DNA of 60,062 nucleotides, the filler included, from Sphacelaria rigidula (taxonomy: Eukaryota), in NCBI GenBank assembly GCA_964200075.2. It is 6 parts of 6 records of this genome, joined end to end, with 100 filler letters (N's around TTAATTAATTAA, not from the genome) between each part and the next. Parts side by side here need not be neighbours in the genome. Positions count along the whole stretch, not along the records: positions 10,029 to 19,956 come from CAXNAA020007476.1; 5 more parts are not named here. The stretch is one strand, 5' to 3'. Shown piece by piece: positions 1 to 60,062 of the stretch. Below the pieces are notes generated by a model, which worked only from the letters and a program-made list of their open reading frames with translations, was not told the origin of the DNA and did no database searches. Numbering within the stretch: the stretch's first letter is position 1; every line of letters starts with the position of its first letter. The position numbers and the translations under genes were made by a program.

Positions 1-190
1 AGGACGCGCCTCTGTGCGCTGAAAAACATGTTGAAAAATAGGGCAATGTTCCCGTCACCGCTACTACTGTTCTCTGTCACACACATGCCAGCAAGGACGG
101 TGCGTTGCGGCAAAGATAACAGATCCAATTTGAACTCGGGGGTTTTAATCATCGTTGATTTTACCCATGACATACGTGACCATTACTTCC

Positions 191-404
191 TTCCGGGACA
201 TCTGCCCGCCGTTCTCTGGTGGTCGCAGTTTCCACTTTGGCCAAACAAGACTTTTTTTTCAATTATTGTCCAAGAACTGTCAAGAAGGGTCAAATCTAGA
301 AAAAAACGCAATTTTGTTTTCACTGGACTTGACCGTTCTTGGACCAAAATTATTTTGCCAAAATAAAAACTGCGGCCACCGAAAAATGGGAACACGTCCT
401 GGAA
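191..404. mobile_element. Degenerate foldback/MITE-like inverted repeat
   Basis: Arm 191-~284 (ttccgggacatc...ggtggtcgcagtttcc...gtccaagaactgtcaag) matches the reverse complement of 328-404 (ttccaggacgtg...ggtggccgcagtttt...gtccaagaacggtcaag) with mismatches and indels. The ORF track gives near-identical peptides on both strands. Confidence 0.6.
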
Positions 405-3045
405 CCGCCCCAACTAGTAGCGCAAGTCATTCCAAGGGGTAAATCTCCGCCTAGCTCTCTTTCAGGGCGTAAAACGACGTACACGCTCCAAAAAGGCACT
501 TTTCCAGATTTGGTTCTTGTCTGTTTTAAGCAGCGGCCTAAGGTTTGAGCTTTTATGAGCACTCCATCTCACCCAAACAACCTGTTGAGTTATGTGAGAG
601 CACGCCACGATTAGCATTTCGCAAATGGTTGGGGAGCGGACCCCGTTTACACTAGGAGGGTGTTTATTTCTCCCGTGCCATAACGATCTCGAACCTCCTT
701 GCGAAGGAAAAAAAGTGCCCAGCTGGCTCATGGACACTCAAGGGGTTCCTGTAGTAACCTTCCTTTTTGTGTCACCGATTTGATTCAATTTCAGAGGCAT
801 CCTGGTGGAAATAGATGAAGAAAATAACGTCAGCATAATCCAGCTGTTTTGACTAACGACCTCCTCGTTAGCCCTACGAACTGCAAATATTTTGAGCACA
901 GATCTTCGTTTCCGAAAAAATGGTGAAATGTATCGAACTACAGTACTTGGTACAAAAATAAGGTGTAACAACTAGATTTCATGTTCACGTACAGTTTGTG
1001 TTGCACGTCGGCGAAGGAAATCACGGACTGCCTGTACTGTGCTTAAAATTCCTGTATCACAACGCATGTTATCACCCACTCGATCGCCCTCGTAATCCAC
1101 TTGCCCACGCTTCTATTTCATCAGAGCAAGGCTGTCCCCTTGCTCCCTTGATGAGACACAAGAACAAGAAAAACCATTAGCCGCCGCTCTTCTTTTCACG
1201 TCAACACTACAAGGTTCTTCTACAATCCTTCCTTTAATTTATCTTCTGTTTTTCTGTGGCTTCCCCTGCTGCATCTCCATCACTCATCTCTCGCTACCCC
1301 GGCCCCTACGAAAGAAAAGTCAAAGGGTATGCATGTATGTATACCTCTCATCACTCTACAAGCTAAAATTAGAAAAGGGCAGCCATCACGTGTAAGGTAA
1401 TATCTCCAGTAATACTGTGGTTTACATACCTTTCAATGGTAATTTTTGGGCTGCTCGACATCCAACATGGTCTTACCGGCGATACTTCCCACCACGACCA
1501 CTGAAAGCTCAAAAAGTGTGCCGACCGAACAGTTGTCGACAGAAACAGTCCCGGGCTAATACAGTGAGCATACTCAATCGATCACAGCAACCGCAACCGC
1601 AACAACAGCAGAGCACGACATACATAACGAATAGCGTAGGAACTACAACATAACCTGAAAAAAAGGCAGAAGTTTCAATCCATGACAAACATCATAATGA
1701 ACCCAACCAGGGGAAAAAGCAGCAAAAAGGCTTTGAAATATACTCAAACGTTTGTAATATTTCGAGTCAAGTGCGATTTCAGAGGAGAAAATAATGATAC
1801 AAATACAAGAGAGGGGGGAGAGAGAGGGCGGGGGAAGGGGGGGGAGGATGGTTTGCTGATGTTATCCTCGGAAAGAGCTGAGAAAAAACAGCACACACGG
1901 AAGTGGAAGGAACAACCGTTCCCATGTACTTGATTATTTTCCAGTAGCGAAACAACCTGCCAAGACAAGAAAAATAGAGACAGCACAAGGCAGTGTCGGA
2001 GAAAAACCGACGGCACAGCACAGCACACAAAACCAATACCGAAATCAAGACGTCCCACAAATCCACAAAAATAATTTCCACACGGAAAAAATGTCGTGTT
2101 GATGCATTTTTCTTGATGTTTGAGCGCGCGTCGCAACATCCGTATCTTTTTTTCACAATAAAACCACTGGGTGATGACAAGATACGCGTGCATATTTATG
2201 GCCAAAGCACGCTCCGAGCATCAATATAAGCCACATCAACACAGCTGCTTATCTTCACAAGCCAAGCGAGTTGATGAACTTTACACACAAAACTAGCAAC
2301 GCAATTTCCTCTGAATCAGAAAAAACAAAACGAGCACGCCCAACCCCCGTAACATGATCATAAATACAACCAACCCCCTTTTCCCAGATCAAAAACCATA
2401 AGAAACGGTCTGAAACTGTGTCCTGTCATCACCCAATAGGCGCCCATGATGGCAAAAAGGCTGCGCCAAAACGCTAGACTCTTCAAAGATGCCCACGCGA
2501 TCCGACCCTCTTAGGGGCATGCAAATCGGCCTGCCTACTTGTCTGCCTGTCTGTCTACCTGCCTCCCTATCGCAGTCTCCTGCTCACAAGCACGTGAGGG
2601 GAGGCAAAATAAAAAATCATGGCAACAGCACAAAAAATCACCCTTATCCGCTATGAATTTCAGAGCCGGCTGCCCTGTTCTGTGTGCTGACGAAAATAGC
2701 ATGAGTGCCTGAAGTTTAGTACAAATAATCCACGAGGGGCCAACTAAATGTCTTCTCTTCATACGATAGGATCATCTCGCTCTCCCTCTATTTCAAGACA
2801 CTAGCTGCTGCACGCTACAAGCTCAACGTGCCGGATTCGTGATCCGCCTCCTTTCCTCGGCTGACGCCGCTGGCGCTCCTATTCCCTGGACGAAAATACG
2901 CACAGATATTCAAGCGCACCAAAAACAAAAATGTAATACCACACAAAACCCTAGACACGGCATTTTAACAAAGACTCAACGTGATAGTTGTGTCTACCCT
3001 CTTGATAATGAATCTTCCCCCCCCCCCGCGCCCCCCCTCCCCCTG

Positions 3046-3074
3046 CATGAGTACACCCCCCCGCCACCACCACC
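3046..3074 (+). mobile_element. Extremely 5'-truncated retroposon tail (CATGAGTACA + C-rich tract)
   Basis: catgagtacaccccccc matches the terminus of the ~560-bp element (gatcatgagtacacccccc at 14070-14088, minus strand) and lies inside a C-rich tract. Confidence 0.45.
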
Positions 3075-4123
3075 GCTTCCCTCCCTTCCCTCCGCCCCGC
3101 CCGGAGAAAAACAACTAAAACGAATACAGGACGTGTGGAGCAAATGCCACAGATGGTGAGGGACAAAATCCGCAAGAACCATGTGAGAAATGGACCACGT
3201 AGGAGAGCTCTGCCTATGAAAAAAAAAAAGCAAGCGTCGTAATCATAATTTTTCTCCCCACTTGCTCGGTACATGTACATGAAAATTGATACAGCCCCCT
3301 CCCCCCTCCCCCCGCCGGCGGATTCTTTTTCTTGCGTTCCCATGTTGCTCTATATTGGTGACCCCAAGCTCGCGCAACAAGTGCGACAAAACGAGAGGGG
3401 CGAGGGTAATTAACTGAACATGTGCACGAATATATATAATCAAGGTGCTCTCATAACGTACGTACAGTACCACGAACACTCTACAACACACCATGACTGC
3501 TGCGGACCGCGTTGTGCAGAGTCGGTCGGGCACGATAGTAGCGGCAACAACGCAGCACACCACGGCTCTCACATTTCAGTGGCGCGTTTTCAAACGCACG
3601 GCATACAACAGCCCTACCTGATCAATACGGAGCTACTCCCGCACTATAAGGATCATGGACTGTCCACGACAAATTACGACAGGTATCAACGGATAAGAGC
3701 AGTGGAGCAGCAGCTTCCTCACATGTATAGACACGCAATACATAGAACGACGGACACATGCATTCCCGCCCGTCAAAGAAGAGTTTTCTTTCAACCGCAG
3801 GAAGCCCATGGATTTCATAGTCGACAACAACAGCAACGACGATCAACAGCGACGACGAAGACAACAGCGACAACAGAGCACCACAACTCACCGCCCAACA
3901 AAATGAACCCGAGACAGTTTAGGCACACACACACAACCACACACATGCACACACGCACGAACTGCTACTGCATCAACAATTGATTCAACTCTGGTGCAAG
4001 AAAACACTCATCCAAAACGACGACGCACATGTAACATGCACACACCCTAATTCCCAGTGTTGGTAACTTCGCCTCATTTCCAACTATCATGCCAACACAA
4101 GATTCGCATTTCCCCCTTTTCCA

Positions 4124-6672
4124 TCACGAAAATAGGGTAGCCGACGGTCTCCCCATCAAACCCGACGTGGACGAGGCCATGGTTGACACGCCCATTCCCC
4201 ATGGGTCTACACCCCCTCGCATACCGCCGCCGCCACCAATCGAGGCACTCATGTCGCTGGACCCACCAGCAGTGTTGGCACAGACGCTCTTCGATGAACA
4301 AGAGGAAAGTTCAGATGAGTAGGCCAAGAGAGGGAAGGGTGCCGCCGCTGAGGGCGATGAGCACAGGGGAAGCGATGGTGTTCGGCGGTGTTGGTACGGC
4401 TGTACACCACCGGGACCTTGGGTGGGGGTGTTGCTGTCACCACCGCTGCTGCTGCTGCAGCTGCTGGTACTGTTGTTGCTGTGCTCGTCCCGGCCGTGGG
4501 CACCCGGCAATCCCCTGCTGCTTCCGCCGACAACCCCTACGGCCGCCGGAAACGCACCATCACCCGCACTACCCATCTCCCCAAATTCCTGCAAGAGGGA
4601 CGCGTCGGTATCAAGTAGCGACCAGTCCAGCTGCGCAGACACTTCGGAACCGGGCATCGACAGCCCCGACAACGTGGACAGGTTACGCATATGCGAATGT
4701 TGCACTCCTCCTGCTCCAGCTGAGCTCCCCCCTCCCACTGGGCGCTTGCTACCCGTGCCACCACCGACTCCACCGAGCATCATCGCAGATCGCATGCCTC
4801 CCCTCGGCCCCTTGCCGTTGCCGCCGCCGTTTTCGCCGAGTGATGGTAACTCTGCCCAAGCTCCCATGCCACTAGCCCCGTCAAGCTGGCTGCTCCACCC
4901 GCCCCCAATACTCGCGAGAGGATTCCAAGTGGATGGATCCATGGCCGAAGAACCTGCCTCCTCTGCGCTGGATGCCCTGCTGCCGCCGCTCCCACCGTCA
5001 GCTGCTGTCGGCGTAACGAAAACAGCGGAATTATTGTTGCTGTGGTGGCTGCCTTCCCTGGCGCCGGCCGTCGATGCAGAAGTCAACTCGAATTGGTCAC
5101 TAGAAGACGGCCATCCGCTCGAGGCAGCGGCAACAGAACCTAATCGGTCGTCGTTAATCGATGCGTTGGGGTCAAAGGCGACATCAGCAGATGGGCATCG
5201 AGCGAGCGCTGCTCCAAATCCGAAAGCCTTATCGAGCCACAGGGGGAGTTGATCTTGCGGGTTCCCAGCCCCGCCACAGCCGCCGCCGCCGCCGCCGCCA
5301 GCAGTGGCGTCTCCGGCGCTACTCCACGCCCCAAAATAGACTCCCGACGAGTTCATCGCTCCCGACGTGCAGTCGGCGACGGAAGATGCCCGAGAGCTGG
5401 CACTGAAGACGTCGCTGCTGTTGTTATCCGCGTCATGACTCCCGCGCAAGTACGCGTCCATCGCTGCGCCGCTTCTTACCGACGACACTAACGATGGGGA
5501 TGCAGAGGGGCTCGGCGGCACTGCGTCCGCCCCCATATCTACAACGGCACTGCTTTGCATGACCCCTGACTTAAGACCACCGGCGCCACCGACGCCGCTC
5601 ACGAACGGGAGGAGACTCGGGGACGAGTCCACGGAAGAAGCGGCGGAAGAGGTTGACGGAGACATGCAGGAATTCATAGCCCACGGGTCAGCGACGATCC
5701 CTTTCCCCGCGCCGGACTGCTTCTTACGTTGCTGATGATGCGGTTGATGACTGGCCGGCAAGTTCTGCCGAGGAGCTGCTCCTTTCGTCTGGGACAGCAG
5801 CGACGCAAAGTCGTCGCCAACGTGCCCGCCGCCGCCGCTGACCGTCGTCTGCTTACCGACCGTGACGCCATTGCCCTTGCTTGCGTTTCTCTCGCCTCCG
5901 CCGCCAGCATTGACCGACTGCGCGTCCTTCTTGAGCTGCTTAGCATGCGCGCGAGCCCGGGCCCTCGCCTGCGCTTTCGCCTGCTTCTCCGCGGCAGTAT
6001 CCGCGGTCGCCGAACTGTTGGGTTGCTTACGGCCTTTCGGCCTTGCCGCTACGACGCTTTCGCCGCCGCCAACACCAGCACTCACCACGTTTTCCGCCGC
6101 CCAGCGCTCCGAAGGCTGTTGCGTTGCAGCCGAGCTATCCTCACTCCGGACTCCTGACTTTGTCGTAGAAGACCCACCGCCATCAGGGGGCTTACCGCCC
6201 GCGATCGCTCCCGCAGCGCTCATGCGTCGTTTCTTTCGAGCGGCCGGGGTTTTATCTCCCTCCCCTTGCTCAGATTCACCCGTCGTTTCCGCCCCGAAAC
6301 CATCATCGTGATGGGCTTCTGCGCTTGCTGCTTGGTCGCGATCCACGGCGTCAACTCCCCCCCGTCCCCTCCCAGTCGCTGCCGCTTCCGGTTGCTGTGC
6401 CGTCGCGCCAGTGCCAGCGGCGGAAGAAGTGTTTGCTTTGGCAGAGCCGTTTTTGGCGTGCTTCGGGTTGACGCGGCGCACCTTGACCAAGAGATGTGGA
6501 CAGTCCCGCAGGAAGAAGGGGTGGGAGTAGGTCCGGTCTGAGCAGTCGGCCACCTTCCGGAAGCCGTACATGTTGAGCTGCCGTTGAAAGCTGGAGAACT
6601 TGCCGTGGCGGTAGTTGGCCGTGAGGACGTCACGCTCGAAGTCCTTGTCATTGTGTACAGTGAACGAGTCTC
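4124..6672 (-). CDS. Heat-shock factor (HSF-type DNA-binding domain) transcription factor, large terminal exon; 5' exon(s) not located
   Basis: Acceptor ctacag| at 6673. Exon opens GDSFTVHNDKDFERDVLTANYRHGKFSSFQRQLNMYGFRKV...YSHPFFLRDCPHLLVKVRR, the C-terminal part of the HSF DBD (RQLNxYGFRK), followed by about 780 aa of Gly/Ser/Ala-rich sequence to a stop at 4124. Confidence 0.9.
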
Positions 6673-7373
6673 CTGTAGTTATAAGGGTGAGGTCAATGAG
6701 GGCCATCGAAAAAATATCGTGTTTGAGTTTTTTTTGTCAACCTCTCCGGACCGGGAGAGAGAGGTGGTCCATCTCCTCATGGGTTGAACCCCAAGCATCC
6801 CCTTCATTTGATACACTGGCGATGCCGTCAAAACGTTCGAGGTCAGAAGATATACACCACAACATACGTCCTGTACACGGTACTGCATTCACCACACAGG
6901 TGAAGGGTCGATTACAACTGGTGAGGTGTAATAAGGTCTCCTTCACATCGGACCAAGGTGAGTTTTGGAACAGAAGAGATACTCAGGATAGCGCATTCCG
7001 AAAAGCTTGCACCATTGACCGTGCACCCACGTTGCAAAGGTTTCAGAATGGGGCGAGACGCCGAGATTCCGCATTGCATCCGCTAAAAGCATTAAGCAGG
7101 ATCGGGGGCGGGAATGATACTTTACTCCTAACACGATGATGAATGACACTTGCGACACGACTTGCTTGGCCTGCACTCGTGGCACGATTCGCACTTGAGG
7201 TTATTTCAGCCTTTTGCACTTGATGAGTGTTTTTTTGTCAACTGTCGGTCCACCCGTGGCAACAGGATAAATCAGGTACAACAGTAAACGAAGGTAATAC
7301 TGGTTGCAGGAAACTCGACCAAAGACGATATTATTGGCAAAATGAAGATGTACCGGGACAGAATCTGCTTCGC

Positions 7374-7478
7374 CCCTAGACCGCGAGGGCGGTCTATCTG
7401 GACCATGCATACTTTTTTCGAGTGAAAATTGATGCCGAATCAGCAGGTGACCAACCCCCGCGGTCGAGAGGTCAAGGG
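7374..7478 (+). mobile_element. Diverged copy of piggyBac-type MITE
   Basis: ccctagaccgcgag...catgcata...gaaaattgatgccgaatcagcag...cgcggtc has the same layout as the 9692-9888 copies. Confidence 0.6.
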
Positions 7479-9691
7479 TCAATTAAATTAGCGGGCGAAG
7501 CTCGCATCAGGAGCCAAACCTCACACACTCACAGATTACGAGTAAATTAGCCCAAAGTGAATTAAAAGAAGCGCGACTATGGCCGAGTGTTGTACTCGGC
7601 TCTGACCCAGAATCGAAGACCTCTCCACAATCAGACGGAGGACTAAAACATGATATAGTTCCTGCTTCACTGCTGTGCTGTACCGCAGCAAAAACACTCA
7701 AGCCCTCTCTCGTGTGTTGGAGCTTCCACTGCCTCTACTCTCGTGGTGTGTTCATGCATTGCGAACACGGTGTGGATTGCATGAGCTGCGATATTGCCGT
7801 TGTGTTCGTCTCTGCAGAAAACATTGTTAGTCAGCACGCAGTGCTGGCTACAGACTGTTGAAAGCTTCATGGGTGTATTGACTGTTTCGTCTTCAGTGAG
7901 ACGAACAACGCGCTGTCGGTTGCTGCGACATCACTGCTGGTGCCGTGCGTTGGGCGCCTGTACTATACCATACTACTGTGTTGTGTTCAGTGTAAAATAC
8001 TGTTTTGGGCTGAAACGCGCTACGAGTTAGACCGCACGTACACTTGATTTTAGAGTACTCCCGTCGTGATTGCCAGGCGAAATGGGGCGATCTGATTGGC
8101 AGTTACCACGCGAATCTGTCCCGCTCCAAATGCAGTCGGCCATATTATTAATATCCATCATGTAAAATGAAAATGAATGGATCACGATATTTTGGGAGAC
8201 TCATACCATGTTTATTCGCGGACTGTGCAAGTATCAAGTAAATCGGCAGCGCAATGGTTCCCAACAGATACAGTAAAAGTATAAACCGCACGGCCGAACA
8301 TGCCCGTAAAATTGAGAGGGTGCAGGGTCCGTTTGTGGTTCGCTAACAACGCGCATCTCGAGACGCACAACAGACAGAATGGTGACTCGGCGGAGCGCCC
8401 CAACCCGTTCCCCTCACCGACGGACAGAGCTCTGGCCTTGTAATGGGTTGGGGAGTTATGAACCGCAGGAGGGGTACAACACACGGTCATAAAAACTCAA
8501 CAGCGACGCGATGTAGGGCCAGAGTGCACATGTACCCTCCAACGTCAGCATAGATAGCTGTAATGGGCGAGTAAGCCCTGAAGTGAAACAGGAGGTCTCT
8601 GTCGTATGATGTGCTATGGTAACCCTGTCTCAGCCCCGCGCCATCGGTTATGGTACTGTACTGGTTACATGGGCTCAACTTGAAAGTTGCCGCAACAATA
8701 CAGCTGGGCAGTAAACCGAGTAGCAACTTAAAGCGAGCAACCTGCCGCTCTGGGGCCCCGCCAGTCGCATAGAGTCGTATTCATCGACCATCCGAAACGA
8801 GAGCGCAACACGAAACATGTGCATGAAAAGCCGCTTCGGCTACTGGTACGGCACTTTACTGCTTGCTATTCTATACCTTTTCGTCACTGCTCCCACCAAA
8901 CCCCAAAATGCATGCATTTCTTTTTCCCTTACTCGAGTTTCCTGTCCTACCGTAGCGTTCCCATTCGTCGTGCCTTAGGTCGGTTCGTTGCCAACACGTT
9001 TGGACTCGTAGCGTATCACTCGAAGTGACAAAAGCAAATCAATCGATCGAACAAGTCAATCTTCAGGTCAAGAACGCGGACCATAAGCCTTTCGCATCCT
9101 GCACAAAAGAGGGCGCATGCAGAGTTTTAACGGTAAGAACTGCGTACTACCGACTGTACTGTGCTGACGGCGCTTGTTCTGTTGTGTATAGCGGTGAGAT
9201 TACCCCGCCCCCCCCTCCGCATCGAAAAGAAGAGCGCCAGTGATCTCGCGAAACGTTAGTATTTCCCTCGTATTGTACAAAACATACACTTTCGTAGACG
9301 AAGGGTAGCGCATAAAGGAGAAAAACAATACATACTGGTCGAGTGGCGACATGTCTCTCGTGAAAGAGGAAGAAGGAAATCAGGCATGGGGCGGCACTGA
9401 GAGGATGGCCGCGCGGGGGAGAGCGGAATCCGACTCGGCTGGATGTGTGCGAGTCATCTGCGGAGATTTTCCACCCAGACATTTTTATTGCATTAGTGAA
9501 GATCCGAAGATTTGACGGATGGCCGTGAGTGGAGATTACCCCACTTGGACGTAAAACGCGATGGTTGACACATACACTATTTCGTTCAACCATAACGCCA
9601 AGCCTGGTTACAACCCACCCCAACACTTGTGCAAGGGATATGCATGTAGTGCCATAGGTAAAGTAGGTGTTCATAGTTGTGCTACTTTTAA

Positions 9692-9928
9692 CCCTTAGGC
9701 CGCGAGATTAGTCTTTTTGGATCATGCATATTTTTTTCACTTGAAATTGATGCCGATTCAACAAAAGACTAACCTCGCGGTCTGAGGGTTAGCCCTTAGA
9801 CCGCGAGATTAGTCTTTCTTGATCATGCAACTTTCCCCACTTGAAATTGATGCCGATTAAACACAAGACTAACCTCGCGGTCTAAGGGTTTAACCCTAAC
9901 CCTTAGACCGCGAGGTTAGTCTTGTGTT
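9692..9928 (+). mobile_element. Tandem ~97-bp piggyBac-type MITEs (9692-9788, 9793-9888, inverted partial 9900-9928)
   Basis: TTAA|CCCTTAGRCCGCGAG(A)TTAGTCTT...AAGACTAACCTCGCGGTCTRAGGG|TTA, with ~24-bp TIRs. TTAA flanks and CCCT termini are piggyBac hallmarks. Confidence 0.8.
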
Positions 9929-10028
9929 NNNNNNNNNNNNNNNNNNNNNNNNNNNNNNNNNNNNNNNNNNNNTTAATTAATTAANNNNNNNNNNNNNNNN
10001 NNNNNNNNNNNNNNNNNNNNNNNNNNNN
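9929..10028. other. Artificial contig linker N44-TTAATTAATTAA-N44
   Basis: The identical 100-nt spacer, with stops in all six frames, recurs at 19957, 29985, 40012 and 50038. Confidence 0.98.
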
Positions 10029-10289
10029 GCCAGTACAGCAGCGGGGCAAGAAGATAGAAGATACGATCGTGGGACGCCTGGATGGTTTGCCATGAAAATT
10101 GTTTGGCACAAACGTGGGGCGCTTGTGTCAAAGGTGTTGGACTTGGCTTCAGGCTACGAGCCCGTGTTGCAGGCATCATTTAGTGTCGGTGAGCCAGCAA
10201 AATAACTGAAAAACACCAGACCCCCACCGAGCACCAGGACTGGGATGCCCCAGCACGTTGTCTATATTCCAGTACAATTTAAACGAATA

Positions 10290-13245
10290 AGCTGGAGATT
10301 CTCTCGAAAGAGGTAAGGAAGGGCGGATGGCGGAGTAAAGGTTGGTCGGGTAAGGTACTAGTAGTGCTGGTATCCGGAGTTTGTAGCGTTATGACGAGAA
10401 TAGAGTTTAAAGGAAAATGCGATAGGATTGGACTATACTGTTTGGCGAGAGGAAAAGTGAAAAGGAAGGGAGAACACGTCCGGGTCACGTTAAAACAGAG
10501 TGCGAGCACGCTAAAGCAGAGCGCGAGCAAGGAGTGTGAAAGGATAGAGACAAGTAAGGTGTTGGCATGGGTTAGAAGAGTAGGATGGAGAGTATGTATA
10601 GCTAATGGAACAACAACCTAGGACGTAGTCCACGGGTAAATGGAGGGGGAGAGAGGCAGGAACAGGTAAGTGCCAGGAAGGAAAAGGAGAGGGGGCATAA
10701 CGACCCGATGCAAATAGACAAGGACCAAACCCTCAACGGGAAGAACAATAAAGCAAGGGAAAGTAGAAGTAAAAACGACGGAGAGAGAAGAGTATAGTAC
10801 AGGAGAGCAGATAATGATTCGGGAAGGAAGTAAAGAATAGGATCGTGGAATGTGTGTGAATCCGTCACAGACAAGCGCAATAGAAAGAGATAGCGCAACA
10901 AGTAAGTAAATGCGACCTAGATATAGTAGGAATCCAAGAGTCATGGGAGAAAGAGGGGGCGGAAGTAGGATGCAAAGTTGAAAAGTACGCATGGATAGGA
11001 GAAAAGCGGAGGGGACAGAAGTCCAAGATCAGGGTAGCGGGGGGAGTAGGATTCTCGATGAAGCAATACCTGTGTGACATTATAGACGTGATCGACGACA
11101 TGAAATTCGACGAGAGCATATGGATAAGGGTACCAGGAGAGCGGGGAACGAAGGACTTCTTCGCAGGGAACATTTATACACCACCAGAATCGAGGAGTAG
11201 GCTGAAAGATTTACAGCGGAGGTTTGGAGAGAAGCAGCAGATGTACATAAGTATAAGAGGCAAGGAGAAGAAATGTTAGTGGGAGATTTGAATGCAAGGA
11301 TAGGAAGAGCAGGTCAACCGGATGATATCATTGGGCAATACGGGGAAGATAAGAACACGAATGGAGTAGAAATTCTCAAGTTCCTTGAGCATAACGAGAT
11401 GGAGACACTGAACGATAGAGCACAAAGCCAGAGGCGCAATGGACATGGACTAGAGAATGCAAAGACGAGGGAGAACGCTCCGTTCTTATATATAAAGTGG
11501 TAGAGCATGGAAATAGTGAAAAAATGGAAGCACATGTATGCGCGGAGGACGTGGGACCCACAGATCACTGCCTAATATGGACAGAGAAGCAACAGACGAG
11601 AGCTACGAGTAAAAGAAATAGGCGGGGTAGGAAGTTGTACAAACGGAGAGCCGATAAACTAGATATGAAAGAAACACAGCAAAAGTTGAAAGAAAAGATA
11701 GTAGCAATAGAAGCAGCAAAGCAAGGAGTAAAAATGGGTAAATATATGCTTTCAGGATCGATGTTCGTGGATGATTTTGTGAGAATTTCAGGAACAGAAG
11801 GACTACAAAAACCGATAGACAAAGCGCTATTATACACGATGAAATGGAGAGTAACAGCGAACGTCAACAAATGGGCGGTATGCGTTTGTGACAGATAAGA
11901 AAAATCCGGTAGTTTAAATGGAAATGGGGAGAAGAGGAATTGCCGATCGTAGACCAGTAAACATACCTTGGCGTGGAGATCTCAAAAAGCTGTTCTTGGA
12001 ATGCACACATAAATAAAGCAAAATAAAAGGGTAAGGCACGGATAAGGAGGATGGACGTGATCCTCAGAGACTGGCACCTAGACAGTAGAATTGAGAGATG
12101 TATCCTGATGAATGTGATTGTACCGAAGCTAGAATATGCAGGAGAAGTGTGGGAGGGGAACATGGAGTTGGTGGAGAAGTCGGAAACAGTACAGATGGCA
12201 GCAGCTAAGAAAATACTGGGATGCTCGAAAACGACGAGCAATACAGCATTTGTAGCAGATTTGGGAATGTACTCACTTAAAACTAACGGAGACATGAGGA
12301 AATTGCGATGTCAATATAGTGTAAAGAACATGAGAGAAAGAGATTTCCAGCTATAGTTGATGAGGCTGTATGGAAGAAAAGTACGAAAGTGCGGGCTGGA
12401 GTAAGTTGGGATAGAGAAGTCGAGAAAGTATGGAAGGAGATGGGTGGAAACCAAGACGATATAATTTGCATAGGTGTAGGCAGGGGGTACTGGACAAAAG
12501 TAAGAGACATGATGGAAATAAGGGGAAAAGAGCGCTCAGACGCAAAGTAGACGAGGAAGAACACGTGAACATATAAGGGGGGTTGAGAGAGGGGATAGGG
12601 ATGAAAACATATCTGCATGGCCCACTGGACGCTGCGAAAAATCTGAAACTGCGATCTCGGGTGGGGACCTGGACCTGCCAGAAAGAAAAATATATATACC
12701 AGTCGTCGAGAGGAGGAGGAAGTAGATGGACAGCACTGCTTATGTGGCAAAGCAATAGAGAGCAGAAGTCACGTGGTGGCAGAATGTTGACTAAACAAGG
12801 AGGAATGTGACGTGGTAGAGTGGGAAATGCGGGACGTGAACGAAAGTGGCATGAAATCGTTTGACGCATCAGACAATGGCAAAAAAAACGATAGCTATAC
12901 CAGGAAATAGATGGTGGTCACAGACGGCAAAACGGGACGGGGATATGGTATGCAAAAAGGTTTTGTGCAATGTGTGGAAGAAACGTAATGAGCGCCGGAA
13001 TGTTGAATGTGTCTCTACAGTTTTAGGAGTAGGAACTGTGCTCCGTCTCGAAAGGGATGCGCGGTCAATGGTCAAACGACTGAGACAAGCAAAGAATGGG
13101 ATAAGATATGTAAGAGGTTCTTGTGTAATGTATGGAAGAAACGTAATGAGCTACGAAAGGAAAATANNNNNNNNNNGTCTCGAAAGGGATGCGTGGTCAA
13201 TGGTCAAATGACTAAGGCAAGCAACAAATGAGTACGCCCCCCCCA
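10290..13245 (+). mobile_element. Decayed non-LTR retrotransposon (LINE): APE endonuclease, partial RT, CCHC zinc knuckle
   Basis: APE motifs IGSWNV (~10837), DIVGIQESW, ESIWIRV, LVGDLNARIG and DHCLIW. RT motifs MFVDDFV and (Y)KYLGV. CCHC CLCGKAIESRSHVVAEC at ~12737. Many stops and frameshifts. Ends ...GCVVNGQMTKASNK* gtacg + C-run. The 5' boundary is approximate. Confidence 0.92.
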
Positions 13246-13431
13246 CCACCACAACCAATTATAGTTTTCCTGTCAACGTGGCATGGAATAGCTAGCTGTA
13301 CACACTTAAAAGTAATGGACCTATCTGCTCTCACTATAATGTTGGAAGGACTGGCCCGATGCGAGATAAGTCGTCTTCTAAAATCCTCTAAGCAACTTCT
13401 CCGCACGTCCGCTGGTCATCGTACAAAATCT

Positions 13432-13434
13432 CCC

Positions 13435-13474
<40 letters not shown>

Positions 13475-13518
13475 ACCCCGGGTCCTCGTAAAAAAACCCC
13501 CCCCCCCCCCCCCCCGCC
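13432..13518 (+). repeat. Poly(C) tracts
   Basis: Two long C homopolymer runs are directly visible. Confidence 0.9.
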
Positions 13519-13667
13519 CGATGTCAGACCATCCTCTGCTATGCCGGGCTGTCTCCAGTTGCCACACACGACGCGTTCAGAAATAATGGCACACACGCAC
13601 ATTCAGTCGGAAAAATAGGGATGAAAATGTGAGCAAAGACGCTAAGACCATAGTTACGTATGAACAG

Positions 13668-16600
13668 GTAGCGCTCCTGGGCACTATGCGAGCACAGGGT
13701 ATAGCGCACGACGCAATATCCTATCAATCCGCGATATCAGCATGCAGAAGGGGAGGGGACAGCGCCACCGCCTTGAAGCTCATGCAAGAAATGGAGAGGG
13801 ATGGTTTCCCCCCCGGAGAAGCCGTGTACAACCTGGTGATCGAGACAGTCGGTCGGGAGGGGGATTGGAACCGTGCAGTGGACTTGCTGAAGCAGATGAA
13901 GGAGGATGGAGTGAAGCCCGATGTCTTTAGCTACGGCGCCGCGATTGGCGCTTGCTCCAAGGTTTGACGTTTTTGCGGGGGACAGCAGATCTTTGTGGAA
14001 ATCGTAGCTAGAGTTTTAGCGCGCGAAACGTATCGAAGTAATGCTCATATATTTAGGTGTGGAATTGGTGGGGGGTGTACTCATGATCTTGCATGCTGTT
14101 TTCATATGACCGTTGACCTCGCATCCCTACAAGCCGGGACGGAACACGTGGGATATAAGTCTGACCAGGCTCGCAATCAATCACCAAGCGCGAAGCGCCG
14201 TGATGTGCTCGGCGAGTCGCATGAAGGGTGAGCGGCATCCTGCTAGGATTGTTCGGCCCGAAGCGAACTGATTATCTTGCATTTGGATGACAGCCTCCAA
14301 TGGGTTCCTTCATTTTCTGGTATCGCCACTTCCATAGACAGCCACGGGCTACACACCGCCTCATGAGCCTCTCCCCATTTGAACACTACGTAGTATAATC
14401 ATCCCCTTTGCACGGAGTATAGGTTCTCCCACCCCGCATAATATTATATAGCTCGACCACCACCATGATTACGGCAAAAAACGCAAGTTTGCAAGAAAAA
14501 TCGGTGACCTGGCTGCCTAGCTTACGCAATGAATAGCGTGTTTGACAGCGTCATTACCAAACGACACCAGCCCCGTAGGGGGTTCAAGTGGGTGGAAGGG
14601 GTTGTTGTTGGATACGTTGGAGGAGCGGGGGGCGGAAGCTCCACCGCGCCTTTGGTTCTGACGCTGCTTTATGTGTGGTTGGGTATGTCTTCCAACGTAT
14701 GGGCTGGATTTGGACGTAAAGTTTGTTGCCGAATCTTAGCCCCTTTGTGCTCCACCGTGTTTTGTTCGCCGGCGTATATGTAGGCGAGGCGGCGATGAGT
14801 GTCATGTGTACAGGAGTCCCGGTGTTCCCCTCCCGATAATACGCCCACGAGAAACCTGGTCCCGCGCTGTGAGGACGCCAGGCAAATCCTGTGTAAGCAA
14901 ATACTCACCAAACACAATTGATACAAGTATAAACACTGCACAACATTTTTCTTCACACTCGTGACTGCCGCGCCCAAAAAGTACGCTCCCCATTGCCTCC
15001 TCCCTCCCCTTCAGGGCCGCAATCCCGCACTGGCGCGGGTGCTGCTGGAGGAGATGCGAGGGTTAGGACACCAACCTAACAGATTTTGTTGGAACAGGGT
15101 GATTAACGTACACTCACGAACAGGCGATCTTGAAGGTGGGACCACAGAGTTCATACGCGTGTCACTCGTCCACGCTTGTCTCATGGAACGCGTCTACCTT
15201 GTCTTCAAAATTCCGGACCGGACCGAGCCAGATCGATCATACGCCCTGGCTCGACCCGCACGGAATATTCATTTATCACGTTTGGATTTTCTTGTTAATA
15301 GGATGAGTCTGTCGGCGTAGCTCCACCCCAACCGGTCTGTTTCTCCCTCTCTTGGGCACCGCGCTGCTACCGGTCGTTTCCGGAACCTTTGCAGTGCATG
15401 AGTGCTTCATGCCGTCTGTCGAACGACACTTCTTTGCATCGTGCCGTACCGACTCTTGGTATCAGCACCAACATCGTAGGACACAGGTTGTGACCCGTCC
15501 GGCATTGCTCCCTGCTTCTATTCAACATGTGGCATGACCTGTTCCTCCACGCCCCCCACTGCACCGCACTTGATAAATGACAGGTGCCCTTGCGCTGATG
15601 GAGGAAATGAAGAAAAGCATGGCTTGTGACGAGAACACCTTCTTGAGCGTGGTGCACGGTTGCGCGCAGACCCGCGATTGGGACACCGCCCACCGCATTC
15701 TGGCCGAAATGCGAGATTCGGGCTTCAAACCCAGCGACGCATGCTACTACACGCTCGTCTCGGCCTCTTCAAACGCAGGGGAGCTTGACGTTGCGGAAGG
15801 ACTGTTGCCCCACATGAGGGACGACGGTGTGCCGCCGGATCTGTACACATATAGTGCTCTCATGTCGGGGTGCGGTCGCACCGGCGATTGGGAAAGATCC
15901 GCCCGGATATTGGAAGATATGAAGTCCGCGGGAATCGAGCCTACCAGGCAGGTGTGCACTGAAACCAAACAGAAAAAAGACGCTGCAATAAGTGGAAGTA
16001 TTGTATTCGTCGGGTCTCACGAAGCCTTGCCATCCGTAACCCGTATCTTCAGGTATATACGTCGGCGTTGAGAGCTTGCGCGGCGGCCGTCGCCGTGGAC
16101 GGGGGACAGGCTGCCGCGACCAGCAGCCTGTTGGAAGAGATGAAGGCGCGGGATGTGCCAAAAGATGACATCGCGTGCGGAGCTGCATTGGAGGTTTTCG
16201 GAAAGGCTGGGAATGTCGGCGAGGCGCTCGCGCTTATCGAAGAAATGCGACGAAACGGACTGGAACCAAGTTGTGAGTCTGCGTGGCAGGGCTTTCTGGG
16301 GTATTTTTTATCATGATGTGGTACTGAACGGTCGCACGTGATCTGATCCTTTGTTATTTCGTGTTTAGTTTGCTGCTGCCGTCCAGTGACCGAGAATGCT
16401 GTTGCTGCACGCCAACGCAATGAAGATTCCACTCTCGGCTACACTTTTGCCGTGGAAGATTTTGAAATGTTTTATGTAACTACGTTGAGTAAGTACACAT
16501 TCCTATGCATGTGAAATTCACATACTGACTGCGTTGAACTTCATACCCATGCCGATCCCCACGTTACGTTGCTCATCATGGCGATGACCATCGTGACCGA

Positions 16601-16845
16601 CTGCTCCCTGGTCACCCTGGTCACAACACCTCAAAGTGCAATGCTACAGCGGTGCTATTGCGGCGTGTGCGCGCGCCGACGACGTAGATAGGGGTCTGAT
16701 GCTTTTAGCTGAGATCGGACGCGCCACCACTTTTACACCGAATGCTGAGAGTTTTCAACAGCTCGTTTCGGCGAGTGAACGGAACGGGAAGCCACATATT
16801 GCGCAAGATTTGCGGAAAGCGATGACCAAGTTGGGGTACGCATAA
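13668..16845 (+). CDS. Pentatricopeptide repeat (PPR) protein, 3' five exons; 5' end missing
   Basis: Exons 13668-13961, 15015-15135, 15584-15951, 16053-16272 and 16637-16845 (TAA), all GT-AG and phase-consistent. Repeated ~35-aa PPR motifs: SYQSAISAC, VYNLVIETVG, PDVFSYGAAIGAC, PDLYTYSALMSGC, VYTSALRAC, CYSGAIAAC. Confidence 0.93.
14070..14585 (-). mobile_element. ~560-bp non-autonomous retroposon (LINE-tail-sharing), 5'-truncated copy in a PPR intron
   Basis: Reverse complement aligns throughout with 18250-18814 and 43024-43572. Ends gggatgcgaggtcaacggtcatatga...gcaagatcatgagtacacccccc. Confidence 0.85.
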
Positions 16846-18249
16846 GGACAGCAGCAGACGGCGTATTGTTGTAGAGTACATTCGGTATATTTTTAGCCGT
16901 GGAATGGATGACACACAGAATTGGGTGTTTTGGCTCCTTTCAAGGACGTTTTTCTGCCGTAAATTTTGATCGAAAGGGTGTCCGTCGCACCTTGGTGGTC
17001 TAATGGTACAGCTGTCGCCGTTAGGGCAGGAAAAAGCGGGTTCGGTTCCCACCAGATGCATCAGGGTTATCTTTCCCCCCCTAAAGTATATGATTTCCTT
17101 GGTTGAAAACATGTGGACGTGAGTAGCAAAAATAGTCTGTTTGGCTGGCTTTGTTGACGACAGTCGACGCGGTGCGTGAGTGTTGGCCATGATCCACTCC
17201 GCGATGCCAAATGTACGGCGTCCCGGGGCAGAGATTAGTTGACCCCTGGTGAGCACGGACTCCTCCCAAGGAAGGGGAGGGGTTGGAAATGTGACCATGA
17301 TTTAAACGAAATGTGAGCCACGTTCATGTGAACAATTGAGAGCCTAGAAACGCGCTTCGGGTGCCCCCGATATTTTGCCAACCAGGGTCATTCATTTCGG
17401 GATCAAAACGTCTCCTTATATGTTGTGTTGTAACAGCCCCCAACGTTTATTCCATCTGTGATACTTGTGTGAGGGGTACAATGCAGTGAACGGGGATCGT
17501 CTTTTCGTGCTAGCCTAACTTGTTGTGATAGCTGGTTTGAGTGGGGAGACAAAAAGACGAGCCATCGGAGCGGGTTGAGGGAGGGAGGCAGCTAAGCTTG
17601 TCTCTTCGTTCAAGTACAAGGCTTCCAACTCTCCAAAAATATAGCAGATGGCATGTTCTGACGGAGAGGCGGCGTCGTGACTACTTACTGTACTCGTGCG
17701 GTGCTATGCTATACTGTACGGCTGTAATGCCAGGTCAATGCTAGTGTACTGTAGAGAGATACAATGATGAATTGCCTAACTTGCATGCATGCGTGCATGG
17801 CATACGTGTATGGCACATGCGGCACTACTGCGGAGACCGAATGATTATGTGCTCGTTGTTACTGTGCTGTACCGTACGGCAGCACTGCTGCGGTTACAGA
17901 AAGCTAAATTGTACAAAATTGCTGTGGTCTGCTGCACTCCGCGCTGCGGTACTACGTAGTTGCTGTGGGTGCGTTTACATGACACACACACGCGGCGTCG
18001 ATTTCAAGATTTTTGCCAGTTCCTATCTGATCCTGCGATGAGGTGTTTGAGTGCGCGGGAAAATGGGGTTACGCGTGTGTTACACGACCTTGGACACTAG
18101 TAATGGACTTCTGTGTGGATGTAAACTGTATCAAGTTGTTTGTAAAGGGACTTGATATTGATAACAAGAGCATTCATGTGGATATTTCTTCTTACAGCGA
18201 CGTTTCAAGTGGCTCCCTCGTGTAACAATTGGCTCAACCTTCCCCTACC

Positions 18250-18814
18250 CCTGGTCCGGCGGAAACCCCGCGTGCTCCGTCCTGGCTTTGTAGGGACGGA
18301 CCCCCTATGGATTTGGCGTTGCTTGGCAATGACACTGTCAAACACGCCACTCACTGCGTAAACTACTGTAGGCCACCAGGTTACCGGTTTATTGCGCACT
18401 TGCTTTTTTTTGTGGTAACCATGACGGTGCTCGAGCGAGCTCATGTTGTGCGGGGTGGGAGAACCTCAATCCCTTGCAAAGGGGATGGTAATACTGCGCG
18501 TAGTATTTAAATGATGAGTCATCCATGAGACAGTGTGCAGCCCGTGGCTGTCGCTGGAAGTGGTGATACCAGAAAATGAAGCAACTCGTCGGAGGTTGTC
18601 ATCCAAATGCAAGAGAATCAGTAGGCTTCGGGCCGAACAATCCTGGCAGGATGCAGCTCACTCTTCATGCAAGTCGCCGAACACATCACGAAGCTTCGCG
18701 CTTGGTGATTGATTGCGAGCATGGTCCGGGGGAAACCCGGCGTGCTCCGTCTCGGCTTTGTAGGAATGCGAGATCAACGGCCATATGACTACGGTATGCA
18801 AAATTATGAGTACC
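18250..18814 (+). mobile_element. ~560-bp non-autonomous retroposon, apparently full-length copy
   Basis: Homologous to 14070-14585(-) and 43024-43572. A ~45-nt motif at 18250-18296 repeats at ~18720-18765. The 3' end is homologous to the LINE 3' end. Confidence 0.85.
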
Positions 18815-19956
18815 AGTCCTTCGTAGGATAACTTTAGCTTTGTCGCGTATTCTCGGGGTATTGTGTCCCTTCATACTAATGGACAAAATATATGCTAGCG
18901 TATGATTGTCCCTCAGCCCGCCCACCATCACATGTACCGTCCTTTGGCTAGAGCACGAAATTAAAGATTCCACGCGCTGTTTCCGAAAAATACCCGCTCG
19001 ACCACACTCAAGCATGTTTCTTGTTGAAATTTCCCGAAGATACCCTCCCTCGTGCGAATCCTGTACTCTTGGCGACGAAACATCATAATTTCCCTGGAGC
19101 TCATAGTTCGGGAGACTTTTCATTATTCGAATCGTATGGCATGATGAAACGTAAAGCACTGTTCTATGCTGAGCGCAATTAGTCCATTAGAAAATATGCT
19201 CTGAAAAAATGAAACCTTCGAGATTGAGGTTCAAGGAGCTGCATGAGGTCTGCCTCCCTCCGAGGTTCCAGTCCGCACTGGTTTTGTGTCCTGCCCATGC
19301 ATTTGGTTTTTTCAAGGTATTGCGTCCTTTCCTCGTAGCACCCAGCTGAAATAAATATTTGAATATCTTCTCGACACCATCGTGACCGACAGGACGTTTG
19401 GGATGTACTCCCGGTGGTCAGGTTGACTGCTGCGAGCCTCGCGAAATTTACGAAGGGGTTGACCATAATACTTTTCATGTTTCGAATTTTCACATTTCCG
19501 GGAGGTGACGACATGATACGGTGCAGCAGCGAGGTGGTGAAGCACACCAAAGCAAGCGATGAAATCCTTGTGTTATTTTCTGTATGATTTTCGAACCATC
19601 AAGTTTGGTTTCTGTCCCCAGATGGATACAGGACATACATACATGTCGCCTGGGTTGCCTGACCTGGTAACGGGCAGGAGACTGTGCGAAATATTCGATC
19701 CAGAGTACTTTTCTCTCATGCGCAATTTTGGCTGAAACGTTGAGCGCGAGAATTCCCTGTGCCAACTTCTTCGTGATTGTCGTATACATGTAGGGCATCA
19801 AGATCTTGCTGCGATTGCATCATCTATCTGTTGAAAACTATAGTATTTCCACTGCAGCGTATATACCCCGTCTTAGTACATATATAGTAGAGGTAACTAA
19901 TATCACGATTATTCTGATCTTTAGTTCTAGGTCGCTCACAGCGCTGCGGGGAAACT

Positions 19957-20056
19957 NNNNNNNNNNNNNNNNNNNNNNNNNNNNNNNNNNNNNNNNNNNN
20001 TTAATTAATTAANNNNNNNNNNNNNNNNNNNNNNNNNNNNNNNNNNNNNNNNNNNN
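19957..20056. other. Artificial contig linker
   Basis: N44-TTAATTAATTAA-N44. Confidence 0.98.
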
Positions 20057-20339
20057 CGGTATGGGATACCCCGGTAAATACCGGGGGTACGCTCGGTACG
20101 GTACCTTACCTACGGTGCCTGTGAAATACTTGCGTGCGTGCTGCATGCTTTAGCCTGTGTGGCATCGTACTGGTGCTTGTTACTGTACTTACTCCTTGTG
20201 TTAAATATTCGTGCAAGTGCGTTTCAGCGTGCTGCGTTGTGCTAGTCTGTGTTAGGAAAGGCTCAACAACACCAAGTTCGTGTAATTGCTGCAAAGCGTG
20301 CTGCAGTAGTGATGTGGTATCATACAGGGAAGACTCACC

Positions 20340-21975
20340 CAAAAAACTGTCCGTACTGGCACTGGTCCTGCTGCCGGAACACGTTGATGTTGAATGGATC
20401 GTGTAACGCCGCGCTCGTCGGATGACCACGACGTCGGTAATCGGCGTCCTCCGATCGACTCGAGTACCCTACTTGACGGTGTTGACCCTGCAACGCGGAG
20501 CTGGAACTCTCATTTGCTGCCTGAGCCGCGTCCACTTCCATCGCCCTGTGAACTGCCCGCACCACTTCTGCGCCTCATCTGCCGCTGCCAGACCTTCGGT
20601 TGTTGGTCGAACCAGCGCCTGATCTCTATCCCGCGCCATGCTGTTCCTGTTGTGATTGACGGTTCTCACAGCTTAAGAAGGGCACGATGACCGTGCTGTT
20701 GACCAGCGGCTGTGCCACGACCTGCGCGAGCGCCGCCATTGTTGTTGCCGCCCCTGCCCCCGCCCCCGCCTCCGCTGCCGCTGCCACCGCCACCTCTGTC
20801 ACTGTCTTGCGGGTCAAGGTGGGTGTGACTATGAGGGCCTCTGTGATTGAAAAATATGGCATGCTACGCCACCTGTTCTTGCACGCGTTGATGACAGGTC
20901 TCCCCGTTGTAATCTACGCATTTCGACCAGCGCTTGCTCTCTGGTTTGCCTGTTGGACTTTCGTACCTGCCTTGCGTTTCGCCGGTGTGTCTGAACAGTT
21001 GCCCGCTACCGCAGCCTCTGTGGCAAATGATGACGCGAGCGCTTGTTGTTCGATGAGGTTGGGTAGGATGCCGGTTATATTTTTCCTAAACCCAGCGGCG
21101 GGACGGTTAGTAGGTCCCCGGGTTCGGTCGGGGGGGAGGGGGCGCTGGGAAAATACTCGATCAGCTAGGATGAGAGTATAATTATCCCTTGGGCCGTCAT
21201 ACCCGTTTGGTCCGTCAGTAGCTGCTTTCGTAAAACAGGGCCGCTACTGCTCGCTCATGAAGGTACTGAAAGGACGCATTGTTCGGGATTTGTCCGTTGC
21301 TTCTCGCAATCTGTTCGAAAACTTCATCACTCGTGGTTTACCTGAGTCGCCTTCACGTAGTTCCTTCACAAGAACAATTGAGAAGGAGGCCATCATTGCC
21401 CGCAGGTGGTCTTGTTCTGCGCGATGTCTTCCTTTTCCTTCTCCTTCTCCTTTTCCTTTCCCTTTCCCTTCCCTTGCACGTGCTTGTGTTACCGCTCCCC
21501 CGAGAAATCGTCCACTTTCAGGCCTGTTACGGTCAGGATCATGCTGGACATTTATGATGTTGATGCCACCTTCAGACCTGCCTCCTCGTCGAAGCGCAGC
21601 TTCTCTTTCTTGAGGCAAATTGGGGGCTCTCCAGTCGAAGCGCCAATATCTGTCGTGTGCAATTTTTTTCCCACGCATTTGAGCTGGCTTTCTCCGCTTC
21701 CCGTTCCGCTATGGACATCGCGGGCGACCCTGATGAAGCAGGAGGCGGGGCATTTAAACCCACTTTATGTGGAACGCTGGTCGACCGCGGAAGCTGAGAG
21801 GGGGGTATAATCCCGGTGGACGCCACGGAGTCGCCGCTGGTGCCAGCTGGTGCCGGTGACGGTTCCGGCGGGGGGTTCGGTTGTTGAATGTTTTTGACTT
21901 GTTGTAGTTCGTCCTCCGTGGTGGTTACCCGCACCCCGGTGGTTTGAGCCAATTTGGGAAATGAGTTTCTGCAAT
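20340..21975 (-). pseudogene. Decayed coding remnant, possibly retroelement gag-like ORF, probably intronic to the pseudouridine synthase gene
   Basis: A chain of overlapping frameshifted minus-strand ORFs with protein-like Pro/Ala/Gln-rich content and no obvious introns. VINACKNRWRSMPYF at ~20855-20900 fits CX2CX4HX4C spacing, with 3 of 4 ligands mutated. Confidence 0.4.
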
Positions 21976-22868
21976 ATGGAGTTGGCGTCCTGGGTTGGTT
22001 AAATATTGACCAGAGCGCCCGTCCTGCTTGGTATGGCGGTATCCGATTATGTCTATTATAGTCAGATTCATACTTGACTATAATCCGTTCGCTATAACAG
22101 CTGCATCGTGCAATGTGTCAGGATTCATCCCGATCCACAAACCTCTGATCCCGCTACGCTATGATCCTCCATTCGTGTTACGCATCGAACTAGATACTGA
22201 ATATGTTTTTCAAATAAGATTTTCGTGGACTTTGCGTGAGGGGTGGTATCGTAGCGACCAATCACAGGCCGTTTTGAGAAAACGCAGATTCTGTCTCGCA
22301 CAGGTACATTTTTCGAATGACTTTCATCCCTTCGACCTTCGACAGCAGTGTATTCATCTGTCTGAATCGGCACTATGCTTCCTTGAAAAATGACTCGCAT
22401 GATCACCGCCGCCCTTTCCAACAAAAACAAAATCATGTCCGGGTAGCACGTTCGTCGCCCCCGACATATCGACGCCACTAAACAAATTCGCCGATGCCGA
22501 TGGGCGAGTTGCGTGAAGTTCAGGTGTTCATGATGTGTCACCCTTGTTATCATGTGCTGCAAATATATCAGAGACATCTGACTGTACTTATTGTACTGTA
22601 CTGCAAAGCATTCATGCCCAACATCACTGACCAAACAGACAGTTGTTGGTGTTCGACGGCTTGCGACCGACCGTCGCCTTTCTTAAACCAGACACAAGAG
22701 CAGCAGGGCAGGTGGCTACAGGTGACATGTCACATGTATACCTGTAAGCCATATCCATATAGTAGTCCAGACGTAGTCTAATTTCTTCAACACCTCCATG
22801 CAATAATGCCACAGAAGGTAGATACAAAAATACATGAACATATCGAGAGGGGTCGATTCGACGAGCAC

Positions 22869-23090
22869 CTGAGCTCTCGTGGCGGACTCCGATAAGTCAT
22901 CCGCAGCAGGCTTCCCTGCACCGGGCACTGTCCTCAGTCCGGGTGGTTTGTCGAGAACCACAACGGAATCGTCAGAAAATATGACTGTGAGCTCGACATC
23001 AGATTCTGTTTCCTGTACTGAAGCGCTTTTGGGAACATCCACGGAGTTCTGATCCCTCGTCAACGAAGCTCCGTCCTTGCTGCTCAACAT
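22869..23090 (-). CDS. RluA-family RNA pseudouridine synthase, first exon (remainder off-contig or not found)
   Basis: ATG at 23090 to donor CAG|gtgctc at 22868, 74 codons. LTVIFSDDSVVVLDKPPGLRTVPG matches RluA motif I (xIxYEDxxxxVVNKPxGLxxxP). Confidence 0.75.
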
Positions 23091-23546
23091 GGCTCCAGGC
23101 TGCCATGTGGAGAACGGTGCCGTTTGCGGCAAAATTAGTTCGTAGCGACTATTAGGTGGAAAAATACCAAAAATATAGAGTCATTACCCATAAATCATGA
23201 CTCTATTCCTTTGTGTGCGCGAGAGTACCGCAGGCCAGACGAGACCTGGAGCTGTTGACCGTGTCAATCAAGTACAAAGTGCAAGAGAGGAGCTACGAAT
23301 CAGTTGAGCGTGGCCATCAAGGAGTCACGACCTGGCCGGAACCATTCCGTCTACCACCTCTATTCAATCAGGTGGAGGACTGCAAACTAGTCGTGTACAC
23401 CCCTTGCGTGTTTTTTTTTCAAGTCAGCTCTAGCCGAACGAGACCGAGTCAGGCCCATCTCTTTCGTCCCGGGGCTGAGCGCAACATCGCCAAGGTAATT
23501 ATAATAAGCAGGCGGGGCTTCCGAGCCCACCCCCTTGACGAGAAGA
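23091..23546. promoter_or_regulatory. Putative bidirectional promoter region
   Basis: Only 456 bp separate the divergent start codons of the pseudouridine synthase and USP genes. Confidence 0.45.
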
Positions 23547-26500
23547 ATGTCCAAGCAAACTACTGCTGCTCTTGGGGTGACGTTGTGCGTGGTCGGGGTG
23601 TTCTACCATGAGAAAAATCGGAGGAAGGAAGGCGGTGCGTCCACGGCAGCAGGGCCAAGCAGGAAAATACAGGCTAAACGCGGACACGGGGCGGGGGGGC
23701 AGTTCAACAGAGTTGGAATGAGGTCGGGAGGGGCACGAAAGGAGGTCAGGGGGCTGCGGAACCTGGATAACACGTGCTTCGTGAACGTTGTGCTGCAGTC
23801 GCTTGCAAGCATTCCGCCGTTCGTGGAGTACCTAAAGGTGGGGAATAGAAGGGGGGCAAAGCTTGGCTAGCTTGCTCGGGGCGGGGCGTTCTCCGTCAAG
23901 TGCCATACCTGTAGTGAGGCAGTTGTATTTTCTTTTCAGGCAATTTCAGTGTTCTTTGATTTCGAGTTCATTTGATCCCACCAACAACGACCCAGATTGG
24001 ATTTGTTTTGGGTTAACACAGCTGGCTCTCAGGCTTCGACTACATTAGATGAGCTATCCGCACTTCCACGCCTGTGTCAACGCAAGCGATTCAGATGTGT
24101 TGGCTTCTGCGGCCGGCTTCTCAGCCTAGTATTTATCCGGGACATAATTCGTAGTCCATACGATTTTGACCGTGACCCATCGTGATGTCACATTCCTCTG
24201 AGAGAACATCGTTCAGACCTTGGAGCAGACGTTCATCGAAGCGCCGACACATCACGTCATCACGTCGCATGCTGTGCTGGCACCGTTTTCTCAACCGAAG
24301 AAACTCCAGTTTGAATCGGCTCGCGTTCTCTGTTTCTAGCGAAATAATGGCACTTATTACGGTCAGCTTCCGACAATTTCACACCGACATTAGGACCTGT
24401 TGTTTCGACCGTCGGTATGTCGGTACAGTTACAAATTTCCAGAACTCGTTTCCAGCTCGGCGTGTTCAGTTACACCACCTCACGGTGCTGTTGCTGTCGT
24501 TCTCCACTGAACTGTATATACTGTACTACAGTTGTTTGACGGTGCGGTACAGTTAGAGAGGACGACCGCGCTGTAACAGTAGAGATGAAGAACTATGATG
24601 TGCGTACCAACGTCGCCGTTGCTCGATAATTACATGACCTCCCCCTCCTCGTCCCCGACAGGATCAAGTCGAATCATCTGATGCTTGCATTCTCCGGACG
24701 CCGACACCATTCACGTCGGAGTTACTACGTATAGTCATGGACCTGCTACCTGCATCTCCGCCTCTGTCTGTCTTGAATCCCAAGACACTGTGGGGTCTCT
24801 TGAGAGACAAGGTGGATCATTTCAAGGGATCCGATCAACAGGTTAGTGCCACGTAAAACACTGAGTGATGAATGAACTAAGGACTTTGATTCAAGCTGCG
24901 ATCAACAGGAGTTTGGCGGCGGCGCGCGGGGGGGGGGGAGGTGGTCTGGTGGCGGGGGAGGGGGAGGGGGGGCAGTCCTAAACATAGCACCCATGTTGTA
25001 AACCAACGCTAGAGGAGCGGGCTATTCATGAAACAAGTCTACTTTGTTTTGAATACCTCGCCGTCACTGACCTGCGGTTGTCGCCCTCCCCCGCTGCTGA
25101 GTGAGCGAGAGAGTGAACGAAGTGTTGCTCTAGACTTGCGGAAGACCAACTCACGGCAGTGTTCCACGTTAATGTACTTGGGTCAGGTGGATATCCGGCT
25201 GTCATGAAGTGGCATCTAGCGGTTACGATTGCTGTGATGTCTCGTGTGGGTGTGTACCCTACGTCTTGGGCACAAAACCGCCTTCGGTTATGCATGTTAA
25301 CAATCATGATGGTTCTGGGGGTTTCAATTACCCACGGCGTTCGTTATCTTCCTTCAAAAGCCGTGCGGAATGCTATCTGTGCAGCATCCCAGCCCCCTCA
25401 TACTCGCTACTGCTGTGGCCGACGCCCTATGCAATATGGCAAGGTGAGGGCCGATTGAGTTGGTGACGTCGAGCTTTGTGACGTGCGCATGATGCAGCCC
25501 CTCGTTGTGACGAGCAAGAGTGTAACAGTGTCATATAAACTCTCTTCCGCGTTACATTTACAGGACGCCCAAGAGTTGCTTCAGATGGTGATGAGCCTGC
25601 TCAGCGAGGAGGCTGGGTCTGTCAAAAACGAATTTGCAGACACAAGAAGCAGCGACGAACGAGCAGGACTTCAGTGTCTGGCCGAGGTATGCAACACGAG
25701 TTCATATACATCTCTTGTACTATTCTCACCCGGTCCACTGCGTTTCTGGAATTCAGCGGCCATCGCCCCACGTTTCGGACCTCTTCACTAATATCAACTT
25801 GCCGTTGCAGTTCCTGTAGAAGAAACTATTGTATCGACCGCAGTGTAGTGTAGTGCGTACCCATTAGAACATGCGCGCACTGGAAACGGTGGCCGGGTTG
25901 GCGTGCTGCTTGCCGTGAAGCCCCCTAACGAAAAAATGGGTAGGTGATGGGATTTGCATGAAGTCATGGTGGACCTTTGGCGAGAAGCTTGTGAGTGTCG
26001 CGTTGGTGGAAATTTAAAATGATTTTTGAGACGGCGCAGTAGTGAAGAATACCTGCAGCGGCTGCAGGGCACAAATGCGGTAGGTGATGAAGTAACGGGA
26101 AGCTGTGTACTTGACATAACGTGGCGCATTTCCTACGGTGAGAGAAATCTACAGTTGCTCACCGGAGAAATAGTGATTGATTATGAGTTGATGATGATTC
26201 GCTTTTCCGTGGTGAGGCTTCGAGTAGCAAGAAAGCTTCGAAGTCGAACAAAGGTGTCAAGCCTGATACCATCAACTACTACAAGCTGACTGCTATGAAC
26301 ACCTCAACACAGACTCCAACGATCTGTTACTACACGCTATCTGTCTTGGTCCGCATCTTGTGCTCCCCTTCACCATTCGCTCACATGAGGAAACATCAAC
26401 ATCCGTACGAGGTCGGGGGTGAACACAACAGGGCGTTATAATATGTAGCGACTTTCATTGCGTTGTATACGGCGAAGCCCTCCTTTGGATGGCTTAAGCC

Positions 26501-28512
26501 TGATTTGCTCGCGATATTTGTCGTGGAGATAGACAGGGCTCTCACTGATCTTATGAGGACGCGAATCGTCGGCACCTTGCATCCGTTGTTGGAAAATGAA
26601 CCCGGAACGCGGGCTCTCTCGTTGTTGCATGTTGCTCCTCTCCGTTGGCGATGCTTGGCACTACTTCCCCCTAGCTTCACGACGAAAGCGTGGGTACGCA
26701 GCGCCCGGCTGATAGCCGAAGATCAAATCCTCTGCGTGGACTGCAGTCGTCGCTGACGAGCTGCAACAAGTGCACCAACACATCTCATCGCGTCGAACCG
26801 TTTGTGGATTTGTCCCTCACGCTGCCGGAGGCAAGAGATGAAGAGGTGAGGGACATGTCATAATCCACACGGACCCCCTCGGACGTGAGGATGATTTGGC
26901 ACTTACAAACTTGACACTTTTTCAAGGGGAACAATCGTATTTCTCACACGTTTCGTGGATGGTCATGTAGCTGGAGGGCGGGTGGATCACTTCTAGGCTG
27001 GAAAATGGCGAATATCTGCGGGCTTCGGCACGACAGCTTACTTCACCCGTTTTGTGTTTTCGCGCTTTCGTCCCTTAACGCTGTGTGTTGACAGAACCGG
27101 ACCCCCGTCCACTTGAACGAGCTTCTGAAAGACTACACCGAAACGCAGGTCATCGAACAAGTCGAGTGTGACATGTAAGGCAAAATCCTAGACGTGAATA
27201 TTTTTTGACTGCACCAACCTCGGGTTTCAGAAGGCGACGTAGCATGGTTTGAGTATGGCCCCCGCAATTAGCGGCTATCAACGTTCATTTATTACTGTGC
27301 AGTGTCGATAACGCCATTCACCTCTCATGGAGGTTGTCGAATCTATGATTGTGCAGGCTGAATAGAGAAAAGATGGCATAACCTCTGATATGGTGCGCTT
27401 CCTTCTAGTGAGCTTTGGGCGGAATTGCATTGTTGCCGGTAGGCAAATCATCTCAAACGTTCACACGCCTCACTTTCCAAACAGATGTAAAGGGAAACGA
27501 GCTGCAAGAAGGACCATGCTGGTCAGCCGGGCACCCGAGACGTTGTGTCTTCACTTCCCCCGTCGGCATCTAAGGTGATAACTACTGCATGACTTGCCCG
27601 CGACTTGGGGGGTATCATGGGGGCTAAGCTTTTGTCTAATGTAGTACTGCATTTGGCAGAAGTCATAGATGTCTCTTTTCCACGTGTCGTGCTGTTGTGG
27701 CTTGATAGCGTGGGGCGTTGACATAATCTAGAGCGCGTGTCTAAACGAACATTTTCCGAACCCTTTCCACCCCATCATGATGCCGTGCGAATTTCTGTCG
27801 CTCTCTTGTTATCTGCACTTCTCTCCCTTTGGTGTCGTCTTGAAGCCCCAGAGGCTTCTTGAAGCTCCGGCAGCATGTGAAGTTCCCCCTTCACCTCGAT
27901 TTAGCTCCTTTCTGCACCGGGACAGGGCATCACACCGATGTCGTCGCGGTTGGACCGTCTCAGACTGAAGGTGCGACACGGACAGCGACAGTACCATCAC
28001 CGTCGCTATCAACAACGCCCAAGGCATCGCCGTCTTTGTCAAATCCTGGTCTCCCCTCGACCCCAACGACAAACGGCGGGAAACACGCTCTCGTCGGCGG
28101 CGGCGGCAGCGTCGAAACTACCAAGCCCGGTGCGATATCAGGTCGTACGGTCACGAATGGAAGCGGGGAGATGGTTGGCTGCTCTACGGGACTAGGCGTC
28201 AACATGAACGGAAGTAGCAGAGGAGGTTGCCGTGGTGCCCCGGATGAGAGGTTGGGGAGTACGGGTGCAAAGTACTGGTATGACCTTAGGGCTGTCATCG
28301 TGCACCATGGGGGTGCCGAAGGGGGACACTACACGGCGTTCCGCAATCTCGCGGCACCTAATGATGTAACTGGGGGCGTGATGGAAATTACGCAAAACAG
28401 ACTCTTGCGCCCAGATCCGTGGGTAAGCTTGTCAGATGAGACGGTCAAAACAGTAGACGTGGAAGAGGTCCAGGCAAGTCAAGCGTACATGCTGTTCTAC
28501 GGTAAAAGATGA
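23547..28512 (+). CDS. USP30: Ubiquitin-specific protease (USP/C19), USP30-like, complete 7-exon gene
   Basis: Exons 23547-23837, 24662-24841, 25564-25686, 26675-26845, 27095-27174, 27485-27574 and 27852-28512, phase-consistent GT-AG. N-terminal hydrophobic segment, Cys box GLRNLDNTCFVNVVLQSL, QQDAQELL, CxxC zinc pairs, FVDLSL, His box HHGGAEGGHYTAF, WVSLSDE and AYMLFY. Confidence 0.9.
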
Positions 28513-29496
28513 CAGGCGTAGCGTAGGGATGGACGTGCGGACGCGCGGGCTAGTTCGGTTTAGGTTAGCGTGTAGTATTTTTGGTTTCATGTAGTCACTT
28601 ATTTTAGTAACCACGCGATGCGGTTCAACAGCCGGAGAGCTTTTTTGATCCAATCTATCAATCTTTCAAAAGAGGACTAATCGATCGAAACCGTGGTTGC
28701 TGGTTGACGTCATCGACAAGAACGATTCGCGGTGTTGTGAGCTCTAAGGCGGGCTATGAATTACTCGAGCAGAAGCCTGGCTACTCGTTGCTTCTTCTTG
28801 GTCGGATACACAACGTGAACGCATCCTTGGCACTCGAACAGCGTGCGCCACTCTCAGTCGACGGATGTATTGAATTGAACTAAGCTACATTTTTCGTAGT
28901 TTGTATTATACAGTGCAAAGTTATAGCGAGAATACTTCACACCCTGCACAACTGCAACTTATCCGCAGTTGCCTGCGAAAACGACGGAATGTCTGGTGGG
29001 AATGTGCAGCTAGCTCATCGATATTTTCACGTTTGGGTACTTGGAATAATCCTACCACGTGCCCAAGACTCGAGTAGATTTTTGGGATCGTGTTCAAAAT
29101 AGCCAAATTTTGGGTAAGAGTATTGTAGTCTTCACGTCTACCTAATTGGATAGACGTTGTAGATGGGACCATCGCTACTCGCAACTCCAGGATGGTACCG
29201 TGTTGCTTACCCAACAAACACTTGAAGAATTCCCGTGACTGCACGTGAAAAATACTCGGCCGAAAACTTCTCGCAACTATTATACTAATATACCTGTCTC
29301 GAGAAGTACGGGTGAATCGCGTGCACAACTTGCTGTGTGGATAGCTGCTACTGGCTGAAAAACCTGTCAAACACTGCAATGGGAACCTCTGCAACATTAC
29401 AAATAGTCGCATGTACGAGCTGGGCCGCCAGTAAACCCAACATTCTCTGTCCGCACTCCTGACATGCACATGCAAGAGCACACTAGTCGTGCTGCA

Positions 29497-29720
29497 AGAT
29501 GGCATCAAGCTCGTCATAAGTTCCATAATGGGAGAGAACTTATGACGAGCTTGATGCCATCTNNNNNNNNNNCCAGAAAAACTGAAAAAATACAAAACTA
29601 CGAATTCTGAAAACTTCCGAGCCAACTGTCGTATAATCACCGCACGAGGGAGAAGTACCTTAGTAGTCAGCATCAGAAGTTTTCAGAATTCGTAGTTTTG
29701 TATTTTTTCAGTTTTTCTGG
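29497..29720. repeat. Two perfect palindromes flanking a 10-N gap
   Basis: 27-bp arms at 29497-29523 and 29536-29562; 45-bp arms at 29573-29617 and 29676-29720. Confidence 0.9.
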
Positions 29721-29984
29721 AGTACTTTTCTTAATTTCTACCTTGAAGTGCTAACGCCGGTAGATTTGGGGAGAAACCGTAGGCGCTCGAGCTGCAGTGC
29801 TCAAGTTAGTTTTTTCAGGGCGATACAGATTTGATACCACGTTTATCAGGAGGGTGTTATTGACCGTCTTTGGTCCAATACAAGCAGTTTTCCCGCTCTT
29901 CAACGACGAAACGGTAAATATTCCACGGTTAAGACAAATAATGATTCGTCAGGAAATTACTTGGTTTTAGTATAATAAGTTGAC

Positions 29985-30084
29985 NNNNNNNNNNNNNNNN
30001 NNNNNNNNNNNNNNNNNNNNNNNNNNNNTTAATTAATTAANNNNNNNNNNNNNNNNNNNNNNNNNNNNNNNNNNNNNNNNNNNN
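29985..30084. other. Artificial contig linker
   Basis: N44-TTAATTAATTAA-N44. Confidence 0.98.
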
Positions 30085-30086
30085 TA

Positions 30087-30432
30087 CGGTTTTTTTTTGG
30101 ATGAGAAAATATGTTTGAAATTCGCAGCTCGTGCTTGAACCATGCCGCCGAACGGCTGCAAAAAAAGTAGTCGGCCCAAAAATGGCCGTTTTTTGCCCCT
30201 TTCCGAGGGGGAAAAAGTGTCGATTTTTTTTTTTAATCGCCCCCGCCTTCACTGCAGTTGCTGCCAGAAAGTCCCACGCGATTAAAAAAAAAATCGACAC
30301 TTTTTTTCTCCTTGGAGAAGGGCGAAAAACGGCCATTTTGGGGCCGACTACTTTTTTTGCGGCCATTCGGCGGCATGGTTCAAGCACGAGCTGAGAATTT
30401 CAAAAACATTTTCTTATCCCAACAAACACCGT
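30087..30432. mobile_element. Long imperfect inverted repeat (foldback/MITE-like), ~155-bp arms
   Basis: 30087-30240 is the diverged reverse complement of 30278-30432, for example cagctcgtgcttgaaccatgccgccgaa versus ttcggcggcatggttcaagcacgagctg. Confidence 0.8.
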
Positions 30433-30520
30433 TTGAATTGGATAAAGTATGGAAAAAAATCGGACACAAGTGTACTGGTTTGTGAATCAAGCGGCCAGAC
30501 ATTTACGCCAGTAATAATAT

Positions 30521-30543
30521 TGATGATGATGATGGTGATGGTG

Positions 30544-30624
<81 letters not shown>
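30521..30624 (+). repeat. (ATG/GAT)n trinucleotide microsatellite
   Basis: About 35 units with a few GTG variants. Confidence 0.97.
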
Positions 30625-32547
30625 CATACCACAAAAGTCGAAGTTTTTCTCAAGTTTCACCATTTCTCCCGAGAAAATGCAAGTCTGGCCAAAGAAAACA
30701 TCGCCACGGTCACGGTCACCAGATGACGCCAAGGTGCCCTGGAACCATCTCAAAGAGTACAGCAAACCTACGAGATGTCAAACTTTGCCTCGTTCTCCGG
30801 GCGTAGAACGACGCAGAAGGACCAAAAAGGCAGTCTGCGTGAGATTTGTCCGGTACCATGAGAAGTGGCCTGGGATACTTCTTTCTGAAATTTCATTTGA
30901 AACCATTTTCAGGGAGTATTTCCCCCTCGGCTCGAAACCGCTCCCCAGGAAAGCAAGAAGAGGCTTGAGCGGACACAAGAGCACAAGGCAGCTCTCTTCA
31001 ACTCGAGAAAGTTCCGTCGTCGCTTGCGTTTCTCCTAGACGGGTACACTTGCCGTTAGACTACATGTTTGTCATGGCTAGATCGTGAGTTGAGGCGACGC
31101 CCTCCGTATTCGGAGGCTGCAGGCACCTCCTAATCGCTGAAAGAGAGGGATGTACGAGCTCTTTCTTCAACTCCTTTGAAAGGGCACTCTCAAAACCTGC
31201 AAAATGCTGTCATTATCCGGTTTATTCTGCTGGGCGCGGAACGCACTGTGAACAGGAAGCCGTACGCCCCAGCATTCGGATGCCAAGAACACCACGCAAA
31301 TAACTTGGCATGATCCGCAGACGTCGCCGAGGAACAGTAGGGGCGGGAGTCCGCCCCTCGCACGAGCCTCGCGCCCAACCCGCCATCTTCAATCAAACTA
31401 AACGACGAAATGGAAAGAAGCCGGAGAAATGTCGGAGGAGAGGTCTGAATCGGAATAACTTGTCTCGCTACGTGCGTGTGTCGATTCGATGTTATGCATC
31501 CTGAACACTTGTCATGAAAAAAGCGCTGCCGTTCGATTGTTCAGCCGCAGAGGGCGTCCAAGCTGAAGAGCGTGGCGTGCAATCCTACATGCGACACCAT
31601 CGTGACTGTATCTTGTTCTTATTTTTATTACTTGTATCGAGTCTGTCGGGACCTCAGTGTTGGCTGTCCCGTCTGTACAGCATGTGTCTGCTGCGACAAA
31701 ACCTTGACTTGTTGATTAAGAGACCATAGCAAGTCACCCGCCGCGTGGATCAGATGTTGCGTTTTCATCCATTTCACTTGATGAATGAGTGCAAGTCCGA
31801 GATGCCCCACTCTTCCCATCGAATGCTTACTTGATTTTGTTGCCGGCAGGGAGGGGTCACCCTCCGCAGACATTTGGTGTAATATGATTCTGGGTGAAAC
31901 TCATAGAGGAAGGGAAGGAACACGGAGGGGGGCGGGGGCCGGGGGTGAGGGGGAAGGGGGGACGGGGGGGGGGCAAGATAACACAACAATGTCATGAACA
32001 GTACAGCATTGTACAGTGTTGGGCTCGCAAAATGGCGCGGGCTACATCTGCACATCGCTAACACAACGTGGGCTGATACCTCCGTTTTCAAGAAAGTACT
32101 TGTAACCCTTTGACCGCCAGGTTGGGCAGCCTGGGTCTCACGTTTATTGTTTACGTGAAAATGATGCTGATTCGGGATATGACACAGACAGACAGAAGAC
32201 CAAGACGCTCCGCTACGAGGGCTGTCTGAACGTGAGGGATGTCACAATACCACTTTGTAGAATGCCTATATTGATTTTGAGATAACGCTAACCCTGACCC
32301 GAACCCTGAACCTACCGCACTCAAGTCGCACGATAACCCTCGGACAAGGAGGCTGAAGAGTATTCCATAGGCACAGTGTGGCGTTCGTCGACCTCAAATA
32401 CATCAAATCGGCGCCGATCTAGACAAAAAACACATTTTACGCACGGTAGGAGCACTTGGGACTGTTCGCCCCACTGAAGACCCGAATTTCGGTGTTCACA
32501 CTTAAATGAAGTAAAATCATTCCTCAGTCATTTTACTGAGTGGTCTC

Positions 32548-33400
32548 TACTGACTTGACATTAAAATTGGCCGCAACATAGTGCGGAGGGCACATTTTTT
32601 TCGCGCAGGAGTTGTTGCGATAGAAACACATGGTTGCAAAGACAAGGCACAATCGTATCAAAGCTACCCGCGCGTCGGTGTACTCTGCGTCTCTGTGCAG
32701 CAAGGAGAGCTGCAGCCTCGTCGTGGACAAGTCATGCACGTGGAGGCACATAAATTGAAGAAAATTAATACTGTCAAACTACTTGTGTGTTTTTAAAGCA
32801 TCCACAGACCACGAAACCCTTAGACTCTCCGATCAACGGGTTCTCTGAACTTGGGGACATTACAGTTGGCCGCAAGATTGTGCGGGACGCACACTTTTTT
32901 TTTTCGGCGCAGGCATTTTCAAACGATTTCAAACGATAGGAACACGTGGTGGCACAGGCATGGTACACTCGTATTACAGCAGCCCGCGCGTCTGTGTCCT
33001 CTGCGTCTCCATGCAGCAAGAAGAGCTGCAGCCTCGTCGTGGACAAGTCATGCAGCAAGAGACATACTGAAAAAATGAAACCAGTCGAATTGCTTCTGTG
33101 TTTTTGAAAGCATCCACATGCCACACAACTCCAAGACTCCGATACACGGGCTGACTGAACTTGGGGACATTACAAATGGTGGTGCTGGAAGACCATTTTT
33201 TGGGTGGCGCAGGGATTGTTTAAACGATAAACACGCATTTGCACAGGCAGGGCACATCTCGACCACGGCACGCCACGCATCGATGTCCTCTGCGTCCTGT
33301 GCAGGAAAGAAGCGATGCACTACCCTCGTAGAAAGAATAAAAAAAAAGTAAGCACCTTTTCTTACTCGTACAAACTCCACACGCCACCCAAGTCACCACT
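32548..33400 (+). repeat. Diverged ~300-bp tandem repeat, about 3 units
   Basis: Recurring blocks such as gaacttggggacattaca, ttttt..gcgcagg, tcctctgcgtc, gagctgcagcctcgtcgtggacaagtcatgca and aagcatccaca, with unit starts at ~32548, ~32847 and ~33157. Confidence 0.75.
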
Positions 33401-34719
33401 TGACGACTTTTACCGCTTCGAGGTCCACATCTGTAATCGGCACCATTTTTACATGAAAAACAGTGAGAATGATGCCGATTCAACGAATGAAATCCTTAGT
33501 ACGCTCTTCCGGGGGAAAAAACTATCTTCGCTTGAAAGAGCCTATGGAGAAAAGGCACTCAAAAGGCCTTTTGCGCTTCGGTAAAATCTTACGCAATCCC
33601 CTCACGACCGACCGGACGAATCCCCCGTTTCTGACTGGCGAGATTGGTTTTTCCACCAGGAAGAGGCGGGACACGTTTTCTTTCTTACCCTATATGTTTT
33701 ATGAGCGATTCGCATGGCTAACTGTTTCCTCGGTCGAAGAACCCGATTTATTTATTGAGTCGTACTGGTTACCATGCTTGGACATGTATGTTCAGCTGCG
33801 TATAGGGCAACATGAGGGTACTTGAGCGTGAAATACTCGACTCGGCAGGGATGTACACATATTCACGCACGGTAATGTCAGACCGAGCAGAAAGCCAAGC
33901 TCTCATAACGATAGTGGGCGTCTGCCAGACTATTTTGGCTATGTAAGATCGCCGATATCGAATGAAAATCAGGCTTGCAGTTGTTTGGAAGAGTGCCGTG
34001 TGTTGAATTACGTCATCACTTGTCACAAGCCCCCTCTCCCCCCAAGTCCACCATATTTGTTATCTATGCTTTGCGATTTTATGTACTATACAAGCCGTCC
34101 GGGACTGGGGCTTCGCCCCGGTCCCGTCCGTAGTGTTCGAGAGTCTCGGTATTCTTGCCTTGCCAAGCCTCTCTCGCAACTTTCATCTTGCATATAGAAG
34201 AAAACACACGAAAATTCCTCCAGGACTGCGGGTATGAATGGTGAGCAAAAGTGATGGTTTGAAAGTCATGTGCATAACCGACATAATCTCAACTTTGAAA
34301 ATTCATATGATGGAGCGAATGATGATATAACCATAGAGATAATAGTAGGCATCATCGTTATCAAGAGTAATGGTGCTACAGTAATCGATCCAGAGATGAT
34401 GATGAGCATGTTTCCCATAAGTGAGCTCTGCTGCTCTGCGGATATAAACATCGAGCAAATGTTAATATCGAAAATAGTTTAGCTCACTGGAGTAGTTTTT
34501 ATCATCGAGACCGCGGGGTGTAGACTCATGGGAAGTCAGCCGTGCATGCAACATGACAGAGACTGTGTGTCTGCTGGGTTGACACATGGGCCAGCGTCTA
34601 TGACATGATGAACAAGCATCACCGTACTGTTCTCCTGCTGTCTGTAGTACGCCGTAACGAGTGTACTGCAGCTCGTCAAGATTTTGGCATAAGTACCCAC
34701 ACCCGAATAAGATCGCACA

Positions 34720-35118
34720 ACGTTACCTTGGAGCGCTGTACTGTACTACGCACTGCTTCTTGTGCGATGTTGTGAGATACTTGTTCATGGTGTGGCACAT
34801 TTTGCCACAGCTCACCGGTTCTTATGCCAATTTTGCGATTATCGAACGGGGAAGTACATCTGTGCCGCTGCGCGAAAACATCGAACATCTTTCGCAGTGC
34901 CATACCGTTTTCCCTGTATATCACTAACATTGAAGGGCACGGCTTCACGTCTGCAGCTGCCCTGCACGTGTGTTCTAAACAGACGGCCTCCCGACAAGGG
35001 GCTTTGCGTGCAGTCATCATTCTGTAACTGTGACTCAACATCACCTTTGAGTACTGTACTGCATAATGTACTGCTTCTTGCGCGATGTCGTGACACACGT
35101 GCTTGTGGTGTGCTGCAC
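34720..35118 (+). repeat. Pair of diverged ~80-bp direct repeats about 320 bp apart
   Basis: ctgtactgtactacgcactgcttcttgtgcgatgttgtgaga (~34736) versus ctgtactgcataatgtactgcttcttgcgcgatgtcgtgaca (~35054). Confidence 0.6.
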
Positions 35119-35947
35119 TAGACTGTTATGCACGTGGCAACTTTGATTCGCTTTCTGGTGTGCACACGAACAGACAGCTTCTCACGGCTTCAGTTGCGTC
35201 CCGGCTCATGCTGTATGAATAGAGCAGGTTTGGCGACGGCTGTACCCACTGCATGGCTGTACCGTGGTTCACACAGATGAGCTTGTCAAAGGGTATGGCA
35301 TGCCTACTCATGGATACCGTACCCTTTGAAGCGTCTATTACCGAGTTTGATGATTGTCGACACTGCACAGACGGCGAACCACTACTCTGAAGCACAAATG
35401 ATGATATCAATTGCTCATCCATTGTTCGTCTTCATTCGCGTTGGCACAACAGCAGTCCAGAGCAGCACATCCGTGTAACCTTTTCTGCCTGTGTTTCTGT
35501 ACTGTACTGTACTGTACTGCGACATAAGTAAATACAGCGGAACTTGCTGTTATCGCCATGGGACACGACATAGTTCTCAGTCAAATATATCTGGAGCCCA
35601 GAACTTGCTGTCATTATCTTTAATTTCGGCTGCGTGCAGCCCTCGTTCTTTATCTCTGCATTTTTCGGTCTTCGTGTCTCACGGCACGAGTGCTCGTGGT
35701 TCGCTCGTGCTGTGTTACAAAGCGTCTCTTTGAAGGAACATGCGCCCCTGTCCATTTTTTGCAACTTAAGCGCGCGAGGCTCTCATTACGAGTACATGAA
35801 ATCTCGGAAGATATCTCCATTTGGACCCCAGACTTGAGATGGACATTGGGCGAAGGCGAACAGAAGGATGTACTTGATGGCATGTCCGAGTGAAATATTG
35901 TTGGATAAACTTCGCTGAGCCGTGATAATTTTCTGAGAACCTCTACC

Positions 35948-36025
35948 CACCTCATCGGCATGCACGTGGTCAATGGTCAAATGACTAAGGCAAGCAACAA
36001 ATGAGTACGCACCTCATCGGCATGC
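35948..36025 (+). mobile_element. 46-bp LINE 3'-tail insertion (35964-36009) with a perfect 16-bp TSD
   Basis: cacctcatcggcatgc at 35948-35963 and 36010-36025 flanks acgtggtcaatggtcaaatgactaaggcaagcaacaaatgagtacg; 45 of its 46 nt are identical to the LINE terminus at 13192-13236. Confidence 0.92.
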
Positions 36026-36067
36026 GATCCGCATCCTACCGCGTTCTGCGCTGTAAAATATGCCGCC

Positions 36068-36552
36068 GTCGATTGCGTCCGGAACAATCTGAAAATGGTA
36101 TGGGGAGTAGATTATTATGCAGCTTGATACAGTTGTAGTGCAGAAAGAACGGTACAGTGGTGGCAGTAGGACAGTGGTGCGGTGCTTTGTGTACGTGGTA
36201 CAACATCTCAAATTCGACGTTTCTGTATATTGAACCGTAACTATACTGTTGCACATAATGGGAAACAGGGTGGCGGAGAATAGTTCAACCGTGGTATGAA
36301 AGTCTATGGGGAACGGTCTTGCAGCGTGCGACGTGAACTACTAATACAACTGCAGTCGATTGCGCCCGGAACAATCTGAAGATGATGTGGGGATTAGATT
36401 ACGGAGCTTGATACAATGTACTGTTGTTGCACATAATAGGGCATAGGGCGGCGGAGTAAAGTCCGAGCGTGGTATGCAGTAAAGTCTATGGGGAACGGTC
36501 TCCCAGCGTGCGACATGAACTACTAATACAGCTGCAGTCGGATACACCGGAA
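36068..36552 (+). repeat. Diverged ~185-bp tandem repeat (2+ units; the first carries extra sequence)
   Basis: gtcgattgcgYccggaacaatctgaa at ~36068 and ~36355; aagtctatggggaacggtct...cagcgtgcgac..gaactactaataca at ~36300 and ~36482. Confidence 0.75.
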
Positions 36553-37197
36553 TCCTTTAGTTTGAGACAGCTATGCGCACACGTGACCGCGCGCAGAACC
36601 GGCTCCCATGCCGACCGCACCTCGGTGCGGTTGAGCGAGTATCTGCTCAACGAAATCGCGACGACTGCGTGTTCCTTCTGGACTCTAGGGCGGTCTTGAA
36701 CGCCCGCCGAAATACTGCGGGACCAACCACCGCAATCACGCTTGTTCGAAGGGTCGCGAAAGCGAGCGTATGAACGTTCCGTTCACACCCACACTGAATG
36801 TAGCACGAAATACGCGGACTGGACACCTAGCATTGGCGTTCGCCCCAATAGTCAGTGGGGTGGGCGCGGAGGAACTTGCATACAAAAAATCAGCATAAAC
36901 CTCGTGGACGCCTCCCTAAAAAGGATTCTTAGCGCTCGTGAGGGCCAAATATTCTATATGAGTAATATGGTATCGAACGTGACGTTCTTCGTGAGTTTTG
37001 TAATGTGTTGAACCCGAACCCACCGTCTCCCCCGAAAGCTTTCCATGTCTGCGTGGAGTTGCCCCCTTGCAAAAGCCTCGAGTTCTCACCCAATGGCACA
37101 CAGACTGGTTTTTGCTCATCTTTTACGCTCGAAGAGTAATTTCCTTCACACCCGTCTGCTTTCCATTCGTCTGCTGTAATTTCTCCTCGCCACGCAG

Positions 37198-38821
37198 AGC
37201 TATTCTTCTTCCTGCTATCGTGGAGAAGGCGAAGAAGTGTCTAGATTTCACCTCAACTCTATATCTAGGTCATCTGGGCATTTGCTCTTTTTACGAGGGT
37301 ATCCCGAGGAATTGGGAGTGGTGGATCCTCCAGATGGTGGCATTGGCTCTGATGGTGGTTATTGGTGAGAATGTGTGTATGTTGCGTATGCACCAGGAAT
37401 AGTCAGGGCCACTGCAGTTGTTGGCTGCAGGAAGGCAATTGGCGGACTTTGCGTGAAGGTGAAGAGGTTTCGAGTGAATGGGCTTGCAACGATGAAGTTC
37501 CAAAGAGCTAGCTGCACAGCACGCAACATTTGCATGACGGAACGAACCCCTTTCTCGTCATGATAGCAAGCATTTGGAGAACCGATCTTTTTTCGTCCGC
37601 ACCGATACTAGAACCTAGTGGTCCTCGGTTCGTACAGAACCATTCGATTGTGTATTCCATAAAGGCTACAATGGACCATCGAGAATAGGGGGATGACCAT
37701 GCAAATGGAGCGGTGACGAACACACAAGTCCTACTTGAATTTAATGATTACCGGAGAGCGCTTACTCAACATTGATGTTCGAAACATGATCAGCTGGGCG
37801 TGGTCGGCCATTTCGTGGGGGTTAAATGACTACAAACATAGATCACATAACGGAGCCATTCCAAATGAGGTGTCTGCATAGCACTCATGGAGGACTCGAC
37901 AACCACGCCGCCGCTGTGGCCAAGGCTACCTTCGGTTGCACGGCCTCAACCACAGCTACTCGTCGGTCGGGTAGCGATGCCTTTCTCCGGCTGCTATGAC
38001 TTGTGCACGGTAACGTGCTGGTTGAAGCTATTAAAAAGTGTGGAGACATCCTGTAGGGCACAGCCTGCATTGTGCTGGTTGTGTGATACCCAACGTGTTC
38101 GTCACGCACAGTACCGTACAAAGCTTGGCTCCACTCGGTAACTGTCTGGCACTATACGAACCTGATCGTGGGTAGTTGATACTGTAGTGCCGTGTGTGTC
38201 ATGTTTGCACGGTGTGTATGTTTTGTTCGGGCCTTGCCTGTTATTTTCGTGCAAAATTGGAAAGTAACAGGATATCAAGACAGCGGTGTATAGCGCGATC
38301 GTCATTTTACTCGTTTTATTTCGTTGGAGTAGCTACCGGCTTCGACGTATCTGCGCCCAAGCTGTGAGGTAATGGCGAACGAATGTCTACAGCAAAGTTT
38401 TTGTTGATATGAGCCACCTGCGAATATCGGCTACTCCGAGAGTACATTTCATTTTAAATCAGACAGAGCTTCACAGAAGCGGTGCCTTTTTCGGACCAGC
38501 TTAATTCCACTTTCGCGTTTTTGCGTTGGAGTGTAGCGAAGGCGTTCTAAAAATCCTCTGTCTCTTTACCGGGAGTCTCTCCTCGTGTGCACATTTTATT
38601 TAGCTGATATTCCCGACGGAACTCTACCTGGGGGCAGCGACCATATTCACCAGCCTCACCTACTCAAGTTCTTGCGTAGATATGGTGAAGTCACCATTTG
38701 GCGAATCGTCAAACAACTGATTGTCGCGTTTGCCCTCTGATCAACCTCAGGTGAATATGCTTGCTCTCGACGAGAGCTCCGAGATATACCACTCTTCGCG
38801 CCACTGCCGACGCAAGTTTGA
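37198..38821 (+). CDS. SYS1: SYS1 Golgi integral membrane protein, last two exons; 5' exons not located
   Basis: Exons 37198-37364 and 38751-38821 (TGA) splice to AILLPAIVEKAKKCLDFTSTLYLGHLGICSFYEGIPRNWEWW...LMVVIG|EYACSRRELRDIPL, matching the SYS1 pattern VERAKKCLDF...H...P..WW...GEY.C..REL..IP. Confidence 0.88.
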
Positions 38822-40011
38822 ACAAGCATCGTCAGGGACTACATCCGCCGGGGCTACATGTGGCAATGGCACCCTTCAATGCACCGATGTTTTCGCTTTA
38901 GCATTGCTTTCCGGCTGATTGCACGAAAATAATCGGCGCCTGTGCTTCTCTTTTGACGAAGCGGTGTTGCAGTAGTGTTAATTAGAACGTTCTTGTCGAG
39001 GATGCAGATGTTGCTAATTCCGTGGTGAGGACTCATCGCCGTATGTATTATTCTGTTGTATGCACTGCATGTGTTGCTACGTGCCCTATTTTCGGCTTTC
39101 ATCTCTTGGCTAGTTTCGCGACGCCTGAAAGTACTATCCCCAGTAATCATATTTGTTCTCTAAAGGGGCTCAGAGGGTACATCCAACAATGTTTTCGTGA
39201 GATGGAGAGTAGGGCGGTGATCAACAGTGGGTCTCATCATTCGCTTCATTTTCACCTTTTTTTTCTCTCTCGTGTGTGCATTTCTTCGCCTTTAGCACTG
39301 ACGTGTGCGTACAGCTACACGTCGATATCCTACTCAGGGATATCTAGGGCTTCAGTGACAAGCTACTGCAGAAAGTATATCTGGCCTCGCCGAGGGGCAA
39401 TTCGGGACTGAAACGATTCATTCATTTATTGACCGCCTCTCACTCTCAATCGTATCCTTCACTCACAATCTTACAAAAACATTTTTATCCGCGGTTAAGA
39501 AGGCCACGCTCATCCACCCCCAATTTAAGAGAGACCAAACAACACAATGTGACGTACAATTCGATGGACACGTCGAATCTGAGGGGCCCTTCATGCCCCA
39601 TGTACTGGGACGTAACACCGTACACAGCAGATTCTCGATGTGATTAACTATACTCTAGACAGCTGATCAAAAAGGCAAGCCAAAAATAGAATCTACGCTA
39701 TGGATGTTGGGGGGATGGACCTTGAGTGAGCATTACTCAGATGAGAAACGGTGGGCACAATTTGGATAAGAATCGAGGCGATCAAACCAATGAAAATAGT
39801 GGTGAGTGTGCTGTAGATCTGACTGAAGCGTACCGACCATGGCATTGAACTCAGGGAAACCTTTGAGGGCATCTGCAATCCTCTGGTCATGAAAAGTTTT
39901 GAAATTATAAAAGCAGGATTTTCGTGAGATAAACAGTGTATCCTACGATACAGTTGTCAGCGTCAGAAGTATGCAGAATCCGTAATTTCTTAGTTTCTCA
40001 AAGATTGTCCA

Positions 40012-40111
40012 NNNNNNNNNNNNNNNNNNNNNNNNNNNNNNNNNNNNNNNNNNNNTTAATTAATTAANNNNNNNNNNNNNNNNNNNNNNNNNNNNNNNNN
40101 NNNNNNNNNNN
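40012..40111. other. Artificial contig linker
   Basis: N44-TTAATTAATTAA-N44. Confidence 0.98.
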
Positions 40112-40453
40112 TGGTCAGCAGAGAAGCGACGGGGATGATCATGTGTGTGGGTATAATGCAGCGCGCATACATGGCGTTTCGGTGAAGGTTTTAGCTCTTC
40201 GTGGCAAGCACCATTCCGCACATATCCTACCAGCTACGATAGGCACAACATACTTGTATCCTATAATAGTGAAGTACAACTTGTGTGCATGATCCGCGGT
40301 GTTTTTCCCAACTACGAGTACAGGTTCTCATGAAACCGTTGTATTTAGCGGCGGAATTAGTTCGGCCACTACCAGTGAAAAGATCAGGCGTCGCAACAAC
40401 AGACAACATCAGCACTGCCTGTACAGGATGCTCACTCCGAGGGCAGGTACATA

Positions 40454-43400
40454 ATGCAGGGCGAGTCGCGAAGTAGGGAGTTTGGAGGAGATGGCTCATC
40501 ACAGGCGTCATCCAGTAGCAGAAGGCGCGCGACGCGCGAGCTTTTCCTCGCCAGCACGGCCACACCGCGGAAGTAAGTGTAAGTACAGTAACTGTTTGTA
40601 TACTGCAATAACGTCAAATACGGCGACTATGCACGCTCTCTATATGAATAGCCGAAACATGAGACGTACAGTGTGTGTATGGACATTATGCACCATGCCT
40701 TCGTTCACTCCTCCATTGTTCTGGTTACAGATCAGCGCCCCTACCAGCGACTAGCTGCAAGATGGATGGTAACACGTTTGAAAATATTTACAGGCGCAGC
40801 GCTTCGCTCTATCCCCGTGGGGTAGGTAGACCACGCTTCTGGGCACCAAAATATCATTACATGATGAAGGCACGGACTCGCTCTACCCTACAGACGTACG
40901 TCGCGATAGGCTCCGGTAAAAATATGAGATACGACTCTTCTGCGTTCAATACTTTCTTCGTCTGGGTAGAATATGGTGTCACGGCTCTCGCACACCCAAG
41001 ATAGCGGCATACCGAATAATAGTAGCTGGCGTGCAAGGTAGTGTATTACACATATAATATGTTTGTGTATTGCCTGTACTGTTGGAACCCACCTGGGACA
41101 CTGGGATAAGATCAAGCTCCTCGTCGTCCGATGTGCACGAGTGTGCTTACCATATGTGCGCGTGTGTACGCATGTGTACGCGCGTACTCATGTATATGTA
41201 TACGTGTATGTGTGTATGCTTCGGAAGTCCCGACAAGGTCTTCCTCATTGTGCAGGAAAACGATGACGGAGGGGATGTGTCAGCTGCAATAAATAGATTG
41301 TTTATGGTTCGAGTACGGTACTAAAGAGGACGCCGGAGATCGAGTAGTAGATGTGCATGACCCTCAAAATAAAAGTAGGGAGAGTAGCGAAAAGAAATGA
41401 CAAGCCTGCGAGGATCCGGACGCAGTTGATGTCGGCAGGTGCTTGTGCGATGCATACCTTCGTTCTTGGTTCTCTCGCACAGGCGGAAGGAGACGGACGA
41501 TGATTTTTTGGCACGCATCACACACCTTCGCCTGCACAATAAAGGATTGTCTACCCTTGGGACCAACGACGTTTTCGAGGCCTGTCCTTCTTTAAAGGTG
41601 TGTCCTACTCTACCCTGATATCGTTCACGGACTATGAAACGAGCCTTGGGAACATAGTATGTACACTGCCAGTGAGGGGTAACCCCGACTATACGTCCAG
41701 TGGGATGTGACGGATCTACGGGCTACGAGTTAGTGCATCTACACTCGGTGGGCAATACCCAATACCCAGGAAACGTCGGTATTGATTTATTTGACGGGTC
41801 GATTTCGCACAAGAAGTGATTGCAGGACAAACGTACCCAAGGCATACAAAACGGGAGCAATCGCTAAGGGAAGTAGGAAAAAGGAAGTATGAAGAAGAGA
41901 GGTGGGAGCAACAGAGTACTGTAGTAAAGTGAGCAAAAACGGTAGACAGAAGAAGAAAAAGGGGAGAGAAAATAGGAAGGAGAGGAGAGAAAGATAAAGA
42001 GAACATAAAAAACTGTCCCCGACGACAATGGAAGTGATTGAATTAGCAAACAGGAAATGCCCGACTCATGTACCGTGACTTTAGGTAACAAGGTAACGCA
42101 ACAAGGTCATGCAAAGAAGAACACAGACAAAGCCAAACGAACAAAGTAAAAAGGGACAAAATCAAACGAAAAATATCGTGGAAACCGGTCGGGGCTCAGC
42201 GATATATTTAACAACTACACGTGATCACTCGACAATCGCAGGATTTACCACAGACGATGCTCCCGACAAGCCTTTGTGAATCGCGCAGAAAATGTTCCCC
42301 GTCTGCACCATGTTGCGAATCGATCGACTCATGAGGTAGCCCCCCGATATCACCATGCGTCTCCAGGTGCTGTACTTGTACGACAACTGCCTTGAGTCCC
42401 TGCAAGGGGTAGGATGGCTCCGGCGGTTGGAGCAGCTCTATGTTGAAAACAACGTACTGACCTCCATTGACCAATCATTGAACTCGTGCAGAAGGCTCAC
42501 CAAACTGTGAGTACACCACTAACGGAGCATACGACTGGACACGATGTGGCCGCCTAGCTGATACTCCTATAGTAGCATTTACGAGTTGTAAGGTAGTTGC
42601 TCTAGCGAACGGCGATTATTGCTGGTCGCAGCGGAGATATGGAATAGGAGGTACCGAAAACACCCCGAACATCATGCACACGACTTGGAATCTACCTTCT
42701 CTCACGCAGTGTTCCTGCGAAAAGAGTGAAGCTTCCGAGGATTTCTACAGGTGGAAAATTGATTCGGGCATGAGTGATGACGTTTTTTTTCGCGAAATGG
42801 GGGTAAACGGCAGATATTAGTTGAAAACCGTACGCGATATTGAGTGTATACATGATACGATTCCCCTGATTTTTCTCAGCCACCAGAAATAATCTTCGGG
42901 ATCGTGAGCTCGGTTAGGGAGCGTGTGGATAGAGTATGACGACGGAGTTGGTTGGTGATTCTGCCACTTCAAAATCTTTCGCTATACTGTATATGTCGAG
43001 CCCTCCCCCCCCCTCATTATTAGCCTAGTCCGGCGAGAACCCCGCGTGCTCCGTCCCAGCTTTGCAGGGGCGGACCCCCGATGGGGTTGGCGTCGGTTGG
43101 CGATGCCGCTGCCATTCGCTGCGTACGCTAGAAACCAGGTTACTGATTGTTTTTGCGCACTCGAGTTTTTTTACGGGAACCATGATGGTGGTAGAGCTAG
43201 ATCATGTTGTACGGCGTGGGAGAACCTCAACTCCGCACAATGGGGATGATCGCACTACGTAGTGTTTAAATGGTGAAAACCCATGAGGCAGTGTATAAGC
43301 CATGGCTGTCTCTGGAAGTGGCGATACATTAAATACAGCAATTCATTGTGAGCTGCCACCCAAACGCAAGATACTCAGTAGGCTTCGGGCCGAACAGTCT

Positions 43401-45912
43401 TAGCAGGATGCACGTCATCCTCCGTGCGACTCGCCGAACACACCACGGCCCTTCGCGCTTGGTGGTTGATTGCGAGCCTGGTCCGGTGAGAACCCGACGT
43501 GCTCCGTCCCAGCTTTGTAGGGATGCGAGGGCAATAGCCTTGTGACCATGACATTCATGATCATGGGTACCCGTCTCCCCACCTCCCGTGGAAATGGTGT
43601 TATGAATATGGCATGCATGATCATGAGTACACCCTGTGCAGATTGACTGACATCTACTGGCAAACATATGTGCAGATATGGCTGTATCGAGGGAGCTGAG
43701 AGCATGTAGCGTCACAGCGTTCTGTGAATCTTTATTTTATCAACACCTCATTGTGCCAATGAACACCTTGAATATGTGCGTTACATGATGCTTCTTCACT
43801 TTGCATGTGGCGGCTGCTATGCTACAGGCAGTCGCCCATCAACTGTATCGACTGCTCACAACCATGTTGTTCAGCGGATCAGACCGATATTCCCACGCTC
43901 TTCGTTCGACGCGTATCCATACGTCTCCGCGACGTATGATCGTCAGGTACATGAGTGGAAACAGCATCAGCACAGTGTCTGGGTTGGATTGCGCAAGGTG
44001 TCTGGAGGAGCTACACGTAGCCAAGCAATGTCTTCCACTGGGGCAAACACTGACATTTCATCCGGCGTCGATCGATGGCATCAAGGTATTATGCGGAAAT
44101 TTTATACTACTGTGGTTGATCAGCTCTTGATCGCGGGAAACACAGCGCAGGGCAGTCTCCAGGGGCCGTGCCCAGGTTGTACAGTTGTATGTATAGAAGA
44201 TAAAATACGTCCCTATCATATGCACCAGTGGGGTCACTCACGTACTGAGCCAAATTTTGTCATAGTATATGCACTGTCACATCGGTAACGTTCTGCTGAC
44301 ACTTGAATGTGTGGCTTTCAGACAAACTATGAAATGCCGGTGTTTGCGCAAGGAATACATGGAAAATCAAGGTTTTGTTTACTCGGTCAATGATTCGTCG
44401 ATCGTAGATTTTGCTACCAAGCTGGGGTTCACCATGATTATTTAGTAGCACTGATGTATGCCGCACGTCTGAGAGGTACACCATGTTTGTATCACCACGC
44501 TTGCACAAACAAATATACGTGCACATGTTCAGCCGACGGCGAGTCCAACAATACCATGACTCTGTCCTCATCACTGGACCTGTAGGTTTGAAAGTCTGCC
44601 CAAAGCTGGATGCTTTGTGTGCATAGTGATTCAATCGCATGGTTGTCGTCAACGCGTATAACACTCTCGAGAAAGCTCATGCGGCGACTGACAGTGCTGC
44701 GCTCCACTGTCCACGCATGGTCGTTCGTTGGTGTCAATGCTTGATTGTTTTTACTGGCGGCAGGATTCATTGCTCATACTGGATGCCTCGGGAAATGGCA
44801 TCGGGGGTGAAGATGTGGAGCCGTTGTTGAGTTTGTATCGCTTGGAGGTGCTGAACTTTGCGGACAACGCTGTTGAAGATATGGCCCAGGTACTTGCACT
44901 AGAGCAACTGGAGCGGTCGAACAGCTGTTATCGATCTACAAATATGGACGTGTCAGTAGACGACCAGATTTATGCACTTTCTCGAATATGTGCGACGTCA
45001 GCAGACATGACAAAAACTGCACAGTCTGCTACCGCGAATGACGCTGCTCGTACACTTCGCTGTATGTGTACGGTAGGAGAAGGTTGCTTTAGTCATGAAA
45101 TCGGCTAGACATCCAAATGACCGTACCTCCTGACGTCGTATTGTGCGCCACGTTTTGTGGATGCATGGAACTTGCTTCACACCAATGGTCATATACACCC
45201 TTCTCCCGCGTGAGTCACATCGTCAGGGGTCATTAAGGATCGGAAGGACCTCAACAGGATTTATCGACCTTTCACAAGTCGGACACTGCTGTACCAGCTC
45301 CAAGCCGACCAAGCTTCTGGTGTGACCCTTTGTCCCACAACATCCTGCCCCTGTAGGTTGTGGACCTGGTGAAGAGTTTGGAGTGTCTTGAAACATGCGA
45401 CCTGAGAGGCAATGACGTCAGCCGGATGCCCAAATACTTTGAGAAAGCTGTGACAAGGTTTGCTACCCGACAAAAGTAGGCGCAGCGCGTATTTCGTTGG
45501 TGTTCGACAATTTCGGCCGGAGTCGAGCAAACCGTATGGTAGCAGTAGTAAAGGTCCATATCATGTTTGTGTCCCCCCAAATAGTAGGGTTGACTGCTGG
45601 CGTACATCTCAAAGTGTTACAAACATGGAGCGAACGAGTAGCGACATTCAAGGGATTCGATGCCGCGCCTCTGTGTGGACAGTGTATACCTCTGTTAACA
45701 TATATAGCCTCACAACACACGCCTGACTTACGGTTCATCATGCTTTTAGATCTGGAGATCGCCTCAATACCCTGGATGGAAAGCCTGTGCATGCTCAGCA
45801 CCGCAAGATGCTTCAAAGTCTGGACCAGCATAGCAGGCGAAAGAAAGCGCAAGCCAGGAAGCGGGAGATCGTCTCCTTCGCTGGCCAAGCCCCGATAGCC
45901 GAGATCGGGTGA
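40454..45912 (+). CDS. PPP1R42: SDS22-type leucine-rich repeat protein, PPP1R42/LRRC67-like, 7 exons
   Basis: Exons 40454-40572, 41483-41597, 42367-42506, 43947-44085, 44764-44889, 45357-45457 and 45750-45912, phase-consistent. Motifs RKETDDDFLARITHL, VLYLYDNC, LYMSGNSI, LEELHVAKQCLPLGQTLTFHP, DLRGN..PKY and LDGKPV (LRRcap) occur in the same order as in PPP1R42. The last exon ends at TGA or alternatively at a gtgagg donor. Confidence 0.88.
43024..43634 (+). mobile_element. ~560-bp non-autonomous retroposon copy plus duplicated 3' tail, in LRR-gene intron 3
   Basis: Aligns with 18250-18814 from the same 5' point. First tail gatcatgggtaccc ends ~43572; second tail ggcatgcatgatcatgagtacaccc ends at 43634. 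Confidence 0.85.
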
Positions 45913-46559
45913 GGCCATGCGCAAACTCTGCTCGCAAGGACTAGGGTCAGTTCTAGCACCCATATTTTGTTTGGAACTTGAGTCCATTTTTAGCCGTCAT
46001 TCTTATCGGTACTGTTTGTGCACTTACATGTCGACGCGAATAAATGCAAATCAAGGGCCGTAACTCCCACGTTCTTACAGCCCTTCTCCACCACGGGGTT
46101 AGTTTTGGAGCAAAATACGAGACGGTGCAAAATGGTAGCCTGAGGTCAAGAGAAGCCTCTGGAATTCACCGCCTTCACGATTTCACGGTTTTGGTGGGTA
46201 TGGCAGAACCGCTGGAGCTCACAGTACAGTCGGAGAAGGGGCTCTTCCGTGGCGCATGGAGAGCGCATGCGAAGTATTCCCGACTTTGTGGGATCCCCTA
46301 CTTTGTAGTTCGGATGTGTCTCCTGGAACACGCTGCTGTTTAGTGGAATTAAGTCGTCTGTGAAAGTTTCTACTGATTTCTAGTTTGCACGAAATAAGTG
46401 AGCGCTAGAAAATGAACCTATCGTTGTCACTTCCGTGGTCATCAATGCCAAAGTTTCGCGGGCCCATTTCTGACTAAAACCGAAGGGGGGGGGGGGGGGA
46501 AAGTATCCTGTCTGAAAATTTGGCGCAGATACCGAAGCCGAACTGCCTTCTGCGATATT

Positions 46560-48995
46560 GATCCTCCTTTCACTGGAGAAGAACCACTTTAGTTTGATTT
46601 GATTGCTTGTCGTACATTAATTGATTCCCTTGGGACCCAGCCGCGGTCACATGATAGACATACTCGAGATGACATAAAACGGAAACATTCCCTGAAGGAA
46701 AGTGAAGAAGACAGAAACGTGGCGCAGACAAAGGGTAGACAGAAGAAATCAATCAATCAACGACAAAGGCAAAGACGAAAAAAAGTAGAAATGGGCGGCA
46801 TCTGTAACGTGGCTTGAGGCAGAAAAAAACTTGCGTAAAAGCACACGTACTCATACCCAATCGAGAACAAACAAAAAAAAGCGGGGAACAGATTGCGGCT
46901 TTTCTAGTTCGGCCGCAGTGTTTGGGTGTCAGCTCTCACCTATGGACCCTACCGAACATAGGCATCAAGCTACGACTTATACACACCGGGAAGAAAAAAG
47001 CCCAAGGATACCGTATAAAAGAGTAGGTGTAAACACACAAAAACACAACCACACAAACCAGTGAACTCCGCAAGACCACCAACCGAGGACAAAATCAACA
47101 GTCAATAGGGAAATACAGAGACGCATCAGTTTCCGTGTTACCCCAGCTTCCCCCGTGTATTCCTAGTCGGGTACAAAGCGGGCGATTCTCTCGGTCACTT
47201 CCATCCTGGATTCCTCGCGAGCTGTTGCTGATGTTGTGTTAGCTGTGAAAGCTCTCCGATTGGTGGCTCTCGACATAGCAGACTCTCGCTTGTGACAGAG
47301 GTCCGATTCGCGTTTGTCTTCGCGTCGCCACGTGTTCTCAAACCCTGCCGTTCCTTCCTCAACTCCAAGGTGCCATTTGTACATGTTCTTCGCCGCAGTG
47401 GCCCGATGGTAGGCGTCGTTACACACCATAGACGAACCGTTTTCGTTGTGCCCCCTTTATGTGGAAGAGCCCCTCGTTCATGTAGGTTCTCCTGGAGGTT
47501 CCCCCCCCCCCAGTGTTTGGGGGGGCGGCCAGCCTCCTCGGGCCCTTGTGTGGTTGACCGTCCGTGCATGGCGCATTTTGGGAGACGTGTTTCTTCTTGC
47601 CTGGAAAAGCCTCCCGCGAGCCAGAGTTGGCACTTGCGGATGGTCGTCTCAATACGTCCACAGTTGGTCATCTCGAGCACAGCTCTGTACGAAATAATCT
47701 TGTAGTCCGTTTGGTCTTTCCTGCAAAATCCAATCTTTCGCAGCAAAAGCTTGTGATGGGCAATGCGCAGACTGTCGAAGTCATCGGAACGCAGGGTTCA
47801 CCTAGCGCATCCGTATAACAGAGCTTCCACCACCTCCGCTCTGAGCAGCCGGGTTTTCAACGATAACTGGAGGTTGAGTCGATCGTAGAGTCGGAAACTA
47901 TGATTCCGGAGGCGTGCCCACGCAGCGCTGATGTGGTGGCTAATTTCGTTGGAATTTTTTACATCTGCACTGACAACACCACCAGGGTAGACAAAATTGG
48001 CCGTCTAGTTATACCGTTGACCGGCCGCGCTATGTGTAGGGCGGTCTGTGCGGAGCCGGTTACTGACCACAGGCGCATAGGCCCTGTCTCACTCTGCGAT
48101 ATCGTCAAACCGAACTCCTAGCAGGCCCACACTACCACGGCCATCACTCTAGCAAGCCCGTCTGGGGATCTCGAAACTATGCCGGCGTCATCGGCATATA
48201 ACATCGCCCAAGAACGCGCGCGGTACCTTCTCCAGCGGCGACTCTTCCAGAAGTTCACCACCATCACCTTTTGGCGCATCATGTAGAAAAACCAAGTGCA
48301 GACGATGGCCAGATCTGCCGCGAATCGCTGTACGATCACGTCGACCAGGGCTACCCTGAAGATGTCGGATAACAGGAGGGGCGAAACGTACCCTTGTCTG
48401 AGTGCCTGGCAGGCTTGGAGCCACGAAGACAGTTTGCCATCATGCCGCTGTACCCGAGCTTACATGCCGTCGTGAAAGATAAGGAGGATTTCACCAACGG
48501 TGCCCCCGTAAATACTACACTCGGCCCAATCCCTCGTCTTGTGTAGCACTCTGATAGTGGCATATTTTCACTCCTGCGGCATCTCGCCAAATGCCCAAAC
48601 TGTAGCGATGATGCTTCGGGAATAGTCCAGAGTGTCCAAAGACTCTCCGCTCAGTCCAAACTTCAGATGATCCGGACCCGTCGCTTTGCCGTTCGCCATA
48701 GGTCTCAAAGCCTCCTCAGGTTCCCTTGGGCATGGCGGACTCCATTAGGGCTGTTGCGCAATGCTTTCGATGGCGGCTCGGTCGATACTTGCCGATATGG
48801 CATCCAGTAAGGTGAATAAGTACTGTTCCCATCTCTCACGGATTAAGGTTCATCTCGCAATATGTTTCCGTCCTCGTCTTTGATGTACCACTTGCTCGCT
48901 GCTTTTCGTCCCACCAGCTTTCGCCCTCCTTTTAGATGTCTATACCATCCTCTCATGTCCCCAATTCGAACGTACTCCTCCAACTCTTTAGCATA
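46560..48995 (-). mobile_element. Decayed 5'-truncated RTE-like LINE
   Basis: Minus-strand fragments YIKDEDGNILR...RERWEQY, MANGKATGPD, RT core MLYADDAGIV and RTE-type C-terminus IETTIRKCQLWLAG...RLPK...GRPPKHW. No CCHC seen. The 3' UTR boundary is approximate. Confidence 0.85.
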
Positions 48996-49000
48996 CACTG

Positions 49001-49575
49001 GTCGCCCCGGTGGTTCAGTTGGTAACCTCAAAATTATCTGACAGTTGGGTCGTGGGTTCGAATCTCGGTGCAGTCACACGATCTGGGATTTTTTCTCACA
49101 CCATGCTCAGCAGTGGGGAGCGACTTTATCGTGGGTACGAAAAAATTCGACGTCACGATCGACGAGGGAAGAGGACCGCTGAACCCCTCTCGCGATGAAA
49201 AATAAGGCAAGCACCGCAGGAGGAAGGTGGAGAACTAACGGAAGAGAAAAAACTCCTGCGTTGGCCTTTCTCCTGCGTTAGCCTTCCGCCTGTGTGACCC
49301 CCGCTAAGTCGCTCACATATACGGAAAGGTGTAGACAGGCGTCCAGAATAGATGAGATGACTACGCAACTCACACACATTCAGGTACCTGTTCACGCCAG
49401 CGTGGATCGCCTCTTTGCCTCGCATTGGAGATTACTAATTTGGGGTATCAAAGACAGGTTGTCGGAAAAAGCAACCCGGAGATCGCGCTTACACCATCAA
49501 GTTAGTAGGGGCGGAAACCTTGCGGCCGAATCGAGTACACCCCGACTTCGCAAACGCCAAATGAAGTTTCAACAC
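49001..49575 (+). mobile_element. Putative tRNA-derived SINE
   Basis: Pol III A box TGGTTCAGTTGG (49011-49022) and B box GGTTCGAATCT (49055-49065) at tRNA spacing. No clean acceptor stem is evident, and a non-coding body follows. The 3' end is uncertain and only one copy is in the window. Confidence 0.6.
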
Positions 49576-50037
49576 TTGGAACAACGGGTCCTGACCAATT
49601 CATCTGAACTTTGACCAACATACGGGCTGATGTTGCCCGTTTTTGTTCAACTGTTTCAGTATGTTCAAGACCTCACGAAGAGTCGGATATTTAGTTCATG
49701 ACACGTGCGACTGCGAAAAAAACGTATTCTCAGTATTGGCAAAGTCTCCTATGGAGGTTGGGCCCACGTTGTTTCCAGAGACGGGACAACAGCCGTCCTC
49801 GGGGATGGTATACCTCATTTTGGCCTGTCTAAAACATATGGTGGCACCCCTGGCTATCCAAGGGGTACCTAGTAAGGGTCTCGATGTATCGACGATATCT
49901 CTCTTATGTATAGAAGCATCGTGTCGTCCGCCCGCAAATGTCTAATGCGTCAAATAAGCTTCCCCCCCCCCCCGGATAGTGGCTCGACACAATTGCAGAG
50001 AGAGTTTACTAGAGATGAAGTAAAGGAGTGCGTAGCT

Positions 50038-50137
50038 NNNNNNNNNNNNNNNNNNNNNNNNNNNNNNNNNNNNNNNNNNNNTTAATTAATTAANNNNNNN
50101 NNNNNNNNNNNNNNNNNNNNNNNNNNNNNNNNNNNNN
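50038..50137. other. Artificial contig linker
   Basis: N44-TTAATTAATTAA-N44. Confidence 0.98.
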
Positions 50138-50229
50138 CGTTTCTTCCATACATTACACAAAAACCTTTTACATATCTTATCTCCGTCCTGTTTCGCCGTC
50201 TGTGGCCACCATCTATCTCCAAGTATAGC
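50138..50229 (-). mobile_element. Fragment of the same APE-RT-CCHC LINE family (3' region), cut by the contig end
   Basis: Reverse complement gctatacttggagatagatggtggccacagacggcgaaacaggacgg...aaaaggtttttgtgtaatgtatggaagaaacg aligns with ~12893-12985. Confidence 0.85.
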
Positions 50230-52434
50230 CATCCTTTTCTCCCTATCTTATGCATGAAACGATTCCATGCCACCACATCCCGCATTTCCCCCTTCAGACA
50301 TATATTTCACGATTTCTGTCAAGACAAACACGGATATCTCACAGCCCAGGCAACGAATGGGCACCATTTTCTTCTGTCTTTTTTGGACAAAAGGTTGTGG
50401 GTTAGCACAACTACGATACAGTGGAAGATGACACGGTAACATGAGTAGATCCCCCGACGTTTTCCCTATTCGAAGGACTTCGAGGTGTGACTCCTAGGAA
50501 ACCTCGCTACGTGCGGCCCTCGGGTGTAAGGTTGACTGTCGGCACACGTCGTGCACATCAGTCTCCATCACCGTTTTCAAGTACAAAGACTTACCATCTG
50601 TGCAGGTATTGCAGCGACACCTGCTCGCGCAAGTGCGGCTGATTCGAGCTGTCTTCAATGATACGGCGGGGCCTACTAGCCCGGTGCAAGGCAAGGGCAA
50701 CAACCGTCTGGATTATCGACGTCAATTGTCAGCCGAAAATAGTGGCACGAAAGCAGTCTCTCCCTAAGGGGCGGACGCGCTTGTTGGAAGCTACCCCTCC
50801 TCCGGCCGCCGGGGTGCATCATCCGTTCAAGTGGCATAATTCGTGAGTTGAAAAGTGGATGTGAGACCCAAATCGCCCACCCTAGCAGTGAAAGGGTTAC
50901 TGTAGGTGGCATAACATATCAAATCTGTGCGATGACATTTCGAGCGTGGAACAATGATCACACTGGTGTGAATTGTGTATGGCGTGTGATATCTTCCGTC
51001 ACCGGTGTGATAAAAGTGCACATACAGGACGCCACATGAAGGGGGGTGAAATTCATGGGGTGTGATGATGTCGGTCACGTGACAAAGGGCGCGACGAGGA
51101 TATCCCCACAGTGGGTGTGATGATAATAATGGGGGCGATAGACAGACTTTCCCCCGCAGGGAGTTGAAAAAATGACTCCATGGACCGTGGGGCCGTCGCT
51201 GGAGTCTGACACTGCAGTCTGGGGCACGGAGCTTTCAGCAGGGTTGTGCTTCCATTTTTTTTAAATTATATTGTCGGTCTCCACAGTTGTGGGATGCAGG
51301 TTGCGTGCGCTTGTGTGCATTGTCGAGGTCACGAGTTATTACACCCTCGTGATAAGCCGGGGCTCCGTGGATGATATGTGACTCAACCCAGAAGGTGTGG
51401 TCTCGTTTTGTCACCGTGTGATAAATTAGCGTTTTTTTCGGAATAAAAAAGATAGCACCCGGGTGTGGTATTGCGTATTTTTTTGAAGAGGGATGTGGCA
51501 TCTTATGAAAAAGGGTGATATCTTGAGCAACCAACGGTAATCCTTTCGCGGCCAGGGGAGGCCATCTGGTCACGCAGTATGTTTTCAAGTGAAAGTGATG
51601 CTGATCCGCCTGACGATCTGTGACCGCGGTCGAATGGTTTACCTCTTGACTGCGAGCGTCGCCTGGAAACACTTTCGCCAGCCTCACCCGGCGAGTCCGG
51701 TCGACCCCCGCGAAAAGATCGTAGACCATATGCGTGTTAACGAAGGACCAAATTGTATGTGAATGTATATCTGGAACTCCTCACACGGGTTCACCACAAG
51801 GTCGGGCCCCGCACCCTCAACAATGCCCTGCTGGCCGCTGGTCTCTAAAAAATAATGCAAGCATGGGTCAACTGGAGCATGACGTGTGAGCCGGGCGAGA
51901 TGCCGGCGATCAGCTGAGCCGCAGTTGAGATGGACAACATGTTAATTGCCGAGCATAGGCAGGCTCACCCTCACGCTACAGAACCTCACGCCTACCGAGA
52001 ACCTTTGGGTGAGTGGGGGATAACGTGTTCCATTGCCAACATGTGCATTGCCAAACCTCAAATTTGCGCCTGCGGCACCGAATTAGACAACAATACGTTC
52101 CGCGCACGCCAGGAGCATAGCTAAAAAATCACCCTCCGTACATCGGACCCCAGAATACCCTGACCCCCGCGAATATACCGGGAACCTCGAGTTCGAGATA
52201 CCTCTGTAGTTAGCTGTAAATTGGCGGGCGGAAGCTATTTTAAAGACACTTTCGCTTATTCCCTCTTTCCGCAGTCGGTCTGTGAAAAAAACGTACGCAC
52301 CCGTGGAATTAGATATGGAATACACACCAAGACCTGATAGTTCCGCGGGGGCAAATCCGCCGTCTAGCTATCTCTGCAACCCCAACCTCGAACCATACCA
52401 AGCACACCGTCCAAGCTCTCGTGTGTGGGTTCAA

Positions 52435-52605
52435 CCCCAAGCCTATAACCCCAACCCTCACCCTAACGAGGGCATACCGAGAACGCCAATTTGAGGTCTG
52501 ACAACGCACACATTGCCTAGGGAACACGTTACACCCGCCTTGCCCGAGGGTTCTCGGTATGCCTTCGTTGGGGTGTGAGTGAGGGTTGGGGTTATAGGCT
52601 TGGGG
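52435..52605. repeat. Hairpin with ~50-bp near-perfect arms
   Basis: 52435-52484 (ccccaagcctataaccccaaccctcaccctaacgagggcataccgagaac) pairs with 52550-52605, with a small bulge and a 65-nt loop. Confidence 0.85.
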
Positions 52606-54295
52606 TCACAGGTTTTGAAGTCATGAATTTATGAAATAGTTCTCACACCCACCAAGTGCTGAACAAACCTCAGGGTTCGGAAGCACAACGAAAAACAGTA
52701 CATCGTGTTTACAGTAACAACTGTAGACGACGTGCCCTACTCTTGTCTCGAAAGCGATTCGGACCCGTCGATCAAGTGTTGGGTTCGGCGTGGTTTGGGG
52801 AAAGATTCTTTGCGCACTGGGAGTAAACCACACCGCGATTCTCTAGACGTTAGATTTTGATATGTGACCTTTCAGCACAGGTTTGTTCAAAGTAACAAAT
52901 AAGTACGACGAAGGTTCTGCAGAGTTCAGCCCTACCCTTGTCATGGGGGCGTTTTCGGCCCGCGAACTGGGTGTTGGGTCGTTGGGCTCGGCGTGGATCG
53001 GGGAACTTTTTTTTCGCAAACTGGGAGGAAACCAGATGATTCGTGCGATTCTCCGGACGCTGAATTATGATATAGACACATGTTTGTGCAGATTAAAGCA
53101 TCAAACATGTAAGTGTATACGGACAATGGAGACGAAGGACGCATCACCCACAGGATGGCGAGGGCTTAAAATTGAAATCATCGCGGGAAAGAGTATGCTG
53201 TGTTCGCAGACAATACCCTCCGCGGCGAAATTGCCACCGTATTACGCCCTGCGATGAGCGATAGGCGCTGGCATGGGTTCTTGAGAGTTCAGCCCCACTT
53301 TTGTCTAGAGGGCGATTTTGGCCCGTGGATTGGATGTTGGGCCCGGCGTACACCAGGGAAAATTTATTTGACCACTGGGAAGAAACTGGATCATTTGTGC
53401 GTTTCTCTAAAAGTTGGCTTTTTATATATTACCTTTTCGCCGAAACTTATGCAACACAACAACGGAGTATGTAATGTATACTGTACAGAGCAGTGAGGGC
53501 CTGAACACAGCACAGTGTGGTCAAATTCGTGATCGCAGTATACCAGTATAGGGTCCCACAACAGTGCAGTCAATTGTAAAAGGTTGGTAATCCACCGCAC
53601 CCTGGTCAGAGCCCAAACTGTGCTGTACGCAACGAACAGGCCTATGCTGAATAATCGAGTTTGAATCTGTGCAGCTGCTGCTGTGCCATGTGTTCAACAA
53701 GACAAATCTGGACAACAGTGGTGGGGCAGAGGTATACAACAGTAAAATAGGTTCTGATGGATTGGTATACTTGATGTGTGGTTGGTGCAAGAGTCTCGTG
53801 GTTGTTGTGTTGTGTTGTGTTTGTTTTTGGGCAAGGATGGAGCACATTGTGGTGACATGCCAAACGTCAGCGTTCAGGATTTGTGTTCACTTTTTGTGCT
53901 GTATGGTGTTTGATCCCGTATACGTTTTGCGCGGTCATTGCGGCTTCGGCCGTCTGCTTGTTTGTGGGGGACAACACAGTGGTGGTATCTGAGTTTTGCG
54001 GATCGGGGACGTATCGCCTGATCAGATAATGACTTGCTATCGGATAACATCGAATGATTGAACCCTGAGGACCCCACCAAGCAAAAATGTGTTTTACTGC
54101 CTGGTTGTTGACACGAAGCATGACGCATCACATCAGATTTAACCAGCACGGAAACGAAGACGTGCAGTCATACAAGTAGCCGGTCGCACACCACATCAGT
54201 GATCTCAAGAAAAAAACAGAGGTGGTACGCAGTGCAGCACACTACAGCACATCACAGCACGCAGCACAACACAGGCAGACAGCGCCGTAGTTACC

Positions 54296-54499
54296 TGTCC
54301 TTTTAGCCGCCAACATGGGTCATCTGTTGAATCGATATCAACTTCCCGTGGAACAGTAGTACATGACCCGGATGACCTTTCGTACAGTGGCGGTTAACCC
54401 TAAGACCGCGAGGTTAGTCTTCTGTTGAATCGGCATCAACTTCAAGTGAAACAAAGTATTCATGATCCAGCAAGACTAATCTCGCGGTCTAACGGTTAA
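54296..54499 (-). mobile_element. piggyBac-type MITE (54398-54495, TTAA on both sides) plus adjacent diverged copy (~54296-54393)
   Basis: TTAA|ccctaagaccgcgaggttagtctt...aagactaatctcgcggtctaacgg|TTAA. The neighbour shares the internal gaagttgatatcgattcaacagatg motif on the minus strand. Confidence 0.8.
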
Positions 54500-55224
54500 A
54501 CGGATAAATAACGGTATAGTAAAACATACAAAACCGAAGGGCCGTGGGGACCTTCCCATCAAATAGTGCTATACCTCGAGCACAGCCATACGAAATTTCT
54601 TGGAAAATGTTTCGCATGGAGGGGATAAAGAAACTTACAGGCGCTTGGAATTCGGTCTCATGACTCGAAACACCGAGGAACGGTCTGCTCTGAATCTAGA
54701 ATTTAGTATGTAGGTGCATGTCTAAATAAAAAGTAAAAAGCTGTTGGAGGCTGTCTCAGACCTGTCGCTCTTTATTGGAAGGTTTCTGCTGCCTGTAGCG
54801 CCTGCGGCAAAAACTACGATGGCGTAAGATGAAAGCAGTATTTTCACCGTCTCGGTGTACTCCGAAAGCCCCAGCCCCTCAAGGCCTTCATCAGGCTATC
54901 GTAGCGCACGTAGCCGACAAGAGTAGCTGGCTAGTTGCTGAAACGGGCAGTTGTACTTTCAACTTCGGAGTAATTTACGGCACAGGAAGCGTTGACGTTA
55001 TCCGTCGTTCTCGAACCTTTGACTTGGGTAGGTCGCAGCTGGAATATAAAACAAATATTTTCTCTCATGACGATGGAAACAAATGGAATGACACCATCAT
55101 CATATACTTGTAATCGTCACCCAAAGATCATCCCAGAACAGTGTTGTCCCTCAAACGACATGTCCTTCGTGAGGGCGAGAAAAATCAGTCGGTGTAGGTG
55201 GCTGAAGAAAGACAGCAGCTACCC

Positions 55225-55482
55225 TCACCCACCCGTGGTTCGCCAGACGCGGCAAACTTCGAACTAGAGTCAGAATGCTCGGGATGCTCCGAAATTTGTC
55301 ACGTCGTGCGGGACCACCCTATCAACGAATTCATGACTTTGAACTGGCGCGAGCCGGATCATTCCGTGTCTACAGGATAAATATGCGTCACCCCCGCCGG
55401 CTGTTATATCGCCAGACGCGGCCAACACCGAAGGATCCAGGAAACGAAGAATGCTCCGAATTTGTCAGGTCGTGTGAGGCCA
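55225..55482 (+). repeat. Diverged ~95-bp direct repeat pair
   Basis: tcgccagacgcggc.aac...atgctccgaa(a)tttgtca.gtcgtg at ~55240-55310 and ~55408-55475. Confidence 0.65.
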
Positions 55483-55759
55483 CGACACCAATGGGCCTAG
55501 CTCCTTGACGCCAGGGTGGGCGATCTGTGTACAGCACTGTACTGTATCGGTGGAAACTGATGCCGATTCGACACATGACCTACCATGACTATCGGTGAAA
55601 GGGTTGAAGGAAACAATTACTGGCCTCAAAGGGTTGATGTCACCATGCTTTCGTGCTCTGCCCGTCTGATGCATAGCAAAACACACTTTGCCAAGTGCAC
55701 TCCACGCATCTCTTTTCACCAAAGGTTTTCAGTTTGCCTCTAGTTGGGGTTAGGCTTAA

Positions 55760-55857
55760 CCCTTAGACCACGAGGGCAGTCCATCCGGATCGTGCATATT
55801 TCTTCCAGGTAAAAATCTTGCCGATTCAACAGATGGCCTACTAGCGCCGTCTAATGA
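55760..55857 (+). mobile_element. Diverged piggyBac-type MITE copy
   Basis: TTAA|cccttagaccacgag...gatcgtgcata...tgccgattcaacagatg...gtctaa. Confidence 0.65.
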
Positions 55858-56773
55858 ATTAGAGACGGTTTTGACAAAAATCAAGGAAGCAGTGAAGTGC
55901 AAGGGAAAGTCAGCCTATTTCAGTGTGTGATTGTAGTATCTAACTATTGTTGTCTGTACATCGTTTATAACAGTACCGACCGCGATATACTTTACTGAAA
56001 TTCATCGGTGTCGCGCTTTGATTAATGGATATATAGTCCACAATGAAGTAAACCTAACCATGGTCGGTCAGCATATGTACTTGAACCATTATATTGTCTG
56101 TAAAACATATGCCGTTCAAGTACTCTCGTCAAAAACACCTTGAAAACATGAGAATGGTTCCAGAAGAGAGGGAGACGGAGGGAAGGAAGAAGCATGAGAA
56201 CACGGGAGAAGTGGATAAAAGATTGACCGCGTCAAAGATTTGAGCACTTCAGGGGGAAGAAATCTTCATGGTTTCTCTTTGGTAAGGGGGCCTTTCCATT
56301 GCTCGTCAAATTCCAGGACTGGTATCTTGTAAGGTGAAACGCTTCAGAAGAATACATCCGCCCTATTCTTACAGAATATAGCTCTCACGGGAACTGTTGT
56401 GCCCTGTGGAAACGCCCGTCAGCGTCGTGATCGTTGGGTATGATATACTCTTGTTACCCTCATAGTTTCGTATCTCCGTCAGAGCCGTGGACCGGGGTAG
56501 CGCCGGTGGTGCTACAGCACAGCACTGTACTCATCATCTTCTACGGCAGCTAGACTATAATGTACAGGACTGACAACGCCGCTGATCAGTCTACGCCGAT
56601 ACTGGAAATGTGGTGATCGGCGCGGTGGGGTGGCTACCTGCACCATCAGCACACTAACGTTATTTTCACTCACCTGTGCTGAACCGTACTGGGCGCTTTA
56701 GCATGAAACCAATACCGTACACAAAGCAACGCACTCCCACTGAACACAAGAGTATCTTCAATGACCAACTCAC

Positions 56774-57835
56774 CGCTCCACCATCAAGTGCCGCGTGGTT
56801 GGACTCCATCTGCGTTCCGCCAGTTAACACAGCCGAAGCGGCACACATGGCCCCACCAAACCCTGGAGTGGTGTTGTTCCGAAATGTGCAATCATCCAAA
56901 AGGACTGGTTGGCTTGATTCTCCTGCATAAATGGCGCCACCAGACAGCTGGGCATAGTTGAGATCAAATGTGCAGCCCCTTATCTCCACCACTGCCTGCG
57001 ACAGGGCCAAGGCACCGCCTCCTTCTAACCAGTCCCATGGCGGGGCAATCGTATCAGTCACGGGGACCTCAGTCGAAGCATTATTGCTCTCGAAAATGGA
57101 GTTGGCGAGGGTTATGGTTTTGTCGCTGCCCTCCGAGGCGGTGTTTTCAGGCGCCCCCAACCCGAAAATCGCTCCTCCCTCCTCCGCCTTGTTCTTCTCG
57201 AATACAGCTCCGTCCGATACGTCCAGGGTCGCGTTCACTATCCTCACAGCACCGCCTCTCTTCGAAGCAACGTTACCCGAAAATTTACCCCCCACGATGA
57301 TTACACTCCCGCCGTCCGCCCAGACGCCGCCACCATCACCACTGGTGGCTTCATTGCCGTCAAGCACGCAGTCTTCCAGGGTGACGGCACCCGAAGACCG
57401 GATCGCTCCTCCCTCTGTGTCCTTTCCACCGCGTAACGTCAACGCGGTGATCTGCAATCCACCGCCCGCGGACACTGAGAATAGTCGAGACCCAGTAGCA
57501 GCGCCCACAACCGTGGCTGTGTCATCTTGTCCTGAGAGAGACAGGAACGTACCCGCCCCGATGCCGATCGTGGCATCCAATGTGACAGAGCCGGCCCACA
57601 CGGCTTCCACCTGGCCTCCTCCGCTACAGTTGACTGCTACCTGGAGAGCCTGTGCCGCGGCAACGTCTGTCACTTCGATGGGCGTAGTAGAACTGCTACC
57701 ACACTGTGCCCACACCAAAAACCGGTATGTGCTATTTGGGGCGGCTAAGAGTGCCATGAGTGGCAGTAGCAGTCGCCGTGATGGTGCCAGGGTACTTGAG
57801 GTTACGTCCCAGAGGCCACGGCGTCGCTTCATCAT
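56774..57835 (-). CDS. Adhesin-like / polymorphic outer membrane protein (Pmp)-repeat beta-helix protein, first exon
   Basis: ATG at 57835 to donor GCG|gtgagt at 56773, 354 codons. N-terminal hydrophobic signal-like stretch, then repeated FxxNxA...GGA(I/V/L) motifs (GGAIRS, FSGNVASKRGGAV, FEKNKAEEGGAIF, FDLNYAQLSGGAIY, FRNNTTPGFGGAM). Downstream exons were not found. Confidence 0.85.
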
Positions 57836-60062
57836 TCGTTCTGTTGGAGACGTCGACCGGAATCTGCTACGCGAAAGTTGAAGGTAATCAGAGTGCGTGT
57901 TCGAGGTATAGTTTGCATGATGATGAGGGGTGCAGGAGGGGTTGGTGTGTGTGCCATGTATTTGGAATGTGGTTGCCTCACCAGCTGTTGAATATCAACT
58001 TACAATTAGCGAACCCGATGTGATCTGTACACGATGCGTAGTTTGAAAATGGTTGGCGCTTTATTTTGTGATACAATATATATCTTCAGTATGTGCGTAG
58101 ATGTAGCAAACGACAGCACACAGAAGAGGATCGGAAGTGCCTACTTCCGATACATTGATCACCGTTGTTACCGGGGGTCTGGGGGATAGAATAAGCAATA
58201 AGACATGTAATCGAGGACATACGAGACGGGGAAGTGATACTAGAGGATGGGCATATTCAAAGTTAGTGAAAACGCAACAACACCACAGTCCTCGATAAAC
58301 TTACTGCTCTCTTCACGTGTTGCCACAACATCTTGACCCTAACGCTGTGGCTGACTTCTTTCGTGTATCTGGGATAAACTTGCCCGTAGGACATATTCAA
58401 AGCTCGCAGTTGCTGGACCACAGCATTTCAGTGGAGTGTAGGATACAGAGTAGGTAAACGTGACTGTACGAGAGCATCGTCTGCTGTATGATACAATAGA
58501 CAGTTGGAACACTTGTGAAAACATCTACTCTGTTCCCACGTGTATTGAGCGGCTGAAATAGCTACCGCGAGTACTCAGCTCCGACACACGCGAAGTCACA
58601 GCACAGTGCAGAACGAGAAATAGTGATGGATTACGCATATGAATTGCTTGTCAGATATGTATATGTAGGTCCAGTCCGCCCGAAAAACGGCCTCTCGTTC
58701 GGGCAGGTAGTGGCAGGTGCGCTGAAAACCAAAATGATAAAATGATCGGGGAGTTGTGGTGACCACTTTTGTAATCCACAAAAAAAATGGTGATGTGGAA
58801 CAACGCCAGCTCGATGAACAACTGGGACAGCGTCGACTCCCCAAGCATTTCCACTCGTCTTGTCAGCATTACAGGAAGGACTGCACCCCTGCATGCGGGA
58901 CATACCTTGTACGCACGGGCACCGACCGCATTCACTGTGGAAAGCCGTCGCTGCAAAAGGCAGCTTTTCTCAAAGGGGAAGACAAACAAACTCGATAACA
59001 CAGGCGACAAGACAAAGAACCTTCTGTAATGGCCGATAATATACAGTAGTACACTCCAGCGATGACATCTCCGATCAAATTACATGTGGCCAAACCGTGT
59101 CTCGCAAGCCCCACCCCGTCCGCGTCACCTTTAAAAATGAAGATTGGGAAAATCCTTGGTGTGCCCACCTCTGCGTTCGCTTTCGAGCAGGCTTCACGTT
59201 CACTCCTAGAGACACCCGGGGATTTGGCTTGCCATCACGACGCCACGCTGGAGGAGTAAAGAAAATAAATTGGGGCTGCAAATGTTCGCGTATAAGGGTG
59301 GGTCTTGAGATATATTTTCGCAAAACAAAACTATAGCGAAATCCAAGACGAAACTGTTGCAATTTAGAATTTATTTTCAATTACACAGTGCAGACGGACC
59401 CCGACGCCTCCATGAGTTTTATATATACTTGGGTTTAGTATGAAACGGAGTTGTTCATTCTTCATGCTTGGTACTTATTTTTTTCTTTTTTCTCTACTTT
59501 TTCTCCATGAAAGTGAAATTACCCCGTGGTGATTGGATGCGACAGATCGGGTCGATGTCACACATCGTCGGTGAGATGACAGTCGAGACCAGTCGAGACC
59601 GATGATAACTATGTCAACCACAACTCTGACGTCATACGAGAGGGAAAACCAGGGGCGACCATATATTGCGAATACTGTGTACAGATCGCAACTGCGACCT
59701 GTGTACCAACAGCAGTGACGTGATATAGAGACGAGGTCTAGGTGACCTTCAGGGTTCTCCTATCGCAGAGTACAGGAGAGAGGAGCGGCAACCTCCGTAA
59801 CTGTGATTTGCTCAGGACATGGCATGGGTGCAATGGACGGTGCATTTAGGGGGGATAGAACGCAGTATCTCAGATTTATGTAGACTACGGTCCGACAGCA
59901 ACTGTCAGTTTACCGACAGCCGACGCCCGCCCGGACCTGCCCCTACGACCGGTACACACAGCAGTGTAATTCAATTGCAAAATAAAGAAGAGATCACACA
60001 AGGGGGCTGCGAGCTGGGCCAGCCTAAAAACGGATTTAAGCTCTAAAAGCAATATCTCATCG

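Follow-up and report, generated by a model that had tools for sequence, protein, structure and literature searches.

A C-tailed LINE and a non-autonomous partner with a common 3' end in Sphacelaria rigidula, and a recurrent class of 65-66-nt LINE stubs

In mammalian L1 and Alu insertions, the homopolymer tail matches the start of a target-site duplication (TSD) of ~16 bp, and insertions make new targets. Among brown algae, the Ectocarpus catalogue (PMC12477816) lists RTEX-1/2 with a '(C)n 3'' end and a C-rich TSD, as well as RTEX-N1 (~607 bp) with a shared 3' end; in the portion of that source available to us, the C features appear in a supplementary table only. Following the blastp-based RTE-X assignment given there, the pair described here very probably represents this (C)n-tailed RTE-X family of brown-algal LINEs locally, accompanied by an RTEX-N1-type partner. 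As such a pair is already catalogued for Ectocarpus, at least in the accessible parts of the source, it is less novel than a sequence-only reading of this locus had hoped. Literature searches for a fixed LINE truncation site or a poly(C)-tailed LINE gave no relevant match, and we did not find in print a 65-66-nt boundary, its recurrence in four other organisms, the make-up of the element head or the nesting of copies in C tails.

The window, i.e., the whole stretch of 60,062 nucleotides that was analyzed, consists of several contigs of ~10 kb each with N spacers between them (Table 1). The coordinates and motifs reported for it in the sequence-only reading were recovered, apart from corrections concerning an incomplete copy, C runs and LINE similarity. 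The LINE comprises a single ORF with an APE endonuclease upstream of the reverse transcriptase (RT) and shows variable 5' truncation, a fixed 3' end and TSDs, as a non-LTR retrotransposon does. The ORF remnant of the window copy (10313-13228; tblastn with P0002 and translation) is interrupted by stops and frameshifts and has no equivalent of residues ~455-888 in P0002, an intact homologue whose Exo_endo_phos and RVT_1 domains lie at residues 170-392 and 740-989, respectively. All sampled long copies are decayed, the longest ORF among them being 317 aa. Intact homologues are 68-73% identical, contain both APE and RT and end in ...TKASNK*; upon clustering at 90%, one cluster holds Ectocarpus proteins and the other clusters are from Sphacelaria. 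A PDB search with the RT retrieved only L1 and R2 (E = 1e-21 to 1e-10), none of the homologue matches is labelled RTEX, and the Cys/His knuckle-like motif has no match in Pfam. An assembly gap of 10 N's (13167-13176) precedes the C-tailed LINE end.

Table 1. Features of the LINE and its partner in the window.
Feature	Position	Strand	Basis or remark
Decayed LINE copy	10029..13236	+	Contig start cuts its 5' end; tblastn of intact homologue P0002 on window
AP-endonuclease region of LINE ORF	10887..11700	+	58-77% identity to P0002 residues 186-454
RT C-terminal half and thumb of LINE ORF	11686..12332	+	66-73% identity to P0002 residues 889-1106
Cys/His knuckle-like motif (C-x-C...E...H...C)	12732..12788	+	Translation; motif also in P0001-P0004
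First LINE 3' module copy, 3'-incomplete, without GAGTAC or C run	13038..13098	+	
Duplicated LINE piece directly after the incomplete 3' module copy	13098-13166	+	
Terminal LINE 3' module (last 59 nt + G), encodes ...KASNK	13177..13236	+	41-mer matched exactly at 758 genomic sites
LINE stop codon	13229-13231	+	Within terminal 3' module; 5 nt ahead of C run
C8 tail/target run of window LINE	13237..13244	+	Sequence
Element, 5'-truncated at LINE-like head (~509-nt class)	14070..14585	-	C6 run at 14070-14075
Full-length element of the 561-nt family	18250..18813	+	Alignment; copy without C run
47-nt element head, copy of own subterminal 18718-18764	18250..18296	+	blastn, 91% over 43 nt
Segment homologous to 5' end of full-length LINE copies	18300..18380	+	Predicted hairpin with possible pseudoknot
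72-nt 3' module common to element and LINE (GTGCTC ... GAGTAC)	18742..18813	+	
44-nt LINE stub + G	35965-36009	+	Flanked by exact TSDs of 16 bp (35948-35963 and 36010-36025); no C tail added
Full-length element	43022..43570	+	C9 run 9 nt upstream; downstream only C-rich flank
37-nt element stub just behind the 43022 copy	43594..43630	+	
Further LINE 3'-region fragment, cut by contig end	50138..50280	-	

The LINE and the ~561-nt non-coding element have a common 3' module of 66 and 72 nt, respectively, which in both cases ends in GAGTAC(G/A). Exact sequence patterns identified 758 LINE ends (41-mer) and 1665 element ends (29-mer) genome-wide against 0 for reversed-pattern controls, so that the shared 3' ends are not due to chance. 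Together with the TSDs and one out of 25 long LINE copies, L185, in which the tail is that of the element, these ends bear out the proposed combination of a LINE and a non-autonomous partner. Two LINE 3' ends followed by CCCC had been read in the window; the terminal one indeed runs into a C tract, while the other is incomplete. The last ~21 codons of the LINE ORF apparently double as a 3' RNA signal and are far more constant than the coding sequence upstream: compared with a marine-metagenome copy, one out of 66 sites differs in the last 66 nt versus 51 out of 330 upstream (p = 0.001), and for third codon positions these values are 0 out of 21 versus 24 out of 110 (p = 0.013). The claim that the signal overlaps the ORF end and leaves ~5 nt of 3' UTR agrees with intact homologues ending in ...KASNK* and with the position of the window's stop codon. 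RNA-structure support for the module is modest. Its hairpin is present in both MFE and centroid predictions; the module folds no better than shuffled sequences (z = -0.27 to +0.38), no compensatory double changes were seen in its stem and three out of 12 listed variant sites disrupt predicted pairs. The LINE protein may recognize the 3' stem-loop stringently, with which the constancy of the module and the predicted hairpin are consistent.

Cytosine occupies positions +2 to +7 after 91-97% of the LINE ends genome-wide (n = 70) and +2 to +4 after 86-96% of the element ends (n = 50). Contig starts taken without selection (200 kb) contain 20 tails, 17 of which are followed by at least five C's within 7 nt. 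The 3' junctions are thus neither random nor poly(A) but enriched in C. The C-rich ending ascribed to the element from a composite of copies holds genome-wide, whereas only the minus-strand one of the three window copies has a clear C run. TSDs (median 16 bp) flank 27 out of 49 LINE stubs versus 2 out of 292 controls, and a clear TSD is absent in the remaining 22 stubs and in 47 out of 58 element copies. The TSD starts with CC in 24 of the 27 cases, and in 15 there are extra 3' bases that do not occur in the target, nearly all of which are C (102 out of 109). Either a C-rich tail or a C-rich target had been suggested; since TSDs start with CC and the extra C's are missing from the target, both exist. 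A C run is also located upstream of 39 out of 52 stubs, compared to 117 out of 5000 random sites.

Homopolymer runs tend to be unstable and difficult to assemble, and one could argue that the C-richness is a target preference only, with an RNA that lacks a C tail and with longer runs stemming from genomic slippage or assembly errors. No added C is needed in 12 out of 27 TSD cases, nor at the window's own stub at 35965, indicating that a C tail is not obligatory. Nevertheless, several targets with only 1-4 C upstream have 6-14 C downstream (L041, L052, L053, L054, L055 and L137); as this gain is large and one-sided, slippage of such short runs seems unlikely, and we regard target preference on its own as improbable. 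We are slightly more sceptical of a C tail that is added enzymatically after transcription, with a tRNA-like end serving as the substrate of a CCA-adding enzyme or a different nucleotidyltransferase. The predicted 6-bp closing helix with one unpaired G/A before the C's is acceptor-stem-like and 10 out of 15 extra tails consist of C alone, but the other five include T or G, as in genomic flanks. Moreover, ARAGORN (0 out of 13 loci) and Rfam gave no relevant tRNA-like match, and the closing helix is predicted to be disfavoured in the full-length context.

We propose a mechanism of target-primed reverse transcription that mirrors that of L1. The LINE endonuclease would nick the G-rich strand, after which the G-ended primer would pair with a short C tract at the 3' end of the RNA, a tract that may originate from read-through of the C flank of the source copy and be lengthened by template slippage. 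The LINE protein would bind the 3' module, and the partner would borrow this protein via its own copy of the module. New copies often insert into the C tails of older copies: a family tail is found directly upstream of six out of 26 full-length elements. In the 200-kb sample, 20 out of 93 C runs of at least seven adjoin a recognizable family tail, and runs of at least 12 are more often C/G (n = 33) than A/T (n = 6).

The 561-nt element yielded at least 6264 first-pass candidates, 40 of which were scored, at 79-83%. The minus-strand window copy sits between exons of a host PPR gene (Pfam PPR matches), the named relatives of which are from brown algae. Preferred 5' ends of the element are located ~96, 302, 509 and 561 nt from the 3' end. 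There is no support for the 302-nt class as its own subfamily, as its members do not group in a clade (7 changes against 8.2 when shuffled, in a weakly resolved tree), which points to repeated truncation. The 47-nt self-copy at the head is found in 30 out of 30 loci. Contrary to the statement that the rest of the element lacks LINE similarity, its nucleotides ~55-135 and the 5' ends of full-length LINE copies are homologous. For the pseudoknot predicted in the head, 84% of the cells are paired versus 23-66% in slid controls, with one double change, not above shuffles. The partner probably arose as a bipartite derivative, consisting of a LINE 5' head, an unrelated middle and the 3' module, to the front of which a duplicate of its subterminal 47 nt would have been added once.

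Other identities of the element were considered as well. A further LINE protein from Ectocarpus, P0005, has a C-terminal peptide that matches the element tail more closely than the one of the present LINE does, as would suit an element derived from the 3' portion of a different autonomous LINE. However, the 5' end is fixed with unrelated flanks across 30 loci, the element has no protein match (best E = 0.57), and a search with the P0005 C-terminus finds the known family alone, at 32-42% (150 of 2064 candidates scored), i.e., no second LINE family. A SINE with a head derived from a Pol III RNA (tRNA, 5S or 7SL) is contradicted by the ARAGORN and Rfam results and by a B box, searched by regex, in only one out of 30 copies. 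Either origin is therefore highly improbable. A TRIM or LTR element does not fit, because the repeat is 47 nt with a subterminal second copy and the TSDs are 8-21 bp, not TG...CA plus 5 bp. Ribozyme descriptors (HDV-like, hammerhead) matched none of eight LINE heads and scattered sites in four out of 30 elements, without Rfam matches; a non-standard ribozyme head is possible.

Most of the recent LINE insertions are stubs of 65-66 nt. Exact matches to the LINE end drop from 1831 and 1338 at lengths of 61 and 65 nt to 255 and 168 at 69 and 73 nt, and 29 out of 55 LINE stubs have their 5' boundary at 65-66 nt. The same boundary occurs in contigs of four other organisms (five organisms in all). 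Long copies that are young have probably dropped out where contigs break, which would inflate the share of stubs; 15 out of 70 LINE ends lie at contig edges or gaps. As the cause, we lean towards a fixed site at which RT recurrently arrests or the RNA breaks, located at the loop edge of a hairpin predicted just upstream of the module, and favor this over a separate mini-element. A G-quadruplex was predicted in none of five folds, a hand-drawn second hairpin was replaced by the predicted one given its pair probabilities of 0.08-0.12, and a general rule that 5' ends coincide with a helix base fails for the element's preferred 5' ends.

Alternatively, the stubs may be a self-propagating micro-element: a small RNA closed by its first and last six bases would be cut or trimmed out, for which an RNase P-like cut or an exonuclease block is proposed, then C-tailed and copied whole. 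In predicted folds, the closing helix of the isolated 66-mer has a probability of 0.98-1.0 and is disrupted by four more upstream bases, position 66 ranks at the 99th percentile for a paired 5' start, 17 out of 27 junctions are blunt or have 1-3 untemplated bases, and the boundary is kept in the four other organisms. Yet the element has the same closing helix while none of its 39 tail-selected copies starts between 54 and 77 nt, its 5' ends follow no consistent paired-start rule (percentiles 0.14-0.92), and its 302-nt class points to repeated truncation; we therefore consider this possible but rather unlikely. A touch less likely is the fuller version, in which a ~66-nt structured RNA from the last LINE codons would be the main recent product, released and copied whole as a micro-SINE that lacks a promoter and is produced by its own LINE, primed on G-rich DNA with C-tailed RNA, conserved across brown algae and seeding poly(C) tracts that are then re-targeted.

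The analysis of the element head answers a point left open in the consulted part of the Ectocarpus paper (PMC12477816). The fixed truncation at 65-66 nt in five organisms offers a natural handle on why LINE copies are 5'-truncated. The family may moreover serve as a testable mirror image of L1, in which APE and RT would act on a G-rich primer and a C-rich template, with a putative 66-nt recognition signal inside the LINE ORF. Every insertion gives rise to two C runs, which in turn are new targets, and a feedback loop would result.

Like mammalian L1/Alu, the pair combines a homopolymer tail matching the TSD start with insertions that act as new targets, but C/G takes the place of A/T, a sequence-specific 3' module would be used where L1/Alu rely on relaxed recognition of poly(A), and 5' truncation is sharp rather than broad. 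The likeness to RTEX-1/2 and RTEX-N1 is one to their published descriptions, as far as accessible (PMC12477816). RTEX-1a/1b_Ec32 and RTEX-2_Ec32 similarly have a single EN-RT ORF, a '(C)n 3'' end and a C-rich TSD, and a cluster of Ectocarpus sp. proteins is 68% identical in the RT with the same C-terminal peptide. They come from a different species, measure 5.5-5.9 kb compared to ~6.1 kb for the full-length LINE here, where all sampled long copies are decayed, and their accessible descriptions do not include the ORF-overlapping module, added C's, nesting or 65-66-nt stubs. RTEX-N1a/b_Ec32 resembles the element in being non-autonomous, non-coding, ~600 bp long and present in thousands of copies, with a C-rich TSD, tandem copies and weak homology to the LINE 5' end; the ~60-nt 3' end common with its LINE is 83% identical, versus 77% over 52 nt for the window copies. 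It measures 604-607 nt versus 561 nt here, where discrete 5'-end classes occur, and its 5' head, called unknown in that source, corresponds here to a 47-nt self-duplication plus a LINE-head homologue. Given the equal coverage of ~2.5 Mb in the sources as consulted, RTEX-N1a/b_Ec32 probably corresponds to 'Sower', a repeat in the first Ectocarpus genome (PMC3145265). Finally, UnaL2/UnaSINE1 of eel, as described in the accessible text (PMC3747384), also have a shared structured 3' end and a non-poly(A) repeat tail that is probably prone to template slippage, while in our pair the tail unit is one C, the signal lies inside the ORF and the partner has no tRNA head.

Exact searches of the genome (a 244 Mb assembly of 27,214 contigs) returned 758 matches to a 41-mer of the LINE end and 1665 to a 29-mer of the end of its non-coding partner, hereafter the element, while neither reversed pattern returned any. 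A whole-element search produced 6264 candidates at first look; 40 of these were scored. For 70 LINE ends (30 from the top of the list and 40 others distant from contig ends), the first base after the terminal GAGTAC is G in 97%, and positions +2 to +7 are C in 91–97%. Long LINE copies picked by protein similarity (n = 25) stop at the same point, with C in 72–100% at +2 to +9. Element ends (n = 50) continue with A at +1 in 90% and C at +2 to +4 in 86–96%. In a 200-kb sample (L247–L266, the starts of 20 contigs chosen by number), 17 out of 20 family tails are followed by at least five C within 7 nt (the control yielded one tail). Runs of at least 12 in this sample comprise 33 of C/G versus six of A/T, and at least 20 of the 93 runs of at least seven adjoin a family tail. 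Poly(A) was found on none of the LINE or element ends examined. The sequence-only reading, which proposed a LINE and a non-autonomous partner sharing a 3' end with a C-rich tail or target, describes a real pair and interpreted it correctly.

The C-richness reflects both a C-rich target and a C tail. Target site duplications (TSDs) were scored in stubs, i.e., short LINE copies, after removal of 15 ends at edges or gaps, three longer than 70 nt and three with downstream gaps, leaving 49 of the 70. A clear TSD is present in 27 of these, compared to 2 out of 292 mismatched-pair controls; the median length is 16 bp and 24 start with CC. A C run of at least five occurs within 25 nt upstream of 39 out of 52 stubs versus 117 out of 5000 random sites. 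Fifteen of the TSD-bearing stubs carry 2–12 extra bases on the 3' side that are absent from the target, 102 of the 109 being C, and the other 12 have no added bases. Several stubs with only 1–4 C in the target show 6–14 C downstream of the insertion. Element copies are older and have TSDs in only 11 out of 58 cases (CC start in 10, extra bases in five). As 6 out of 26 full-length elements sit directly downstream of another family tail, insertions create new targets.

Intact LINE homologues count 1328–1395 aa, combine APE and RT in a single ORF (RT identity 68–73%) and end in GAPSRKG[CR]VVNG[QL]MT[KT]ASNK. One 90% cluster of them has Ectocarpus proteins among its members; Sphacelaria proteins are 62–65% identical to the LINE C-terminus. 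The proposed overlap of the 3' signal with the last codons holds: the 66-nt module encodes the C-terminal peptide and 5 nt remain past the stop. Compared to L171, an intact-type marine-metagenome copy, the LINE copies of this genome differ at 1 out of 66 terminal sites and 51 out of 330 upstream sites. Since third codon positions differ at 0 out of 21 versus 24 out of 110, the constraint acts on the nucleic acid. Full-length LINEs measure about 6.1 kb and share one 5' start, located behind a C run (eight loci), and none of 20 fetched full-length copies has an ORF longer than 317 aa. The 5' UTRs (L083, L084, L088 region) vary in length, some with ~50-nt tandem units. A G-x-V-x-[NH/Y]-G-like end peptide also occurs in distant relatives of 33–39% identity (P0006, P0067, P0068, P0072, P0090, P0118), which hints that the ORF-overlapping signal may be older than brown algae. 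P0216, 76% identical to the LINE C-terminus and filed under a bacterial metagenome-assembled genome, is probably algal contamination.

The hairpin proposed earlier for the 3' end appears in both the MFE and the centroid structure, but module energies are no better than those of shuffles. Folded alone, the LINE and element modules are predicted to adopt the same topology, with a helix of the first six and last six bases around two hairpins; with upstream sequence added, the first six bases are predicted to pair upstream instead. Of 12 variant sites listed within the module for four other runs, mapped onto the predicted fold, nine are unpaired or pair-keeping and three pair-breaking, and none is a double (compensatory) change. 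A structured module RNA is plausible from these predictions.

Exact LINE-end matches number 1831, 1338, 255 and 168 at a pattern reach of 61, 65, 69 and 73 nt, respectively; the step from 65 to 69 nt loses 81%, compared to 27% and 34% for the neighbouring 4-nt steps. Among 55 informative copies, 29 start at 65–66 nt, 43 at 63–69 nt and three are longer. These counts may be biased, since short-read contigs break at young long copies and exact patterns favour copies that are young. In four other organisms, each represented by contigs of one run, the best-supported 5' loose ends among the matches listed lie at 63–68 nt, mostly 63–65, and have C-rich flanks; contigs are silent on RNA. The 58 distinct element copies start at 89–101 (18), 299–305 (8), 495–509 (4), 559–561 (3) and 29–53 nt (17), and none of 39 tail-selected copies starts at 54–77 nt. 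Among the elements a 72-nt class is missing, which disfavours cutting at the closing helix of the module and favours a stop tied to the LINE hairpin upstream, whose predicted loop edge falls at 65–66 nt. The 302-nt element class, which is not a clade, likewise lies within a predicted hairpin loop. Two examples do not suffice to establish 5' stops at hairpin loops as a rule.

The element is 561 nt long; its 5' end is fixed and its flanking sequences are unrelated. Protein comparison gave no match to the LINE protein, and scans for a tRNA, an Rfam family, a B box or a standard ribozyme were negative. Nucleotides 1–47 duplicate a subterminal 47-nt stretch of the element itself in 30 out of 30 loci, and nucleotides ~55–135 can be aligned to the ~70 nt at the start of full-length LINEs. 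For this shared head, a 6-bp hairpin is predicted in which two LINE–element differences keep pairing via wobble, as well as a possible pseudoknot with covariation no higher than in shuffles. One of 25 long LINE copies (L185) carries the element tail; this hybrid would fit one RT using both RNAs, via a template switch or later recombination. A second LINE family as parent of the element was searched for in the Sphacelaria genome and not found among the 150 candidates scored out of 2064. In P0005 (Ectocarpus sp.), from a second LINE family, the C-terminal peptide fits the element tail better than the tail of the present LINE does. This family may have been the original driver of the element; a P0005-type LINE did not turn up in that search.

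The pair is observed to have a fixed 3' end, TSDs that begin with C, extra C's, nested insertions, constraint at the nucleotide level and a shared module, and established LINE biology suggests the steps that may connect these properties. The G-rich strand of the target would be nicked, the primer would pair with a terminal C tract of the RNA, which slippage would lengthen, and a second nick would fall ~16 bp away. The partner would use the LINE machinery in trans.

The motif positions reported earlier for the window were confirmed in the sequence, and the C run claimed for its element ends is clear in one out of three copies and not clear in the other two. Relative to an intact homologue, the LINE remnant has lost residues ~455–888 but still contains the endonuclease and the ORF's C-terminal half, and the C-tailed LINE end is located behind an assembly gap. 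All named relatives of the host HSF protein are brown algal (Laminaria, Ectocarpus, Pylaiella, Choristocarpus, Undaria). The window consists of contigs of ~10 kb; those on either side of an N spacer are adjacent here and are not neighbours in the genome.

Features of the window.
Feature	Position	Strand	Basis or remark
N spacers, 100 nt each, central TTAATTAATTAA linker	9929-10028, 19957-20056, 29985-30084, 40012-40111, 50038-50137		joins between separate contigs
LINE remnant	10029 (contig start) to 13236		comparison with intact homologue
LINE module copy	13038-13098		terminal GAGTAC absent
44-nt LINE stub	35965-36009		exact 16-bp duplications either side, no added C; overlooked by the sequence-only reading
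Spliced host PPR gene	13587-16846	+	Pfam; element copy 14070-14585 between exons
HSF-type transcription factor, open frame of 870 codons	4124-6736	-	Pfam
442-codon frame with Chlam_PMP/beta-helix repeats	56666-57994	-	Pfam
Further dispersed ~100-nt repeat family, MITE-like	7363-7456, 9688-9928, 32102-32188, 54392-54505, 55553-55842	both	partly tandem, spacing 100-107 nt
Inverted repeat (arm length 131 nt), long ATG microsatellite and local tandem duplications (several, 180-360 nt), together	30086-30432, 30496-30645, 32618-33296, 34718-35112, 36065-36540, 52913-53341

In the openly accessible literature, no paper was found that describes the mechanism of a poly(C)-tailed LINE or the 65–66-nt truncation site. 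The present analysis adds a quantified account of C targets and C tails, an origin for the head of the partner and a sharply fixed stub length found across species. Stringent LINE/SINE pairs are described in PMC3747384, where the green-algal RTEX tails covered are short repeats, none (C)n. A repeat named 'Sower' is reported to occupy 2.5 Mb (PMC3145265). The Sphacelaria pair very probably joins a brown-algal pair already catalogued, i.e., the Ectocarpus LINEs RTEX-1_Ec32 and RTEX-2_Ec32 with RTEX-N1_Ec32, a non-autonomous family of ~600 bp and more than 6000 copies that has its 3' end in common with both and a head whose origin is called unknown (PMC12477816). The consensus sequence sets of that study may include short-stub families. 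The terms 'C-rich' and 'stem-loop' do not occur in its main text, while the supplementary entries for the RTEX-1, RTEX-2 and RTEX-N1 families give '(C)n 3'' and C-rich TSDs.
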